Assembly (NCBI GenBank): GCA_963718665.1 | Contig: OY970359.1 | Coordinates: 2,368,001-2,432,000, forward strand | DNA length: 64,000 nucleotides | DNA from: an uncultured Phycisphaerales bacterium | Lineage (GTDB): Bacteria > Planctomycetota > Phycisphaerae > Sedimentisphaerales > Anaerobacaceae | Direction: 5' to 3' | Part shown: piece after piece, positions 1-64,000 of the stretch | Position numbering within the stretch: the stretch's first letter is position 1 | How the letters are laid out: the number at the start of each line of letters is the position of its first letter | Made by a program: the position numbers and the translations under genes | Notes under the pieces: generated by a model | Seen by the model: the letters and a program-made list of their open reading frames with translations, nothing else | The model's database searches: none | What the model was told of the DNA's origin: nothing

Positions 1-2
1 GC

Positions 3-329
3 GATATAATCGTTTTCTCAGTACGTGGGGAACCTGACCTTGGAGACGAGCTGCAGGCCATAATTGAGATGGTTGCTGGCGACGTCGATAGTAACGTCAT
101 CGTCAATTTCGTATGCGTCGATATCATCAAGAGCTCAAGCTTGACTAAGCTGCTCGGACTCAGGCAGGCATTGGTTGCCCGTGGGCGCCAGCTTGTGCTT
201 TGTAGTATTCATCCTTTAACTCAAAGCATACTGGAAATCACGGATATCAACAGCGTTTTTGCCATTGCCGCCGACAAAGAAGCCGGCGTATCCCTGATTC
301 GCAGCAACCAGTTTGCCCATGTATCGTAA
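3..329 (+). CDS. STAS-domain anti-sigma factor antagonist (5' truncated by window edge)
   Basis: Frame open back to window start; VNFVCVDIIKSSSLTKLL...LVLCSI...ILEITDIN matches the STAS pattern. Confidence 0.75.
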   Translation, partial: DIIVFSVRGEPDLGDELQAIIEMVAGDVDSNVIVNFVCVDIIKSSSLTKLLGLRQALVARGRQLVLCSIHPLTQSILEITDINSVFAIAADKEAGVSLIRSNQFAHVS

Positions 330-493
330 ATCAGGCAATCTGCCGAGCCAGTCCTAAACATACCTAATTTCCGAAAACCTGTTGCAATTTTTGTGATGAG
401 CGGTTAGCATCTATTTGGCCGGTCTGGCTTAGGATGTTCCACCATGACCGGGATTGCCGAGCAGGGACACATAGGTCAGGCAGGTTGGCCCCA

Positions 494-781
494 ATGGCAG
501 AAAAAACCCAAAATAAGCCGGGTAAAAGCGCCCCTAAGGGGGACGTCAGCGAATATATCAAGTCGCTAAGCGAGGAGTATCGCATGCTCGTCGTCCTCAA
601 GGCGCAATTGTATGGCAGAAGCTGGGAGCCAATGATTGACGACCTTCGCAACCGTCTCGTCGGCAAGCCGTATATTTTCAAGCTTGCCAGCAGAATCCAG
701 GATGATATTGAGCGAATTGAACAAATGCGGAAATTCGAGGCCGACCATAAAGTTGACCTCGCTGATTATGTAGAAGTGTGA
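494..781 (+). CDS. Small hypothetical protein
   Basis: ATG at 494 within ORF 434-781; natural composition (LYGRSWEPMIDDLRNRL...PYIFKL). Confidence 0.65.
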   Translation: MAEKTQNKPGKSAPKGDVSEYIKSLSEEYRMLVVLKAQLYGRSWEPMIDDLRNRLVGKPYIFKLASRIQDDIERIEQMRKFEADHKVDLADYVEV

Positions 782-856
782 TAACGCCTCGGTTTTATTG
801 TCGGGGCATAAAAAGTGTCGTCGGCTCGTAATTGGCCGGCGATGGAGGTGGTGAAT

Positions 857-1948
857 ATGCTGAAATCCAGTTTAACACTAATTGCAATAATGATTTCCCA
901 GATTGTTTTCACGTCGGTGCTTTCGGCTCAGGATGATTCGCAATGGTTGATTCCGCGAGCGATGGTCGCTTCGACCGAGCTTAAAATCGTCTGGCAGTTT
1001 AACCTGCCGATGGCCCAGGGCGAATCACTTAACGACATGCTTTTATGTGGTAATCGGCTTTGCACGTTATCCAGCGGGAATTACCTGTCCTGCATTAACA
1101 AAGCCGACGGCAACGTGATGTTCGCAAATTCCATTGCGCCGGCGGGGCTGCCGGTTGTTGACCTCGAATCATATAAGGGCGAATTGCTTACCATAGTGGG
1201 CAATAAGCTTGTCGAAATCAACGCCGATTTCGGCACCGAGAAGACAAAAACTCAAACAGATACCGGGGTAGTATGCCCGGTTGTTCGCAATGAGTCATTC
1301 TTTTATATTGCCGGCGCCGACAATCGTATTCGCGTATTCAGGGCCGACGACAAAGTAAAGGTTTTCGAGGTTGCCGCGGAGAATAATTCTCGTATAACGT
1401 CGGTTCTGGCTGAGAATGATTTCGTTGTTTTCGCTACAGAGGCAGGTAATGTAATCCGAATAGCCGCCGATAAAGCTGCGAAAATTTGGCAGTTTGATGC
1501 TCCCTCGGCTGTCGTCGGGCCGGTTGTTCACGACGCGACATCGTTATATTTTGCCTGCCGCGACACGTGCGTTTACCGTATCGAACTGTCTTCGGGCAAG
1601 CTGTTGTGGAAATACCAGACGCAGGGAGTTCTCGATACCGCACCTCAGCTCGGCGGCAAACTGGTTTACCAGTGCGTCCCAGGCATGGGTTTGGCTGCGA
1701 TTGACAAGCAAACCGGCAAACTTGTCTGGCAGGTTAAAGACGGCGCAGGGATGCTTTCTGAATCGGGCGATAAGACGTTTGTTATTACCAAGGGCGGGGT
1801 TCTGGTGGCGATGGACAGCTCCAAGGCGAAACAGCTTTATTCGGTCAATGTAGCCCTGCCGATTCAATATGCCGCCAACACGGCTGATTCGAGGATTTAT
1901 ATAGCCGACGCACAAGGGCGAATTGCCTGTCTTGAGCCGGCCAAATAA
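857..1948 (+). CDS. Exported PQQ-like beta-propeller repeat protein (BamB-like fold)
   Basis: GGAGGTG RBS before ATG 857; signal peptide; repeats such as SSGKLLWKY, QTGKLVWQV. Confidence 0.8.
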   Translation: MLKSSLTLIAIMISQIVFTSVLSAQDDSQWLIPRAMVASTELKIVWQFNLPMAQGESLNDMLLCGNRLCTLSSGNYLSCINKADGNVMFANSIAPAGLPVVDLESYKGELLTIVGNKLVEINADFGTEKTKTQTDTGVVCPVVRNESFFYIAGADNRIRVFRADDKVKVFEVAAENNSRITSVLAENDFVVFATEAGNVIRIAADKAAKIWQFDAPSAVVGPVVHDATSLYFACRDTCVYRIELSSGKLLWKYQTQGVLDTAPQLGGKLVYQCVPGMGLAAIDKQTGKLVWQVKDGAGMLSESGDKTFVITKGGVLVAMDSSKAKQLYSVNVALPIQYAANTADSRIYIADAQGRIACLEPAK

Positions 1949-1993
1949 TCGTTTTGCCAATATCTGGTTGTGATTTTGAAAGGGGACATTCAA

Positions 1994-3604
1994 ATGGATG
2001 TAAAAATCAAAACCGCTCTGATTAGTGTCTCCGATAAAACAGGGGTTGTAGATTTCGCACAAACGCTCGCTGATATGGGCGTCAAAATCATCAGCACGGG
2101 CGGCACCGCCCAATCGCTTGCCGATGCCGGGGTTGATGTTACTCCAATTGAAAAAGTTACCGGCTTTCCTGAAATGATGGACGGACGGGTCAAGACGCTG
2201 CATCCCCAAATTCACGGCGGATTGCTTGCGATTCGAGACAAGGCCGACCACAAGGCCGCGATGAAACAGCACGGAATCGAACCAATTGACCTGGTTTGCG
2301 TGAACCTTTATCCCTTCGAACAAACCGTCGCAAAGCCGGGTTGCAAATTCGAGGAGGCAATCGAAAATATCGATATCGGCGGCCCGAGTATGATTCGCTC
2401 CGCGGCGAAAAATCACAAGTTTGTCGCTGTCGTTACGAACCCGGACCAATATACATTAGTCATTGAGCAAATGAGAAAAAATAACGGCTCAGTAAACGAA
2501 GAACTTCGCGGCGAGCTGGCCAGGGCCGCGTTTGCCCTTACGGCGTCTTACGATGCTGCGATATCGCGATATCTCAACAAAAAAGCGGATGTTGAATTTC
2601 CGGAACGCCTTTCAATTCCGCTCAAAAGAGAGATGTCTCTTCGCTACGGCGAAAACCCGCACCAGCCGGCGGCATTTTATAAGCTCACTGCCAGCGGCGA
2701 ACCCTGCGTCGGTGCAGGCAAGATTATGCAGGCGGATACCGAAATAAGTTTCAATAACCTGCTGGATTCAAACGCTGCTTTCGAGCTGGTCAAAGAATTC
2801 GATGAACCGGCGGCTGTTATTATCAAGCATCTCAATCCCTGCGGCTGTGCTATCGACGATGATATTTGCATCGCTTACCGCAAGGCATACGAGGGCGACG
2901 TAACAAGCGCGTTTGGCGGAATCGTGGCAGTCAACCGCAAAGTCAATATCGAGCTTGCGCAAACGATTATGGAATCATATAGCAGGTTCGGCAAGGCCCT
3001 TGGCGCAGAGGGGTTCTTCGCCGAGGTAATTATCGCTCCGCAGTTTGAGCCCGAGGCAATCGAGATAATCCGCACGCTGAAAAGCTGGGGCAGCCGGGTG
3101 CGCCTTGTTGAGACGGGCGCAATCGATAAAAACAAAATCGACGCAGGTGAATTTGACCTTCGCTGCATAGTAGGGGGTGTGCTTATTCAAAAACGCGACC
3201 TCGTCGGCTGGGAGCCGAAATTACTAACTGTTCCCACGAAAACAAAACCCACCGAGGAACAACTCGCCGACCTCCGCGTTGCCTGGCTTGCCGCCAAACA
3301 CACAAAAAGCAACGCAATCGTCCTTGCCAAAGGCCGTAAAATCATCGGCATCGGCGCGGGCCAAATGAACCGCGTGCAGTCGGGTTTCATCGCTGTCAAG
3401 CACGCGGGAGAGCAGTCAAAGGGATCTGTTATGGCCTCTGATGCGTTCTTCCCGTTCCCTGACAATGTCGATAATGCCGCACAGGCGGGAATCGTCGCAA
3501 TTGCTCAGCCGGGCGGCTCCAAGAAGGATGATGAAGTTATCGCCGCCGCAAACAAATATGGCATTGCGATGGTCTTCACCGGCAAACGACACTTCAAACA
3601 TTAA
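1994..3604 (+). CDS. purH: Bifunctional AICAR transformylase/IMP cyclohydrolase
   Basis: [57 protein letters not shown]-terminal RHFKH. Confidence 0.98.
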
Positions 3605-3640
3605 TTGAATCGGGGTTTATCCCGCCAATCATATAAAAAT

Positions 3641-3669
3641 AAAAAGCCCGACGAAGTGTCGGGCTTTTT
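3641..3669. terminator. Bidirectional intrinsic terminator between convergent purH and metK
   Basis: AAAAAGCCCGAC-gaagt-GTCGGGCTTTTT perfect stem with A/T tracts on both sides. Confidence 0.85.
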
Positions 3670-3697
3670 GTGTTTTTTCCATTTGTGGCTTGTGTTG

Positions 3698-4882
3698 CTA
3701 TATGCCGGCGGCCTTGCGGAGTTTTGCGGCCATATCAGTTTTTTCCCAGGTAAATTCGGGGAGGTTTCGGCCAAAGTGTCCGCCGTGGCTGGTCTTCGAG
3801 TAAATCGGCCTTTCGAGGTTCAGGTGCGTAATCATTCCCTTTGGGGTGAGCGGGAAAAGCTTGCGGATGATTTCGCTGAGTTTTTTATCGCTGATTTTGC
3901 CCGTGCCCTTTGTATCGACGAGCACCGAAAGCGGGTCAGCGAAGCCGATGACGTAAGACAGTTGAATTTCGCAGGCGTCCGCGAGGCCGGCTGCGACGAT
4001 GTTCTTTGCGACATATCGCGCCATATAGCTTGCGGTCCTGTCAACCTTTGTGGGGTCTTTGCCGCTGAAGCATCCGCCGCCGTGTCTGCCTTTTCCGCCG
4101 TAGGTATCGACGATAATTTTTCTGCCCGTCAGGCCGCAGTCGCCAGCGGGGCCTCCTATCACGAATTTGCCCGTGGCGTTGATGTGAAAGATTGTGCGTT
4201 TATCGATAAGTTTTTTCGGCAGGACCGGCAGCACAACCTTTTCGATTATCTGCTTGCGCAACTGGGCGTGAGAGATATCCGGGTCGTGCTGTGCGGCGAC
4301 AACGACCACGGGGATATGCGATGGTTTGCCGTTGGTGTATTCGACTGTTACCTGGCTTTTGCCGTCGGGTCGCAGCCAGGGGAGTTTCTTTGTTTGTCTC
4401 ATTTGTTCAAGGCGGGTTGTTATCGCGTGTGCCAGTTGAATCGGCATCGGCATAAGCTGGGGCGTGTCTTTGCAGGCGTATCCGAACATTAGGCCCTGGT
4501 CGCCCGCGCCTTGTTCCTTGTGCAGTCCTGCGCCTTCGGTTACGCCCTGTGAGATATCCGGGCTTTGCCGGCCTATCGAAACCAGCACCGCGCAGTTTTC
4601 GTAATGAAAACCAATTGCCGGGTCATCATAGCCGATTTCTTTAATTGCCTGGCGTGCGACTGCCGGTATATCAACTAAAGCTTTGGTAGTTATTTCACCT
4701 GCCACAACCACCATATCGTTTTTGACCAGCGTTTCACAGGCAACCCTGCTTTTCTTGTCCTTGGCGAGGCAGGCATCCAGGACTGCGTCGGATATGCAAT
4801 CCGCGACTTTGTCCGGGTGTCCCATCGTTACCGATTCGCTGGTGAAAAAATACGTTTGGTTGCCGCTATTTTGTTTTGCCAT
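3698..4882 (-). CDS. metK: S-adenosylmethionine synthetase
   Basis: [48 protein letters not shown]. Confidence 0.98.
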
Positions 4883-4924
4883 TTTTAATTTATCCCATTA
4901 TTAAAATGTTGCGTTCAATCCGGC

Positions 4925-6124
4925 TTATTGGCCGGCACGGTCGTTAAGCGTCCAGTCATATCTGAGAAATTCAACCGTATAATTGCCTGTCTCAAGATAA
5001 TCGACGTCCTGCGGAGAAACATATTTGGTCAAAAAGTTGAGAATTGCCCTTACGGCCGGCTCCTGCTGCTTGAATTTCAGGTCGGTGCCGTATTTGGCAA
5101 TAAACTGGTTGCCGTACCATGTGGAGTTCAATATCGACGACAGATATACCTTCTGATTTTCCCTGTCAATCTTGAAGGCGTGCTGGCCGGCGAGAAATTT
5201 CTTTACCTGGTCGTCAAACTGCACCGAAAGATTTCGGCCGCAATATGCCTCGTTTCGCAAAGGCGTTCCTGAAACCGAAGCGTATGATATCGCAAAGAAT
5301 GCCAGGGGCTCGCCGAATTCGTTTTGTAAGAACCGCTGGTCTATTTCCTGCAGCGTAAATTCCTCGTTCATCATGATAAACTTGTGCTCATCCCATATTC
5401 CTTTTATGTGCCTGATGCTGTTGGGGGGCCAGAAAAGCCGAAGCATCCTGTTTGACTCTATAGGGTAATTGTCCACGATTATTTTTATGAAGTTCAGATT
5501 ATACCCGTTTATCCAGAATGCGAGCTTGTCGTCTTTTGACCAGGAGTTATATTCATTGCGGTCAAGTTTTCTGAACTGCTCAAGCAGTTTAGCCATCTCC
5601 ATTTTTTTGTGTGAAAGCGCCTTATAATCGACCAATCCGTCCTTGTTCACATATTTTTTCAAAAACTCTGTAACTTGGTCGAACAAATGGGTCGCTGTGT
5701 TGTTTATAGCAGGTGATGTTGGCCGCGATTTTGCAGAATCGGTCTCGGCCTTCGCCGGTTTTGGCGTAACCGCTTGCTGCGTATTTGGTTCTGCCGGTTT
5801 TGCCGCTTGTGCTGTCGGCTCAACTACAGTAACAGTAGTTGTATTTGGTTCAGCAGGTTTTGTTGCCTGCACAGTTGGCTTGGCTACAGGGGCTGCCGGA
5901 ATATTTGGTTCCTGTTGCACGGCCTGCTCGATTTTTACCGGTTCCGGCTTTACCTCAACCGTATTTGGCTCGATTGCCTTTGCGGGTGCTGTTGCCGGCT
6001 GCGGCGTAACGGCCGCGGCAGGGGGATTTGATGGTGCAGCGACGTTTGTCGATTTCTGCTCGCAACCCCAGCTAACCAGCAATGTTACCGTTAATATTCC
6101 CGTCAAAACGATGTTTTTGCTCAT
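4925..6124 (-). CDS. DUF547-domain lipoprotein with Pro/Ala/Thr-rich linker
   Basis: Likely start MSKNIVL; lipobox LLVSWGC; GLVDYKAL, KLAFWINGYN and C-terminal YDWTLND typical of DUF547. Confidence 0.8.
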   Translation of the reverse strand: MSKNIVLTGILTVTLLVSWGCEQKSTNVAAPSNPPAAAVTPQPATAPAKAIEPNTVEVKPEPVKIEQAVQQEPNIPAAPVAKPTVQATKPAEPNTTTVTVVEPTAQAAKPAEPNTQQAVTPKPAKAETDSAKSRPTSPAINNTATHLFDQVTEFLKKYVNKDGLVDYKALSHKKMEMAKLLEQFRKLDRNEYNSWSKDDKLAFWINGYNLNFIKIIVDNYPIESNRMLRLFWPPNSIRHIKGIWDEHKFIMMNEEFTLQEIDQRFLQNEFGEPLAFFAISYASVSGTPLRNEAYCGRNLSVQFDDQVKKFLAGQHAFKIDRENQKVYLSSILNSTWYGNQFIAKYGTDLKFKQQEPAVRAILNFLTKYVSPQDVDYLETGNYTVEFLRYDWTLNDRAGQ

Positions 6125-6252
6125 ATTATACATTCCATTATTAACACGCAATTTATATACAGACACCAGCCCAAAACACTTAATAATAAAAGAATTGGCC
6201 GATAAATGCAATAGCCAAATGGCCGCTTTTTCTGTTGTTGGCACCAAGAAAC

Positions 6253-7695
6253 TTACCCTTTCAGCACCGCCAGCGGGGTCATTCTGGCCACGGGTTTTGT
6301 CCAGCCGCACTGGGTTACAATCCGGACTACCTCGTCTATGTTCTTATATGCCGCAGGGGCCTCTTCCTTTATACGGCGTTTGTCGCCCGTAATCAGTGTT
6401 ATCCCGGTCATACTCCTTTTGAATTCGGCGTCGCTAATCAGGGCGGCTCCGGCGTTTTTACCGTGCCTGCCCAGACCTGATGCGGCTGTCCTGCTCATAA
6501 CCCGGCCTGCGCCGTGATTCACCGAGCAAAGCGACTCCTCCGAATTGCCCGTTCCCACCATAAGATAACTGGCAGTTCCCATTGAGCCGGGTGTGATTAT
6601 CGGCTGGCCTACCTGTTCAAAGGGGGTTGCTTTCATAAGGGCTGGCCCGAAGGCCCGCGTAGCGCCTTTGCGATGAACCCAAAGCGACTTACCCTCGTGC
6701 GTTTCCAGTTTCGCCATATTATGAGGCACGTCATATACCAATGGCATAGGTGTTGGCCCGAACATCCGCGAAAAGCATCGCCGGACCAATAACGCCATAA
6801 TGTGCCGATTTACGAACGCGAAATTTGCCGCGGCGCCCATCGCGGCAATATACCTTTTACCCTGCGGACTGTTTGTGTCGAGAAAACTGAGCATTTTGCG
6901 TCTGCTTTCCATCTGGGGCTGGTTAGCCGCGACGCTCATATACTCATCCGCAACCTCATACCCGAAACGCCGAGAGCCCGAGTGTATCATTACTACTATC
7001 TGATTTTCAAAAAGCCCGAAGAACTTAGCTAATTGCTCATCGAAAATTTTCTGCACAAGCTGTATTTCGATAAAATGATTGCCGCCGCCAAGTGTTCCCA
7101 ACTGGTCTGCGCCTTTTTCAATCGCCAGTTTCGGTGCTGCTCCCATATCCGCTGGCATTTGACCATTGTCCTCAATCCTTCTTATGTCTTCGGCAAACTC
7201 CCGCTCATCAAATGCCTCCCAGGCCCTGTGTTTGACTTTTTGAACAAGTTTCGGCAGACCGGCAACTCCTTCAGTTGTTACGATTTCAAGCTGGTGCTTG
7301 TCCAATGACAGATTGCTCATTCCTTCGCCGAGCGGTATATCTCTGGCAATCGAATTCGCAATATCATCGGTGTTTATCTGGCCTTTTGTGAAGGGTGTCC
7401 GCAATAACCGCATTCCGCAGTTTATGTCGTAACCCACCGCGGGCGGCATTATCGCGTCTTCAAGGCCCAGAACCGCCCCGATAGGTATGCCGAACCCGAC
7501 GTGAATATCCGCCGTTGCCAAAACCTTTTTCGCGGGAGGCAGACACGCTGAATCGTAAAGCTGTCTTATTGCCTCCTGTTCGATATTTATTTCATTCGAT
7601 GCGAATACCGTGGCATCGACGACCATTTGGCCTTTTTGCTCCATCCGCAGCCGAAAAGGGTCTATCCGAACGAGTTGGGCTTCTGTTCCGGTCAT
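6253..7695 (-). CDS. rtcB: RNA ligase RtcB
   Basis: DIHVGFGIPIG, GYDINCG, QLGTLGGGNHFIE, HSGSR, HRKGATR, PGSMG, HGAGR, EEAPAAYK. Confidence 0.96.
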   Translation of the reverse strand: MTGTEAQLVRIDPFRLRMEQKGQMVVDATVFASNEINIEQEAIRQLYDSACLPPAKKVLATADIHVGFGIPIGAVLGLEDAIMPPAVGYDINCGMRLLRTPFTKGQINTDDIANSIARDIPLGEGMSNLSLDKHQLEIVTTEGVAGLPKLVQKVKHRAWEAFDEREFAEDIRRIEDNGQMPADMGAAPKLAIEKGADQLGTLGGGNHFIEIQLVQKIFDEQLAKFFGLFENQIVVMIHSGSRRFGYEVADEYMSVAANQPQMESRRKMLSFLDTNSPQGKRYIAAMGAAANFAFVNRHIMALLVRRCFSRMFGPTPMPLVYDVPHNMAKLETHEGKSLWVHRKGATRAFGPALMKATPFEQVGQPIITPGSMGTASYLMVGTGNSEESLCSVNHGAGRVMSRTAASGLGRHGKNAGAALISDAEFKRSMTGITLITGDKRRIKEEAPAAYKNIDEVVRIVTQCGWTKPVARMTPLAVLKG

Positions 7696-7789
7696 AAATA
7701 AATCCTTATGCCATATTATACGCCGGGCCTGTGGAATCAGTTAGCGTAAAAACCCGCGAAAAAGGCCGACCAAAACGCGTTTAATCGGC

Positions 7790-7818
7790 TTGACAAACAA
7801 GCGTCTGCGTGTTACTCT
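7790..7818 (+). promoter_or_regulatory. Sigma70-type promoter upstream of the 7866 gene/ABC cluster
   Basis: TTGACA-17 nt-TACTCT with TGn extended -10. Confidence 0.6.
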
Positions 7819-7865
7819 ATTGCATTGTGAACAAAGAGGTTGTAACCCTTTAGGGGCGTTTACGG

Positions 7866-8969
7866 ATGACTATGAAATCATTATCGCTTGTCGTCGGCAT
7901 CATATCTGTTTTTTGCGTTTTTTCAGCATCTGTCAGGGCTGTTGACAGTTTGGCTATTGAGGCCGTTCGTGCTAAGTCGGTACTCGATGAGGCCGATTTT
8001 AAGACCATCGATGACTTTGTCGCCAAGGCAGTCGCCGAGATACTGATTACCGAGGACTTCTCTTCGATTTCCAATACCCGTGCCATAATCGTTGCCAATA
8101 GCGCCAGCACCCAGCCAAATCAGACGCAGTTTGCCGAGCAGTTTTCCAAGTCCGCTCAGAACTATATTTCGGCGGCGTTGTTGAAGGCCGAAGGTATGAC
8201 GCCGGCAGACCGGAGTTTTAAGCTTGTTACAAACCTGCTTATGCTTACGGATGCTCTTGCGGATATTCGCCTGGCGGAGGTGGCTCTTAAATACGTTGAC
8301 AGCAAAAATGAGGTGATTAGATACTGGGCCGTTCACTGCGTGACAAATCCGGAAATCACCGAAAAGCTGAATAGCCCCAAGGCCATTGATACTGCCCGGC
8401 AGGTAAGTAAGCGTCTCGATGAAATCGTTGCGACAAGCAGTCCCGATACGCTGGGGCTTATCGCTTCTTTTGCCGGCTCGATTAAGATAGCGGAAGGCGA
8501 GTCGCTTCTGCTTAAGGTAGCCGACCGGCGAATCGCGTCTTATGCGGACTGGACTGTTGAGCGGGAGCTTACGGACGGCAAGATTTTGCAGATACTCGGC
8601 GACAGGATGGCCTCTTCCAGCGCCAGTAAGGAGGCGGTCGGGAAAAGATTCGGACAGTTGCTATCATACGTTTTTCAGCGATATATAAAAGGCGCTGAAG
8701 TTCTTGACGCGGGTCAAAAGGAACAACTCGTTTCCGTTCTTGTCGAGACGGAACAGTCCTGCCTGAGCAAAATTACAGGCAAGCCCCGGTTCAACATTAA
8801 AAAAGCGATTGAATCCGGGGATATCAATGCCTTACAACAGGAGCATAACAACCTGCTTGGCGATGAGACAAAAGCGGGGGAGCTGAACATTAATTACGGT
8901 AAAGACGCCGGCGGAGCCGTGATAACACATCCGCTTGCCCTTGCATCGCCGCCAGCGGAATCGAAATAG
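7866..8969 (+). CDS. Exported alpha-helical (HEAT-like) hypothetical protein
   Basis: 367-aa ORF with signal peptide and helical composition (NEVIRYWAV). Confidence 0.7.
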   Translation: MTMKSLSLVVGIISVFCVFSASVRAVDSLAIEAVRAKSVLDEADFKTIDDFVAKAVAEILITEDFSSISNTRAIIVANSASTQPNQTQFAEQFSKSAQNYISAALLKAEGMTPADRSFKLVTNLLMLTDALADIRLAEVALKYVDSKNEVIRYWAVHCVTNPEITEKLNSPKAIDTARQVSKRLDEIVATSSPDTLGLIASFAGSIKIAEGESLLLKVADRRIASYADWTVERELTDGKILQILGDRMASSSASKEAVGKRFGQLLSYVFQRYIKGAEVLDAGQKEQLVSVLVETEQSCLSKITGKPRFNIKKAIESGDINALQQEHNNLLGDETKAGELNINYGKDAGGAVITHPLALASPPAESK

Positions 8970-9035
8970 CCGACGGAAGTTTTAGAACTGAAGGAACGTT
9001 TAAGTTTCGCCAGACATTGGAGGTTTGGCCTTATA

Positions 9036-10781
9036 ATGAACCATCGAACAAACGCCGCGTGGTTTTTCCTATTATTTCTTCTCGCAGGCGTTATTACACT
9101 CCAAATTTTATCGATGATCCGGTCGGACCGCCTTTACGTCGCACTCAACAAAATAGAACGGAGCATCGAAGGCGATGATTCACAGGCAAAACCGGAAACC
9201 GCGTCGAAAATTTTTCAGTCCTCCGGCGAAACATATCCCGGTGATGACGGCGACTGGCTAATCTGGGCGTTTAGGGTTGAGCCGAAGACGCTGAACCAGA
9301 TAAACGCGGAGAACGACATTTACTCTCGCTGGATTACAATGTCTGCTATTTTTGAGCCGTTGATGGTTTATGATTTTGACGAGGTGAAGCTTAAGCCGCA
9401 CCTTGCGGAAAGCGTTGATATTTCCAGAGACGGCCTTGAGATTACGTTTCATCTTCGCGATGACATTCACTTTTCCGATGGCGTCCCGATTACCGCGGAT
9501 GATGTTATATTCACCTATCAAACCGTCATAGACCCAAACGTTGACGCCGCGAATCTTGCGAATATGTATGTTGATGTTGACCGGGTTGAGAAAATCAGCG
9601 ACCGCGTTGTCAAATTTTATATGAAACAGCCGTATTTCAAGGCCCTTGAGGTGCTTTCGTTCTGGGACATAGGAATTTATCCAAAACACATTTATCAGTT
9701 CAAAGACGCCAAAGAGTTCAACAAACGGGTTTCTGAGCCCATAGGCAGCGGCCCGTATGTTTTCGAACGTTGGGACGTAGGCAAGCAGATTGTCCTTCGC
9801 AGGAACGAAAATTACTGGGGCCGCAAGCCGCATATAAAAAAAATAGTGTATAAATTCATAAATAATTCGATTGCCGCGGCTCAGGCGCTTAAGGCGCACC
9901 AGGTTGATATTATTGTCGCACATGATTCCGAGCTGTTCGCCAATTTTGACGCCGACGAAGAGTTCAAAAAGGAGTTTTCTTGCCTGGCTTATTGGAACCC
10001 CGGCGTTCCTTTTTATTACATTGGCTATAACGAGGATTTGCCTTTTTTCTCGGATGCGCGGGTTCGTATGGCGATGACGCTGAATATTAATCGTGAGCTA
10101 ATCATATCAAAGCTGCTTAAGGGCTACGGCCAGGCAATCACGGGGCCATTTTATAGCAAGGGGACACAAAACGACCCTGCTATTAAGTCATGGCCATACG
10201 ACCCCGAGCAGGCGAAAAAACTGCTCGATGAGGCCGGCTGGATTGATCATGACGGTGACGGAGTCAGGGATAAAGACGGTGTCGTTTTCCGGTTCAGGCT
10301 TTCATACGCTGCCGGTGACTCTTTGTATGAACGCTTGGCGGTGTTACTGAAGGACGAGATGGCCAAAATCGGTATCGAGGTCATTCCTGACCCTTACGAG
10401 TGGTCGGCCCTGCTGCCTAAAATCACCGAAAGACATTTCGAGGCGATGATTATGGGCTGGGGCGGGGATATTGTCGAGGACTACTACCCGGTTTTCCATT
10501 CCTCGCAAATCGGCAAAGGCGGTTATAACTATGTCGGCTTCCGTAATTTGGAAGCCGATACGATATTAGAGCAAATCCGTCGCACTATCGACATCGGTCA
10601 GCAGGACGTTCTTTGTCATCGGCTGCACAGGATTCTGCATGAGCAGGAGCCCTACACCTTATTATTTGCCAGGCCGACGTTTCGTCTTGTTGATAAACGC
10701 TTCGAAAACGTTAAGATTCATAACATGGGCCTGAATTATTTTGAGTGGTATGTGCCGAAGGAAAAACAAAGATATAAATAA
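9036..10781 (+). CDS. ABC transporter substrate-binding protein, family 5 (OppA/DppA/AppA-like)
   Basis: LRDDIHFSDGVPITADDV, PIGSGPY, L.RNENYWG; N-terminal membrane anchor. Confidence 0.92.
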   Translation: MNHRTNAAWFFLLFLLAGVITLQILSMIRSDRLYVALNKIERSIEGDDSQAKPETASKIFQSSGETYPGDDGDWLIWAFRVEPKTLNQINAENDIYSRWITMSAIFEPLMVYDFDEVKLKPHLAESVDISRDGLEITFHLRDDIHFSDGVPITADDVIFTYQTVIDPNVDAANLANMYVDVDRVEKISDRVVKFYMKQPYFKALEVLSFWDIGIYPKHIYQFKDAKEFNKRVSEPIGSGPYVFERWDVGKQIVLRRNENYWGRKPHIKKIVYKFINNSIAAAQALKAHQVDIIVAHDSELFANFDADEEFKKEFSCLAYWNPGVPFYYIGYNEDLPFFSDARVRMAMTLNINRELIISKLLKGYGQAITGPFYSKGTQNDPAIKSWPYDPEQAKKLLDEAGWIDHDGDGVRDKDGVVFRFRLSYAAGDSLYERLAVLLKDEMAKIGIEVIPDPYEWSALLPKITERHFEAMIMGWGGDIVEDYYPVFHSSQIGKGGYNYVGFRNLEADTILEQIRRTIDIGQQDVLCHRLHRILHEQEPYTLLFARPTFRLVDKRFENVKIHNMGLNYFEWYVPKEKQRYK

Positions 10782-10792
10782 AGGACGATTTT

Positions 10793-12556
10793 ATGAACGG
10801 ACGGTCGGGCATATTCAAATTCTTTTTGTTTTTGTTTCTCAGCATAATCATACTTTTACAGTTTCTTTCGATGATTCAAAGCGACCGTCTGTACGAGCGG
10901 CTAAACACTCTTATCAGCCGGTTGGAAAGCTCAACGGTATCTGCACCTGTCCGGACAGAAGAAAAGACCACACCATCCAAACCATCCAATAAGAGTGAGT
11001 CCATTTTTGCGGCATATCCAGGAGACGAGGGCGACTGGCTGATTCGTAACCTGGAAGGCGAACCGGCCACTTTGTGCGATTTTCTTGCCACTTCGGAGTG
11101 GAGTTCACGCTGGATAGTATCGGGTAATATCTTTGAGTCAATGATTGAATACGAGCCGGACGAGTTTAAATACAGGGGCCGGCTTGCGGAAAAATTCTCC
11201 ATTTCCGATGACGGCCTGGTCATTTATTTCAAGCTGAGAGATAATATCTGGTTTTCGGATGGCCACCCGGTTACTACAGACGATGTCATTTTCACTTACA
11301 ATACAATCACTGACCCCAATATCGACGCCGCGAGTTACGCCAACTATTTCCGCGACGTGGATCATTACGAGAAAATAAACGACAAGGAAATCAAGTTTTA
11401 TATGAAAAGAGTGTATTTCCTCTCGCTTGGTTATCTCGGGGGCATGACCATTTATCCCGAGCATATTTACAAATATAAGAATGCTCGCGAGTTCAATGAA
11501 CGCAGAAGCAATCCTGTCGGCACAGGACCATACGTATTTGAAAAATGGGACGTAGGCCGACAAATTGTCCTGCGGCGAAACGAAAATTACTGGGGGCCGA
11601 AGCCGAAAATCAGGAAACTGGTATTTCCCTTTATTACCAACACGACCGCTGAGCTGCAGGCGCTATTGGCGGGCCAGATTGATTATATGAGACCCGTGCC
11701 CGACCAATATGCCGAGAAGTCCAATGATGAGAGTTTCAAAAAGGACTTCTATTGCCTCTCTTATTGGGACGCGGCCAACACGGGCTATTTCTGGATTGGC
11801 TGGAACGAAGCGAGGCCGTTTTTCGCGGATAAGAAAGTTCGTCTTGCGATGACCTATCTGATTGACAGGGATTCAATCATAAAACATATCCTGCGAAATC
11901 CCGAAGCGCGGATTCCAACAGGCACTTTTTATATATATGGCAAACAAGGCGACCCGAACATCAAGCCCTGGCCATACGACCTCGAAAAGGCAAAGCAACT
12001 GCTCGACGAGGCCGGGTGGATTGACCACGACGGCGACGGCATACGCGACAAAAACGGCGTCCCGTTCCGTTTTAAGTATATGATTGCTGCCGATTTGGCC
12101 CTGCACGAGCAAATCGCCAAATTAGTTAAAGACGCTGCTGCCAGCGTAGGTATCGAGGTTTTGCTTGACCCATACGAATGGTCGGTTTTTTCCCAGAAGG
12201 TACAAAATAGAGATTTTGACGCGGTAAGTATGGCCTGGGGCGGTGGTATTGAGGAGGATCCTTATCAGATATGGCATTCATCGCAAAGGCAGAAGGGGTC
12301 CAATTACATTGATTTCAATAACCCGGCAGCCGATGCTTTAATTGAGCAGGCCAGACAAACCCTCGACCCCGATAAACGAAATGCCCTATATCATCAGTTC
12401 GACAGGATAATACACGAAGAGCAGCCATATACGTTTATTTACACCCGGCCGGAACAACGATTTCTTGATAAGCGTTTTCAAAATGTGACAATTCACAAAC
12501 TCGGCATCAACGAGCTTGAATGGTATGTCCCCACCCAGTTCCAGAAATATAAATGA
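10793..12556 (+). CDS. Second family-5 ABC substrate-binding protein (paralog of 9036-10781)
   Basis: FSDGHPVTTDDV, PVGTGPY, LRRNENYWG; colinear with upstream gene. Confidence 0.92.
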   Translation: MNGRSGIFKFFLFLFLSIIILLQFLSMIQSDRLYERLNTLISRLESSTVSAPVRTEEKTTPSKPSNKSESIFAAYPGDEGDWLIRNLEGEPATLCDFLATSEWSSRWIVSGNIFESMIEYEPDEFKYRGRLAEKFSISDDGLVIYFKLRDNIWFSDGHPVTTDDVIFTYNTITDPNIDAASYANYFRDVDHYEKINDKEIKFYMKRVYFLSLGYLGGMTIYPEHIYKYKNAREFNERRSNPVGTGPYVFEKWDVGRQIVLRRNENYWGPKPKIRKLVFPFITNTTAELQALLAGQIDYMRPVPDQYAEKSNDESFKKDFYCLSYWDAANTGYFWIGWNEARPFFADKKVRLAMTYLIDRDSIIKHILRNPEARIPTGTFYIYGKQGDPNIKPWPYDLEKAKQLLDEAGWIDHDGDGIRDKNGVPFRFKYMIAADLALHEQIAKLVKDAAASVGIEVLLDPYEWSVFSQKVQNRDFDAVSMAWGGGIEEDPYQIWHSSQRQKGSNYIDFNNPAADALIEQARQTLDPDKRNALYHQFDRIIHEEQPYTFIYTRPEQRFLDKRFQNVTIHKLGINELEWYVPTQFQKYK

Positions 12557-13548
12557 CGACGTATATAATTAGAAGATTGTTTTTGATGATACCCACGCTG
12601 CTGGGTATTACGATTGTTGTGTTCGCCATAAGCCGAATGGCGCCGGGCAATCCCGTGACTTTGTCTATGGGGCCGAGCGGTATGATGGACGCCCAGCGGG
12701 CTGCCGACGTCCGTGCGGCGAGGATGAAACTCTACGGCCTCGATAAGCCGGTTTACGTTCAGTATGCTATCTGGCTTGGCAGGGTGGCGCGACTTGATTT
12801 CGCCGACTCAATCAAGCATCATCGTCCCGTCATTGACCTCATCAAAGAACGCCTTCCCATTACGCTTACCCTTAATCTTATATCTTTCGTTATCATTTAC
12901 GCTATTTCAATACCTATGGGTATTCTCTCGGCGGTGGGACGCAAAAAGTTTCTTGACCGTGCCAGCTCCGTTATGCTGCTGATGCTGTGGTCATTGCCTT
13001 CGATGTGGGTGGGGCAGATGCTAATTGGTTATCTTTGCGGACCGCCTCTCAACTGGTTTCCGCCCGCGGGCCTGTCCAGCAATGACGCGGAGCAGTTCCC
13101 GTTTTTCCAGTGGCTTGCCGACCGCCTATGGCATCTTGTGCTTCCGGTCTTTTGTCTTACCTATGCTGGTTTCGCGTATCTGACAAAACTGGTCCGGGCG
13201 GGGATGCTCGAAAACCTCCGTGCTGATTATGTCCGCACCGCAAGGGCAAAAGGGCTTTCGAATTGGGCGGTCACATTCCATCATGCCTTTAGAAACAGCG
13301 TAATTCCGGTCATAACCATTATGGCGACCCTGCTGCCCGCGATGTTCGGCGGCTCAGTCATAATCGAGCGGATTTTCAGCGTCTCCGGTATGGGGCTGCT
13401 TGCTTTCGAGGCGGTTACCACGCGTGATTACAATGTTGTTATGGGTGTTGCCACAATAGCCGGCGTTTTGAATTTGATAGGACTGCTTATGGCGGACATC
13501 GCCTACGCGGTTGCGGACCCGCGAATAAGTTTTGAGTCAGCGGTGTAA
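12553..13548 (+). CDS. Peptide ABC transporter permease (OppB/DppB family)
   Basis: YIIRRL start; EAA-like DYVRTARAKGL; HAFRNS; RDY. Confidence 0.93.
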   Translation: MTTYIIRRLFLMIPTLLGITIVVFAISRMAPGNPVTLSMGPSGMMDAQRAADVRAARMKLYGLDKPVYVQYAIWLGRVARLDFADSIKHHRPVIDLIKERLPITLTLNLISFVIIYAISIPMGILSAVGRKKFLDRASSVMLLMLWSLPSMWVGQMLIGYLCGPPLNWFPPAGLSSNDAEQFPFFQWLADRLWHLVLPVFCLTYAGFAYLTKLVRAGMLENLRADYVRTARAKGLSNWAVTFHHAFRNSVIPVITIMATLLPAMFGGSVIIERIFSVSGMGLLAFEAVTTRDYNVVMGVATIAGVLNLIGLLMADIAYAVADPRISFESAV

Positions 13549-13554
13549 AGCTTT

Positions 13555-14751
13555 ATGAGCGAAAACAAACAAAAAACCTGGGGCACATCATACGGCGAAA
13601 TGGTCTGGCACGAGTTCGCCAAAAGCAAGTTCACGCTTTGCTGGCTGGGCTTTATAATCCTGCTGTTTGTGTTTGCTATTTTCGCCCCGTTTCTCGCTAA
13701 TGATAAGCCCTTCGTTATCAAAATCGACGGCCAACTGCACTGGCCCTTGTTCAAAGCGTTTACCGCGAGCGACTACAGTATTTTCTTGGCCGCGACTGTC
13801 GCTGTGATACAATTACTGCTTGTTTTGCGAAACCGAAAAAACGTTGACCCGTCGATTCGCTCAGGCGTTTTATGGCGGCAGATTTTCATAAGCGTCATTG
13901 TTGTCCTCGCTGGCATTATACTCCTGTATATCTTTATACCTCGCCGGCTCGATGCCACCGATTACAAGTCGATGCTCGTCTCCGGCAAAGCGACAAATGC
14001 CGTATTCGCCCCCGTTCCTTATGGTTATGGCAGGACCGATTTAAAGGTTCGGGAACAGCCGCCAAATCGGCAGCACTGGCTCGGCACCGACGATGTCGGC
14101 TCCGATGTCCTATGTCGGCTTATTCACGGTAGTAGAATTTCGTTATCCGTCGGCTTTGTCGCCGTCGGCATATCGAGCATCATCGGAATCATCATTGGCG
14201 CAATCCTTGGCTACTTTGGCGGTAAAATCGATTTCCTCGGTATGCGCCTCGTCGAGATTATGATGGCTGTCCCCGTCTTTTTCCTCATCATCACAATTGT
14301 CGCGTTTTTCCCCCGAAGCTTATTCAACATAATGCTGATAATAGGCCTTACCACGTGGACCGATGATGCGCGTTTTGTCCGCGCGGAATTTTTCAAACTC
14401 CGCAGGCAGGATTTCGTCCAGGCGGCTGTCTCACTGGGCCTGCCCCTGCGAAGCATCCTTTTCAAGCATATGCTGCCCAACGCCATCGCGCCTGTTCTGG
14501 TCAATGCGACCTTTGGCATCGCCGGTGCGATATTCATTGAAGCCGCTCTTAGCTTCCTCGGTTTCGGCGTTGCACCTCCGACGCCAAGCTGGGGACAAAT
14601 ACTCAGTTTGGGCGTCAGCACAACGGGCAGATTCCTATGGTGGCTTACTTTGTTCCCGGGTCTGGCTATATTCTTCACGGTTCTTGCGTATAACCTTGTC
14701 GGAGAAACGCTGCGGGATGCCATTGACCCCCGGTTGAGGGAATCGACGTGA
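13555..14751 (+). CDS. Peptide ABC transporter permease (OppC/DppC family)
   Basis: HWLGTDDVGSD, GSRISL, HMLPN, EAALSFLGFG, PSWG, LRDAIDP. Confidence 0.93.
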   Translation: MSENKQKTWGTSYGEMVWHEFAKSKFTLCWLGFIILLFVFAIFAPFLANDKPFVIKIDGQLHWPLFKAFTASDYSIFLAATVAVIQLLLVLRNRKNVDPSIRSGVLWRQIFISVIVVLAGIILLYIFIPRRLDATDYKSMLVSGKATNAVFAPVPYGYGRTDLKVREQPPNRQHWLGTDDVGSDVLCRLIHGSRISLSVGFVAVGISSIIGIIIGAILGYFGGKIDFLGMRLVEIMMAVPVFFLIITIVAFFPRSLFNIMLIIGLTTWTDDARFVRAEFFKLRRQDFVQAAVSLGLPLRSILFKHMLPNAIAPVLVNATFGIAGAIFIEAALSFLGFGVAPPTPSWGQILSLGVSTTGRFLWWLTLFPGLAIFFTVLAYNLVGETLRDAIDPRLREST

Positions 14752-15755
14752 GCGATAAAGGCATACTACTGGATATCAAAGGCCTTTGCGTTAATTTCTT
14801 TACCGAGAACGGTGTCGCAAAAGCCGTGCAGGACGTCAGTTTCTCTGTGAAAAAGGGCGAGACATTTGCGCTCGTCGGTGAAAGCGGCTGCGGCAAAAGC
14901 GTTACCGCGTTGTCCGTTATGCGTCTTATAGCCGACCCGCCGGGCAAAATCGTCGCGGGCGAAATAAATTTTGACAACCGAAACCTGCTTGAAATGTCTG
15001 AACAGCGAATGCGCTCCGTTCGTGGAAATCGCATCGCGATGATTTTCCAGGAGCCGATGACAAGTTTGAATCCTGTCTATACCATCGGCGAGCAGATTGT
15101 CGAGACAATCCGGCTTCATCAGAAAAAAAATGAAGTTGAGGCATGGGAACTTGCCACTGAAATGCTGCGAAAAGTCGGTATCTCCGACCCCGGCCAGCGC
15201 ATCACCGAATACCCGCACCAGATGTCCGGCGGGATGAGGCAGCGTGTGATGATTGCTATGGCAATATCCTGCAAACCCGAATTGCTCATCGCCGACGAAC
15301 CAACCACGGCGCTCGATGTCACTATCCAGGCGCAAATCCTCGACCTGCTTGACCAGCTCCAGAAACAAAGCCAAATGAGCGTTTTGCTGATAACCCATAA
15401 CCTCGGCATAGTTGCCGAACGTGCCAGGAATGTCGCCGTGATGTATGCCTCAAAAATTGCCGAATTGTCCGACTGTAAGTTCTTGTTTGACAATCCGTTA
15501 CATCCATATACGCAGGGTCTGCTAAAATCGCTTCCGCGCCTCGGCTTTACCGGCAAACGCCTTTACACAATTCCCGGCATAGTTCCGGAGCCGCTGCGTT
15601 TTCCCGCGGGCTGCAAATTTCATCCCCGATGTCCCATCGGTTGCAACGATAAAAGATGCCAGACAGTCGAGCCGCAGTTACGTCCGCTTGATAACGGCAG
15701 GGCGGTTGCCTGCTGGTTTGCGCCCGGCTATGAAAGGCCCGATGACCCGAAATGA
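14748..15755 (+). CDS. Peptide ABC transporter ATPase (OppD/DppD family)
   Basis: GESGCGKS, YPHQMSGGMRQR, IADEPTTALD, HPYT, GCKFHPRC. Confidence 0.95.
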   Translation: MSDKGILLDIKGLCVNFFTENGVAKAVQDVSFSVKKGETFALVGESGCGKSVTALSVMRLIADPPGKIVAGEINFDNRNLLEMSEQRMRSVRGNRIAMIFQEPMTSLNPVYTIGEQIVETIRLHQKKNEVEAWELATEMLRKVGISDPGQRITEYPHQMSGGMRQRVMIAMAISCKPELLIADEPTTALDVTIQAQILDLLDQLQKQSQMSVLLITHNLGIVAERARNVAVMYASKIAELSDCKFLFDNPLHPYTQGLLKSLPRLGFTGKRLYTIPGIVPEPLRFPAGCKFHPRCPIGCNDKRCQTVEPQLRPLDNGRAVACWFAPGYERPDDPK

Positions 15756-16747
15756 ATACTGACGCCAATACAAACGGTTTCCTGCTCAAGGTTGACAACC
15801 TCAAAACCTACTTTCCCGTCAGGAAGGGATTATTGCGGCGCACCGTCGGCTACATAAAGGCCGTCGATGGCGTTTCACTTGCCGTCAAACCGGCGACGTC
15901 TTTCGGCCTGGTCGGTGAGAGCGGCTGCGGCAAAACCACCGTTGCCAGAAGCGTCCTTCGCCTGATACCCGTTACTTCCGGCAAAGTCATCTTTGATAAC
16001 ACCTATATTCTTGCTTTGGATTCTGTTCGTATGCGTGATATCCGTGCGGGCATAACCCTTGTCTTCCAGGATCCGTTCGGCTCACTCAATCCACGTATGA
16101 CCGTCGCCAACATCGTCGGCGAGCCGCTTAAAGTTCACAAAAAAATAACAGGGTCGGAGCTCACTGAACAGGTTCGCCTTATTCTTTCCAAGGTGGGTCT
16201 CTCGGCGGACGCTATAAATCGTTACCCGCACGAGTTCTCAGGCGGCCAGAGGCAGCGCATCGGCATTGCCCGCGCACTCATCCTCAAGCCCAAACTCGTC
16301 ATCTGTGATGAGCCGGTCAGCGCCCTCGATGTTTCCATTCAGTCCCAGATACTCAATCTTCTCAAGGACCTCCAGCAGGAGTTTTCTTTAACGTATCTGT
16401 TCATCGCGCACGACCTTGCCGTTGTCCAGTTTACCTGCGATATCGTGGCCGTGATGTATATGGGCAAAATCGTCGAGCAAGCTACCGTAAGCGAGCTTTA
16501 TAATAATCCTTTTCATCCCTATACAGTTGCCCTTATGGCCGCCATTCCCAAAATAAATGTATCTCCACAGGCCTCGACGCATCGGCTTAAAGGCGAAATT
16601 CCAAGTATTTTCAATCCGCCTCCCGGCTGCCCGTTTAACCCGAGATGCCAATTCGCAGGCGAAAATTGTTTCTCCAGGAACCCGTCTCTTGTGCCTGTTG
16701 CCGGAAATGATGAACACCTCATTGCCTGCTGGCATATAAAAAAGTGA
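15752..16747 (+). CDS. Peptide ABC transporter ATPase (OppF/DppF family)
   Basis: GESGCGKT, YPHEFSGGQRQR, CDEPVSALD, GCPFNPRC. Confidence 0.95.
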   Translation: MNTDANTNGFLLKVDNLKTYFPVRKGLLRRTVGYIKAVDGVSLAVKPATSFGLVGESGCGKTTVARSVLRLIPVTSGKVIFDNTYILALDSVRMRDIRAGITLVFQDPFGSLNPRMTVANIVGEPLKVHKKITGSELTEQVRLILSKVGLSADAINRYPHEFSGGQRQRIGIARALILKPKLVICDEPVSALDVSIQSQILNLLKDLQQEFSLTYLFIAHDLAVVQFTCDIVAVMYMGKIVEQATVSELYNNPFHPYTVALMAAIPKINVSPQASTHRLKGEIPSIFNPPPGCPFNPRCQFAGENCFSRNPSLVPVAGNDEHLIACWHIKK

Positions 16748-16843
16748 ATTGTTTTATATTGGTGATTGTAAAATCTGCCGAAATAAAGGAAAATGGACTT
16801 CGATAATGTCATTTTAAGCGGATAATTGGATTGCGGGGTTAAT

Positions 16844-17206
16844 ATGGTCGAGGAAAAGCTTGGCCAAATCACAACTGAGGGCGATGTTGCCATTGTTACT
16901 TTCAAGAAAAGCTCGATAAGTAACGTCGAGGATATTTCTATTACCGCCGGGCATATCGCCAGGTTTATCGCGGACAGCCGCCCAAACCGGGTCATCTTCG
17001 ATTTCAAAGGCGTCAAGTTTTTCTCATCGAGGGTTCTTGGTCTGCTGCTCGAAACACGCGCCTCTTTGTCCTCTTATAACGGCGATGTGCTCATCAGCGG
17101 CATCAACCCGCAGCTTCACAGGGTATTCAAAATTACCAATCTCGACCAGGTATTTGAGTTTTTTCCGGATACCGAAAGTGCCTTAAAAGCAAAACGTTCT
17201 ACTTAG
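16844..17206 (+). CDS. STAS-domain anti-sigma factor antagonist
   Basis: FDFKGVKFFSSRVLGLL...VFKITNLDQVF. Confidence 0.88.
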   Translation: MVEEKLGQITTEGDVAIVTFKKSSISNVEDISITAGHIARFIADSRPNRVIFDFKGVKFFSSRVLGLLLETRASLSSYNGDVLISGINPQLHRVFKITNLDQVFEFFPDTESALKAKRST

Positions 17207-17231
17207 GTCTTTTTTTGCAGGAGGCAACACT

Positions 17232-17684
17232 ATGTTTGTTACGATGCAGTTCTCAGTGTTTATGGTTAACAAGCCGGGCGTCCTCGCTCACATTCTCGCG
17301 GAATTTGCCAGGGCCAAAATCAATATCAATGCTATGACCGTGATGGATTCAGTTGAGCACGGGGTGTTGCGGGTAGTGCTCGATAATCCTGAAATGGGTG
17401 AAAAGATTCTAACTGCCGCCAACCTGCCCTTTAATAAGACCGAAGTGCTTTGCGTCAACCTCGACAACAGGTCGGGTGCTCTTGCCGGTGTCGCGGAAAA
17501 ACTTGCCGCTGGCCATATCAATATATCCTACGCATATTGCACCACGGGTGCAAAAGGCGGCAGGACCACCGGTATTCTCAAGGTCGCCGACGTCAAAAAG
17601 GCAATGAAAATTCTACAGGAAGGCAAAAAGGCGTCCAAATCGCAGCCGATTATTCGACGTCATCAGGCCTCTTCGAGAATGTAA
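17232..17684 (+). CDS. Tandem ACT-domain protein
   Basis: NKPGVLA and NRSGALA ACT motifs; GGAGG RBS. Confidence 0.88.
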   Translation: MFVTMQFSVFMVNKPGVLAHILAEFARAKININAMTVMDSVEHGVLRVVLDNPEMGEKILTAANLPFNKTEVLCVNLDNRSGALAGVAEKLAAGHINISYAYCTTGAKGGRTTGILKVADVKKAMKILQEGKKASKSQPIIRRHQASSRM

Positions 17685-17704
17685 AAATCCTGCGGTTAAA
17701 ACGG

Positions 17705-17733
17705 TTGACACATCCTGTTTGAGCCGCTATATT
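17705..17733 (+). promoter_or_regulatory. Sigma70 promoter of tRNA-Asp
   Basis: TTGACA-17 nt-TATATT ending 11 nt before the tRNA. Confidence 0.7.
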
Positions 17734-17744
17734 TATTACCATTC

Positions 17745-17818
17745 GGGGCCGTAGCTCAATTGGCTAGAGCATCGGACTGTCGATCCGAAGGTTGAGGGTT
17801 CGAGCCCCTTCGGCCTCG
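17745..17818 (+). tRNA. tRNA-Asp (GTC), CCA not encoded
   Basis: Acceptor GGGGCCG/CGGCCTC; D arm GCTC..GAGC; anticodon arm TCGGA-CTGTCGA-TCCGA; T loop GTTCGAG. Confidence 0.96.
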
Positions 17819-17831
17819 TTGTTGCAACTTA

Positions 17832-17865
17832 AGGGCTGGCAAGCAGTTATGTTTGTCAGCTCTTT
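17832..17865 (+). terminator. Hairpin downstream of tRNA-Asp, probable terminator
   Basis: AGGGCTGGCAAGC-agttat-GTTTGTCAGCTCT followed by T tract. Confidence 0.55.
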
Positions 17866-17902
17866 TGCATTTATGGCTCTTTGGTAGGGTGCGCAACAGG
17901 TG

Positions 17903-17966
17903 TATACTGCTCCCCGTTAAGAAATACTACCATACTTTGCACCATTTCTTAACGGGGAGCAGTATA
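17903..17966. repeat. Perfect 23-bp inverted repeat with 18-nt spacer
   Basis: TATACTGCTCCCCGTTAAGAAAT ... ATTTCTTAACGGGGAGCAGTATA. Confidence 0.9.
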
Positions 17967-18081
17967 TGACGACGCACATTCTTATTTGTCCTCTTCTTCA
18001 TTTTGTTTTCTCTTTTTTTATTTTATTGACCGGTTGCTGCCCTGCAGCCCTAAAATTTTTTATAAATTTCCAATTTTTCTC

Positions 18082-18109
18082 TTGACATGCTCTGTGCCGG
18101 TGCTATAAT
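18082..18109 (+). promoter_or_regulatory. Consensus sigma70 promoter
   Basis: TTGACA-16 nt-TATAAT with TGn extended -10. Confidence 0.75.
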
Positions 18110-18251
18110 TTACTTCATCAAGTAGGGTGAGTAAGCGTAGAAGAGGAAGGTCAAGCGAGAATAATGTGTAGATGCGGTTGTATTGTGCCCGCGCAGATGG
18201 TCTGCTTTGCACAAGACAATAGGTACTTTTCTAATCCACAGAGGTGGGCAG

Positions 18252-18608
18252 ATGTACCAAAAAGCATCTATACTGGTCATCACTCTTGTTTCAGCAGTCG
18301 TATTTCCTTCAATTGTTTCTGCAGCAATCTCTACCGACCCAAGCGCCTTACCAGCATTTCGCAATCACATTACATTTACCGCTGGTTCAGCGCTATCTGG
18401 TTCTCTTGACTACGCCGTCTATGCGCCGGGCTCCTACGATGGCTCTTTAGCATTCCCGTCGAACGAATATGTTTACTGCTATCAGATTTTTGACGGCCCG
18501 AGTTCTACTGTCAATATCGATTATTTCTCTGTAGGCCTTTATCCGGGTGTTACCATGTGCGGCTTCGGCTGCCAGCGCATTTCCTATATCCGCAGAGAAA
18601 CTTTTTGA
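18252..18608 (+). pseudogene. Truncated exported protein fused out of frame to a remnant of a 51606-like gene
   Basis: RBS GAGGTG, signal peptide, LDYAVYAPG..YVYCYQIF; from 18555 the DNA switches to a copy of 51653-51684 + 52370-52503. Confidence 0.65.
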
Positions 18609-18723
18609 AAAACCAGCAGGAGTGTAATCGCTAAACACTTCTTAAAGTTTGAATCGTTTTAATAAGAAATCCGACATTTTTGCCGGGAAAGATAGATCGG
18701 AAAAAATAGAAAGGAATATAGTT

Positions 18724-19347
18724 ATGAAAAAGTTAATGTTAATAACAGCTTTGCTGGCGATAATGGCAACACCTGCGCTGGCGACCACAAGTCTCGGATA
18801 CTGGCAGGAGGGTGCTCCTGGCACTACGCATGAATTCTGGGATTTCACGCCGGCTTCCGTGAATCTAGGTAATAATAACCAGTTCTACCCTGAAATCGAA
18901 TTCAATCCCAATGACGCTGGTAAACAGGTTTACGCACAGACAGTTCTTGGTACCTGGGATAGGATAAGCGATCTCACAGGCAACACGATTATTTTAGACT
19001 TGAAAATCAATGACTATACAACTGCAAACCCCTATAAGTATGTCTGGGTTAACTTAGGGCTAACAAATGGCAGCGTATTTGAGGATTCATTGGCGGGAGC
19101 CGCTCCCGGAGTCGACGTTGCCGTCACTAACCTCCCGGGACCTGGACCTGGAACAGGAGCTGATTTCGGCTTTTTAGTCGAGCCAAATCCGTACTTTGAA
19201 GACATTTTAATTAATATTCACGCGGATTCAGTTAATGCACCTGCTGTTCTGGATTGGATTGACGTCGATACCATCTGCACCCCCGAACCCGCCACGCTCT
19301 TGCTGCTTGGCTTAGGTGCGGTGATTGCGAAAAAAAGGCGGCGGTAG
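18724..19347 (+). CDS. PEP-CTERM sorting-domain surface protein
   Basis: GAAAGGA RBS; signal peptide; C-terminus TPEPATLLLLGLGAVIAKKRRR. Confidence 0.92.
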   Translation: MKKLMLITALLAIMATPALATTSLGYWQEGAPGTTHEFWDFTPASVNLGNNNQFYPEIEFNPNDAGKQVYAQTVLGTWDRISDLTGNTIILDLKINDYTTANPYKYVWVNLGLTNGSVFEDSLAGAAPGVDVAVTNLPGPGPGTGADFGFLVEPNPYFEDILINIHADSVNAPAVLDWIDVDTICTPEPATLLLLGLGAVIAKKRRR

Positions 19348-19383
19348 TAGAAGTTTCTCCGCTGGGGGTTTTCAACTTTCCCA

Positions 19384-19464
19384 GGCCCGTCCCTTAGGGA
19401 CGGGGCCAACGCCGCGATGGACTTGGCCATCCCTGACGGGAAGCGTCCCTTCCGGGACGGGGTC
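19384..19464. repeat. Pair of GC-rich CGTCCC..GGGACG hairpins (REP/IS200-605-end-like)
   Basis: CCCGTCCC-tta-GGGACGGG and CGTCCC-ttcc-GGGACG. Confidence 0.55.
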
Positions 19465-19479
19465 ATCTCACAAAAACCA

Positions 19480-19560
19480 GCACATACAAGCATATACTAC
19501 CACATACTTTGATTTTTAGCTTAATAATGCAAGTATGTGGTTGTATGTGGTACTATGTGG
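19480..19560. repeat. 3+3 oppositely oriented 10-bp repeats (CACATAC/TATGTGG) around an AT-rich spacer
   Basis: GCACATACAA GCATATACTA CCACATACTT -21 nt- AAGTATGTGG TTGTATGTGG TACTATGTGG. Confidence 0.8.
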
Positions 19561-19566
19561 TACTTT

Positions 19567-20073
19567 TTAGGGAGATATTTTAGGCAGCCTTATTGACTGC
19601 TTCATCTTATTCAAGTTTGCCATCATTTCTGACAAACTGAGTTGCTTCTTTTCGCTTCCTTCTGGCTTTGGTAATCGCCAATGCCAGCATTTATTCCCAT
19701 CATCATCGAATTCAGGGAAACACTTAACGCTGAGTTCCTTCCTTGCTTTTGCCAAAGTAGTTTCTTTGAAGCCGTTTTCTTCGGCAAGCTTGAAGATTTC
19801 TTTTGAACTCATTGACACTCCGCCGGCTAATAACTATTTCAGCCATTCGACGGCACGGTTTTTTTCGGGGGCCTCGATATTGCTCTGGCTGGTCAGGACA
19901 TCCTGTGCGGTGATATTTACTTCCTTATCCTCAAAGACCACGCGGCCATCCTTGATTTCAAACGCCAGCGAAGACGGCCTTTCGCCGATATTAAACTTGA
20001 TGTTAATCAAAAACCGTCTGCGGCCATTCGGATTAGACGGGTCATTGCTGACAAGCCATACCGCGCGAGCCGC
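19567..20073 (-). pseudogene. C-terminal remnant of a mobile-element AAA (RepA/AAA_25-like) helicase
   Basis: Minus frame AARAVWLVSNDP..RRFL..KFNIG..LAFEI..AVEWLK*LLAGG..SKEI..AEENG..TL.KARKEL; in-frame TAG at 19834-19836; Walker motifs absent. Confidence 0.65.
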
Positions 20074-20284
20074 TGGAGTATTTTGCCTGTGCCGATGACG
20101 AGCCGTTTTCGGTAAGAATGGGAGTTGTAAAGGGCCGACTCAGTGCCTTTAACAGAATAAAGGCCCTTGTGAAGTTGCGGTAATCTTAACTCGTCCCGGC
20201 AAAGCGAGCCATAGCCGGATTTGTGCTGCAAATATGTCTTCACGCATGTGATTAGCCAATCCCTGGTTGGGCGCAAGCCCCAGC

Positions 20285-23200
20285 TTACATAAGCGTAATC
20301 TGCCTAATCTGGCTGTAGCCAGCGAACGCCACGCCGAAATCAACGGTGCCAAAACTTGCCGTAATATTCGTATTCCTTATCGTCAGCATGAAAGAACATT
20401 TATTGAAATCGAAACTGGCCATTGCAATGCCCCCTTCTGTCACTTCAGCTTTTGAGCAGGTGAATTTGCCCTTCCCAGCTTTGAGCTCGTTCGTAGGTAT
20501 GGTAAAGGTCTGTGTGCCCAAAATGACGACAAGGCCCTCGCTGACCCTATTTGCCATGTCCACATCTGTATCTTCAACCGTAAAGCTGCCTTTGACCAAC
20601 AACTGGTCGGTGTTAGGTTTCTTATTGCCTGGCTTAACCTGACACTTGTCGACTTTTAAGGAGTATTTGACTCCCATCAGCAGGATTATTGGTATCGGCT
20701 TATTTTGGCCGTTGACTATCGTTTCGTTGACTTTGGCTGTTCCGATGTAATCACCAACATTTATATCGAAAGTCAGCGGGCAATCAAGGCCCAACAGGTT
20801 GACGTTATTCGCCGCAGAGACAAAACTGTGGGTCTTAACGTCATATTTGAAAGACTTCTTTACTCCGTTCTCTGTGCCTGAATAACTGTATTTGTCCTTC
20901 TTAAGGGTCTTGCTGTTAATAGCGAAGGTTAGAACACAGGGATTAACCATATCATTTGAGTCGACGGTGACCTCGATAACAGTGGCATCGTTGAAGTTGT
21001 CGGCGGTTGCGTCTATCTTGCCTGAAATGGAAATTTTGTCACTATTGTCCTTGCTGCCTGCGATGATAGTGCATTTGGTAACTTGGATGCTGCTACTAAC
21101 GCTGCCTCCGACAATGAACTGTGTGAAGTGGGTTGTCTTGAAGCGAATGGCATACAGGGTGGGAGATATCGCAATGGTCTCAACATTGGTTATGCCCTGT
21201 TGACTGAGCGCGTCAGCCAGCGTGTTATACCAGTATGCAAAAGCCGGGTTGTTAGAGGCGGAGACGCTGTATGGTATGATAATTGTGACGGGCTGGTTAA
21301 AATCCGTTCCGCTCGGGCCAAACTCATAAGGGAAAGTGAAAAGCGACACCGGAAGTTTTGGCGGGTTCTCTACCTTTGAGATCGTGATGTTCAACTCACA
21401 AGGATACGCTCCCGCCGGTACTACTATGGAAATGTCGTTCATGCCGGTTATGTTTGCCGGCTCGGTACCTATGATTGCGTCTGAGGCAGGAGAAACATTT
21501 TGAGAGGCCAGCGCATTAGAATGCACGAAAGTACTCCCGGCATAGTAGATATCAGTATTCTGGTTTCTGTCATCCACCCACACAAGATATGGATACCCGT
21601 ATCTATCTACTCCTATCACAGGGGCGGATTGATTTGAGCTTGTAGCATTATTACCCACGAAGATATTCGTTTCTTTGCCGTGGTTGACATCTACAAAGTA
21701 CAAATTTGTTTTACCACTTTTAACGATATTTCGCATATCCTGCCAGCAGGCGAAAACCCTTAAGCCGGCACCGGTACTACCAGTGGTGATAATCACTGGC
21801 GTTAGCTGGTCGGCGCCCGAGTTGTCATCGACAATATTTCTTCCAGCTAAAGAAGTTTCCGGCAAACCGTTCGACGCCGCATAGTATATGTCCTTGTTGC
21901 CGGCCGTGTCATCGACCCACAACAAGTGCAGAATAGCACCGGTGGCCTCTGTGGCGATTGCAGGATTTGTCTGGTTCCCTGGCTTGGTTACAATCGGCAC
22001 GTTAGCCCAGGGCCCGTTATTCGATGCCGCTCCGTAAATGTCGCTTGAACCATTTCTCGAGTCCGCCCACACGACATAGACGGTATTGGCGGAATCCACC
22101 GCGATGGCCGGCTTAATATGGTCGGAACTGTCGGAGGTTATTCTTGAAGTTGTCTCGGTTGCAAAACCATCGCTTGAACTTGCTATATAGATTTCCTGAT
22201 TGCCCGTTCGGTCATCCTGCCAGGCGATATATGCTTTCGGAGGTATGGAATGGTCGACGGCTATAACGGGATTAACCGCGTTGTTATCGGAATCCGTTAC
22301 TTTTGTTTCGGTGGACCAGTTTATTCCGTCAACCGAAGTTGACATGTAGATATCCCATTTTTTTAGTCGATTGTCCTGCCACGCCAGGTACAATTTGTTA
22401 TAAGCATCTATTGCGAGGGCAGCATTACACCTATCGCTTTGGTTATTTGCCTCTCGAACGCTAGCGCCAAAATTATCTGCACCTGCAGGGAGTTTGCCAA
22501 CGTAAATCCCCCTTCTCATGCCGCTGCTGCTTACCGCCCCCGCGTGCCACGCTACCCAAATATTTCCCGCGCTATCTCGCACAGTTGCAGGATGCCCCTT
22601 ACTGAGATTATTCGAGCTGGAGTTAACCATTTTATTCTCGCCGAACGAACGCGTCTCGGTTGCGAAGGAATAAGAATACTGGCTCATTGCGTTGCCTGCG
22701 AGGTCCTGGGCATTTACCACAACACTTACTTTCTGGTCGTAATCAAAGGTGGTGTTTGGCTGGTAGATAAATGTATAATCGGCCTTGGCACCTGTTCTGT
22801 GGCAACAGCCGTACGGGCTGTTGTAGTCGGCTGTGTCGCCCGTATACACTATGTTGTCGTTGACTTTGATTGTTACTGAATTGGCATCGACCCCTTCGCC
22901 ATTATCCGTAACGTGCAGGATTATCAGTCTGTCTAACGGTATCTGGATTGAGTCGGCGGCGGGAGACAAGCCGCTGACGGTTGGTGCAGACGTATCGGTG
23001 CTATAAACGGTTATCGTTATTGTTTCAGAATCCTGAAGCTGGCCGTCGCTTGCGATAAAGGTAACATGGTAAGTGCCCGCCTGGTTTGGGGCTGGTGTCC
23101 ATCTGAAGCTTTGGCTGGCGAAGGTGGCGCCGATGGGCAAACCTGTGGCTGAATAAGTTATCGTATTACCATCGGGATCGGTTGCATTTACACCGAAAGC

Positions 23201-25861
23201 TAAAAGGTTGTTTGTATAAACCGATTTATCACCAATTGTGGACAGGACAGGAGCTCGGTTTACGTTATTTACGGTGATGGTGATTGTATTTGAATCCTGT
23301 GCCTTGCCGTCACTCGCGATGAAAGTGACCTGATATGACCCTGCTTGGTTGTAATTAGGCGTCCAGCTAAAGGTTTGGCCGACAAATGTTGCGCCGCTCG
23401 GCAGATTCTGTGCTGAGTATGTAATGGGGTCGCCATCGGCATCGGTGGCACTGATTGAAAAACTTAAAGTGCTGTTTTCATTAACCGACTTATTGCCAAT
23501 AGCCGCAAGTACTGGCGGCTGATTAATACTACCTATTACGCTTACTGGGCTTACTGTGATAGTGATTGTATTTGAATCCTTTGCATTGCCGTCACTCGCG
23601 ATGAAGGTGACCTGATATGACCCGGCCTGGTTGGAATCAGTCGTCCAGCTAAAGGTCTGGCCGACAAACGTTGCGCCGCTCGGCAGATTCTGTGCTGAGT
23701 ATGTAATGGGGTTGCCATCGGCATCGGTGGCACTGATTGAAAAACTTAAAGTGCTGTTTTCATTAACCGACTTATTGCCAATGGGCGCAAGTACTGGCGG
23801 CTGGTTCACGTTATTTACTGTGATCGCGTTATTTACTGTGATAGTGATTGTATTTGAATCCTGCAGCCAGCCATCACTCGCGATAAAGGTGACCTGATAT
23901 GACCCTGCTGGGTTGTAATTAGGATTAGGTGTCCAGCTAAAGGTTTGGCCGACAAACGTTGCGCCGCTCGGCAGATTCTGTGCTGAGTACGTGATTGTGT
24001 CGCCGTCGGCATCGGTCGCGGTAACAGTAAAGCTCAAAGGAGAATTCTCATCGACCGCCTTATTTCCGATTGCTCCCAAAACAGGTGCATGGTTATTTGG
24101 ATGCCAAACATTTCCATAATTGGCACGATATGTATCCCACATCGAGCAAACCCAGCTACTCTCATAGCACCTATATTGTACTTCTGTTTTCATAAATCTG
24201 TCTTGATAATCAAAGAGCGCATTATGATTCCACAATGTTTTGGCGTTCATAATATGTGCCGCTAATACCCATCCTGTCCAAGTGGTAGCAGTACAACAGC
24301 TTCGATAGTCAGCATCCCAGTTTTTGCCATCATAATTTGGTATCATAGAGTGCCGGATACCCCATTCAGGAAGCCCTATATCGCTGGAAATGTATTCTTC
24401 TTCTTCCTGTGTGTTTGCTGTATTACCGTGACCATAGTACACAAAATCTGAAATAATATGTGTAAGACCGGAATAAACTGTTCCATTTGGATCGGCAGGA
24501 TAACCACGATAGGGAACTGTTAATGTCAATGCCGTATTACTATCAATCGAAGATATATTATACGCCGCACCATTTGGGTCATATCCTTCTGCATCTACTG
24601 CACCAAACATCTTGGCATATGTCGGGTTGATAGTTTTCCATGCTGTTCCTGACCCCACAACGTTTGTACTCCCTTTAGTGCAAGTCGCCGTTCCAACGGT
24701 AGTTGGAGTATGATACCCATATATCGTATATGGTGCAGTATATACATCCGCGGCACTGACGTAGAATGTCTGGTCGTCTTCGCCAAAATGAATATAATCT
24801 GGGGGTGGGTTACCTGCCCCATATCCACCTGTGTAAATATAATCCCCGGACTTATTGCCGATTGCCGTCATATTGGCATCGTTAAGCATAATACCGGCAA
24901 AGAGAATCGGCCATTTTCGACCGCTTTCGTGACCACCATCTGCAGACCAAATAGATAGACCCCCTGCTTCTATAATACCATAGTTGTCTATACCAAGCTG
25001 AACAAACCAAGTCAGTAGTATTGCTTTTTGCGCATTAGTATAATTCAGTTGTAGTTGTAAGGCACCAATACCAACCTCATTGGACATTTCTCGCCCGTAG
25101 GCAGGCATATCCAAATAGGGGGCTATAAACTCGCAAGTATAACCAGCTACGTGGTCAATCCAAGGCCGTTCAAAATATGCTTCAACGGTTGCTAATGTAG
25201 GCGGACTGCCAGCAGGAACAAGAGTTCCTAAAAGCGACAGTTGGTCACTCAGGTCAGAAACATTGTGCCTAATTGTCTTATCTGTACCGCAATACGAAGG
25301 TCTGAATGAGTTGGTATCAGGTGCAGAAGAAACAACTGTTAGTATTGCTGCTGTAAGAACCATAGCATAATCGGAGCCGCCAGTGTTTGTCCTTGATATC
25401 GTAGAGACAAGCGAACTGTTAACAGGAACTGCCAAGGGATTAGAGGGACTAATACCGAACGCCACATTCAAACCGGATGTCCAATAAGGTGCTGTACTTA
25501 CATAGCCCTGGCTGGCACCGGGAACTGGATTTATCATTGACCCGTTAATGGTTACACCCGCAGGGAAGATATATCCATTCTGAACATAAGTTCCTGTGGT
25601 AGTGAATGAGCATGGGTCAAATCCGATTATGTTTACTGGCCCGACAACCCAATAATCGCCATTGGCAAACTGACCGTAAGGGTAATTTGCATCAAATGTC
25701 CAAGTAATACCAAACTGGGTTATTGAATTAGCCTGAGCAGCAAAGCCCCTGCTCGTCAGGGCAGCATTAATTATCAATAGCAGACAGACCAATATGCGTA
25801 TAAGCGGGTGAAAGGGCCTGCTCACCGGTAACAAAGCATAAAATGCTGTTATAATTCTCAT
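20285..25861 (-). CDS. Large secreted multidomain protein (1858 aa): unknown N-terminal domain, four Ig/cadherin-like repeats, beta-propeller-like region, shared C-terminal domain
   Basis: Signal peptide; N.PPVL..IG...ATD.DG..ITYS...LP.GA repeats; recurring YxxWxDxR.G..DIY blades. Confidence 0.85.
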   Translation of the reverse strand: MRIITAFYALLPVSRPFHPLIRILVCLLLIINAALTSRGFAAQANSITQFGITWTFDANYPYGQFANGDYWVVGPVNIIGFDPCSFTTTGTYVQNGYIFPAGVTINGSMINPVPGASQGYVSTAPYWTSGLNVAFGISPSNPLAVPVNSSLVSTISRTNTGGSDYAMVLTAAILTVVSSAPDTNSFRPSYCGTDKTIRHNVSDLSDQLSLLGTLVPAGSPPTLATVEAYFERPWIDHVAGYTCEFIAPYLDMPAYGREMSNEVGIGALQLQLNYTNAQKAILLTWFVQLGIDNYGIIEAGGLSIWSADGGHESGRKWPILFAGIMLNDANMTAIGNKSGDYIYTGGYGAGNPPPDYIHFGEDDQTFYVSAADVYTAPYTIYGYHTPTTVGTATCTKGSTNVVGSGTAWKTINPTYAKMFGAVDAEGYDPNGAAYNISSIDSNTALTLTVPYRGYPADPNGTVYSGLTHIISDFVYYGHGNTANTQEEEEYISSDIGLPEWGIRHSMIPNYDGKNWDADYRSCCTATTWTGWVLAAHIMNAKTLWNHNALFDYQDRFMKTEVQYRCYESSWVCSMWDTYRANYGNVWHPNNHAPVLGAIGNKAVDENSPLSFTVTATDADGDTITYSAQNLPSGATFVGQTFSWTPNPNYNPAGSYQVTFIASDGWLQDSNTITITVNNAITVNNVNQPPVLAPIGNKSVNENSTLSFSISATDADGNPITYSAQNLPSGATFVGQTFSWTTDSNQAGSYQVTFIASDGNAKDSNTITITVSPVSVIGSINQPPVLAAIGNKSVNENSTLSFSISATDADGDPITYSAQNLPSGATFVGQTFSWTPNYNQAGSYQVTFIASDGKAQDSNTITITVNNVNRAPVLSTIGDKSVYTNNLLAFGVNATDPDGNTITYSATGLPIGATFASQSFRWTPAPNQAGTYHVTFIASDGQLQDSETITITVYSTDTSAPTVSGLSPAADSIQIPLDRLIILHVTDNGEGVDANSVTIKVNDNIVYTGDTADYNSPYGCCHRTGAKADYTFIYQPNTTFDYDQKVSVVVNAQDLAGNAMSQYSYSFATETRSFGENKMVNSSSNNLSKGHPATVRDSAGNIWVAWHAGAVSSSGMRRGIYVGKLPAGADNFGASVREANNQSDRCNAALAIDAYNKLYLAWQDNRLKKWDIYMSTSVDGINWSTETKVTDSDNNAVNPVIAVDHSIPPKAYIAWQDDRTGNQEIYIASSSDGFATETTSRITSDSSDHIKPAIAVDSANTVYVVWADSRNGSSDIYGAASNNGPWANVPIVTKPGNQTNPAIATEATGAILHLLWVDDTAGNKDIYYAASNGLPETSLAGRNIVDDNSGADQLTPVIITTGSTGAGLRVFACWQDMRNIVKSGKTNLYFVDVNHGKETNIFVGNNATSSNQSAPVIGVDRYGYPYLVWVDDRNQNTDIYYAGSTFVHSNALASQNVSPASDAIIGTEPANITGMNDISIVVPAGAYPCELNITISKVENPPKLPVSLFTFPYEFGPSGTDFNQPVTIIIPYSVSASNNPAFAYWYNTLADALSQQGITNVETIAISPTLYAIRFKTTHFTQFIVGGSVSSSIQVTKCTIIAGSKDNSDKISISGKIDATADNFNDATVIEVTVDSNDMVNPCVLTFAINSKTLKKDKYSYSGTENGVKKSFKYDVKTHSFVSAANNVNLLGLDCPLTFDINVGDYIGTAKVNETIVNGQNKPIPIILLMGVKYSLKVDKCQVKPGNKKPNTDQLLVKGSFTVEDTDVDMANRVSEGLVVILGTQTFTIPTNELKAGKGKFTCSKAEVTEGGIAMASFDFNKCSFMLTIRNTNITASFGTVDFGVAFAGYSQIRQITLM
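23007..24095 (-). repeat. Four intragenic Ig-like domain repeats (three near-identical at DNA level)
   Basis: GTTGCGCCGCTCGGCAGATTCTGTGCTGAG recurs near 23390, 23670 and 23960. Confidence 0.9.
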
Positions 25862-26266
25862 TACCAGCCCTCCTCAATCAAAAAACAGTTCGTGAGAGCC
25901 AGTTCTTAAAATAGTGCATAATCTTAAATCTGGCCTTACGCAACTGCAACTTTATTTTTTGCTCACGTAGCACAATATAAATAATAAGAATAAACAGCCA
26001 GGAAGCAAAACAGGTCGAATGAAACTAAAAGTTATGTGAGACGCACTTGATACGATTGTTCAATATCAGGGGGGGTAAATGCATCGGAAATCGCCTATCT
26101 GCGGCCCCGAGGTGCGGCTGTCTCCCATTGTCCAACCCCAAACGCTATTTTTTGAGGTTTTATAGGACGTTATTTTAGGGCCTGAACACTGAGTTTATAG
26201 GTGTTCTGTGGTGTTTTTATAGCAACCTTGGGTTAACTATTTGTTGTACTATGGAGGGGAATAGCC

Positions 26267-26294
26267 TTGACAAATGGTAAATAACTGTTACTAT
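26267..26294 (+). promoter_or_regulatory. Sigma70 promoter of the EPS/exosortase gene cluster
   Basis: TTGACA-16 nt-TACTAT with TGn extended -10. Confidence 0.65.
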
Positions 26295-26519
26295 TTGAAT
26301 AACCGCTTAATTTGCAGCGGTCGTGTTCAGGGACGAAGAGATCAGCATTTTTGACCCCACGGAGTTGGGTTAAATGTAATTCAGTGCGAAAACTGTAACC
26401 CGAGGGAAGTTGATTTTAGGACGGAACACCAGCTTGAGAGGCGACGGTCGCCTTAATTTTTTGTCTGGCAATTTATACTTTAGGGTTACGCGTTAAGTGG
26501 TAGTCGAAAAGGGAGTATT

Positions 26520-27314
26520 ATGGAACCGGGAACCGGTGTTCCAAGGGGCCTAAGTGTTCTCTACGGTAGTGACTATGAAAAGTCATGGAAACTATCGACG
26601 TGGGTACTTTGGGCATTGGCTGTAATCACAATTATAGTTTCAGGTGTGGGCTACCGCGTTTTGGCTAATCGGTTCAAACTAATTAATGTTCCAATCAAAC
26701 TACCGGTTCCATTGAGTGCATTTCCCATTCAAATTGGCAACTGGGTAGGTAGCGAGTTGACCATTCCGGCCACTACCAGAGAGTATATGGAAGAAAATTT
26801 TGCAGATGATTTTTTCAGCCGAAGATATGTTAATTCCGCTGAAGGTATCTGGGCGGATGTTTATATGGTGTATTGTTCAAGCCGGCCTAGCGGCATACTT
26901 GGGCACCGGCCCGGTGTATGCTACCCGGCGAACGGCTGGCAGCACCAGAATACCGAAAGGTCGCAACTCGTCTCAAAAGCCGGGCTTCAGGTTGACTGTC
27001 TCGTGGAGCGGTTCCGGAAAAATACGTTGGCACTCGATGAAGTCGTTGTTATGAGTTTTTATGTCCGCAATGGTCGTATTACAGCAGATGAAGGCGATTT
27101 ATCGGGGGTGTTTGGTCGCATATTTAATATTGCCAGAGACCCAAGTCGTTACGTGGCTCAGGTGCAGATAAGCTCTGTGCTGGAAAGTTCGGTTAGAAAG
27201 GCCGCGCATGACATAATAGACCGCGCAGTTGATTTTCTGCCCGACGAGAACGGTAAAATCAGAGCAGCAGGATTTATACAGCATTCTGGCGTTAACGTCA
27301 AAAGTACCGAGTAA
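26520..27314 (+). CDS. epsI: Exosortase-associated EpsI-family protein
   Basis: Single TM then PLSAFPIQIGNWVG, R.Y, GHRPGVCYPANGW motif. Confidence 0.8.
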   Translation: MEPGTGVPRGLSVLYGSDYEKSWKLSTWVLWALAVITIIVSGVGYRVLANRFKLINVPIKLPVPLSAFPIQIGNWVGSELTIPATTREYMEENFADDFFSRRYVNSAEGIWADVYMVYCSSRPSGILGHRPGVCYPANGWQHQNTERSQLVSKAGLQVDCLVERFRKNTLALDEVVVMSFYVRNGRITADEGDLSGVFGRIFNIARDPSRYVAQVQISSVLESSVRKAAHDIIDRAVDFLPDENGKIRAAGFIQHSGVNVKSTE

Positions 27315-27653
27315 CAAAGACATTCCTGGCTGTAGAACGCCGGGTAACGTATTGTGCGTCAAAAGGTTACGTCGATTTTTCCAATGTAACCCACGGGGAC
27401 GGAGTGTGTCAGGGCTTTGAATAATATGCCGAGATTTGTCAGCCAATTGCAGAATTATCATAAGTATATACATTACAGGATAGATTTATCATTGAACCAT
27501 ATTTAGTCCATGTACCGCTTCTCTGATCTGTGTACAATGTTGAATGAACTATTGAGTGGCTAAAATGAATTTTTAGAGGAACTTAAAGCTTTGCGAATGA
27601 ATTACTGGTTACTGAAAGCTGTTGGCGAAGACGACCAATCGGCTTGATCGCCG

Positions 27654-28913
27654 ATGAAGACGGAGTCTGTTGTTTTGAGCAGTTTGCGTAATAAATTAAT
27701 AAAAGGCACCATATGGAATTCGATTGCCCAATTTGGCACAGTAGGGTTCAATTTCGTCCTGACTTTCATTCTCGCCCGATTGTTATCTCCTGAAGATTAT
27801 GGCCTTCTTGGCATGGTTACTGTAATTACTGGATTTCTTGGTTATTTTTCTGAGTTTGGGATGATTGACAGTCTGGTAAGAAAACAAAACCACGATGAGC
27901 TGGATGAGAATACAGTGTTTTGGGGCGGAATATTCTTTTCGGTTATTATATACATTTTGATATATATTATATCACCATATATTTCGCTGTTTTATGATAA
28001 GCAAGAATTGACTTCAATAAGCCGCTGCGCCTCATTAGTTTTTATTATTGGCTCATATGGAATTGTTCCACTGGCTCTGCAATTCAAAGAACTGAATTAT
28101 CGAGCTATTTCGATTGTATCTTTGATTAGTCTTTTTATTTCCGGTATTATTGCGATATTGCTGGCATACAAAGGTTTGGGGGTCTGGACGCTGGTTATCC
28201 AATTACTCGTTCAGACTCTTGTATCTTCAGTGGGTTATTTTCTATTTATTCCATGGCGGCCGCGATTTAAGTTTTCGATCATACGATTTAGAGAATTGCT
28301 CGAATTTGGTTTACACCGTACTTTTAATAATCTTATTAAGTTTTTCTCAGAAAATATCGATCGGTTACTCATTGGAAAGATTCTTGGTTCCGTCCCGCTT
28401 GGCTATTACACGATGGCTTTCCGATTGATAAGGTTTCCAGCTGAGAAGTTTACATCCATATTTGGTAAGATGCTGTTTCCGGCTTTTGCCCGGATGCAAA
28501 ATGATACGGGCCGCATGCGGAGGAATTATCTTAAAGTAACAATTTTGGGCGGGCTGATAATTCTGCCTTTTGTTATTATTCTTTTGTTTGCAACAGAGCC
28601 ATTAATACGCTGGACGATAGGAGAAAAATGGATGCCGATTTGCGGCTTGGTTAGGATTCTTGCTATTTATTTGCTGATATTTTCAATTTCTTTAGCAGAT
28701 GAACCTATTGTATTGCTTCTTGGAGTAAAATTTCTTAATTTTATGAAGCTTCTTCAGTCGATTTTGCTTTTAGGGGCAGGTTTTTATATTGTGAAAGAGT
28801 ACAATATTGCCGGAATGGCTTGGCTGTATAGTGCTTGCTATTTATTGTATATTATTACTCTCAAAATAAAGCTGTATAGAATATTGGTTTACAAACAACA
28901 AACTAACAATTGA
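27654..28913 (+). CDS. wzx: Wzx-type polysaccharide flippase
   Basis: LARLLSPEDYGL, GLGVWTLV, DRLLIGK.LG...LGYY, multiple TM segments. Confidence 0.9.
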   Translation: MKTESVVLSSLRNKLIKGTIWNSIAQFGTVGFNFVLTFILARLLSPEDYGLLGMVTVITGFLGYFSEFGMIDSLVRKQNHDELDENTVFWGGIFFSVIIYILIYIISPYISLFYDKQELTSISRCASLVFIIGSYGIVPLALQFKELNYRAISIVSLISLFISGIIAILLAYKGLGVWTLVIQLLVQTLVSSVGYFLFIPWRPRFKFSIIRFRELLEFGLHRTFNNLIKFFSENIDRLLIGKILGSVPLGYYTMAFRLIRFPAEKFTSIFGKMLFPAFARMQNDTGRMRRNYLKVTILGGLIILPFVIILLFATEPLIRWTIGEKWMPICGLVRILAIYLLIFSISLADEPIVLLLGVKFLNFMKLLQSILLLGAGFYIVKEYNIAGMAWLYSACYLLYIITLKIKLYRILVYKQQTNN

Positions 28914-28972
28914 AAATAATAGATTAGTGTATTATTTATAGGTTAACCCACTGAAAGAAGGATTTATTATTG

Positions 28973-30511
28973 ATGTCATATTCCTGCAGATATTTCCGAG
29001 CCCGTAAAAGAAATAATGCAATTGAAACTGATGGTCTTCAATCATGTGTATTGGGCAATAAATTGTCGTCTGATAACAGTGCTGATTTTAACGGGGTATT
29101 TGTCGAATGGAAATGGGATGGGACATGTTTAAATATCTCAAATGATTACTGCGGCTATTATCCTCTTTTTTATTATGCTGATAAAGAGCAGATTATTGTA
29201 TCAGATTCAATAGTAAAGCTGATTGCACTTGGTGTACCAACTGAATATAACCGGGAAGCTCTTTCAGTATTTTGCCGTTGCGGTTTTTTCCTCTCGGATG
29301 ATACCCCTTTTCGGCAAATTCATACATTACCCCCAAACGCGGCCTTAACCTGGCAAAATGGAAATATGTCTGTAAAAAGCCAGAGAAGGATCAATAAAGC
29401 TGCAGATTTAACTACAGAGCAGGCGGTTGAAGGCTATATTGAATTCTTTAGGCAATCGATGGCTAAATATCAGCCGTATAATGAACAGTTTGCACTGCCC
29501 TTATCGGGCGGCCGTGATTCACGGCAGATTTTGCTTGAACTCTGGCGGACAAAAAAACTGCCCAAAATGCTGGTAACATGCGGCGACAAAAGAGATATAG
29601 ATGTTGCAAAAATTTTTGCAGAACGATTAAAGATAAAACACCAAATCCTGTCAGGTAAAGGAAAATGGACGGATTATGTACTTAGAAAGAACATTGCAAC
29701 TCATTTCTGTGCACTTGAGCATGCCTGGCTTATGGAATTGGGGGATTATTTGTCTGCAACTACTGAGGAGTTTTACGAGGGTACCGGAGTTGGGGCTTTG
29801 GCGCGTGGAGATTTGTTTACACCTGAAAACGTTGCGTTGTACAAGGCCAACCGGCTACGTGATATTGCTAACTGGGTATTCGATAAGTTCGGACCGCCCA
29901 CAGAGTTTTTTGATTGTTTGCCGGAGGAATTTAACTTTTTGGGTAGAACCAGAGATATTTCGGTTGAACTCTTTGCCAATGAACTTGGGACTCTCTTGAC
30001 TGCAGCAAATCCTCTAACGGCGATGAGTTTCTGGAATTGGGGCCGACGGGCAATAGCTCTTTGGCCTTTTGGTATAGCAAGCAGAATTAAAAGAGTAAAT
30101 ACACCCTATCTTGACAGGAATTTATATGATTTTGTTTCTTCCTTTGCCCCAGAGCTGGTTCTCCGGCAGGAGCCGCAAGCAGCGGCAATAAAGAAAGCAT
30201 TTCCGGAATTTGCAGATGTTCCATTCTATAACGAACTGCCGAAAAGCATCTCTAAAAAACGTTCTTTAATAAAAAGGCTTGCAAATTATTCAAATAAATT
30301 ACTAACAATCGCCAGATTATGCCCTTCCCACTTGCCCTTATTATATACAATAAAAGAAAACAGCCTCTTATCGAAGAGAAATATAGGTATGCAGGAAACT
30401 GTATTATTCTATTTATCTCAGTTAAAGTATTGCAGCAGCAAAGAAAATGCAGAACGAACGTTAGCCGAATATTCCACAGTCTATAATAAAAGAAAAAATA
30501 TTTACCACTAA
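28973..30511 (+). CDS. Asparagine-synthetase-related amidotransferase
   Basis: D..GYYPLFY, DTPF..I..LPP, LPLSGGRDSR PP-loop, TPYLD. Confidence 0.8.
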   Translation: MSYSCRYFRARKRNNAIETDGLQSCVLGNKLSSDNSADFNGVFVEWKWDGTCLNISNDYCGYYPLFYYADKEQIIVSDSIVKLIALGVPTEYNREALSVFCRCGFFLSDDTPFRQIHTLPPNAALTWQNGNMSVKSQRRINKAADLTTEQAVEGYIEFFRQSMAKYQPYNEQFALPLSGGRDSRQILLELWRTKKLPKMLVTCGDKRDIDVAKIFAERLKIKHQILSGKGKWTDYVLRKNIATHFCALEHAWLMELGDYLSATTEEFYEGTGVGALARGDLFTPENVALYKANRLRDIANWVFDKFGPPTEFFDCLPEEFNFLGRTRDISVELFANELGTLLTAANPLTAMSFWNWGRRAIALWPFGIASRIKRVNTPYLDRNLYDFVSSFAPELVLRQEPQAAAIKKAFPEFADVPFYNELPKSISKKRSLIKRLANYSNKLLTIARLCPSHLPLLYTIKENSLLSKRNIGMQETVLFYLSQLKYCSSKENAERTLAEYSTVYNKRKNIYH

Positions 30512-30745
30512 AGAAAGAGGTTAGTAGAATATTTGGAGTTTATGATAACAATTAAAAAATCATAAGTTTAATAACAGCTACCATAAATTTTATATGGAAT
30601 GCGCCGCGTTTTCATTCTTTCAGATGGTGTTCGCAAACTCATCGCTGTCAGATGCTGAAAAAGCCGAAGGCAATTCATATCGGTAAAAATTAATAAAAAT
30701 GTATTGATTGAAGGCAGGGTGTATATAATAACTATTTTTTTTGAT

Positions 30746-30972
30746 CATCCGGAACTTTCGCCCAGTCAGGTGGGACTTAAAGCTGTGCCGTTGGTGATTG
30801 AAGATGAGGTTTGGATAGGCGAGGGGGCCGTGATTCTAAAAGGCGTGAGTGTGGGTAAAAAGCAGTCATTGACGTAAATGCCGTCGTAACGAAAGATGTG
30901 TCTGCCTATACGGTTGTAGGCGGAATTCCGGCACGAGTGATCAAGAAAATTGGTATCAGTAGAAGCGAATGA
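30746..30972 (+). pseudogene. Frameshifted remnant of a hexapeptide-repeat O-acyltransferase
   Basis: [24 protein letters not shown] / shift near 30860 / [28 protein letters not shown]; no intact 5' part. Confidence 0.8.
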
Positions 30973-32333
30973 AGAAAGTGTTATTTTTAGCATATTATTT
31001 TCCGCCGATGGGTGGCGGCGGGGTTCAGCGGATATCAAAGTTTTGCAAATACTTGCCGCTGTTTGATTATTGTGCTGTTGTTGTCGCCGCAAAGAGTAAG
31101 TATTACGGTCACCCTGACGATCGTGTTCTAAATCAGGAAGTCAAGGATATTCCAAGATATGATATAGATATAGAGCCGCCGACTATAAATTCCTGCTTTC
31201 AGAGAATCACTGAAAGTGATTTAGGGCGATTTTTTAATTTGCATCAAATCCAATTGACTTATAGAGCTCAAAGAGCAGGGCAAATTGCGATCCAAAAAGA
31301 GAAACCGGATTTAATCTGTGCATCGGTCAGCCCCTTTCCCATGGCGCAAGTGGCCGGAATGCTGTCTGAAAAATATCATATCCCATGGGTGCTGGATATG
31401 CGGGATCCATGGGCTTTAGACCCGATTCAATGCTATGCTACAAAACTTCACTATTACCATGATTTGCGCACAATGAAACGAGCGTGTCGACGGGCAAATG
31501 CTGTGATTATGAATACGCCGGATTCGCTTGATGCAGCAAGAAAAAGCTTTCCAAATATAAATTCCCATAAATTTACATGTATTACCAATGGCTGGGATGC
31601 GGAGGATTTTAAATCGTTTACCTATCCAGGCGTTTTTCGCGATCCTGTAAACCCGATGACAATTGTTCATACTGGCGTCTTCCATACGCGTTCTGCCTTA
31701 TCGCAAAATCTTTCTGCAAAGAAAAGTTTCAAGGATAGTTGGAAGAGGTTAAAAAACGCGGTGAAATACTCCGTGGGCAATTCAAATTTACTGACTCGAA
31801 CGCCAAATTATTTGTTTCAGGCCATTTCGTTCTTGTTGAAACAAAAAAAAATATCCAAAACGGATGTGCGGGTAATTTTTGCCGGAGATTGTACCTCTGA
31901 AGATATAACCTTGGCCCAAATGCATGGTGTTGATGAGATGGTTGAATTTCGAGGCTATTTGGATCACGACCAATCGGTTCAACTGCTGAATAAAGCAGAT
32001 GTACTTTTTCTTCCGTTGCATGAACCCGAAGGGGGGTTGCCTTTGATTGTTCCCGGTAAAACCTATGAGTATCTGGCTGCTCAAAGACCGATCTTGGCAG
32101 CTGTACCGAAGGGGGACATACGACGTTTTGTGGAAAAAGCGGGTCTGGGGTATGTTTGTAATCCGACCGATGTTGCTCAAATTGCATCTATGCTTTTGGG
32201 GTTGATAGAAAGATATAGAAGCAGAACGGGTTTACGTGTCAGTCCAAATCATAGTTTCATTGGACAGTTTGAACGAAAAAATTTAACAGAACAGCTTGCG
32301 GTACTTTTTGATAAAGTGTTCTCTGGATACTGA
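30969..32333 (+). CDS. GT4-family glycosyltransferase
   Basis: [40 protein letters not shown]. Confidence 0.9.
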
Positions 32334-32355
32334 TATTTATAAGGGATAATTTATC

Positions 32356-32931
32356 GTGTTTTACATTCCTGGCACCAATCGGTTTTATGGACTGCTGTTA
32401 CGCTTATTCATGAAGTTTTATTATATTGGGGAAAATGTAATAATTGCTCCTTCTTGTGAGATTCGTCGAGCGGCAGCACCTTATATTTACATCGGAAACC
32501 GTGTTTCTTTGGGTAAAGATGTGTGGCTGAATATCCCTTATGAAGTGCCGGTTTCTATTAGAAATAGGCCTATAATAAAAATTGGTGACGGTACAGCCAT
32601 TGGTAGACGCTGCATGATTACTGCGCTAAACAGCATTGAGATTGGCAATAACGTTTTGTTTGGCCCCGGAGTCTTTATTGCCGATCATTCACACGAGTTC
32701 GGAGATGCTTCCAGACCGATCGTGAGCCAAGGTGTAACAGAACCAGGCAAAGTAATTATCGAAGAGGGGTGTTGGTTTGGTTATCACAGTGTGGTGGTTA
32801 CCCATAAAGGTCGTGAGATTCGGATTGGGCGCAACTCTGTGATTGGGACAAACGCCGTGGTAACTGAAAGTTTCCCATCATACAGTGTTCTGGTGGGAAA
32901 CCCAGCACGAAATGTAAGCAAAGCAAAGTAA
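32356..32931 (+). CDS. Hexapeptide-repeat (LbH) acyltransferase
   Basis: IGNNVLFGPGVFIADHSH, IGRNSVIGTNAVV, GNPAR. Confidence 0.9.
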   Translation: MFYIPGTNRFYGLLLRLFMKFYYIGENVIIAPSCEIRRAAAPYIYIGNRVSLGKDVWLNIPYEVPVSIRNRPIIKIGDGTAIGRRCMITALNSIEIGNNVLFGPGVFIADHSHEFGDASRPIVSQGVTEPGKVIIEEGCWFGYHSVVVTHKGREIRIGRNSVIGTNAVVTESFPSYSVLVGNPARNVSKAK

Positions 32932-33089
32932 TTAACCGACAGAAATCTTGTTTATCCTGTCTAACATTGATTCAGTGTAACCAGTGTTTTCGGCGGCTGA
33001 ATATTCTGTGTTCATCCGTATAATCTATGGTTTAAAAGTGATTGGTTTGACATGCTCGGGAAATTTCTTGTTTATGCAGTTTAAGTTGT

Positions 33090-34466
33090 ATGAATGAAGA
33101 AAGTGAAATTGTTGGGCAACCGGAATTTGTGGGACATACGGTCGTTCATCCGTTGGGATTGATGGCGGTTGTTGTTCTGGGAATATGTGTCTTGCTATTG
33201 CCAAGACGATGGTCCGTCTTGCCGCTTTTGATAATGGCCTGTTTTATTCCATCGGCACAGAGGATTATTATCGCTGGCTTGAATTTTGACTTTCTGCGTA
33301 TCATGGTGCTGTTTGGCGTTATGCGATTGATCCTTCACAACGAGCATCTTGCATTTGTATGGAAACCGCTCGATACTATAATGGTCCTTTGGGTATGCAG
33401 TGCTATGTTGATCTATAGTCTTCATCAGGGCACGTTTTCCGCCGTGATTAATCGTCTGGGTTTCGGGTTTGACGCCTTTGGTATGTATTTTTTGTTTCGC
33501 TGTCTAATCCGCAACTGGGAAGATATTGACCGGCTGGTAATCGGCGGCATTATCATCAGTATCCCGGTGGCAGCATTTTTCCTGTTTGAAAGAAGTACCG
33601 GACGAAATATTTTTTCTATTTTTGGCGGCGTTTCTGCAATTACGGTGATTCGCGAGGGTCGTCTGCGCTGTCAGGGTGCTTTTTCACACGAGATTCTGGC
33701 CGGGTGCTTCTGGGCTTCACTGATGCCGTTATTTGCTGCTTATTGGTGGAAAGGGACCCGAGAAAGAGTCTGGGCCGTAGTCGGACTTATAACAACATCC
33801 ATTGTTGTAATCTGCTGTGCCTCCAGTACGCCGGTCATGGGTGTCATCGCCGGGATGATAGGAGGGGGAATGTTCTGGCTTCGCCGCCATATGCGTTTAA
33901 TTCGCTGGGCTATTGTTCTAACCTTGGTTGGCCTGCATATGGTGATGCAGGCGCCCGTTTGGCATCTGGTATCACGGGTCAGTGCTGTGGGAGGGTCAAC
34001 CGGATGGCATCGATATAATCTGATAAATCAAGCTATCATAAATTTCAGTGACTGGTGGTTAACTGGCTGTTCCGGCTATACGGTACTTTCATGGGGTGTC
34101 CATGCTGGTGATATAACTAATCAGTATATTTTGGAAGGCGTTCGTGGCGGTTTTTTAACGTTTTGTTTGTTTATTGTTGTAATCGTAATTGCATTTCGCG
34201 AGGTCGGCAAACTCTGGCGTTTACAGTCCCAGCATCCATACTGCCTGGCATTGTCTTGGGCGATGGGTGTGAGTCTTTTTGTCCACTGCATGAATTTTAT
34301 TGGGGTATCCTATTTTGGGCAGATTCATATCGTGTGGTATCTCATCCTGGCCATGATCGGAAGTATGTCGATTCAGGCGGCGCCGGTGTTGATGCCAAGA
34401 ATAACGCTTTCATCTAAAGCCATCAAAAAACAGCGTTATCGAAATCTTCAGGCCGGTGGTGGGTAA
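33090..34466 (+). CDS. O-antigen ligase/Wzy-like polytopic membrane protein
   Basis: Many TM segments; RCQGAFSHEILAG, STGWHR, DITNQY; position in EPS locus. Confidence 0.7.
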   Translation: MNEESEIVGQPEFVGHTVVHPLGLMAVVVLGICVLLLPRRWSVLPLLIMACFIPSAQRIIIAGLNFDFLRIMVLFGVMRLILHNEHLAFVWKPLDTIMVLWVCSAMLIYSLHQGTFSAVINRLGFGFDAFGMYFLFRCLIRNWEDIDRLVIGGIIISIPVAAFFLFERSTGRNIFSIFGGVSAITVIREGRLRCQGAFSHEILAGCFWASLMPLFAAYWWKGTRERVWAVVGLITTSIVVICCASSTPVMGVIAGMIGGGMFWLRRHMRLIRWAIVLTLVGLHMVMQAPVWHLVSRVSAVGGSTGWHRYNLINQAIINFSDWWLTGCSGYTVLSWGVHAGDITNQYILEGVRGGFLTFCLFIVVIVIAFREVGKLWRLQSQHPYCLALSWAMGVSLFVHCMNFIGVSYFGQIHIVWYLILAMIGSMSIQAAPVLMPRITLSSKAIKKQRYRNLQAGGG

Positions 34467-34468
34467 CA

Positions 34469-35437
34469 ATGGAGTTTCTTGATGTTTCTATCATCATCGT
34501 CAACTGGAACACGCGCGACATCCTTCGGGGTTGCCTGTGGTCGGTGTACGAACAAACACAGGATATATCTTTCGAGGTGATTGTCGTAGATAATGCTTCG
34601 ACCGACGGTTCTGTCGAAATGGTAAAGAGGGACTTTCCGCAGGCTGTTTTAATAGAAAACATGGGAAACCGCGGTTTTGCTGCGGCAAATAATCAAGGTC
34701 TTAAAATCACAAAAGGGCAGTATATCCTTCTTCTGAACAGCGATACAATCGTCCTTGATGGGGCGATACAGAAAACAGTTGTATTTGCGGAGCAGCATCC
34801 GGAGGCGGCGGTGATAGGTTGCAAGGCGTTAAATCCCGATGGGTCTCTTCAACCAACCTGCTTTATGTTTCCATCCTTAATCAATATGTTCCTATCATCC
34901 ACTTACCTATATGAGTTATTTCCAAGGGACAGATTCTTCGGTAGGGAACGAATGACTTGGTGGGACAGAAACGATGTAAGGGAAGTTGACGTGGTAACGG
35001 GGTGCTTTATGCTGGTAAGACGTCGGGCAATCGAGCAGACAGGCCTAATGGATGAGCAGTTCTTTGTTTACGGTGAAGAAACGGACTGGTGCTATCGGTT
35101 CAGGCAGGGAGGATGGAAGGTCCTGTTTATTCCTGATGCTAAGATTGTTCACCTCGGCGGGCAGAGCAGTAAGCAAATGGCATCCCAAATGACTTTACAA
35201 TTGAAAGGCAGTATCCTGCAGTTTATGCGCAAACACCATTCTTTTCTGGAGTATAGCATAGCCTGTATTCTGGTGTGGTTGTTTTTTACGATTCGTGTTC
35301 CATGGTGGTTTATAAAATACATTTTCGCCCGGACGCAAAAGGATTATTGCCGTATGAAGATGCTTACATATCTTACTGGAATGAAAAAACTTCTTTTCGA
35401 GGGCGGCAGAGGGCTTAGTGTCAAGCCCGGCAGTTAA
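34469..35437 (+). CDS. GT2-family glycosyltransferase
   Basis: IIIVNWN, VVDNASTDGS, GFAAANNQG, LLNSD, F.YGEETDWC. Confidence 0.93.
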   Translation: MEFLDVSIIIVNWNTRDILRGCLWSVYEQTQDISFEVIVVDNASTDGSVEMVKRDFPQAVLIENMGNRGFAAANNQGLKITKGQYILLLNSDTIVLDGAIQKTVVFAEQHPEAAVIGCKALNPDGSLQPTCFMFPSLINMFLSSTYLYELFPRDRFFGRERMTWWDRNDVREVDVVTGCFMLVRRRAIEQTGLMDEQFFVYGEETDWCYRFRQGGWKVLFIPDAKIVHLGGQSSKQMASQMTLQLKGSILQFMRKHHSFLEYSIACILVWLFFTIRVPWWFIKYIFARTQKDYCRMKMLTYLTGMKKLLFEGGRGLSVKPGS

Positions 35438-35582
35438 AGATTGTTATATCCGTATGCAATTTGATAAAAAATGCAGGAACGGTAGATTATGTTGAATTCA
35501 ATCTTAGGTCTGACCAGGGACGTGGCAACAGTTTATCCGTCAGGTCAGAGACCTAATCTGTCGATTCAGGAACTGATTACAA

Positions 35583-36629
35583 ATGGAAATAACTCTACAA
35601 CCCGTTGATCGGGACACAGGACAGCAGTTTGCACCATCCTTTATGGATTATAACTATCGACAGCTTTGGGAATATGGTGTTGCCAGTGCTGCAAGGGTGG
35701 GAGCTCAAAGCGAACATGTTGCAATTTATTGTGATGATGAGTTAATTGGTCTTGCGGATGTCCGGATAAAAAAGATTCCCATAATAAAAACAGGGGTTGC
35801 CTATATTAATGGGGGGCCATTAGTTAGGAAAGAATGTGATTCCGGCGGGAAAACGCTTGGATTGTGCCTAAAAGCACTCATTGCTGAATATGTCTGTCGG
35901 CGTAAACTGTCTCTTAGAATTAATCCGTTGCCAATGTGTCCTGATTGGAATCGGCGTGCAGAAGCTGCGTTCCTTGAAAATGCGTTTCAGTGGACTGTGA
36001 ATTTCAGACAGTATCATACGATCATCATTGATATCGGGCAGCCTTTGGATGTTATTCGTAAACAGCTTCATCGAAAATGGCGTAACTGTCTGAATAATGC
36101 GGAAAAACAAAATATGTCGATTGTCAGCGGAACGTCATTGGAGCTTTTTGAAAAATTTAACGGATTATATAAGCAGCTTCGTTCCAGAAAGAACTTTGAT
36201 GTCGATCATGACGATGGTTTTTTCATGAGGGTGCAGAAGACACTTGATGAGTCCGAGAAGCTGTATACCAGTATTGCCGAAGTAGATGGAGTGCCTATCG
36301 CTGGACATGTTTCAAGTATGCTGGGCGATACCTGTGTCTATTTATTAGGGGCGTCAAGCGAGCAGGCGCTGAAAACGAAAGTCGCTTATCTGCTGCAGTG
36401 GCATACGATCAAGGTGGCAAAGGAAAAGGGATGCCGATTGTATGATCTTGGCGGCATTGATCCGGAAAACAATCTAGGGGTGTTTCATTTCAAGCAAGGA
36501 ATGGGCGGGGAAGAGATGACATCGCCTGGGCCATTTGAGTATTATTCAGATGGCCTCAAGCGGGTCGTGTTGTGCGGCGTTTTCGAGCACGGCGGCGTAA
36601 TGCAATTTGAGAGAGTACTGCAGTTATGA
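35583..36629 (+). CDS. FemAB/GNAT-like transferase
   Basis: KWRNCLNNAEK, YLLGAS, YLLQW, YDLGGID, FKQGMGG. Confidence 0.85.
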   Translation: MEITLQPVDRDTGQQFAPSFMDYNYRQLWEYGVASAARVGAQSEHVAIYCDDELIGLADVRIKKIPIIKTGVAYINGGPLVRKECDSGGKTLGLCLKALIAEYVCRRKLSLRINPLPMCPDWNRRAEAAFLENAFQWTVNFRQYHTIIIDIGQPLDVIRKQLHRKWRNCLNNAEKQNMSIVSGTSLELFEKFNGLYKQLRSRKNFDVDHDDGFFMRVQKTLDESEKLYTSIAEVDGVPIAGHVSSMLGDTCVYLLGASSEQALKTKVAYLLQWHTIKVAKEKGCRLYDLGGIDPENNLGVFHFKQGMGGEEMTSPGPFEYYSDGLKRVVLCGVFEHGGVMQFERVLQL

Positions 36630-37510
36630 CATCTTATGTGATTATTACACCCGCCTATAATGAGGCGAACTATATCGGCAAAACAATCGACAGTGTGCTG
36701 GGGCAAACGGTCCGTCCGCTGATATGGGTGATCGTTGATGATGGTTCTTCGGATAAAACCTGGGAGATTATTAGCGATGCTTCCCAAAAACATCCATGGA
36801 TTGTAGCACATCATCAATTCAAAAACGGTCAATCTAATGCAGATGGCCTGGTGACTGCTTCAGAAGCAATAGCATTTTTGCGTGGATATGATATTGCCAT
36901 CGAAAAGTACCCGAATCCTGGTCTCGTCGTGAAACTTGATGCTGATTTGAAGTTTTCGCCAGATTATTTTAAGCTGCTTATAGACGAGTTTGATTCAGAT
37001 GAGACTCTGGGAATTGCAGGCGGTGTGATCTACGAGTACAAAGGCAAGAATTTAATCCGTGAAAAAATAAGCATGGCTCATGTTCGAGGAGCCACAAAGG
37101 TGTATCGTTGCAAATGCTATGAGGATATTGGCGGAGTACGTCCGGTCTTCGGATGGGATGTGATTGATGAAATACAAGCCCGTGAGACAGGCTGGCAGGT
37201 AAGCAGTTTTGAACACATTCATCTGATTCATTTGCGTCGAACAGCGTCGCGAGGCGGACGGTTTACAGGTTGGGCCCGCAATGGGTATATGGCTTATTAC
37301 ATTGGTATGTCTCCACTCAGAATGCTTCTTCGTTCCCTGTTTCGTTTGGTGGTTATTGGTGATGTTATCCAATCGTTGGGCTTGGCATATGGATATTTTA
37401 AGAATTATTTTTGTAGAACAGGGCGCTTGGAAGATTTAGAAATACTAAGTGCTGTAAAAAAACATCAATGGGTAACGGCCAAAAAAAGTCTGCGTGAACA
37501 TATTGTATAG
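36626..37510 (+). CDS. GT2-family glycosyltransferase
   Basis: IITPAYNEA, VDDGSSD, KLDAD, GWD. Confidence 0.9.
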   Translation: MTSYVIITPAYNEANYIGKTIDSVLGQTVRPLIWVIVDDGSSDKTWEIISDASQKHPWIVAHHQFKNGQSNADGLVTASEAIAFLRGYDIAIEKYPNPGLVVKLDADLKFSPDYFKLLIDEFDSDETLGIAGGVIYEYKGKNLIREKISMAHVRGATKVYRCKCYEDIGGVRPVFGWDVIDEIQARETGWQVSSFEHIHLIHLRRTASRGGRFTGWARNGYMAYYIGMSPLRMLLRSLFRLVVIGDVIQSLGLAYGYFKNYFCRTGRLEDLEILSAVKKHQWVTAKKSLREHIV

Positions 37511-37533
37511 TAACTGCTGTTAAAAGGTAAATT

Positions 37534-38604
37534 ATGAAAAATGGTACCAAATTAAGTGTGGCTGTTATTGGTTGTGGAATAATAGCCAAGGATCATCTTG
37601 GTTCAATAAGAGATAAGTGCGGCCCGGTAAAACTGTTTCTTTGCGACAGGAATACTCAGGCAGCAAATGCTTATAAACTTTCTCTTGGAGGTGATACTGA
37701 AGTTTATGAAGATGCGTTTCGGTTAATATCGGAAAATAAGCTTGATATAGTCCACGTTCTTACTCCGCCGGATTCGCACTATGGTATTGCCCGCCATGCT
37801 ATTGAGAACGGCGCTAATGTTTTAATCGAAAAACCCATGACACTTACTCTTTCTGAAACGGAAGGTTTATTTCAGTTGGGAAAAAAGTATGGGAAAAAAG
37901 TATGTGTGGGGCACAGCCTTTTATATATGGAATGTATGTTAAAGGCTTTCGAACTGATTAAGTCTGGCAAAATGGGGCGGGTTATTAGTGTACATTGTTT
38001 TTTCGGACATGCAGAGAAGAAGAAAACGATTCCTTATGGCGGTGTTAGTCATTGGGCATATAGTATGCCGGGTGGCCCATTGATCAATCTCGTGTCACAT
38101 CCAGCAAGTGTTCTGGTGGAATTATTGGGAATACCTAAAGATATTAATCTGTTTAGTGATGCTCGAAATCTCATGCCGTATGGATATTCTGATTTGCTTG
38201 ATATTTCTATTAGGTCTCCTAAAGGGCATGGTTCACTTACTGTGAGCATGGCCCATGGCAATTCTTCTCGCTATGTTAATATTGAATGTGAAAAAGGAAG
38301 CATATATGTTGATCTTGGATGGCAAACATTCGTGTCTAAGTATCATAAAGGCAAGTTTGGCCCATTGTCCAAAAAGTTTGGCGGTATTGGAAAGGGGCTT
38401 TCACTTATTAAAAGTACACTTGGCATAATCTACAAAGTTGCTACAAAAAGAATAAAATCTAATCCTGGCACAAGGGAATTGGTAGTAAGATTTTATCAGG
38501 CGGTACGTGAACAATACGATTCTCCTGTTAGTGATGCTAATGCAATTGGCGTAGCGAAAATATTGGAACATGTCATTGCGGCAAGTAACAAAAAATCTGA
38601 ATAA
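37534..38604 (+). CDS. Gfo/Idh/MocA-family oxidoreductase
   Basis: IGCGII, LTPPDSH, IEKPM. Confidence 0.88.
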   Translation: MKNGTKLSVAVIGCGIIAKDHLGSIRDKCGPVKLFLCDRNTQAANAYKLSLGGDTEVYEDAFRLISENKLDIVHVLTPPDSHYGIARHAIENGANVLIEKPMTLTLSETEGLFQLGKKYGKKVCVGHSLLYMECMLKAFELIKSGKMGRVISVHCFFGHAEKKKTIPYGGVSHWAYSMPGGPLINLVSHPASVLVELLGIPKDINLFSDARNLMPYGYSDLLDISIRSPKGHGSLTVSMAHGNSSRYVNIECEKGSIYVDLGWQTFVSKYHKGKFGPLSKKFGGIGKGLSLIKSTLGIIYKVATKRIKSNPGTRELVVRFYQAVREQYDSPVSDANAIGVAKILEHVIAASNKKSE

Positions 38605-38631
38605 TTATAGTTTTAAGATAGGTAGGATGAT

Positions 38632-39612
38632 ATGAATATATTGGTAACTGGTTTTTCAGGAAACTTGGGAAGGGCTGTTGTTAAATCCTTAATCCAAAAT
38701 GGGCATAAATTGCGAGTACTACTTCATGGTTCAGCGTTTTATGCTCAGGAGTTTGATCTTGATGTTGAAATTATATGGGGCAGTTTATCTGACCATCAAT
38801 TGTTTGAACAGCTTACGGAAGGTATGGATGCAGTTGTTCATTGTGCATGGGAAGGTCGCGGTGCTGGTGATGGTATGCTTGAAAAAGTGAATTTAGATGG
38901 TACGATGGCTTTGATTGAATGTGCTGAACGTAATAATGTTAAAACGTTTGTGCATATATCCAGCGTGGGTGTCTATGGATTGAATCGTTATCTATGGGGC
39001 AGCCAGGTAAATGAAGATACGCCGATGGTTAGCGAACAGGATTCAATGAATAGCTATCCTTGGGTAAAAGTGCTCATAGAAAAAAAATGTGAGGAGATTC
39101 ATGATAGATTGGCAATGAACCTTGTGGTTATACGTCCAGGGTTGTTGTTTAGTGATGTGAAAGCACCTGCTAAAAAATTAATAGGGTCTAAAGTAAAGCG
39201 GTATGGATTGTTTGTTGGTAAAGCGAACAATCACTTGCCTTATATTCATGTGGATGATGTTGCCGGAATGATTCTATTGCTGCTTGATAATCCTGTCAAA
39301 TACAGGGTGTATAACTGTGTACCGACTAATCGTTTATCTGCGGCGGAATTCTTTGAACAATGGGGTCTCTACAAAGGGTATTCTGCCAGAGTGCTTAAAA
39401 TGCCCCCTATTATGCTGCGTCTCATGTTCTGGGGTGTTCAGAAGTTAAAAAAAGCCATGGGCAAGAAAATTGGCAGTTCAAGTGTTGATTATCAAATTAT
39501 GACTGGTATTAGGAATATCTTCTATAGTGCTGATAGGGCAGTAAGTGAACTTGGGTGGCAGGACACTACTACCAGTTCTATAATATCGACAGATAAAAGC
39601 ACACAGAAATAG
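38632..39612 (+). CDS. NAD-dependent epimerase/dehydratase (SDR)
   Basis: ILVTGFSGNLG, HISSVGVYG, YPWVK (YxxxK), IHVDDVA. Confidence 0.88.
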   Translation: MNILVTGFSGNLGRAVVKSLIQNGHKLRVLLHGSAFYAQEFDLDVEIIWGSLSDHQLFEQLTEGMDAVVHCAWEGRGAGDGMLEKVNLDGTMALIECAERNNVKTFVHISSVGVYGLNRYLWGSQVNEDTPMVSEQDSMNSYPWVKVLIEKKCEEIHDRLAMNLVVIRPGLLFSDVKAPAKKLIGSKVKRYGLFVGKANNHLPYIHVDDVAGMILLLLDNPVKYRVYNCVPTNRLSAAEFFEQWGLYKGYSARVLKMPPIMLRLMFWGVQKLKKAMGKKIGSSSVDYQIMTGIRNIFYSADRAVSELGWQDTTTSSIISTDKSTQK

Positions 39613-39624
39613 GTGAATATACCT

Positions 39625-40083
39625 ATGAAAAGCAAGAAAATATGTCTGGTAGCATCGGCGGGGGGGCATTTGACTCAGCTTTTAAAGCTTGAGGATTGTT
39701 GGCGAGATGGCGAGTTCTTCTTTATTACGACTACTGATGTAATGAAAGAAAAACTTGAAAAGTCAGGCAAAACATATGTAGTTGGCGAGTGTAATCGTAA
39801 CCATCCTGCCTGTGTCATTAAGGTATTACTGAATTGCATCAGGATAGCGTTCACAGAAAATTTTGATGTTGTGATAAGTACCGGTGCTGCTGCTGGTTGC
39901 CTGATGTGTTTTCTTGGTAAAATCAAAGGTGCGAAAATAGTATGGCTTGATAGTATCACAAATGTTGAAAAACTTTCACTATCGGGTCGAATGGTGAGGT
40001 TTATAGCGGACCTGTTTCTTGTTCAGTGGCCTGAACTCGCCAAAAAACACAAAAATGTAGAATATATAGGTACAGTAGTATGA
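39625..40083 (+). CDS. Alg14/PssD-like glycosyltransferase subunit
   Basis: ASAGGHL.QL, STGA, SLSGR, VQWPEL. Confidence 0.9.
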   Translation: MKSKKICLVASAGGHLTQLLKLEDCWRDGEFFFITTTDVMKEKLEKSGKTYVVGECNRNHPACVIKVLLNCIRIAFTENFDVVISTGAAAGCLMCFLGKIKGAKIVWLDSITNVEKLSLSGRMVRFIADLFLVQWPELAKKHKNVEYIGTVV

Positions 40084-40562
40084 ATTTTCTGACAGTGGGG
40101 ACACAATTTCCATTCGACCGTCTAGTTCGGGCTATAGACGATATGTATGACGAAGGTTCGATTAATGAAGACATATTTGCTCAGATTGGACAAAGTACAT
40201 ACAGACCCCGCAATTTCGAATCGGTGGCTTGTCTGGAAAAAGGTGTGTTTGACGACTATATGAGGCAAGCCTCCGGGATAATCGGCCACGCAGGAATGGG
40301 TACGATAACCATGGCCTTATGTAACCATAAACCATTGCTCGTGATGCCGAGGCTCAGGAGATATCGCGAGGTTGTTAATGACCATCAATTGGCCATTGCT
40401 AAGAAGTTTTCGGAACTCGGGCACATACTAGCAGTCTATGATGCTAAAGATTTACCGGAGGGCGTTCGTAGGTTGGATAATTTCGTCCCTCTGGACAGAA
40501 AAGCCAACCCTGAAGCGGTGGCTGATAGAATTGTTCGTTTTCTTAATAATCTGCGTGACTGA
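40080..40562 (+). CDS. Alg13/PssE-like glycosyltransferase subunit (GT28 C-terminal)
   Basis: TVGTQFPFDRL, HAGMGTI, MPR...E.VNDHQ. Confidence 0.9.
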   Translation: MNFLTVGTQFPFDRLVRAIDDMYDEGSINEDIFAQIGQSTYRPRNFESVACLEKGVFDDYMRQASGIIGHAGMGTITMALCNHKPLLVMPRLRRYREVVNDHQLAIAKKFSELGHILAVYDAKDLPEGVRRLDNFVPLDRKANPEAVADRIVRFLNNLRD

Positions 40563-40577
40563 CTTCGGGAAAAACAA

Positions 40578-42560
40578 GTGCTTACCAACAACCGTATCAA
40601 AGCTGTAATACTCGCTGGAGTTCGTGACTTTGGGCGCTGCCCCATAGCATCACGTTTGCCTGCACCGCTGTGGCCGGTGGCAGGAGAGTTTACCTTGAAA
40701 CGTCTGCTTCTGCACTTAGCCAGTCAGGGGATAAAGCACATAACAATCTGTTCGAACGGTGACAGTTCGTTGCTAAAGAAAGCAATTGATATTGAAAACA
40801 TCCGGACGTTAGATGTGTGTTTTTGGGAGGAACCGCTGCCGGTCGGCACCGCGGGATCCATTCGCGACGCCGTGAATGGTAAGACAGACGAATTGGTCCT
40901 GGTATTTTCCGCCAATATGATGCGTCCCCCCGATATTAGTTTGTTGATAGCCGCTCACCACGAACAGGGGGCCGACTTAACCGTGGCGTTCAATCCAGCG
41001 TCGGAAAATGACAATATAAGGGGTGAGGCAGCTGGCATCTATGTCTGCAATTCATCTGTGTTGGAACACATTCCAGCAGTAGGTTATTACGACATAAAAG
41101 AAAGTTTGATTCCGGAACTGCTTCGAGCTGGTAAACATGTGCATTATTCTGTGCTGCCACACAGTGCTGGCAATTTCCGCGATTGGCGAGGGTATTTGGA
41201 TGCCATCAGCAACTACCTCGAAAACATGGCAGAAACAGATATCGATTTGAAAATATGTGAGAAGAATAGCAGGCACGTTATCTGGAAGGGTCATGGGGCA
41301 ATTGTTGAGTCAGGAGTGCGGTTTTGCGGCCGGGTTGTTATTCTCGATGGCGCTCGCATCGAAACAGGTGTTGTGATATTTGGTCCGACTATTCTCGGGC
41401 GCAACGTCAGTATCGGCGAAGACAGTGTTGTTGCCGGCAGTGTTATTTGGGATAATTCGCAGATAGGTAAGAACTGTGAAATCCAACGATGCCTCGTCGA
41501 TTACAATGTGGTCGTGCCGGACAATAACGTGGCAGGGGGCAACTGCATACCATCTGAACCGAAGGGAAGCTTGAAAAGGTCGATTACCAGGGCGTCGAAG
41601 CCGGAGAAACAAGGAGTTGGCGGATTGCGGCGGCAACCGCAACAGGCGTTTGGCAATCTGAACGAAAAACAACCGAATCGAAGGCAACGACAAGAACGAA
41701 GCATTCTGCCGTGGTTGGCGAGTGGGTTTGTATTCCTTGCTTTCTTGTGGTCTTACTGGCCTGGGATTATGGACCTGTGGAATACCTGGCAGAGGAGTGA
41801 TGAGTATTCCTCCGGCCTTTTGGTTCCTTTTCTTGCTGTTTACATCTTGTGGTCGAGGCGCCGGCAGATAATCGGAGTTCAGATACAGCCATCCTTGTGG
41901 GGCCTGCTGGCGTTTGTGGTAGTTCAGGCGGTGAGATTCTTCGGTCTATTCTTTATGTACGGTTCCGCGGAGAGATTATCGATTGTTTTAAGCATTGCTG
42001 CGCTGGTGTTGCTCTTGTTTGGGTGGGAGTTTTTCCGCAAAGTGTCTCCAATAGTGCTGTTTCTGCTCTTGATGTTGCCTTGGCCCAATCGGGTTCAGGC
42101 CGCTCTCGCGTTGCCTCTGCAGCGATGGGCTACATCATCTGCGGTGTTCTGTCTGGAGGTGATGGGTTACGATGTTGCGCACGAAGGCAATATCATTCAT
42201 ATCGGTAATGTCACCGTCGCAGTGGCGGAAGCGTGTAACGGGTTAAGGATGGTCACGGCATTTTTTGTAATTAGTGGCCTTGTGGTATTGCTGGTCGAAC
42301 GGGCGTGGTGGGAAAAGCTGATAGTCTTTGTTTCCAGCTTGCCCATCGCTCTGCTCTGCAACACTGTGCGACTGGCAATTACCGCGATTGCTTTCACAGT
42401 ACTTAAAGGTGAATACTGGGAGAAGATGTTTCATGACTTTGGTGGATATGCGATGATGCCGCTGGCCCTTGCGATAGTAGTTGGTGAACTTTGGTTTTTG
42501 GTAAAACTAACGACAGCCCCAAAGCAGAATAGAATAGTGGTAACCAAGGGTGCCCAATGA
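40578..42560 (+). CDS. Exosortase fused to an N-terminal degenerate nucleotidyltransferase + LbH module
   Basis: N-term KAVILAG, EPLPVGTAGSI, hexapeptide repeats; C-term TMs with VAEACNGLR, N.VR and HD (Cys/Arg/His triad). Confidence 0.9.
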   Translation: MLTNNRIKAVILAGVRDFGRCPIASRLPAPLWPVAGEFTLKRLLLHLASQGIKHITICSNGDSSLLKKAIDIENIRTLDVCFWEEPLPVGTAGSIRDAVNGKTDELVLVFSANMMRPPDISLLIAAHHEQGADLTVAFNPASENDNIRGEAAGIYVCNSSVLEHIPAVGYYDIKESLIPELLRAGKHVHYSVLPHSAGNFRDWRGYLDAISNYLENMAETDIDLKICEKNSRHVIWKGHGAIVESGVRFCGRVVILDGARIETGVVIFGPTILGRNVSIGEDSVVAGSVIWDNSQIGKNCEIQRCLVDYNVVVPDNNVAGGNCIPSEPKGSLKRSITRASKPEKQGVGGLRRQPQQAFGNLNEKQPNRRQRQERSILPWLASGFVFLAFLWSYWPGIMDLWNTWQRSDEYSSGLLVPFLAVYILWSRRRQIIGVQIQPSLWGLLAFVVVQAVRFFGLFFMYGSAERLSIVLSIAALVLLLFGWEFFRKVSPIVLFLLLMLPWPNRVQAALALPLQRWATSSAVFCLEVMGYDVAHEGNIIHIGNVTVAVAEACNGLRMVTAFFVISGLVVLLVERAWWEKLIVFVSSLPIALLCNTVRLAITAIAFTVLKGEYWEKMFHDFGGYAMMPLALAIVVGELWFLVKLTTAPKQNRIVVTKGAQ

Positions 42561-42601
42561 CCGGTTGGCACAACAAATTGTGCCGGAAGGAGAGTTGATA
42601 A

Positions 42602-44908
42602 ATGAATACCATAGAAAAATATGAGGGCGCTTCGATTGAACGCAGCCCAATCGATTTTGAAATGCCCCCCATGCCTGAAAGTGCCTCGACAGCCAGCTTG
42701 ATTGCTGCTGTTCTTCGCCAGTGGTACATTGCAGTGCTTGTATTTCTTGTAATGTGCGCAATCGGAATCCCTGCAATATGGTTGTTTTTAGAACCGCGGT
42801 ATGATGTGACCGGCGCAATAAGAGTTGCCCCTATTTTGTCGAATATCCTGACTGGAGAGGCCGATAAGGGAGAAATATCAAACTACCAAAGCTTTATGAA
42901 CACTCAGGCAGATATGGTTATTAGCCCTCAGGTAATCCAGAGAGTGGCGGATGATTTGACGGGCAAGCATCTGACGTTCTTTGAAGACCGAATAACTGGC
43001 ATTGGTGCAAAATTGAGACGCAAGATGGACATAGGCAAGGTAAAGCTTGATGCGGCGAACATATTAAAACAGGCGATGTACGACGGGATAATTACATCTA
43101 TGGCGGCTCGTAATAGCGAACTGGTGAAAGTTACGATGACGAGCAACAACCCGGAAGAAGCAAAGAAGATTGTTGATGCTTTCATTCAGGCCTATATGCT
43201 TGTCGAGGTCTCCAACTCTCTGCAGGGGCGGGATCAGCAACTGACGGTTCTTGAGAATGAGCAGAAGGTTTTGGCCGAGAAACTCGAAAGTCAGCGAGAA
43301 GCGATTCGGCAGCTTGGGCAGGAATATGGAAGTGTTACACTGACCGGCCGGCAGGATATGATGTTGGCGCGAGTGTCGAACTTGCTGGCTGAACAGACAA
43401 AAGTGGAAGCAAAAAGAATGGGGCTTGAAACACAGATTAAACTGCTCGAGGAGAAAAAGCCAAGTTTATCGCCGGACGAATTGATGAAGATGAGTGAGGA
43501 ATACCTAAACTCGGACATTGCCGTGAAGGAACTGACTAAGCAATTGGCGCAGCTGGAACAAGACGCGATTCTTTCCAGCCAGACGATGGTGCCGGGTAAT
43601 CCTATGTTGCAGCAGAAAAAGGATTTCGTAAAGACGTTTCAGACGCGACTCGACGAGAAGCGGGAAGAAGTGAGTAAGAAGTTCGATGAGCGGATGTCCA
43701 AGCAGGTGGATAAAGCCAGCGCTGACGGGTTGGCTAATGCCCGGCTGGATCTTGAGCAGACGGTTGTGTATGAGAATCGACTTCGGGAAATGCTCGCAAA
43801 TGAAGATGCTAAGACAGTGGAAGTGGGACGAAAGCAGTTGGCTATCGAGGAGATTAAAGAACAACTGGCTTCAACGAAGGAGATATACGACACTATTGGG
43901 CGGCGAATACAAGAGCTGGAAATGGAACGAAAACGTCCTGCACGGGTCTCAGTTGCCTATAACGCGGATATCGCGAGCATTCAGGATAAACGAGTCAAGC
44001 TTACTCTGGCGATTATATTTGGCGCGCTGGCCTGCGGACTGTTTGGAGCCATAGTAAGGGACAAGGCAGACCTTAGCTTGCACACTCCCGACGATGATGT
44101 GGTCAGACGCATTGGAATTCGGATAATCGGGACCACCACACGTCCTCGAACAGTTGAGCAAGCTCTTTGGTCAAGACAGGTGGCCGAGGACTATCAAACA
44201 ATTCGCGCCAACCTGGGATTACTTGACGATGGAGGGATGCCTAAGAAACTGGTTATTACCAGCCCTGGTCCGCGAGACGGCAAGACCACTTTTGCTGTTA
44301 ACCTTGCCACAAGTCTATCAAGGTCGGGTAAGAAAGTTCTTCTGATAGATGGCGACTTGAGAAAACCTGATATTGGGCGGCTGTTGAATATCCCGAGAGA
44401 ATCAAGATGTCTGCAGGATGTGCTTTTAGGAAACAAACTTGAGAAAGCTGCGTGTGCTGTGTCTTCAAACGGGTTGTATGTGCTTGCAGCGGATTCCCAA
44501 AGTTCTATTGACCCTTACGAGTTGTTGGCTTCGCCACGGATGGCGGAGCAGGTAAACAATATCAGCGAGGAGTACGACCACGTCATCATTGATACCCCGC
44601 CGGTGCTGGCATTTCCTGATGCCCTTTTGTGGGCCAAGGCGGCAGGCGCCGTCATACTGACCGGTTTTGCCGACCAGACGACCTCGCCGGACCTCAAAGA
44701 AACAAAGGAGAGGCTCGATGAGATAGGCGTGAGAATATTGGGGACTGTTCTCAGCAACGTTCCAGTCGGTCGTAGTTATTACCGTTATGGATATGGCTAT
44801 TACGCACAGGGCGGGCATACAAAACGAAACGGCAGAAATGCTGCCAAACGACCTTTGTTGTTACCGACAGATAACCCTGATGAGAAACCTAACGATTTGG
44901 TTTCGTGA
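42602..44908 (+). CDS. wzc: Wzc-type polysaccharide co-polymerase/tyrosine autokinase
   Basis: Two TMs flanking coiled coil; SPGPRDGKT, LLIDGDLRKP, IIDTPP, YYRYGYGYY. Confidence 0.92.
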   Translation: MNTIEKYEGASIERSPIDFEMPPMPESASTASLIAAVLRQWYIAVLVFLVMCAIGIPAIWLFLEPRYDVTGAIRVAPILSNILTGEADKGEISNYQSFMNTQADMVISPQVIQRVADDLTGKHLTFFEDRITGIGAKLRRKMDIGKVKLDAANILKQAMYDGIITSMAARNSELVKVTMTSNNPEEAKKIVDAFIQAYMLVEVSNSLQGRDQQLTVLENEQKVLAEKLESQREAIRQLGQEYGSVTLTGRQDMMLARVSNLLAEQTKVEAKRMGLETQIKLLEEKKPSLSPDELMKMSEEYLNSDIAVKELTKQLAQLEQDAILSSQTMVPGNPMLQQKKDFVKTFQTRLDEKREEVSKKFDERMSKQVDKASADGLANARLDLEQTVVYENRLREMLANEDAKTVEVGRKQLAIEEIKEQLASTKEIYDTIGRRIQELEMERKRPARVSVAYNADIASIQDKRVKLTLAIIFGALACGLFGAIVRDKADLSLHTPDDDVVRRIGIRIIGTTTRPRTVEQALWSRQVAEDYQTIRANLGLLDDGGMPKKLVITSPGPRDGKTTFAVNLATSLSRSGKKVLLIDGDLRKPDIGRLLNIPRESRCLQDVLLGNKLEKAACAVSSNGLYVLAADSQSSIDPYELLASPRMAEQVNNISEEYDHVIIDTPPVLAFPDALLWAKAAGAVILTGFADQTTSPDLKETKERLDEIGVRILGTVLSNVPVGRSYYRYGYGYYAQGGHTKRNGRNAAKRPLLLPTDNPDEKPNDLVS

Positions 44909-44936
44909 CGTCTGACCGTCCTGTAGGTAATCAATT

Positions 44937-46628
44937 ATGGGAATCATAAGAAATCTGATTGTTCTACGCGATACAAGCAAACAGCAGGCAAAAGATAGCA
45001 GCGACCTGCTCCGGCTTATGGTGTGCAACGAACCGTTTGGGAGTTTTGTTCTTGACTGCCTCAATGATACTGCCGGCTTTTGCAAGACGGGGAGGACGAT
45101 AGCAATTCCACAGGAGTGGGCTGTTCCGGATATAAAAAGCAGGCCAGGTATAGTTTACTACACAGAAACCGTGCCCATTTGTTCCAAACATATAGGACCT
45201 GTGCGAGAAAATTCTTGGGTTGTCGTTTACGACGGGAGATTTCTTACAGCGGTGGATAACCAGCAAATCCGTGAGATATTAGCTGACAGCCAAGCGGATG
45301 TGATAGCGATAAACATAGTCACTCAACTACGAACTTCATACGAGAAGGTTCTGACCACTTCACAAAATGAGCTTGTTGGGTTTCGGTTGTTCTATGAAGA
45401 TGCAGCCCAGCCATTTCCGGTCCCAGACGACTGGCCTCATCATCTCTTCTTGAGGGCTGGCGTGCTGAGCAGGCTCTTGATGGAAGGCGGTTTGCCTTTG
45501 GCTTTCGATAAGCTACTTGATCTGTGTTATTCAAAGTCGCTCGTGGTGCACAGCGCCAATGTCGGAGGCTCTGTGCTGGACCTGACTACAGAAAATGGTT
45601 TGCTGAAGTTAGTGCAAGGCAGGTTGGGTTCAATCGCAATGCTCTCTCATCACTGTGTGGACCATTCGCGAGGTAACAACAACGGGGATGATACCGCCGT
45701 AGCGGACAGTGCGAGGTTATTCGGCAAAATACTGCTCGGGAAAGGTATCAATATAGGTGAAAATGCAATCATAGTTGGTCCTACGATGGTTGGCAATGAT
45801 GTTAAGATTGGCAGGGATGCCGTTATAAGGGCATCTGTTATTGGCCCTGGTGTGTCAGTTCAGGCAGGCGAACTTATCGAGGAGAGGGTTCTCACGAACT
45901 TGCAGGCTGTTCCGAACAGGCCTGCGATAAAAACGCGCAGAGCTAACGCAGACCCAATGTGGAACGACGCTCAACATAATACAAGTCGGGGCAATTTCCG
46001 AGAATGGCCGAAATTTTCATATGCGAGGTTCATCAAAAGAGTTCTTGATATTCTTACAAGTGTAATTGTGCTGATTCTGTTTGCACCTGTTCTGCCAGTA
46101 ATCATGCTGGTCATAAAGCTGACCTCTCTCGGGCCGGTATTCTTCAAGGACACACGTCAGGGGCTGCATGGAAAGGTGTTTAAGTGTCTAAAGTTTAGGA
46201 CTATGCAGGTTGGCGCCGACCGAATGCAGGAGCGACTTCGGATTTTGAATCAGGCCGATGGGCCGCAGTTTATGATAACCGACGACCCGCGACTAAGTGC
46301 TGTCGGGAGATTTTTGCGCGAGACGTATATTGATGAGATACCACAGTTTGTCAACGTGCTGTTGGGACAAATGAGCGTGGTGGGTCCGAGACCGTCCCCC
46401 GAAAGTGAAAACCGCCTTTGTCCGTTCTGGCGGGACGCTAGGCTGTCGGTCAGGCCCGGCATCACCGGCCTTTGGCAGATGTGCAGGACCCGCCAGCCAA
46501 TGAAGGATTTCCAGGAATGGATACATTACGATATCAAGTATGTTAGAGATTTATCGTTGAAGTTGGATTTGTGGATATGCTGGCAAACTGCCAAAAAAAT
46601 GGTGGCGAAGTTCGTCAGCCAATTTTGA
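44937..46628 (+). CDS. Priming phosphoglycosyltransferase (Bac_transf) with N-terminal degenerate NTase-like/LbH module
   Basis: KRVLD, KFRTM, DDPR...GRFLR...DE.PQ..NVL.G.MS.VGPRP, PGITGLWQ; upstream IGENAIIVGPTMVGNDVKIG repeats. Confidence 0.9.
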   Translation: MGIIRNLIVLRDTSKQQAKDSSDLLRLMVCNEPFGSFVLDCLNDTAGFCKTGRTIAIPQEWAVPDIKSRPGIVYYTETVPICSKHIGPVRENSWVVVYDGRFLTAVDNQQIREILADSQADVIAINIVTQLRTSYEKVLTTSQNELVGFRLFYEDAAQPFPVPDDWPHHLFLRAGVLSRLLMEGGLPLAFDKLLDLCYSKSLVVHSANVGGSVLDLTTENGLLKLVQGRLGSIAMLSHHCVDHSRGNNNGDDTAVADSARLFGKILLGKGINIGENAIIVGPTMVGNDVKIGRDAVIRASVIGPGVSVQAGELIEERVLTNLQAVPNRPAIKTRRANADPMWNDAQHNTSRGNFREWPKFSYARFIKRVLDILTSVIVLILFAPVLPVIMLVIKLTSLGPVFFKDTRQGLHGKVFKCLKFRTMQVGADRMQERLRILNQADGPQFMITDDPRLSAVGRFLRETYIDEIPQFVNVLLGQMSVVGPRPSPESENRLCPFWRDARLSVRPGITGLWQMCRTRQPMKDFQEWIHYDIKYVRDLSLKLDLWICWQTAKKMVAKFVSQF

Positions 46629-46670
46629 GATCCGGACACACACTTAAAAGGGTAAAAAGGAGTAAGCGAG

Positions 46671-49600
46671 ATGGCAGGGAGATATTTTAACTGGAAATTG
46701 ATAATAGTCTTGTTGATAGGACTTGTTGTTCTGGGCTCTACTGCTTTGGGTTTACGTAAATGGCAGAAAAGCAGAAGGGCCGAACAGGGGCTTGTGCTCG
46801 GGAACAAAGCGTATGATGAGCACAGGTGGGAAGAGGCAGCAAATCAACTTGGCCGTTATCTCGGTGTTATGCAGGATGATGTGCCGACGCTGCTCAAGTA
46901 TGCCGAGGCGCAGTTAAATATCAGACCTTTGAAACAAGACAACATTCAGCAGGCCATAGCAGCTTACCGGAACGTTTTGCGACTGGACCAAAGCAACATC
47001 AAGGCTGCGAAGCCCCTAAGTGAAATGTATTTAAGTATGGGGATGCCCGGAGAAGCCGAACTGGTTGTTACTCGGGCACTGCAAGCGGGCGAATCGATAG
47101 AACTGCGAAAAGTCCTGGCAATCGCTCTGGCAAACCAGCGCAAATTTACAGAAGCGGCAAAGGAGCTCAAAAGCATCATCGAGAAAAATCCCGAGCAGGC
47201 ATCGGTCTATGAGGTATTGGGTCGGCTGGTTGAGCAGCGTCCCGAAGAATTCACCGAAGACCCTAACTTTTGGTTTGACCAGGCAGTAAAAACAAACCCC
47301 TTTTCCGCAGAGGCCTATATTGCTCGCGGGGCATACTTCTTAAGGCATGGAAACAAGAATGGGGCGATGGCCGATTTGGAACAGGCAGAACAAAAGGATT
47401 TGTCCGATCCAACTACACGGCTTCGGCTTGCGGAGGGGTTGATTAATGCGGATGCTGCGGACCGCGCCAAAAAACAACTCGAGATTATTCATGCTTTGGA
47501 GCCAAACAATCAGCTTCTGTGGCAGCTATGGGCGCAGCTTGCACTTAAATCGGACTTAAATGATATGATGTTGAAAGTTGCGGACACCGGATTGAAAGAG
47601 CTTTCGTCTCAACCTTGGGATTTTATGCCCGATGCCGCAGAGTTGTTCATCAGATGTGGTCAGCTTGAACGTGCCGGAGAGTGTATCTCTATGATGCGCC
47701 AAAAGGACGTTGCTCCTGCGATGACGGCTTTTTTGGGGGGGCTTTTGGCTGAAAGCCAGGGACGCGGTTATGAAGCTGTCAAGTATTGGCGTCAAGCGAT
47801 TCAGTTGGGGGCTAAGTCCGCGAGGGTGCGAATCGCACTGGCTAACGCGCTATGGCGGCTTGGTGACAGGCAGTCAGGTATCAATCAGTTACGTACCCTC
47901 GTTTCGGAACAACCGAATCTTTTTAGCGGACGTATGGCTCTTGCACGGATGCTGGCGGAGACCGGTCGATGGGCTGATGTGGCGGAGCAAACTCGTATGG
48001 CAAGGCAAATCGCCCCGCATAGCGGCGATGCGGTCTTACTGGATATCCAGGCGAGGATACAAGTGCTCGCAGACAGCAAGACAGATAAGGAGTCATCGTC
48101 GTATCGTGATATAGAGGCGACACTTGATAACCTTGATAAAGCCACTAATGGCGCCATCGAAGTCAAACTTTTGCAGTTTCGGCTTGCTCTTCAGCGGGAC
48201 AAACTGCCTGAGGCCGAGAAACTAATAGCCGACTTGGAGAAGGCACATCCGGCTGAATTGAAGGTTACTTTGGCCGAGGCAGACTTGCTCGTTGCACAGA
48301 ACAAAATCGATGACGCAATCGCAAAACTACGCGAGGCAATCGGCACATCCCCGCAGTCCACGGCGGTTATGAGGTATCTTGTTGTTTTGCTGGCAGCAAA
48401 GGGGGACCATCAGGAATGTGAAACGCTGATTAAGTACGCCCTCGCATCCGGGGTACAACCTCCCGCGAAAATAGAGATGTGTTTGTTGCTGAGTGACGTT
48501 TATAGTCGCTGGAACGAGAGCGGCAAACGTTATTCGCTGCTCAACTCGCTTGCCGAGGAGCTGCAGGACGACATTATCGTCCAGCGGGAGCTGTTGACGT
48601 GTGAGGAGGTATTAAAAGACAGCAGCCGTGCACAGCATGTCGTTGACAGGATTAAGAGTATCGAGGGCGATGACGGCTGGCAGTGGCGATATGAACAGGC
48701 GAAGATTTGGTTCGCTCAGGAAGATTTCAAGAGTCGATACCCTCAAATCGTGTCGCTTCTTCAGGGAAATCTTCTGGCCAATCCCGATGACCAGGCCAGC
48801 CGAGTGTTGTTGGCGGCGGCATACGAAAAAGGGGATGACCAGCGTCTTGCGATTTCGACTTATACTGAGGCGATTAACCGATCACCAAAAGACATTCGGA
48901 TAATAGTGCCCGCGGTTGCCGCTCTTTATAGGGCTGGCGAATATGCCCGGGCGGAGGAAATTCTCAAGCAGGCGGCCGAAGAGAAGCTTTACCATCCCGA
49001 ACTGGAACGGCTGGAGATCCAGGGTGCCCTTGGACGCGGTGACCTTGGCTCTGCGAATGATGTTCTGGAGAAAATGCTGGACAGAGACCCGAACAACCAC
49101 TCGGTGTGCTTGTCTCTTGCCCTGCTGAAAATTCGGCAGGATCAATTAACGGAAGCGGATAAGTTGGTGGGGAAGTTGAGGACCGAAGAGCCGAATTCTT
49201 TGCCGATTGCTGCGGCACAAGTTGAGCTGGATATTCGCAGGGGCAAGTCCGACGACGCCTTACACATCTGTGATAAAATGGTGAATAAATTGCATACTGC
49301 TTCTGCCTGTTTGCTTCGCGGGAGGACATACGCTGCTCTGAAGCAGGCCGACAAGGCAAGAGAAGATTTTGAACGTGCAGTAACTATGGAACCCAACAAT
49401 GCGGATGCATGGGTTGCCAAGAGTATTTTTCATCATTCACTTGGAGAATCTGACAAGGCAATTTCCGATATTAGCCACGCATTATCTGTTATACCAGATG
49501 ACCTGCAAATCCAGAAAACCGCAGTGTCCCTTTATCTGGCATCGGACAATAATGCTTTACGTCAGGAAGGAGAGTCGATTCTTCAAAAAGCGATGGACTC

Positions 49601-50842
49601 GCATCCTGAAGATGCCGAACTTCGCCTCCAGAAAGCGCAGCTGCTGCTTGCCAAAGGGACAGCTCCAGAAATCGAGGAGGCAACAGGTATCCTTCAGGCC
49701 ATAACCGAAAAGCAGCCGGATGTTGGAGATGCTTGGGTGCTTCTGGCACAGATTGCTTTGCAGGACGGCAAACCAGCAAAGGCGATTGACATTGCTTTGC
49801 GTGGTCTTGTCCACAGGCCTAATGACAGAACCCTGCTGTTGTTGAAGGCGAGGGGGGAGGCGGCAAGGTCTCCGGCTCTGGCGTTGCCGACTATGAGGGC
49901 TTTGTGGGAACTCGACCCGAACAACGCAGACGCGACGGTTTCTCTGGCTGAAACATACGTGGCCGCGGGCGAGTATGAGGAGGCAGTAGATTTTCTCAGA
50001 AAACAACCGGCTTCTACAGATGCTTTGCAACAACGCAGGATTAAGTTGGCTCTTGCCATGGCGATGTACAAGAATGGCGATAAGACCGAGTCAGAGGAAA
50101 TACTCCGAGTGTTGTACGAGTCAGAACCGAACGACCCCAGTCCGTTGTTGGCACAAATCAGACTGCTGCGGGACGACAAACTGTGGGGCCAGTTGCGAGA
50201 GAAGGTTACCGCCTGGTGTGAAGAGCATTTCAATGAGACAAGAACAACTGTCTTTATCGCTGATGAGCTCGCGGGAGTCAAAGACGGCGAAAGTAAACAG
50301 ATAGCCGAGGAATTATTGCGATGCGTTCTGAAGCGAGATGCGAATTCTGCTGTGGTAATGACGCGACTTGGTATGTTGCTGCAGACGGCCGGGCATCGGC
50401 AGAAGCGGCAAAACTGTATGAGCGGGTTCTTGAACTGCAGCCCGATAATCCGATCGTCATTAATAATCTTGCGTGGATTCTTTGTGAGGAGCAGGGGCGT
50501 CCTAATGAGGCGATAGAGCTTGCTGAACGTGGCCTGGCGAAGGCGCCTGACTACGTTGATTTGATTGACACTCGTGGTATGGCGTACTATCGGCTGAAGC
50601 AGTACGACAAAGCGGCGCAGGATTTCAAGAAGTGCGTCCGCTTATATCCCAGCCGGGCGTTGGCCATAGTCACTTCGTATTTTCATTTGGGAAGGTGTCT
50701 GGCAGACCTTGGAGAAAAAGCTCAGGCAATTGAGCAATTGAACAAGGCCCTTGAGTTAAACAAAGAACTTGGCGGCCTGGGCAGCGCTGATATCGCCGAG
50801 GCACAGCGATTGCTGGTACAATTATCAGGTGGAGGAAATTAA
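46671..50842 (+). CDS. Large membrane-anchored TPR protein (PrsT-like), frameshifted near 50393
   Basis: TPR repeats throughout; frame 46671 loses TPR character after LLQTAG and frame 50321 resumes SAEAAKLYERVLELQPDN..NNLAW. Confidence 0.8.
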
Positions 50843-50843
50843 T

Positions 50844-51257
50844 ATGTTGGAATCATCACAACCAGGAAGAAAAGTCAGCGGCACTGATAACGGGGCGGAC
50901 GAGTCACTGTATAAGCGGCCTGATGTGAGTTTGCTTGATGATGGACAGTGGCTCTATGTGCAGCACCGCTATCGCTTAAGCCCGCGCGAGCTACAGGTGG
51001 CTAAACACGTATGCCAGGGGTTTGCCAACGAAGAGGTAGCAGCGTGCCTGAGGATAAGGGCCGGCACCGTGAAAACACACTTGCGCAACATTTACCGGAG
51101 AGTTCACGTCACCAACAAAATAGGGATGTTGCTGACCTTTGTTGAACAGGTAGCCAGTTCCTGTAGTAAACCCGGGACCGTCGGCTGCGGAATGACTATT
51201 GTTAATATGATACAGCAGGCAAAACCGGCTACAGGGTCATCTGATGAGACACATTAA
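50844..51257 (+). CDS. Stand-alone LuxR-type HTH regulator
   Basis: LSPRELQV...G.ANEEVA..L.I..GTVKTHLRNIY; GGAGG RBS; no receiver domain. Confidence 0.88.
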   Translation: MLESSQPGRKVSGTDNGADESLYKRPDVSLLDDGQWLYVQHRYRLSPRELQVAKHVCQGFANEEVAACLRIRAGTVKTHLRNIYRRVHVTNKIGMLLTFVEQVASSCSKPGTVGCGMTIVNMIQQAKPATGSSDETH

Positions 51258-51489
51258 AGAACACAGGCAAACAGGATATCAATCCTGAACATATACCTGC
51301 CATAAGTTTCATTTCTTTTTTCTCGCCTCCGAATAAGGTATTCCCGCAATTTTGTCATAAAGAGCATTACCATTTTAGGGTTAACCCAAAAGAGTATATT
51401 TGCTCGTCTTTGAGCTAAAATCAAGAGGTGAAATATACCACCATTAGAGTTTTCCCGCAAGTATTTCTCAGAATTTTCGGACTTTTCTG

Positions 51490-51519
51490 TTGACTAAATG
51501 CTTACGATAGAGTTAAACT
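51490..51519 (+). promoter_or_regulatory. Possible sigma70 promoter for 51606 and the downstream sorted-protein genes
   Basis: TTGACT-18 nt-TAAACT. Confidence 0.4.
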
Positions 51520-51605
51520 TACCTATTGTAGCTTAGTGCGGGGAGGGATCCCCAGGTAGTATAACGCCTCAGTTCTTTAGTATGTGTTAGGTGGAGGTGT
51601 AAAGA

Positions 51606-52415
51606 GTGTCAGAGCGGAGACGGGGGAAAACCTTAGCGATTGTGGTGTTGCTATGTGCGGCTTCGGTTGCCAGCGCATTTCCTACCGTCATTTCAGGAAA
51701 TGCACCCGTCTGTTCTATATCCACATCAGACGACTGCGCCACCAATGTTATGATCTATTGCCTGGGCCCCAGTGCGGCCTGCGACCAGATAAGTGAATTG
51801 GGCAGGGTGATGCTCCAGCCGCCGTCCGGCAGTCAGATAACGGTAACATCAGAGAACCAGCGTTGCCTGCCCGCGTTGCCGTCGGCGATAGCAATGGTTC
51901 TGACGGGATTCATATGTATCTCTTTGATTCGGGACCGCAGGGCCTGGCTGGCTGTCCTGGCGGGGCTGCTGTGGGTGGGCCAGACAGGTATTTGGGCTTT
52001 GCCCGAAGTGACCTCACGGCTGAGCCGAAGAGTCCACAGCGGCCAACAAGTTAACACGGCACTTGCTGCCCCGTATCCTCTCGGAGGATGTTTCTATCCA
52101 GATAGTTACAATGAAGAGACCCGATATGCAGGTCTTTTGCACCACCTTGCCGGCATACCTCGAGACATCAGCACCTTCACAAATAACCGCACGGTACTTA
52201 TCAGGTATTTTTCCGGCGTGGCCGGTAAAGATACGCGAGCATTGCATCACGCGATTCTCGAATCGCAGCTTGTCTTAAGCCAGCTAACTAACTGTTTGGT
52301 TTCCGGAACCAGGCAGTTCGTTTGTTTCAAACCAGCATTCATTTCTTTCTGCCAATTACCGCGTGGCCCTCCTATATCCGCAGAGATACTTTTTGAAAAA
52401 CCCGCAGGAGTGTAA
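51606..52415 (+). CDS. Membrane protein with signal peptide, internal sorting-like motif and C-terminal RGPP (candidate arrest-peptide leader)
   Basis: GGAGG RBS + GTG; LAIVVLLCAASVASA; LPALPSA-TM-RDRR; second TM; LPRGPP. Confidence 0.7.
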   Translation: MSERRRGKTLAIVVLLCAASVASAFPTVISGNAPVCSISTSDDCATNVMIYCLGPSAACDQISELGRVMLQPPSGSQITVTSENQRCLPALPSAIAMVLTGFICISLIRDRRAWLAVLAGLLWVGQTGIWALPEVTSRLSRRVHSGQQVNTALAAPYPLGGCFYPDSYNEETRYAGLLHHLAGIPRDISTFTNNRTVLIRYFSGVAGKDTRALHHAILESQLVLSQLTNCLVSGTRQFVCFKPAFISFCQLPRGPPISAEILFEKPAGV

Positions 52416-52512
52416 TCGCGAAACACTTCTTGAAGGTTTGAATCGTTTTAATAAGGAAACCGGCATTTTTGCCGGAAAAGATAAATCGAAAAAAATAGAA
52501 AGGATGACAATT

Positions 52513-53142
52513 ATGAAAAAGTTACTTTTAATAACAACGTTGGTCGCCTTAATGACCGTTCCGGTCTTGGCGACACCAACTATTGACTTCAGCCAGTCCA
52601 CCGGCGGATGGAGTTATACGGCATCGGGTCCGGGCACAGGGACTTTTTCGTTCCAGCCTATGATTATCGTTGATCAGGGACTGGGCAGTAGTTTGGACCC
52701 GCTCGTTGGTAAAGAGGTAGTCATCCCTGACCTGACTCTAAGTGTACTGAACGTCCTTACTCCAGTAACCTCAACGATAAAAATTACGGATGGTTCAACA
52801 GATTATCTTACCGGTACGCTCGGCAGTGGGAATGCTTACATAGTTTTTGCGACCGTAACCGGCTATCCCGAAATCCAAGCTGATATAACGGGCGTTACAG
52901 TTATTAACACCATTTCATCGCCGGCTTTGGCAGCTATTGACTCATATCCATTGGACTTTGCTCTTTCATTGAATTTGGCTGGGGTAAATGTCCAAAATGC
53001 AATCAGTCTTGGTCATCCAAATCTCAGAGGCGGTTCAGTGGCAGGATCGATGAACATTATCGTTCCTGCTCCTGGTGCAATTCTGCTGGGCAGCATCGGT
53101 GTGGGTCTTGTCGGCTGGTTGCGAAGGAGAAGAACACTGTAA
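52513..53142 (+). CDS. PEP-CTERM-like (VPAPG variant) surface protein
   Basis: Signal peptide; Thr/Ser/Gly-rich; [26 protein letters not shown]. Confidence 0.9.
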   Translation: MKKLLLITTLVALMTVPVLATPTIDFSQSTGGWSYTASGPGTGTFSFQPMIIVDQGLGSSLDPLVGKEVVIPDLTLSVLNVLTPVTSTIKITDGSTDYLTGTLGSGNAYIVFATVTGYPEIQADITGVTVINTISSPALAAIDSYPLDFALSLNLAGVNVQNAISLGHPNLRGGSVAGSMNIIVPAPGAILLGSIGVGLVGWLRRRRTL

Positions 53143-53181
53143 GGAATTACCTTGATGAGTTTTTTAAGAAGAAAGATGATT

Positions 53182-53847
53182 ATGAAAAAGTTAATTTTAA
53201 TAATAGCTTTGCTGGCGCTAATGGCAACACCTGCGCTGGCGGCCCCAACTATCAACATCGGTAACCAAAGTCTCGGATACTGGAAGCAGGGCGACCCCGG
53301 CACTACATATCAAGTCTGGGATTTCACGCCAGCTTCCCAGAATCCAGGTAATCCTATCCAGTTCTTCCCTGAGCAAGAATTAAATCCCAATGACCCGGGC
53401 AATATGGTTTACGCACAGACACTTCCTGGTACCTGGGATGGAAGCAGCGCTCTCGTAAGCAGCGCGGACAACGGCAACAGGATTGTTGTAGACTTGAAAA
53501 TCAATAACTATGCAAACGCCAACCCCTATAAGTATATCTGGGTTGACTTAGGGCTAACAGGTGGCAGCATAGAAAATGCTACAGCGGCAGGAGATGATCC
53601 CACAGTCGACGTTACCTCCAGTCTCGTCGGATCTGCACCTAATGGAATAGGAACTAGTTTCGGCTTTTTACTCAGGCCAAATCCGAGCTTTGAAACAATA
53701 GTAATCACTATAGATGGTGGATCACTGGATTGGATTCACGTCGATACCATCTGCACCACCACCACCGTCCCTGCTCCGGGAGCAATTTTGCTGGGCAGCA
53801 TTGGCGTAGGTCTTGTCGGCTGGCTTCGAAGACGCAGGACTTTGTGA
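53182..53847 (+). CDS. PEP-CTERM-like (VPAPG variant) surface protein; paralog of 18724-19347
   Basis: Same tail as upstream gene; body SLGYW..G.PGTT...WDFTPAS shared with 18724. Confidence 0.9.
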
Positions 53848-53880
53848 ACTTTTGAAGTTGGAACTGTGATGTAAAGCAAA

Positions 53881-53915
53881 GGGGCTGGGAATTACGACCC
53901 AGCCCCGTTTTTTTT
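53881..53915 (+). terminator. Intrinsic terminator
   Basis: GGGGCTGGG-8 nt-CCCAGCCCC then G and T8. Confidence 0.85.
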
Positions 53916-53941
53916 GCGCAGGTTTATCCGCCGCCCTTCTA

Positions 53942-54013
53942 ACCGCCGAGACCGCGAAGCACGCAGAGGTTATTTTTTGTTTTTTTCTCTGCGTTCTCAG
54001 CGTGCTCTGCGGT
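53942..54013. repeat. Imperfect inverted repeat with 9-nt internal periodicity (MITE/REP-like)
   Basis: ACCGCCGAGACCGCGAAGCACGCAGAG ... CTCTGCGTTCTCAGCGTGCTCTGCGGT. Confidence 0.7.
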
Positions 54014-54027
54014 AAATTCTTCTGTTT

Positions 54028-54312
54028 TTACCACAGCCAGTTTGCTGCCATAATAGCCAGGTCATTAAGGTCTACAATTCCATCGTTGTTCAAATCCTCG
54101 ATGACCTGCACCTCACAGGTTGCCAAGTTGGGCCAGGTCAAGGAAATCTACTCTGCCGTCAACGTTGAGGTCGGCGATATTACCGTTTTTGCTCGCCTGA
54201 GACGTCCCGCCGTAGGCGCCCATATTGATTCGTTATAAATAATATTGGCGTCCGAGACCGAAACGGCAAGGCAGACAATCATTGTTGTTATTAAAACTTT
54301 ATGCTTATACGT
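54028..54312 (-). pseudogene. Collapsed remnant of a secreted protein with dockerin-like C-terminus
   Basis: RBS AGGAG + ACG, signal-like segment; other frames give INMGAYGGTSQASK-IADLNVDGRVDFLDLA and EDLNNDGIVDLNDLAIMAANWLW*. Confidence 0.7.
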
Positions 54313-54328
54313 ATCCTCACTCCTTCTT

Positions 54329-55156
54329 TTAGGCCGGGGTGCAGAAACTAACAGTGGGGTTTCGCCAGCTCCCAATACCATCCCACCAGTTTGAGATGTG
54401 GTCAGTAATAGTCAGGTTCTGATATTTCTCCTTATACAATTCCAGCGCCATACCGTGAAGCCGGTGCATACAATCGAGTCCTCCAATTTGCCATGCGCGA
54501 ACACCTATACCCACTGCCTGACGTTCGGCTTGTGCAAAATTTGCCCTGTTCGCAGTCAGAAGCACTGTGAGCTTTTCGGCATCAGGCGTCAGAAGCACCT
54601 GCCAGCGGCGCCGGTCCTGCTCCTGTTGTGCAAACAGCCGGTTGAGCAGTTCCTCTCGGTTTCGTTGTCGTTCTTCCCGCTGGCGTTTGCCTTCGGCCAG
54701 GCGCTGGAGCCGGTGCTCTCGACTCGTGGGTGCAAGCGTCTCCAACATTGAGGCCAGAGGGTCTATGATAACCCACGTCAGGAACGTTACTGCCAACGTT
54801 CCAAGAGCAATACCAGAAAGGAACTGGGTGATTCTTGTCTCGCCGGCCATTGCGACGGCGCCGGTCAAAACACCCAGTAAAGGCACCGAGACGTAAAAAG
54901 CTAGGTAGGGGCCTGAGCTGGTAAGAGGGTGCTCAGCAGTCATTTTTTGGCCTGTGGCGGTTGCACCAAATATAGCGAACAGATACAAGCTGATTAACAG
55001 AAATATCAATAATGCCGATTGCCCGGATAGAGAAAATATGAGCCACCAGTTGAACCCCGCCTGGCGCATTATCAGCATCGAGAGATAACCCAGGCACACC
55101 ACAAACCAGATGGTGCCCGCAAGGTGAACCATTTTCAGCGTATTTCTCTGGTTCAT
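54329..55156 (-). CDS. Hypothetical membrane protein (4 TM + coiled coil)
   Basis: 275-aa ORF, hydrophobic segments, charged helical tail, WWDGIGSWR; downstream of wza on the same strand. Confidence 0.7.
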   Translation of the reverse strand: MNQRNTLKMVHLAGTIWFVVCLGYLSMLIMRQAGFNWWLIFSLSGQSALLIFLLISLYLFAIFGATATGQKMTAEHPLTSSGPYLAFYVSVPLLGVLTGAVAMAGETRITQFLSGIALGTLAVTFLTWVIIDPLASMLETLAPTSREHRLQRLAEGKRQREERQRNREELLNRLFAQQEQDRRRWQVLLTPDAEKLTVLLTANRANFAQAERQAVGIGVRAWQIGGLDCMHRLHGMALELYKEKYQNLTITDHISNWWDGIGSWRNPTVSFCTPA

Positions 55157-55215
55157 TTGCCCTCGTAGTCGCTTGACCGTAATACGGTAGTCAAGAGAAA
55201 GTCAGTCCATCTATA

Positions 55216-56007
55216 TTATTGTCCTTGTTGTTGTACGTAGTTGCCATAGCCACTGACGTTCTGCTGGTTAGTACCTCCAAAACCACTTTGCATGATATAG
55301 ACACCTGAAAAGGCCCTTGCGATGGGTCTGATTACCTCTTCTATCTTCATGCTTATTGCGGAGAGCACCGTTGGTGGGACATATATAACGTCGCCTTCCT
55401 GCAACAAAACGTTCTTGCCAAGCTCACCGTGCGCCATCATCCTGTCGAAGTCCACTTCAAATATCTTTGCTTTCACTTTTTCGTCCCCCGAGGGTCTTAT
55501 CACCTGGACTCTTCCCAGCCACGCCATCGGGTTAGGTTGTGCATCGGAAATGGCCGACATCACGCTGTCGCGACCAGTGTAGAGTTTAGACCCGGGCTGA
55601 TAGACCTGGCCGAGAACATAAAACACCTTGCTTTTGAAGGCGATGACGCGAACCTCGATGGGTTGGTCGCCGACGAGTGCATAAAGCGTTGAAGCTTTCT
55701 TCTGGATAGCGGCGGCAACTTCCTCCGGTGTTTTCCCTGCTGCCTGGAACTCGCCAAGTATCTCAAAGCTGAGTTTGCCGTCGGGCCGAATTCGCATACG
55801 CTGTGCATTTAACTCGGGGATTCTGGCGCAGTGCACTTCAATCTCATCCGGAGGTTGAAGAATATACTTTTCTGCGGTGACATCGGTCTGGTAGGGCTTC
55901 AAAAAAGCCTGTATATCTCGTGGATTCGATGAAAAACAGCCCGTAATAAAAAAAACAGTTGTCAAGAGCAGGAATGCGCGTATAATCCTGATTTGTAAAG
56001 ATAGCAT
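55216..56007 (-). CDS. wza: Wza-type polysaccharide export lipoprotein
   Basis: AGGAG RBS; lipobox FITGC; YILQPPD, IRPDGK, YVLGQV..PG, LQEGDVIYVP. Confidence 0.9.
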   Translation of the reverse strand: MLSLQIRIIRAFLLLTTVFFITGCFSSNPRDIQAFLKPYQTDVTAEKYILQPPDEIEVHCARIPELNAQRMRIRPDGKLSFEILGEFQAAGKTPEEVAAAIQKKASTLYALVGDQPIEVRVIAFKSKVFYVLGQVYQPGSKLYTGRDSVMSAISDAQPNPMAWLGRVQVIRPSGDEKVKAKIFEVDFDRMMAHGELGKNVLLQEGDVIYVPPTVLSAISMKIEEVIRPIARAFSGVYIMQSGFGGTNQQNVSGYGNYVQQQGQ

Positions 56008-56160
56008 TTTATTAGCTCCTTTCCCTTTTGTTATGTAATCCGTTGTTTTCACAAAGCCCATAATTGGCGCAACACTCTCCTTTTCATGAAATTATTATAT
56101 TATTATATCAATTGCTACGGCTTATGTCAAATTATTTATGAGATTTCTGGGTTGGTTTAT

Positions 56161-56309
56161 GAAGAGGGGCGAGAACCCGAGGGGGTTTGGGGGAGAAACT
56201 CCCCCATGTTGTCGGGGTGACCGTCGCAGGCGGACCAGAGGGGCAGAGCCCCTATGGAGAGCGAACGAAAGTGAGCGATGGGTTCAATGCCTAAGGCAGG
56301 AGCCCCTTC
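56161..56309. repeat. Highly structured GC-rich element bounded by inverted tRNA T-arm-like sequences
   Basis: AGGGGC/GCCCCT and GAACCC/GGGTTC outer stems; inner TGGGGGAG-aaa-CTCCCCCA, AGGGGC-aga-GCCCCT, TGCCT-a-AGGCA. Confidence 0.6.
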
Positions 56310-56373
56310 GGCCTCGTTGTTGCAATTTGAGGGCTGGTAAGCAGTTACGTTTGCCAGCTCTTTTGCATTTATG
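56300..56373 (+). repeat. Internal att-like copy: tRNA-Asp 3' 17 nt plus downstream hairpin
   Basis: Matches 17802-17875 with 5 mismatches over 74 nt. Confidence 0.9.
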
Positions 56374-56587
56374 ACCGTAGTATATAAAAATTCGTCTTAC
56401 GTTAAGTATTTAGTAAAGCTAATCTTATAATCAGCTTGTTTTGTTGAAGCTGGTCGATTTTCCAGCAGTTATGCAGTATAATTCATTTATCGGAAACGTC
56501 TTGGTGGGCTTTTGAAATCATACAGAAAGGCGGCCTGATGGATTGGATGAATATTTTTACAGTACGAGAATATCTTCTTTCCTATCC

Positions 56588-56725
56588 TTCAAATCACTCA
56601 CACGAACCGGTATCAGCAAAATCTCCGACCGCGGCCTCGGCATAGACCGATTCCGCCTTCTCACCCACTCCGAAATCAACTACCTCCGGAAATCCACCGC
56701 CGAAAAACACCCGGCTAAGGATTAA
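56588..56725 (+). pseudogene. Possible 3'-end fragment of an RluB/RsuA-family pseudouridine synthase
   Basis: KSLTRTGISKISDRGLGIDRFRLLTHSEINYL resembles L.R..IG.l....L..G..R.LT..E...L; no upstream body. Confidence 0.4.
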
Positions 56726-59567
56726 CATTAACCACATCGCGTCCGCTGAAACTGGCAAAATCGATTCCAAAAACCGTCTCGCCGGCAGCAGTTGCGAAAT
56801 TGGTCTTATTTATCGTCAGCGTAAACGTGCATTTGTTGAAATCAAAAGTCGCGGAGGCAATCCCTATAAGGGTGGAAGAATCATATAATTTCACCTTCGA
56901 GCAGGTGAATTTGTTTTTCCCGGCTTTGAAATTTCCCTCCGGTATCGTAAATGTCTGTGAACCAACGGTAACAGAGAACGAATGCGTTGCCATATTCTCA
57001 TCGTTAAGGTTTTCCACGGAGAACCCGCCGCTGACAGCAATCTGGGTGATGTTGCTCGTTATCTTATTGCGCGTGAATTTTGGCTTACCATCAACCCGCA
57101 GAGAATCCTTCACGCCCATCAAAAGGTTAATGGGTATGGGCGTTTTGGGGCCGTTGACTATTGTCTCGTTGACTTCGGCTGTCCCTGTCCAACCCCCAAC
57201 ATCTATCTCAATACCAACAGGGCAGGAAAGCCCCGTGAGGTCCACATTACTCGCCGAGAAGGAAAACGTCGTCTTCCTGGTATCGAAAGCAAAAGACATC
57301 TTCGAAGGTTTACTGGTTATCGTGCTGCTGAATTTGCCCTTCTTTAATGTCTTATTGTTGACTGGGAAGGTGAAAACACATGGGTCCATATCCTCAGCAT
57401 TCTCAGCTCTAATTGTAACCTCGACATTGGCATCGCTTGAGTTATTGGCGTCATTGAAATCATCCGCTGTGGCGCCCATCGTCCCTGAAAAGGAAATATT
57501 ATCGCTATTTACCTTACTGCCTGCAGTAACAGTGCATTTGATAATTGACACGGTATTTGAATTCGTGGAGACATAACCGGAATCCGATAAGCTGAAATCA
57601 CTTATCCCGCAACTGTTCTTGGCCTTGACCCAGTAGTAATACGTCGTCCCAGAGGTTACGCCGGAGTCATCAAAAGGCGATGTGTTGCTATCGCCTAACT
57701 TCGATGCCGAACCTGAACTTTTGCTGGTGCTGCGCCAGACCTCGTAACCGGTGGCATCTGAAGCCGAATCCCATGTTATTCTAATATGGTCGTTATATGT
57801 TCCATCGGTAGCAGATACGCCTGTGGGGGCCGATGGCACAGTGCAGGACGGTGAAGCATATCCTGAATCTGACGAGCTAAAGCCGCTTGTCCCGCAACTG
57901 TTCTTGGCCTTGACCCAGTAGTAATACGGTATGCCGGTAGATACGTTGCTGTCATCAAAAGGCGATGTATAATCACCTAACTTAAAGGCCGAACCTGAAT
58001 TGTTGCTGGTGTTGCGCCAGACCTCGTAATCGGTGGCGTCTGAAGCCGAATCCCATGTTACTATAATATGGTCGTTATATGTTCCATCGGTAGCAGATAC
58101 ACTTGTGGGAGCCGATGGCACAGTGCAGGACGGTGGTGGGGGTGGGGGTGGCGGCGTGGTCGTATGAGCATACCCTGAGTCCGACAAGCTAAAATCACTC
58201 GTCCCGCAGTCATTCCTGGCTTTCACCCAGTAGTAATACGTCGTCCCGGGAGTTACGCTGCTGTCACCAAAAGGTGATATTGTGGAATCACCTAACTTCG
58301 ATGCTGAGCTTGAATCGCTGTCATTGCTGCGCCAGACCTCATAGGCGGTGGCCCCGGAAACAGAATTCCAGGTGACCCGAACCTTATCTGTGTAAGTCCC
58401 GTCGCTGGCCGATACGCCTGTAGGAGCTGATGGAGGGGTGCAGATGGACTGCCAGGCGAGTTTTGGGTAATCCACGCCGGAGATTTGCCAGACAGAAGTG
58501 AAGTCCCACCCGGCGAAACTACTTTGCTGCTTCATTTGAGTATTCGTTAACGGCGTCCCAATACCGTTGTCAGGCCCGGCAGTATCCAGAAAATAGCTGT
58601 TTAAGATAAAGGTGCCATTATCGTCGTAAGTGAGATTGGTCCCAACCAGTCCGCCGATATCGGCATTATTAACTTCGACAGATACACTATCTGTTGAGTA
58701 GCAGTTGTTGATATCTCCCCAAAAGTTTATCCCTACCAGACCGCCGATACTCATGCAATTAGCTTCGTTTGTAACAGTCCCCGCCGAGTAACAATTTACG
58801 ATAATGCCTAAATAGTTTTTCCCTACCAGACCGCCGATGTATGAACTATTATTTCCGCCGGTAACAGCACTTGTCGAAAAACACATGTTGATAACACCAT
58901 TGCCGTAAATACCTCCTGCAAACCCGCCGATATAATTCGCATCATTGCCGCCGCTGACGGTACCTGCCGAATACGAATCGATAATATTGCCATCGTTAAC
59001 TTCCACCCCCACCAGCCCGCCCATATAGAAGGAATTATTTCCCCCGGCAACATCGCTATCAGAAAAACAGTTGCTGATAGTGCCCGCGTCTTCCCCTGCC
59101 AGTCCGCCGATAAAAGCTGAACCATTTCCGCCGGAGATGCTGAAATTTTCCAGCTGGAGATTTTCTATCTTACCCCCGGAACCAACAAATCCGAATAGTC
59201 CCAGGTAATTATTTCCGATTCCGCCGGTATTTATGGTCAGATTGCTGATTGTATGGCCGTTACCATCGAAAACACCGATGAACCTAACCCCGTCGAAACT
59301 GCTGTTTGTATTGTCCGTATCGGGCGCAATTATTGCGGCTGTAAATGTACCGGATGCGCTGAGGTCAATATCAGCCGTAAGAACAAAATTTGCGCCGTAA
59401 TCGCCTGTACTTAATGTCAGCAGGTCCGTCGCTGTGCCGATTTTGTATGGATCACCTGAAGTGCCCGACCCGCCGGAGTATTTGGCAAGGCAGACTTGGC
59501 CAAACAAAACCATCGCCGCAACAAACACAATTATCTGCCGTTTGGATATTCTTGTTTCTGAGTTCAT
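56715..59567 (-). CDS. Secreted protein (950 aa): GLUG-motif repeats, three FN3 domains, shared C-terminal domain
   Basis: Signal peptide; YSGGSGT..DPY; repeated IGGLVG; three SAPT.VSA.DGTY...YYYWVKA.N.CG repeats. Confidence 0.87.
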   Translation of the reverse strand: MNSETRISKRQIIVFVAAMVLFGQVCLAKYSGGSGTSGDPYKIGTATDLLTLSTGDYGANFVLTADIDLSASGTFTAAIIAPDTDNTNSSFDGVRFIGVFDGNGHTISNLTINTGGIGNNYLGLFGFVGSGGKIENLQLENFSISGGNGSAFIGGLAGEDAGTISNCFSDSDVAGGNNSFYMGGLVGVEVNDGNIIDSYSAGTVSGGNDANYIGGFAGGIYGNGVINMCFSTSAVTGGNNSSYIGGLVGKNYLGIIVNCYSAGTVTNEANCMSIGGLVGINFWGDINNCYSTDSVSVEVNNADIGGLVGTNLTYDDNGTFILNSYFLDTAGPDNGIGTPLTNTQMKQQSSFAGWDFTSVWQISGVDYPKLAWQSICTPPSAPTGVSASDGTYTDKVRVTWNSVSGATAYEVWRSNDSDSSSASKLGDSTISPFGDSSVTPGTTYYYWVKARNDCGTSDFSLSDSGYAHTTTPPPPPPPPSCTVPSAPTSVSATDGTYNDHIIVTWDSASDATDYEVWRNTSNNSGSAFKLGDYTSPFDDSNVSTGIPYYYWVKAKNSCGTSGFSSSDSGYASPSCTVPSAPTGVSATDGTYNDHIRITWDSASDATGYEVWRSTSKSSGSASKLGDSNTSPFDDSGVTSGTTYYYWVKAKNSCGISDFSLSDSGYVSTNSNTVSIIKCTVTAGSKVNSDNISFSGTMGATADDFNDANNSSDANVEVTIRAENAEDMDPCVFTFPVNNKTLKKGKFSSTITSKPSKMSFAFDTRKTTFSFSASNVDLTGLSCPVGIEIDVGGWTGTAEVNETIVNGPKTPIPINLLMGVKDSLRVDGKPKFTRNKITSNITQIAVSGGFSVENLNDENMATHSFSVTVGSQTFTIPEGNFKAGKNKFTCSKVKLYDSSTLIGIASATFDFNKCTFTLTINKTNFATAAGETVFGIDFASFSGRDVVNVNP

Positions 59568-60295
59568 TAGATATTTCCTTTAAATTTTCGAATTCAAAAT
59601 TTAATTATACACTGTCAAAATCATACCATAACAACCCCCTATTTCAACCACAAAACCACATGCTTACCCATTTTGCAAAACAAAGAAAAGCATTGCGCCA
59701 GCCCTTCCGAATCACGTTTTTATCGGATGTTCCTGAGTGCCGTAAGAAGAATTAAAAAAGTTTACTGTTAAATATCAGCAGAAGCTGAATGTTCGCTTTG
59801 CACAATTCAACAGGATGTAGATTGTAATCTGAATAGCCGCGAAAAACCCGGCAAATGATCAAAGAGCAACACTATAAAAAGGATAATCGCGTGCAAAACC
59901 GGCTCAAACCCTGTACTATAAAAAAACTCATCCGACGTGAAGTTTTGAGGACACCTGACCTTAAAGCAGCTTATTTCATTGAAATTGGTCAACGTAACGT
60001 AGTCTTCTTATACGGCTTAAGCCACCGCGCACCATTTTTTCCGGAAGGTATTTTTCGTGTGAAGCGGCCACGAGCGTGCCCCCGCTAGTGGATCACAGAG
60101 ATAACTTTCTGGCCCACAGGGGAACAGTTCTCAATAGCGTTTTGCTTAAGTAAAAAAGATTAATCCGAGCCATCGATTTGCAACAGACATGCTCGTTTGA
60201 GCTACTGTTACGCTTCGGTTGCGCTTCGGTCAGCATCATAAGTCTTTATTTGACAAGCATAAACCGTTTATTCACAAATACTTACAAAACCCCGA

Positions 60296-60343
60296 ATCGG
60301 ACTGTCGATCCGAAGGTTGAGGGTTCGAGCCCCTTCGGCCTCG
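60296..60343 (+). repeat. attR-like duplication of tRNA-Asp 3' portion (48 bp)
   Basis: Identical to 17771-17818; lacks 5' acceptor strand and D arm. Confidence 0.93.
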
Positions 60344-60406
60344 CTTGCAGAAATAAAACATGATGCCTTTGCGGCGACCTGTTTTGTTGAGCCAATCATC
60401 AGGATA

Positions 60407-61543
60407 TCATCTGGGTTTGCTATACCATTCTTTTACGATTTTCTCCGCCGGCTTTCCGTATATGCAGAAGGTCGTATCGCTTTTCGCTTTTTCGAGCGAA
60501 TAAAGGTCGGTGTGCCAGTCCCACCATGCGTAACCGATGAACCATGGCTCGTCCCAGAAGGTTTCCAGCATCACCTGGTAAAATCTCGCCTGTTCATCGC
60601 CGTCGTAAACCATCGTATTGGGGTCGTTGTGAGTCCAGGGGATGGCGCTGCACCCCTTGGCACTGCACATCCCAAGCTCGATGAAAAATACCGGGCGATT
60701 AAATTTCTGGCTTACCTTGCGCAGATTTTCTTTTACCGGCATCACTCTTCGCCTAAGCGCCTCTAATGTGGTATCTGACGGCAGAACATTGTTAAGGTCT
60801 TTCATTGCCGTCTGCACATCATCTGTCCCTATCGGGTAGTATCCGCTTACGCCTATGACGTCCGTCGCGTCCCACCATCTTATTTTGATTTCATCGCCGT
60901 GATTGGTGTTGTAAGTAACTGCGCCGGGATAAATCTTTCGTATCTCGGCAATCAAATCCCGCCAGCGGTTGACGAACGGCTCAGTTGTCGTCATCTCGCA
61001 TCCTAAGCACAGCATTTCGCAGTTTGTTTCTTTGGCAAGCTGGGCGTAATGCAGAAGAAACCGGTCGAACTCGGCCCACCATTGCGCCCACAGCTCCGAG
61101 TCGATGGTTTTGCCGTCCGATTTTCTAAATTGAATATATCCTCGCCATGTGCCGTCCCGCACGTTGACTGTGGGCTTGAGGATGACTTTGAGATTATTCT
61201 TGCGTGCAAGCTCAATAGCCCCGCGAATTTCATTGTCCGTAGCCATACACGGGTCGTTTTCGCCCCAGAAGATATTCGGCTCATTTGGCTTGTTCATTTC
61301 CGCGCCAAAAGCGATACAGACCCAGTTGGCGCCCGTATCGGCCAGCTTCTTCATCGACTCAGCCGGCGCATCGCCGAGATATTGTCCCCGCGTCCCCGTC
61401 CAGCCCCAGCTATGACCCTTTATAAAACCCGTCGGCGAATATGTGCTGGTAAACTTGGAGGGCTGATTTGCATCTGCTGCGAACGCAGATGATGCAATAC
61501 ATAAAACAGAGGTCACAAGACAAAGCGATATTCTTTTAATCAC
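60407..61543 (-). CDS. GH113-family glycoside hydrolase (probable beta-mannanase), secreted
   Basis: Signal peptide; KVILKPTV, WRG.I, LGCEM, YNTN, FIELG, WWDW. Confidence 0.82.
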   Translation of the reverse strand: MIKRISLCLVTSVLCIASSAFAADANQPSKFTSTYSPTGFIKGHSWGWTGTRGQYLGDAPAESMKKLADTGANWVCIAFGAEMNKPNEPNIFWGENDPCMATDNEIRGAIELARKNNLKVILKPTVNVRDGTWRGYIQFRKSDGKTIDSELWAQWWAEFDRFLLHYAQLAKETNCEMLCLGCEMTTTEPFVNRWRDLIAEIRKIYPGAVTYNTNHGDEIKIRWWDATDVIGVSGYYPIGTDDVQTAMKDLNNVLPSDTTLEALRRRVMPVKENLRKVSQKFNRPVFFIELGMCSAKGCSAIPWTHNDPNTMVYDGDEQARFYQVMLETFWDEPWFIGYAWWDWHTDLYSLEKAKSDTTFCIYGKPAEKIVKEWYSKPR

Positions 61544-61557
61544 AGTTACATCTCCAA

Positions 61558-63426
61558 TCAGTTATGTTTTCCGTATTTTATTTCCACGCGGGATATTTGT
61601 GCTTCGCACCCATATTCTATTTTCAGATATTGTGCGTCATCGCCGGCTCCTGTGCCTGTATAAAGAACAGGAGAGTAATAGCTGTAATCGCCCTTGCCGG
61701 TGAAGTAATCGTGACGTGAGAACTTGACGGGCGTGAACTTTTGGTCGTCGGCGGACACATAAAAATTAAAATCCGTAATACTTGCAGGGAAGAATGAATA
61801 AACCTCCCAGGAAACAATCGGCGGTTCTACTTTGTAAATTATGGAACTTCCTTTTATGCCTTTCAGCCGGTGTATGTCCTCTTTGAATTTGCGTGCTTCT
61901 TTTGTCTCTAACGACAGTGCCCCTTTGCGATTATTGATTGACTTAAAATCCTGCAGTTCATCGACAAGTGTTTTGCAGGTTACAGACACAGGCCCAACGA
62001 CGTTTGATGGCCCGGATTCGCCCGCGGAGTTCCCTGCTGTAACACGGTAATAATAGCTTTTGCCGATTTCGACTCCGGTGTCATTGAAAAGGGGGCGATA
62101 TTGAAAATCAGCATCGGATATATTTTGTCCTGCGCTCAGCCACGGGCCATCTTTAGATTCTGCTCTTTCGATTGTGTAACCGGAAGCGCCTGCACTGCCT
62201 TGCCAGGAAATTGCCGCCGCGTTTTTAATATCGAGAAGTGTCGGCTCTGAGGGCTTTTCAATGGCCGGGACAGCAGCGGGGGTGATTTCAAAGGCCTTAC
62301 GACGCATCAGGGATAAAACATTGGCCTCGTCAAAAGTGTCGCCGGAAGCAAAGCCCGGCCAATGGTATGCCTTGTACTTGTCGCCTCCGTGCGGCTCGCT
62401 GTGTGAATAGAAGCCGCCGTCGCGGTCATGAAAACGCAGCGACCAGATTAAAACGCCGCTTACCTTTTCATCTCTTACGGCATCCAGCAGGGATTCGACG
62501 TCTTTGGTGGGGATAAAACCGAACTCGCCGACAATATAGGCCTTTTTACCGCGGGCAAGGGCGGCGGTCCCTTTAATCTGTTCAATCATCTCAGCAGGGC
62601 TTATCGGTATCTTGAACATAACAGGATAGTGATGAGTCGTAACGATATCGATGTTTTTATCTTCAAGCGACAGGTCGCGGACGGGGGTTAGATGATAGCC
62701 GTCCATAACAAGATGATTCGGGTCGATACTTTTAATGTATGCGGCGGCCTTGACCGTCCACTCCGGCGGGCATATAAGCTCATTACCGGTCTCCCACGCG
62801 AGGATGGCCTTGTCGTCCCGGTATTTTACGCCTGTAATCGAATTGGTGCGGTTTACGACCGAATTAACAATCGCTTTATAATCCTCAAAAAGCTCAGGGT
62901 CGGTCCAGAAATCATCCCTTGTTTTGCCCCTGAATGCTGCGCAGGCCTCGATTCCACCCCACCATCTGGCGTTATCGATGAATGGGAAAATAATCCGAAT
63001 GCCCTTTTTATTCGCGATAGCCAGGGTCATATCGAGGGATTTATACGCCTTTTCATTGAATTTCCCCGGCCCGACTACATGCCTGGGGATATTAGGGTCT
63101 TCGCTGGCTCTGCGGAGGGAAAGCGTGTAAATACGCGCGACCCGGCCCCCCATTTGCCTGACGGATTCGAGCGCATCGTTGATTTCGAATTCATCGGGCA
63201 GCCGCCAGGGGTTCATCTCGGTGAAAGGCATGTTATCTTCGTTATAGTGCAAACAGGGGACGTTAAAACTGATAAAGCGAAACTCGCCGTTTTCGTCCAT
63301 TAGCTTGTCGCCGCGGGTATAAACAAAGGATTTAAACATTGAGTCGGATTGTCTGGCGGAAGTTTCGGCCTTTGTGACAGATATGAGTAAGGCCATAGTT
63401 GCGAGCAGAACGATTAACTTTTTCAT
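61558..63426 (-). CDS. GH5-family glycoside hydrolase (mannanase-like) with FN3 domain, secreted
   Basis: AWETGNE, IDPNHLV, HHY, VGEFG, WSLR; SYYYRVTA.N..G.S.PS. Confidence 0.85.
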   Translation of the reverse strand: MKKLIVLLATMALLISVTKAETSARQSDSMFKSFVYTRGDKLMDENGEFRFISFNVPCLHYNEDNMPFTEMNPWRLPDEFEINDALESVRQMGGRVARIYTLSLRRASEDPNIPRHVVGPGKFNEKAYKSLDMTLAIANKKGIRIIFPFIDNARWWGGIEACAAFRGKTRDDFWTDPELFEDYKAIVNSVVNRTNSITGVKYRDDKAILAWETGNELICPPEWTVKAAAYIKSIDPNHLVMDGYHLTPVRDLSLEDKNIDIVTTHHYPVMFKIPISPAEMIEQIKGTAALARGKKAYIVGEFGFIPTKDVESLLDAVRDEKVSGVLIWSLRFHDRDGGFYSHSEPHGGDKYKAYHWPGFASGDTFDEANVLSLMRRKAFEITPAAVPAIEKPSEPTLLDIKNAAAISWQGSAGASGYTIERAESKDGPWLSAGQNISDADFQYRPLFNDTGVEIGKSYYYRVTAGNSAGESGPSNVVGPVSVTCKTLVDELQDFKSINNRKGALSLETKEARKFKEDIHRLKGIKGSSIIYKVEPPIVSWEVYSFFPASITDFNFYVSADDQKFTPVKFSRHDYFTGKGDYSYYSPVLYTGTGAGDDAQYLKIEYGCEAQISRVEIKYGKHN

Positions 63427-63554
63427 TTGCAGCTTCCTTGCGTTATCGAAGTTATGTTAAGACCGGACAAAAGCTACACCATTTTAGCGTTGGCTTCGGT
63501 TCTATCAAGTATCTTCAAGTGAAAGAATGCGGTTTTATATGTCCCTAAAATAAA

Positions 63555-63590
63555 CGGGGCCTGCCCCGCCACTCGGCGTTGCAAGCCCCG
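63555..63590 (-). terminator. Probable intrinsic terminator after the LamG gene
   Basis: CGGGGC..CGCC-actc-GGCG..GCCCCG hairpin followed by TTTATTTT on the minus strand. Confidence 0.5.
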
Positions 63591-63624
63591 AAGAAAACAC
63601 TAACTAATTAACAAGTTGCGTTTG

Positions 63625-64000
63625 TTACGGCCACAGTTGGATCTGGTGCCACTCATTTCCCATTACAGCCAAATCCTGGAAGTCGACAATTTCCGTTGCC
63701 GGGTTGCCGGAACTCTTGAGATTGGCTTTGGTAGTCAATGGCAGTAGCAACTGGCCGGTGCCGTCGGTTGCAAGATATGCTATTTCTGCATCTGACAGAG
63801 CATAGTCGTAAATCTGGAAGTCAGCGAGCTTACCTGACCACATGGCCCAGTTGGTGCCGCGTGTGCCGATATGGATTGAACCAACCGGCGTCGAGAACAT
63901 AGGGAGTCCGACAGCAGCATTCGGATCACCAGGCAAACCGTTAGTGTCCACTTCCGCGACGTTGTAACCATCTTGGTAAATTGCCATTCTGAAGTTGCCG
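63625..64000 (-). CDS. C-terminal part of a LamG-like domain protein with dockerin-like end (truncated by window edge)
   Basis: IYQDG, IHIG, WSGKLADFQIYDYALSDAEI, VDFQDLAVMGNEW. Confidence 0.75.
   Translation of the reverse strand, partial: GNFRMAIYQDGYNVAEVDTNGLPGDPNAAVGLPMFSTPVGSIHIGTRGTNWAMWSGKLADFQIYDYALSDAEIAYLATDGTGQLLLPLTTKANLKSSGNPATEIVDFQDLAVMGNEWHQIQLWP

Follow-up and report, generated by a model that had tools for sequence, protein, structure and literature searches.

Within a 64,000-nucleotide stretch of DNA from an uncultured Phycisphaerales bacterium (hereafter the window), two genes of a polysaccharide cluster each encode a catalytically degenerate, pyrophosphorylase-like module fused to a membrane enzyme, with module A carried by an exosortase and module B by a priming PGT. 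These paired modules travel together in planctomycete polysaccharide clusters, and may thus be docking partners that bring enzymes to one place. We assign a probability of roughly 0.5 to the reading that A and B form a double-pseudoenzyme pair of the eIF2B gamma/epsilon kind, docking partner enzymes onto the priming PGT, probably with an allosteric effect.

Architecture of the two fusion genes

The exosortase gene (40578-42560; 660 aa, GTG start, N-terminus ...KAVILAGVRDFGRCPIASRLPAPLWPVAG) and the PGT gene (44937-46628; 563 aa) comprise the following parts:

40590..41222, + strand: module A pseudo-nucleotidyltransferase domain (aa 5-215; fold match to 8x7s, VTC1 and GMPPB)
41271..41552, + strand: module A left-handed beta-helix (aa 232-325; PF25084/PF24894; pLDDT about 90)
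41559..41705, + strand: linker from module A to the exosortase (aa 328-376; pLDDT <50 at 328-375)
41709..42560, + strand: exosortase (EpsH/Xrt family) membrane domain (PF09721; TIGR02602)
44943..45632, + strand: module B pseudo-nucleotidyltransferase domain (aa 3-232; fold match)
45690..45902, + strand: module B left-handed beta-helix (aa 252-322)
45999..46628, + strand: monotopic priming PGT catalytic domain (PF02397; D466-E467 dyad)

In the exosortase product, Pfam detected NTP_transferase at aa 8-144 (E 1.2e-7), LbH at aa 232-324 (E 1.9e-13) and Exosortase_EpsH at aa 387-641 (E 1.3e-57), which bears out the proposal, made in a sequence-only reading, that its N-terminus is a degenerate nucleotidyltransferase (NTase) followed by a left-handed beta-helix (LbH). 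The membrane domain scored 195.6 bits with PF09721 (cut-off 25.7) and 143.5 bits with TIGR02602 (cut-off 105.55), and the subtype models XrtA, XrtD, XrtW, XrtB and XrtC all stayed under their cut-offs (XrtD 166/400, XrtW 149/425, XrtA 141/208). The motifs Cys-x-Gly, Asn-x-x-Arg and His-x-x-x-Gly, given for exosortases in the excerpts of PMC1569441, occur here as C553-x-G555, N595-x-x-R598 and H619-x-x-x-G623 and are invariant in 110/110 sequences. Judged by the model's low confidence there, the linker of about 48 residues between module A and this domain is probably flexible.

In the PGT product, Pfam found LbH at aa 251-325 and Bac_transf at aa 367-556 (E 2.4e-58), and detected no NTase domain. 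The same reading had recognised a more eroded NTase before the beta-helix from the strings VVYDGRF and VLDLTTENGL; both are present, and the predicted model of module B (residues 1-335) agrees, aligning to eIF2B epsilon, GMPPB, VTC1 and CugP (best fold match Z 16.7, rmsd 6.4, 286 aligned). The enzyme itself is a monotopic PGT with a Bac_transf core, a single hydrophobic segment (363-403) and an Asp-Glu dyad (D466-E467, in 108/108); its domain superposes on WbaP 8t53 with Z 21.1 and rmsd 1.9 over 160 aligned residues. It does not match the large monoPGTs (WbaP/WcaJ/EpsZ), which have an N-terminal four-helix membrane bundle and a cytoplasmic DUF: the hydrophobic segment at 363-403 is the only one, and the models TIGR03025/03023/03022 fell below cut-off.

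Both fusions recur among relatives, which excludes an assembly artefact or a one-off fusion: among the matches listed, from searches restricted to lengths near that of the fused protein, PF09721 was present in 119/120 module A relatives and PF02397 in 117/120 module B relatives.

Degenerate active sites under purifying selection

Aligning the family profiles of A and B to one another gave an hhalign probability of 98.9 (E 3.7e-17), and the best solved sequence match of both is PDB 8x7s (E 4.7e-45 for A, 2.8e-15 for B), the cyanobacterial CugP-type UDP-glucose pyrophosphorylase, entered as tlr0611, UTP--glucose-1-phosphate uridylyltransferase. Both modules are a GMPP/CugP-like fold followed by a left-handed beta-helix, and their proposed homology to GMPPA and eIF2B gamma/epsilon was upheld by profile and fold matches.

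The residue set of active NTases (GxGTR, Lys23, Asp111, Asp219, Glu195-Lys196 and the sugar hairpin, in VTC1 numbering) is complete in neither module. When 138 A sequences were compared with five intact references, the Asp111 equivalent was present in 0/138, the Asp219 equivalent in 1/138, the loop Arg in 10/138 and EKP in 0/138; among 44 B sequences, the loop Arg was present in 1/44, the Lys in 0/44 and the Asp111 equivalent in 2/44. The window's module A lacks the Thr/Arg of GxGTR, both metal-binding Asp and the entire YG..EKP sugar hairpin; none of the 138 A sequences has this sugar-holding hairpin (VTC1 Tyr145, Gly146, Glu162, Asn173) in unaltered form, through deletion or change. It retains G14, acidic E85, G90-x-A-G93 and a family motif, G169-Y-Y-D172-I-K174-E175, whose Lys174-Glu175 aligns, charge-reversed, with VTC1 Glu195-Lys196. 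An acidic residue 85 (136/138) and G90 (138/138) are spaced like the base-binding Asp80/Gly85 of VTC1, and the Lys23 position is Arg in 71/138. In module B the nucleotide loop and GxAG helix are gone and the hairpin is kept, with E136 in 44/44, D215 in 40/44 and Y153 retained; position 151 is Arg in 41/44 and Leu in the window's copy. The erosion is complementary: A retains the nucleobase side without the sugar hairpin, and B the opposite.

Modules A and B are nevertheless under purifying selection, and the catalytic residues of the exosortase and PGT are intact. In comparisons with two close relatives, the pseudo-NTase domains had dN/dS of 0.19-0.26 (about 0.2-0.3), resembling the exosortase domain and wzc. 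For the beta-helices, where it could be estimated, the value was 0.23-0.43. Pseudogene decay is accordingly rejected.

Strong conservation round the old pocket, with a nucleotide half in A and a sugar half in B, could also be expected if A, or A and B jointly, were a still-active pyrophosphorylase or another enzyme supplying nucleotide-sugar to the PGT, and no intact CugP/GMPPB-type gene was found in the window's genome (G000, 94.6% complete). This explanation is very improbable, in view of the near absence of catalytic and metal residues, the charge reversal in A, and the RmlA-, ManC-, GlmU-like and UDPGP-family genes available in the genome for supply. The active site of a pyrophosphorylase lies within a single domain, so that a combination of two half-sites is unlikely.

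Gene cluster and expression

The two fusion genes stand among the following features:

26520..34466, + strand: upstream cluster part (EpsI-like DUF3485, Wzx flippase, glycosyltransferase, acyltransferase, polytopic membrane protein)
39613..40562, + strand: Alg14/Alg13-like two-gene glycosyltransferase (PF08660, PF04101), directly upstream of module A
42602..44908, + strand: Wzc-type polysaccharide co-polymerase / tyrosine autokinase (TIGR01007 over cut-off)
46671..50842, + strand: PrsT-like TPR protein, split by a one-base deletion near 50395
52363..53847, + strand: two PEP-CTERM-like proteins with a VPAPGA...GWLRRRR tail, candidate substrates of the window exosortase

The wzc gene, whose product has two TM helices, a Walker A motif and a Tyr-rich tail, sits between the exosortase and PGT genes. 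The PGT product probably receives one of its early sugars from the Alg14/Alg13-like transferase, and the polytopic membrane protein, for which Pfam gave no match, was read as Wzy. In the two closest relatives examined the PrsT-like protein is intact (1390 aa). Two metatranscriptome runs shared 6-7% of words, and their contigs, mostly of 85-95% likeness, overlap parts of both fusion genes; these come from relatives, and level, strand or a single transcript cannot be inferred from them. A promoter and terminator scan gave results at chance level.

Distribution, gene order and alternative fusions

The two fusions had been expected to co-occur, and they do: among 151 family genomes, 93 have both A and B, 4 have A alone, 5 have B alone (9/151 with one) and 49 have neither, counts that are inflated by kinship and operon linkage. 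Genes of a shared operon are found together even if their products never meet. The PGT lies 3.3-5.6 kb downstream of A on the same contig in 84/94 genomes with both genes. In other orders A is standalone in 35/37 loci, with the PGT within the locus in 35/37 and wzc between A and PGT in 30/37. Three genomes (G023, G030, G034) have lost this exosortase and have only a housekeeping one, yet keep A and B::PGT. What A is consistently paired with is B::PGT rather than the exosortase.

It is unlikely, yet consistent with part of these data, that A and B are not mutual binders, each self-associating through its beta-helix, or A binding Wzc or another pathway enzyme while B dimerises or regulates its own PGT, as do the DUF and helix bundle of large PGTs. 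Homologous GMPP-type enzymes assemble, and homodimerise, via the beta-helix (PMC9168903, in the portion consulted), wzc commonly intervenes in the other-order loci, and A remains where B has eroded: in L095, L101, L103 and L106 (4/37 other-order loci) A is intact and the PGT, its beta-helix largely or wholly lost, gives no B profile match. A heteropair is favoured by the complementary loss pattern and by a weak complex score (below). Also against this alternative are eight loci, 4 of other orders and 4/8 of other classes, in which the PGT immediately follows A without wzc.

The docking reading is further illustrated by alternative fusions. At one locus (L109) A is fused directly to the PGT. 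In another lineage a divergent form, A', is joined to a WecG/TagA glycosyltransferase (PF03808), as seen in 49/66 assessable metagenome loci and in 16/19 genome loci picked by B' match; B'::PGT follows it in 19/19 metagenome loci having at least 5.5 kb downstream. Profile comparisons of A' with A and B' with B each gave a probability of 99.5, with signature residues in common. No WecG/TagA gene was found in the window's genome.

Searches did not establish a range beyond Planctomycetota. On plasmids, A' and B gave no match, and standalone A gave 9 weak matches to ordinary nucleotidyltransferases. Look-alike clusters in an atlas include Acidobacteriota and Chloroflexota, as leads only, and looking for longer fusions turned up 3 intact ManC-PMM-type proteins.

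Exosortase substrates and the link to sorting

A regex search of the genome gave 14 PEP-CTERM-type tails, comprising 11 VPEP/IPEP, 2 VPAPGA and 1 doubtful. The VPAPGA tail tracks the locus (95/104 vs 14/47). Strict specificity of this tail for the window exosortase was not shown: G041, G077, G089 and G111 (89-93% complete) have the tail, yet only a housekeeping exosortase was found in them.

A further explanation, which we consider fairly unlikely, keeps A and B as a PGT-regulating pair and regards the exosortase fusion as a by-product of adjacency, a mere membrane anchor for A, with sorting and glycan initiation uncoupled. In many unfused loci an exosortase gene comes straight after A or A' (68/69 assessable metagenome loci for A'), which would make read-through fusion easy; the fused clade contains at least 7 fissions or unfused forms, and exosortases occur in 298/301 class genomes as against 72/301 for A-type modules (profile A3). 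Against it, the fusion persists across one order and 4 genomes of other classes, a second origin is indicated at L095 by trees of both halves and an AU test (p 0.0004), though in one assembly, the locus exosortases cluster by A subtype in the tree, and the tail tracks the locus.

Module A has also been proposed to sense NDP-sugar, and might then gate the exosortase, making protein sorting conditional on the presence of glycan precursors. GMPPA, a regulator of GMPPB, binds GDP-mannose (PMC11228364, in the portion available), and A retains the base-side positions described above (85, G90 and, in about half of sequences, Arg at Lys23). With the sugar hairpin lost in all 138 A sequences, NDP-sugar sensing by A is doubtful, and gating is quite improbable, as outside the window's order A is usually not on an exosortase and a low-confidence linker separates A from the membrane domain. 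A point against the docking reading itself is that the predicted active site of the exosortase lies on the outer side of the membrane (PMC1569441, in excerpt), so that cytoplasmic A could not directly pass substrate to it. The proposed coupling of protein sorting to glycan initiation therefore survives as one use of the pair and not as its defining role, because A is mostly standalone in other orders, TagA-fused elsewhere, and outlives exosortase loss.

Predicted complex and proposed mechanism

Co-assembly of A and B, the other part of the earlier proposal, gained weak backing from multimer prediction, which scored the A:B complex at 0.49 (weak) against 0.01 for the best of 3 controls, with at least 87% of contacts shared between runs and partner pLDDT of at least 73. 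The mark applied is reached by 116/157 solved complexes and 2/215 mismatches, and at scores of 0.60 or less by just 18/157 solved complexes and both mismatches; as similar complexes have been solved (7d72, 8yre, eIF2B), the score may reflect likeness only.

In the mechanism that we propose, A and B would be pseudo-pyrophosphorylases descended from a CugP/GMPP-type enzyme, with B anchored at the cytoplasmic N-terminus of the priming PGT. We infer that A binds B, probably via the beta-helix domains in the manner of GMPPA-GMPPB and eIF2B gamma-epsilon, and that the pair serves as a docking unit, probably with allosteric effects, where a Wzx/Wzy polysaccharide pathway begins. The enzyme fused to A would be kept beside the PGT: in the window a dedicated second exosortase, and in the other lineage a WecG/TagA transferase, for which the PGT product would be the substrate. 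A may still bind nucleotide with the base-side residues that it retains, and thereby tune the PGT.

Relation to known systems and implications

In eIF2B gamma/epsilon, two dead NTase+LbH paralogues are combined, one with a C-terminal catalytic domain of another kind. It is among the top fold matches of module B (Z 16.7) and gives strong profile matches to A; the window pair differs in being bacterial and tied to membrane polysaccharide-initiation and protein-sorting enzymes; identity in the fold alignments is 9-14%, and no sign of direct ancestry was found. GMPPA-GMPPB, KONJAC-VTC1 and GlgD-GlgC share the fold and a catalytically inactive member, GlgD being an inactive subunit that regulates the active GlgC pyrophosphorylase. 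In the window, however, both modules are dead, A has its sugar hairpin deleted, and G000 yielded no intact paralogue as a target. CugP-type 8x7s, the closest solved sequence, and bacterial GMPP/ManC-LbH enzymes differ from A and B in having the catalytic and metal-binding residues.

The locus resembles PEP-CTERM/exosortase EPS loci (Haft 2006, PMC1569441) in its Cys/Arg/His triad, EpsI-like gene, TPR protein, Wzc, PGT and nearby PEP-CTERM-like substrates, but its exosortase bears an N-terminal cytoplasmic pseudoenzyme, and the excerpts of that paper mention an EpsI fusion only. As in EpsZ-EpsW, CapM-CapB and small monoPGTs with extra domains (PMC12802240, in excerpt), in which the priming step is controlled post-translationally by a partner or fused domain, the PGT has an added part; instead of an N-terminal helix bundle or DUF, this is a pseudo-NTase+LbH whose cognate partner is separate. 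A literature search found no description of an NTase-exosortase, NTase-PGT or TagA fusion, although the O'Toole 2021 survey of monoPGT fusions and its supplements may list NTase-PGT fusions.

The pair bears on two matters, the presence of exosortases in exopolysaccharide loci and the control of the priming PGT, and it offers soluble, testable handles on each, namely two domains, each about 320 residues long, whose signature residues are defined. Natural variants are available too: A occurs free or attached to one of three kinds of membrane enzyme, and some genomes have lost the exosortase. If A:B binds as predicted, it would be a bacterial reuse of two dead pyrophosphorylases as a docking unit. 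In a bolder and unlikely extension, a nucleotide-sensitive A:B hub would be the planctomycete counterpart of eIF2B gamma/epsilon, bringing the PGT, another glycosyltransferase and a dedicated exosortase into one initiation complex. PEP-CTERM proteins of one tail class would then undergo cleavage at the nascent lipid-linked glycan, and might also be attached to it or receive their glycan from it. If true, this would name a physical link between exosortases and exopolysaccharide synthesis, which since 2006 has been inferred from gene neighbourhoods alone.

Two degenerate modules within a polysaccharide cluster

The genome holding the window consists of one contig and is 94.6% complete; the named relatives nearest to it carry the labels Sedimentisphaerales or Phycisphaerales (Planctomycetota). 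The exosortase and the priming phosphoglycosyl transferase (PGT) are located within a Wzx/Wzy polysaccharide cluster, in the order EpsI-like gene, flippase, glycosyltransferases, Alg14/Alg13-like pair, exosortase, wzc, priming PGT, PrsT-like TPR gene, LuxR regulator and two PEP-CTERM-like genes, with wza on the opposite strand.

Features of the cluster and its surroundings (window coordinates)
20285-25861 (-), surface protein (1858 aa) containing Ig, PKD and cadherin-like repeats, adjoining the cluster
39613-40562, Alg14/Alg13-like pair, directly upstream of module A
40578-42560, exosortase with module A
42602-44908, wzc
44937-46628, priming PGT with module B
46671-50842, PrsT-like TPR gene
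51606-52415, ORF flanking the PEP-CTERM-like genes, no Pfam or NCBIfam match
52363-53847, two tandem PEP-CTERM-like proteins with an identical VPAPGA-type sorting tail
54329-55156 (-), ORF flanking the same genes, no Pfam match
56715-59567 (-), GLUG/fibronectin-III protein, downstream of wza
60407-61543 (-), GH113 glycoside hydrolase, downstream of wza

Compared with loci L001 and L002, where it encodes 1390 aa, the PrsT-like gene lacks one base near 50395 and is split in two, through either a sequencing error or a real frameshift.

The sequence-only reading had placed a degenerate nucleotidyltransferase plus left-handed beta-helix (NTase+LbH) on both enzymes, and domains, models and residue losses bear this out as real and conserved. 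The exosortase (660 aa) carries an NTP_transferase-like domain and a beta-helix at its N-terminus (module A), whose model best matches the structures 8x7s and VTC1. In the PGT (563 aa) a beta-helix lies N-terminal to the Bac_transf core, and no Pfam domain was detected in residues 1-230. Its predicted model over residues 1-335 aligns to eIF2B epsilon, GMPPB, VTC1 and 8x7s (Z 15.9-16.7, rmsd about 6), and the N-terminus is therefore read as another module of this kind (B), more eroded than A. The top solved sequence match is 8x7s for the A and B profiles alike. Both host enzymes look catalytically competent from their conserved residues: the Asp-Glu dyad of the PGT, its catalytic motif, is kept in 108/108 aligned relatives, and the Cys/Arg/His of the exosortase motifs given in PMC1569441 in 110/110.

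Loss of catalytic residues

A total of 138 A and 44 B sequences were aligned with five intact references, with residue roles for VTC1 drawn from PMC9168903. In A, the loop Thr is left in 0/138 and the loop Arg in 10/138, two Asp positions are kept in 0/138 and 1/138, and the sugar hairpin is deleted in all 138. Other positions are nearly invariant, namely the base-side acid at position 85 (136/138), G90 and G93 (138/138 each) and the family motif D172-I-K174-E175 (137, 136 and 137 of 138 for D172, K174 and E175), which lines up with the Glu-Lys pair that is critical in GMPPs, its charges being swapped. In B, which aligns to the references with less certainty than A does, the loop, Lys and GxAG helix are gone and the hairpin is kept (E136 44/44; Arg151 41/44, Leu in the window; D215 40/44). 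Judged by these alignments, A and B are both probably catalytically dead, with complementary erosion. Against the two nearest relatives, dN/dS of the pseudo-NTase domain is 0.19-0.21 for A and 0.25-0.26 for B, close to the 0.24-0.26 of wzc.

Tyr153 of B (window 45393-45395) is kept in 107/108 close relatives and is Tyr or Phe in 44/44 diverse ones; with the Wzc gene adjoining, it is, speculatively, a candidate phosphorylation site. Five loci (L095, L100, L101, L103, L106) have PGT B modules lacking much or all of the beta-helix, with A intact and the hairpin Glu apparently kept, and offer a natural way to learn which part of B is important.

Co-occurrence and fusion history

The two modules travel together, as the earlier proposal would have it: among 151 family genomes, A is found in 97 and B::PGT, the fusion of B to the transferase, in 98, with both in 93, one alone in 9 (A 4, B 5) and neither in 49. 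Of the 94 genomes having both genes, 84 carry the PGT on the same contig as A and 3.3-5.6 kb downstream of it; A is clearly unfused in 4/97. Because of kinship and operon linkage, this co-occurrence is weak evidence for contact.

Across the class, a tally including one unpublished genome (G425, used nowhere else), the A3 profile, an A-type profile, matches 72/301 genomes and exosortases are present in 298/301. In other orders, 37 of 46 A matches, chosen for more flanking DNA, were examined: A was standalone in 35, exosortase-fused in 1 and PGT-fused in 1, with a PGT present in 35 and a B profile match in 30. An exosortase lies within about 8 kb in only 5/37, and 8-63 kb off on the same contig in several others. 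Eight loci from other classes comprise four fused and four with A directly 5' of B::PGT. A and B::PGT are both retained in three genomes of the family (G023, G030 and G034; 96, 81 and 77% complete), and only a housekeeping exosortase was found in them. The constant partner of A is B::PGT.

In quick trees rooted on the intact enzymes, with resolution stopping short of the base, the main exosortase fusion falls in a single clade with 98% support, which is surrounded by standalone groups and includes 7 unfused members. Locus L095 is a separate exosortase fusion (AU p 0.0004, for one assembly and a group named after the tree was seen), and none of 60 fused representatives lay nearest to it.

A putatively dedicated exosortase and its candidate sorting tails

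The genome encodes a second, unfused exosortase (G000:C1:1346000-1362000, locus L152) with its own wza, EpsI-like, TPR and Wzz-like neighbours. In a sample of the order, 12/12 genomes without A have one exosortase, and 30/31 with A (window excluded) have at least two. Every family genome checked has a standalone exosortase, about 320-380 aa long, that shares about 30% identity with the fused enzyme.

The two VPAPGA...GWLRRRR tails downstream of the locus differ from 11 VPEP/IPEP tails elsewhere in the genome, and this tail occurs in 95/104 genomes with the locus versus 14/47 without. It was not found in G023, G030 and G034. Since no locus-type exosortase was found in four genomes with the tail, the pairing of the two is only suggestive. 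The tail, strongly conserved across the family and scoring under the Pfam PEP-CTERM cut-off, is possibly an unnamed subtype.

A divergent pair on a third enzyme

The B profile also matched families without A3 matches, whose loci carry divergent homologues, A' and B' (probability of homology to A and B 99.5). They share the signatures of A and B, with G-F/Y-x-D-L/M-K-E in 31/31 A' and Y-R-E..R-x-Y in 26/31 B'. Of 19 loci selected through B', 16 have A' as the C-terminal half of a WecG/TagA/CpsF glycosyltransferase (TagA; PF03808 confirmed on 3), 2 have it adjoining one, and in 1 it was not seen; where A' was used for selection, B'::PGT is present in 12 of 13 loci. Among metagenome A' loci, of which the best 80 of 205 were used, TagA is fused in 49/66 with enough upstream DNA, the next gene is an exosortase in 68/69, and B'::PGT follows in 19/19 with enough downstream DNA. 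An early-step glycosyltransferase gene frequently lies immediately 5' of A or A' (L155, L157, L242, L243; L140, L147), Alg14/Alg13-like in the window's order and some A' loci and WecG/TagA in others.

These fusion counts imply that, within one pathway, A-type modules ride on three distinct membrane enzymes, nearly always beside B::PGT. Two of the three lineages show tight linkage to the exosortase, so the suggested coupling of protein sorting to glycan initiation stays viable.

Predicted complex and proposed mechanism

Co-assembly of A and B, also put forward from the sequence, was modelled with A (5-325) and B (3-322) each given as an alignment. The complex scored 0.49, against 0.01 for the best control; at least 87% of contacts were common to the runs, with partner pLDDT of at least 73. 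The score mark is reached by 116/157 solved complexes and 2/215 mismatches; at scores of 0.60 or under, it is met by only 18/157 solved complexes and by both mismatches. The prediction thus favours co-assembly weakly, and because similar complexes are solved, the score may reflect likeness to these only.

The simplest account would be a pseudoenzyme pair on the priming PGT. A and B would be joined via their beta-helices, as in solved homologues (PMC9168903), on the cytoplasmic side of the PGT, where the pair would hold the A-fused enzyme beside it and may tune PGT activity in response to nucleotide. Partner control of a priming PGT has a precedent in EpsW-EpsZ (PMC12802240). In the window's genome, no intact paralogue was found for a GMPPA-style role, and other routes to nucleotide-sugars are present.

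Inactive NTase+LbH subunits are already known, whereas in the bacterial pair both members appear dead and are carried on exosortase, PGT and WecG/TagA; no such pair was found in the literature covered, the main PGT-fusion survey lying outside its scope. The architecture is real and conserved, and represents a fresh variation on inactive NTase+LbH subunits.

Follow-up and report, generated by a model that had tools for sequence, protein, structure and literature searches.

A probable translation-arrest leader with a cargo-like front precedes xPAPG-type PEP-CTERM genes in Sedimentisphaerales-type Planctomycetota

Introduction

In the genome of an uncultured Phycisphaerales bacterium (assembly GCA_963718665.1), an open reading frame (ORF) of 269 aa stands ahead of two PEP-CTERM genes. 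The question that this locus raises is what this ORF does for the genes that follow it. A sequence-only reading had proposed a ribosome-arrest leader that monitors sorting by an exosortase and controls the downstream surface-protein genes. Here, this proposal is weighed against the relatives of the ORF, its neighboring genes, the RNA structures around it, and the published arrest peptides. Coordinates refer to the whole stretch of DNA that was analyzed, 64,000 nucleotides of contig OY970359.1 (hereafter, the window). Its features are given in Table 1.

Table 1. Features of the leader locus and of the associated sorting genes in the window.
Feature	Position	Strand	Basis
Nucleotidyltransferase-like domain fused to exosortase, 660 aa	40578..42560	+	PF09721 E 1e-58; TIGR02602 over cut-off
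Stand-alone LuxR/GerE HTH protein, EpsA-like	50844..51257	+	PF00196 E 8e-13; TIGR03020 EpsA best NCBIfam match, below cut-off
Sigma-70-like promoter TTGACT-18-TAAACT	51490..51519	+	Consensus match only; 5 found vs 4.4 expected
5'-UTR hairpin GGGGAGGGATCCCC, GGA loop, CsrA-site-like	51540..51553	+	Pattern in 25/64 upstream regions vs 0-2 in shuffles
Leader ORF, 269 aa	51606..52415	+	GTG start 51606, TAA stop 52413-52415
Signal peptide and mature start xP[TS]	51621..51686	+	Conservation, hydropathy; cargo proteins share start
Internal sorting-signal-like segment, LPxxP + TM1 + basic RDRR	51867..51941	+	Conservation, cargo register, profile comparisons
Marginal TM2 (W..L.GLLW.GQ.G...LP), amphipathic helix, YxGLLHHLAGIP helix	51942..52160	+	Conservation, spacing, low-confidence model
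Hairpin H1 inside coding region, codons CL-x5-Q	52290..52318	+	Mean pair probability 0.7-0.8
Weakly structured C>G, U-rich stretch holding putative stall site, rut-like	52319..52392	+	C 0.30, G 0.15, T 0.35
Candidate RGPP arrest motif, closing F-x-PAF-x-F-x4-RGPP block	52362..52373	+	Conservation; stalling by analogy (PMC12992588)
Hairpin H2, CGCG-containing loop	52398..52439 (core 52405-52431)	+	Covariation
Hairpin H3, CCGGCA/TGCCGG	52460..52475	+	z -3.4 here; variable, not sequence-conserved in family
First cargo gene, VPAPG-type PEP-CTERM protein	52513..53142	+	PF07589 19.0 bits, just under 20.7 cut-off
Second cargo gene, VPAPG-type PEP-CTERM protein	53182..53847	+	PF07589 19.5 bits (cut-off 20.7)
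Intrinsic terminator closing operon	53881..53914	+	9-bp stem, 8 G-C pairs, T run

Results and Discussion

Architecture of the leader

The leader has a ribosome-binding site (GGAGG, 51593-51597) 8 nt upstream of its GTG codon. Its signal peptide and first transmembrane segment (TM1) were called from hydropathy and conservation. The hydrophobic stretch at aa 6-31 (KD17 up to 2.4) confirms the signal peptide of the sequence-only reading, and the start of the mature protein is conserved (A24 95%, P26 94%, and T27 99%). The sorting-signal-like segment, from LPALPSA (aa 88, 51867) through RDRR (ending at 51941), lies exactly where it had been placed. Leader residues P89, P92, G101, and R111 are invariant among 70 aligned sequences, and C104 is 96-100% conserved. 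The proposed second transmembrane segment (TM2) is present but marginal (median KD19 1.4), with three K/R residues within the following 20 aa. Two features had been overlooked, namely a conserved hairpin in the coding region (52290-52318) and a helix, YxGLLHHLAGIP (aa 174-185), that is conserved and keeps a constant spacing of 60-62 aa from RDRR. An AlphaFold2 model of low confidence (pLDDT 58, pTM 0.27), too weak for a fold search and used for helix positions only, predicts helices at 111-131, 133-143, and 170-182.

Comparisons with Pfam (including 70 family members), NCBIfam, and PDB sequences gave no match, and all Rfam matches were below the gathering scores. The nearest named ESM Atlas clusters were SecM and DUF2946 at 0.79; all matches were below 0.9 and serve as leads only. 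No paralogue of the leader was found within the host genome.

Arrest motif

The RGPP motif occupies aa 253-256, 13 codons before the TAA codon. This position had been given correctly but is atypical, because the motif lies three codons before the stop in 98 of the 146 non-redundant loci, which is the family norm. The motif itself is conserved, as the sequence-only reading had expected of an arrest sequence of the R[GA]PP type: the 146 loci comprise 137 with RGPP, five with RAPP, and four with HGPP. Among the 120 homologues listed of the 225 found by word-based search, 118 have RGPP, and the other two align to no more than 65-75% of the query. A set of 260 family proteins includes 232 with RGPP, eight with RSPP, seven with RAPP, six with HGPP, and seven with none, such that 253 carry the motif. 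Of 185 matched loci, 180 have [RH][AG]PP, one has RSPP, and four are cut by the contig end. Distant members of the family end in RPPP. The proportion of CCT at the last Pro codon is 84% across the loci, compared with 25% for the second Pro codons of PP pairs in the host.

In published work, RGPP was the strongest arrest sequence in four contexts and the most avoided tetrapeptide across ten bacterial groups, and all seven Streptomyces lividans proteins with a C-terminal RAPP/RGPP stalled the ribosome (PMC12992588). The reported RAPP-like lists include HGPP, RSPP, and RPPP (PMC10987492). Among 1151 long ORFs of the present host, none contains RGPP (4.2 occurrences expected). However, KGPP is depleted equally (0 vs 5.3), and thus the depletion is not Arg-specific in this one genome. 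By analogy with the published peptides, the ORF is very probably a translation-arrest leader. Elsewhere in the host genome, outside the window, a 158-aa ORF that ends in PRAPPVVS (G000:C1:2590238-2590714, minus strand) is a candidate RAPP leader.

Cargo genes and family distribution

The first cargo gene starts with ATG and has a Shine-Dalgarno sequence (SD; AAGGA) at 52500-52504. The host has 21 PEP-CTERM genes, of which only the two behind the leader are of the xPAPG type; the other 19 are xPEP. Promoter, leader, both xPAPG genes, and terminator appear to form one unit, as can be read from the sequence. In the family, the next gene was called in 138 of the 146 loci (five have no room and three were not resolved), and 122 of these genes are complete. 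The expected position upstream of PEP-CTERM genes held, as 118 of the 122 complete genes end in a PEP-CTERM-type tail, nearly all of them xPAPG. The median gap between motif and downstream ATG is 128 nt. Arrays are common, with two to five tails within 3.8 kb in 53 of the 62 loci that have room. Several cargo groups, each with its own leader and with long and short leaders mixed, form tandem arrays at four loci (L195, L246, L247, and L264).

A profile search gave 451 leader clusters at 50% identity, 150 of them listed, and the named records are Phycisphaerae/Sedimentisphaerales bins. The profile matches 87 of the 251 genomes of the order (Sedimentisphaerales-type Planctomycetota) and two of 350 genomes of the phylum outside it, whereas xPAPG cargo occurs in 175 of the 251. 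Cargo is thus often found without a detectable leader, and the link between leader and cargo is one-way. In three distant loci outside the order (L304, L305, and L303), the next gene is still a cargo gene, of the IPEP, IPLP, or VPEP type; two of these loci adjoin EpsI-like genes, and two of the leaders end in FARPPP. Weak profile matches at L200 and L249 precede non-cargo genes and were left out of the family. The L200 match (L200:1279-1530) is a short ORF with MARGPP ahead of a secreted non-PEP-CTERM protein and may be an unrelated RGPP leader.

Among 14 close sequences, purifying selection is evident for the segment (dN/dS 0.19), TM2 (0.22), the YxGLL helix (0.16), and the arrest block (0.21), but not for the spacer (0.64). 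The spacer varies, as had been expected: its length after the YxGLL helix is 69-102 aa, and RDRR and RGPP are 119-160 aa apart. Taken together, these findings indicate a real, conserved, and unannotated family that is tied to xPAPG cargo and its fused exosortase.

Exosortase, EPS genes, and upstream region

The EPS cluster that the leader follows also encodes, about 9 kb before it, an exosortase (domain at 41703-42557) fused to a nucleotidyltransferase-like domain. The nearest named type of this enzyme is XrtD, and it reaches the cut-off of no named subtype. In 18 other genomes, an exosortase with this fusion is encoded on the contig of the leader, again upstream and at a distance of about 10 kb. 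Leader-bearing genomes carry two exosortases, one of them with this fusion. Co-occurrence was compared in 53 of 61 genomes, those common to both surveys, and related genomes among them are not independent. With this caveat, xPAPG cargo is found in all 34 genomes with an exosortase of fused length and in seven of the 19 without, and the leader is found in 31 of 41 cargo-positive and none of 12 cargo-negative genomes. The fused exosortase is likely the cognate sorting enzyme of the xPAPG cargo, and the two possibly constitute an unnamed sorting subsystem. The fused domain resembles sugar-1-phosphate nucleotidyltransferases, and the fusion is common in the family.

Other genes of the EPS locus near the leader encode Wzc, WcaJ-like, TPR, and Wza-like proteins and a LuxR-type HTH protein. 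A frameshift near 50300-50460 breaks the TPR (PrsT-like) gene (46671-50842) into parts of 1281 and 173 aa; close relatives read through at this point, and the frameshift may be an assembly error or a recent break. Under a strict pattern, 31 of 113 loci have the LuxR-type gene immediately ahead of the leader, and the product of this gene is a candidate transcriptional regulator of the operon. Upstream of the promoter are repeats TTCCCGCAA at 51341 and 51452 and TACCAT/CT-like boxes at 51368 and 51436, and TACCACTT is present in 23 of 64 upstream regions. The repeats and boxes at 51341-51460 are candidate sites for the adjacent LuxR-type protein. In many relatives, a TTGAC box is found at an equal distance from the 5'-UTR hairpin. 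The GGA loop of this hairpin is a putative CsrA site; the host has two CsrA genes, and the hairpin is also retained in loci with short or decayed leaders.

Resemblance of the leader front to cargo

When anchored on its second Pro, the segment agrees with the cargo tail at P, A+2, G+9, and the basic positions +17, +19, and +20. Searched against 2411 host proteins, a segment profile has the two cargo tails at ranks three and four, and an hhalign comparison gives 85% (E 6e-6). Of the 20 PEP-CTERM proteins among 1057 hydrophobic host proteins, nine fall within the top 25 of this profile. Column-shuffled segment profiles gave 0, 0, 0, 3, 0, 0, 0, and 0 in the top 25, and a TM2 profile ranked its best PEP-CTERM protein at 376. 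Reverse comparisons were weak (segment at rank 283 of 2411 with xPAPG tails and 63 of 1058 with xPEP tails), and PF07589 matched none of 70 leader members at E<=10. The resemblance extends to the mature start: a crude xP[TS] pattern is present in 125 of 241 leaders, 73 of 118 cargo proteins, and six of 248 background secreted-like proteins. Residues 1-112 of the leader may thus be read as a miniature cargo protein.

The segment has the Pro motif, TM helix, and basic cluster in PEP-CTERM order, yet its motif is P-x-x-P and not the P-x-P tripeptide of PEP-CTERM, and it is internal, 119-160 aa before the arrest motif. PEP-CTERM signals are C-terminal almost without exception (PMC1569441). Because it is internal and has PxxP, the segment would be a sorting signal in layout but no PEP-CTERM member. 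One distant relative reads LPASPGAISLLLFG, which is closer still to the motif of the cargo. In other distant members, the Pro motif is eroded (IPDGP, LSPSECS, and LGGPP) and does not follow that of the cargo.

The conserved sorting-like segment that had been predicted exists in the long leaders, where it resembles the cargo signal, but it is absent from short relatives. At least 12 loci have short leaders (38-106 aa) that lack both the segment and TM2 and precede intact cargo genes. These retain F-x-PAF-x-F-x4-RGPP, and several have their own SD and start. Among 52 protein matches, 37 clusters are such short forms with their own N-termini, and some of the others are fragments. Some short leaders are plain deletions of the long form; some are reduced to a signal-like start plus the motif, and forms of 38-55 aa keep the motif block only. 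Since intact cargo follows these leaders, the segment is not required for the persistence of the cassette. In three syntenic loci of cargo-positive genomes, the arrest motif is decayed or absent, and one distant leader ends without it. One genome has two very distant leader-like ORFs of 343-363 aa (L269:3085-4176 and L269:6348-7379) before VPAPG arrays, each with a signal peptide, a FAGLL(K/R) helix, and LPASPGAISLLLFG or a trace of it. In place of RGPP, their C-termini have the block SGQVNIYxSVYQSR(LEP/RFP) in common, which might be an arrest sequence of another kind.

RNA structures and coupling to the cargo genes

Two hairpins flank the putative stall site at a fixed distance, and neither covers the ribosome-binding site. 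H1 lies 44-66 nt before the motif in 101 of the 132 loci analyzed; in these 101 loci, eight positions are 78-98% paired and pair types are exchanged. H2 was confirmed where a hairpin overlapping the leader stop had been noticed: its core, CAGGAGTGT/ACACTTCTTG at 52405-52431, spans the stop codon. A pattern recognizes H2 in 77 of 132 loci. In an alignment of 78 loci, selected because they possess H2, 92.5% of the cells are paired and 85 are compensatory (0 of 500 shuffles; slid controls 18-60%). The loop is 55 +/- 2.8 nt from the Arg codon, whereas its distance to the ATG varies with a standard deviation of 34 nt. The position of H2 is set relative to the arrest codon and not relative to the ATG. 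Several other identities of H2 were rejected. It is no intrinsic terminator, as it has no U tract (median of three T in the 8 nt after the stem; five or more in 23 of 131 loci). As a sigma-54 promoter, its GG-to-GC spacing would be 9 instead of the consensus 10. As a DNA palindrome, it would not account for the G-U wobble kept at six of seven positions, which favors RNA.

The RNA between H1 and H2 folds no better than shuffles and is, as a family average, C>G and U-rich, with a mild avoidance of G at fourfold sites (0.14-0.18 vs 0.21-0.24). The host has a Rho gene. Pairing between the SD and the ribosome footprint at p>0.5 is found in only 24% of 129 loci, and SD release is unsupported as a general mechanism; so is, as a general feature, the SecM-like release of the ribosome-binding site that the sequence-only reading had implied through two named hairpins. 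The second of those hairpins, H3 (CCGGCA/TGCCGG), does exist at 52460-52475, but it ends 25 nt before the cargo SD and is present in only some relatives. Across loci, the cost of opening the SD falls by >1 kcal/mol in 21%, and the median changes from 4.6 to 4.0 kcal/mol. At the host locus, the MFE structure pairs UAUCC (52375-52379) with the SD. Compared with synonymously recoded sequences, the duplex formed by the last codons and the SD gains 0.8 kcal/mol in stability, and it equals that of cross-locus pairs. Together with the preference for CCT as the last Pro codon, this amounts to a weak signal at the codon level for SD release. Rho-type attenuation may tentatively be proposed as the coupling to the cargo genes; SD release is rather doubtful, as is an effect on mRNA stability or some other route.

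What the leader may sense

Most likely, the leader switches the cargo genes on when export or anchoring of the cargo lags. The best single reading of how it does so, which we rate as close to an even chance, is that of an arrest leader whose cargo-like front is a decoy sensor for the exosortase. Following published RGPP work, the ribosome would stall with the two Pro codons (52368-52373) in its P and A sites. The stalled chain would already be inserted in the membrane, with the signal peptide cut, a 60-aa stretch in the periplasm, and the Pro motif at the outer face. With TM1 followed by RDRR on the inside, this placement would be cargo-like, and the fused exosortase could engage the chain. 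We conjecture that a move of the marginal TM2 and of the helix module of fixed length depends on engagement or cleavage, and that such movement would pull the chain out of arrest. As long as it is stalled, the ribosome would keep the cargo genes on, most simply by covering the C>G, U-rich stretch and thereby blocking Rho as in CruR; a further contribution may come from the last codons, which pair weakly with the SD. Short relatives without the sensor would be near-constitutive "on" cassettes. The fuller version, in which a dedicated exosortase engages or cuts the nascent decoy on the ribosome, releases the RGPP stall, and shuts down the surface-protein array, is possible but somewhat short of an even chance. 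The likeness between segment and cargo signal favors the claim of exosortase sensing. Against it, motif and cargo genes are retained in short relatives that lack the segment, and a leader matching the profile is missing from about half of the xPAPG-bearing genomes (87 vs 175 of 251).

The short forms would be explained equally well by an arrest leader that monitors general Sec/YidC export and not the exosortase, as they keep only a signal-like start and the motif. In such a leader, TM2 would be a signal-anchor that threads the 140-aa tail through SecYEG, the pull would free the stall as in SecM, VemP, and ApdP, and the cargo-like front would be the leftover of a duplicated cargo gene. The architecture of a localization signal, a variable spacer (119-160 aa), and a C-terminal motif is that of known monitors, and the nearest language-model clusters include SecM alongside DUF2946, leads only at 0.79. 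However, known Sec monitors control sec or yidC genes, and the targets here are cargo. Moreover, a leftover would not keep a dN/dS of 0.16-0.22 across the segment, TM2, and the YxGLL helix, or the fixed 60-62 aa, and a marginal TM2 followed by net positive charge makes a poor signal-anchor. We consider this explanation unlikely.

Still less probable is that the leader senses another part of the EPS or cargo system or a small signal, with the Wzc/TPR/export machinery of the cluster, the lipid or sugar acceptor that the fused nucleotidyltransferase-exosortase uses, or redox state or metal via C104, H179, and H180 as candidates. The conserved module of TM1, TM2, and helices exceeds the needs of a sorting signal, C104 is 96-100% conserved, and the locus has Wzc, WcaJ-like, TPR, and Wza-like genes. 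Copper-sensing RAPP leaders that use Cys/His have also been published (PMC9426467; PMC12992588). Nevertheless, H179 and H180 are replaced by R, K, or Y in distant members, C230 lies within the RNA hairpin H1, which may be the cause of its conservation, and metal genes are absent downstream. Metal binding by the HH pair was rejected, as the two residues are not invariant. A non-regulatory role in sorting, as a membrane accessory subunit or chaperone co-transcribed with its cargo and with RGPP structural or self-slowing, would fit the conserved membrane module and the strict linkage equally well, but it is improbable given that the leader is always first in the operon, exchanges R/H-[GAS]-PP at its terminal motif as arrest families typically do, has 38-55 aa deletion forms that keep only the motif block, has covarying hairpins at a fixed distance from the motif, and uses CCT as the last Pro codon in 84% of loci vs 25% in host PP pairs.

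Comparison with known systems

The leader is very probably a variant of the RAPP/RGPP arrest peptides, one that we did not find in print. As with ApdA, ApdP, the RQH family, and the S. lividans set (PMC10987492; PMC12992588), it is a small upstream ORF (uORF; 269 aa, <300) with a localization signal, a C-terminal R[GA]PP with H- and S-variants, and a conserved same-strand gene downstream. Unlike them, it has no sequence relation beyond the motif, it targets PEP-CTERM cargo, and its front copies cargo signals. Conserved TM modules, with no known role, also occur in two S. lividans members, and what pulls on most RAPP/RGPP leaders is described as an open question (PMC12992588). The term "PEP-CTERM" is absent from the main texts of PMC12992588 and PMC10987492, and no literature joining PEP-CTERM or exosortases with arrest or stalling was found among the best matches listed. 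The source table of PMC12992588 has at least six RAPP uORFs before IPTL-CTERM genes, five of them multi-TM-like, which are unrelated in sequence to the leader. None of the RAPP uORFs in the rows listed shows the motifs of the leader family, and the RGPP list may hold members. Because the IPTL-CTERM uORFs show none of these motifs, sorted cargo may have acquired upstream arrest motifs on more than one occasion, and these uORFs are possibly a second arrest family at sorted-cargo genes.

The leader family shares with CruR/CutF (DUF2946; PMC9426467; bioRxiv 10.1101/2025.02.05.636593) a motif three residues before the stop, an intergenic gap of 130-160 nt, a weakly structured C>G stretch toward the uORF end, and, as would follow from the model above, a stall that keeps the downstream genes on. 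In CruR, the stalled ribosome blocks Rho (PMC9426467); this Rho dependence was shown for CruR and is only suggested for the leader. The leader differs from CruR in that its consensus has no CXXC, none of 70 members matches DUF2946/PF11162, two membrane segments follow the signal peptide, and the genes downstream are not metal genes.

VemP is a monitoring substrate with a substrate-like N-terminus that reports on the machine handling it. The leader would work likewise, as does SecM. SecM opens an SD-hiding stem beside its stall site (bioRxiv 10.64898/2026.10.26.761930); in the leader family, the SD is about 128 nt away (median) and such a stem is not conserved. Unlike SecM, ApdA, ApdP, and VemP, the leader is found upstream of cargo and not of secA, secDF, or yidC. 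The locus resembles PEP-CTERM/exosortase systems in the order of Pro motif, TM, and basic cluster and in the nearby EpsH-family enzyme, TPR, and EPS genes (PMC1569441). However, its signal is internal and its cargo is the xPAPG subtype tied to an exosortase with a fused nucleotidyltransferase, and the control described for PEP-CTERM systems is transcriptional, by sigma-54 and PrsK/PrsR in Proteobacteria (PMC1569441).

Implications

Sec/YidC monitoring and copper sensing are established roles of arrest peptides, and the leader family names a concrete candidate for what pulls on such a chain. Natural controls exist within the family, as the cargo-like module is present in the long leaders and missing from the short ones, and the motif itself varies. 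Should the decoy reading prove true, exosortase systems would regulate their own load post-transcriptionally, and the leader would be the first feedback sensor for a sortase-like enzyme, working through substrate mimicry and not through Sec pulling or metal binding. It would then provide an assay for exosortase activity. With its internal signal and the long C-terminal extension behind it, the leader would also lend itself to reporting exosortase cleavage, of which the site and acceptor are poorly known. If the decoy reading fails, there is still an unannotated arrest family with two covarying hairpins and an unnamed subsystem of xPAPG cargo and fused exosortase, which sits in an abundant sediment lineage.
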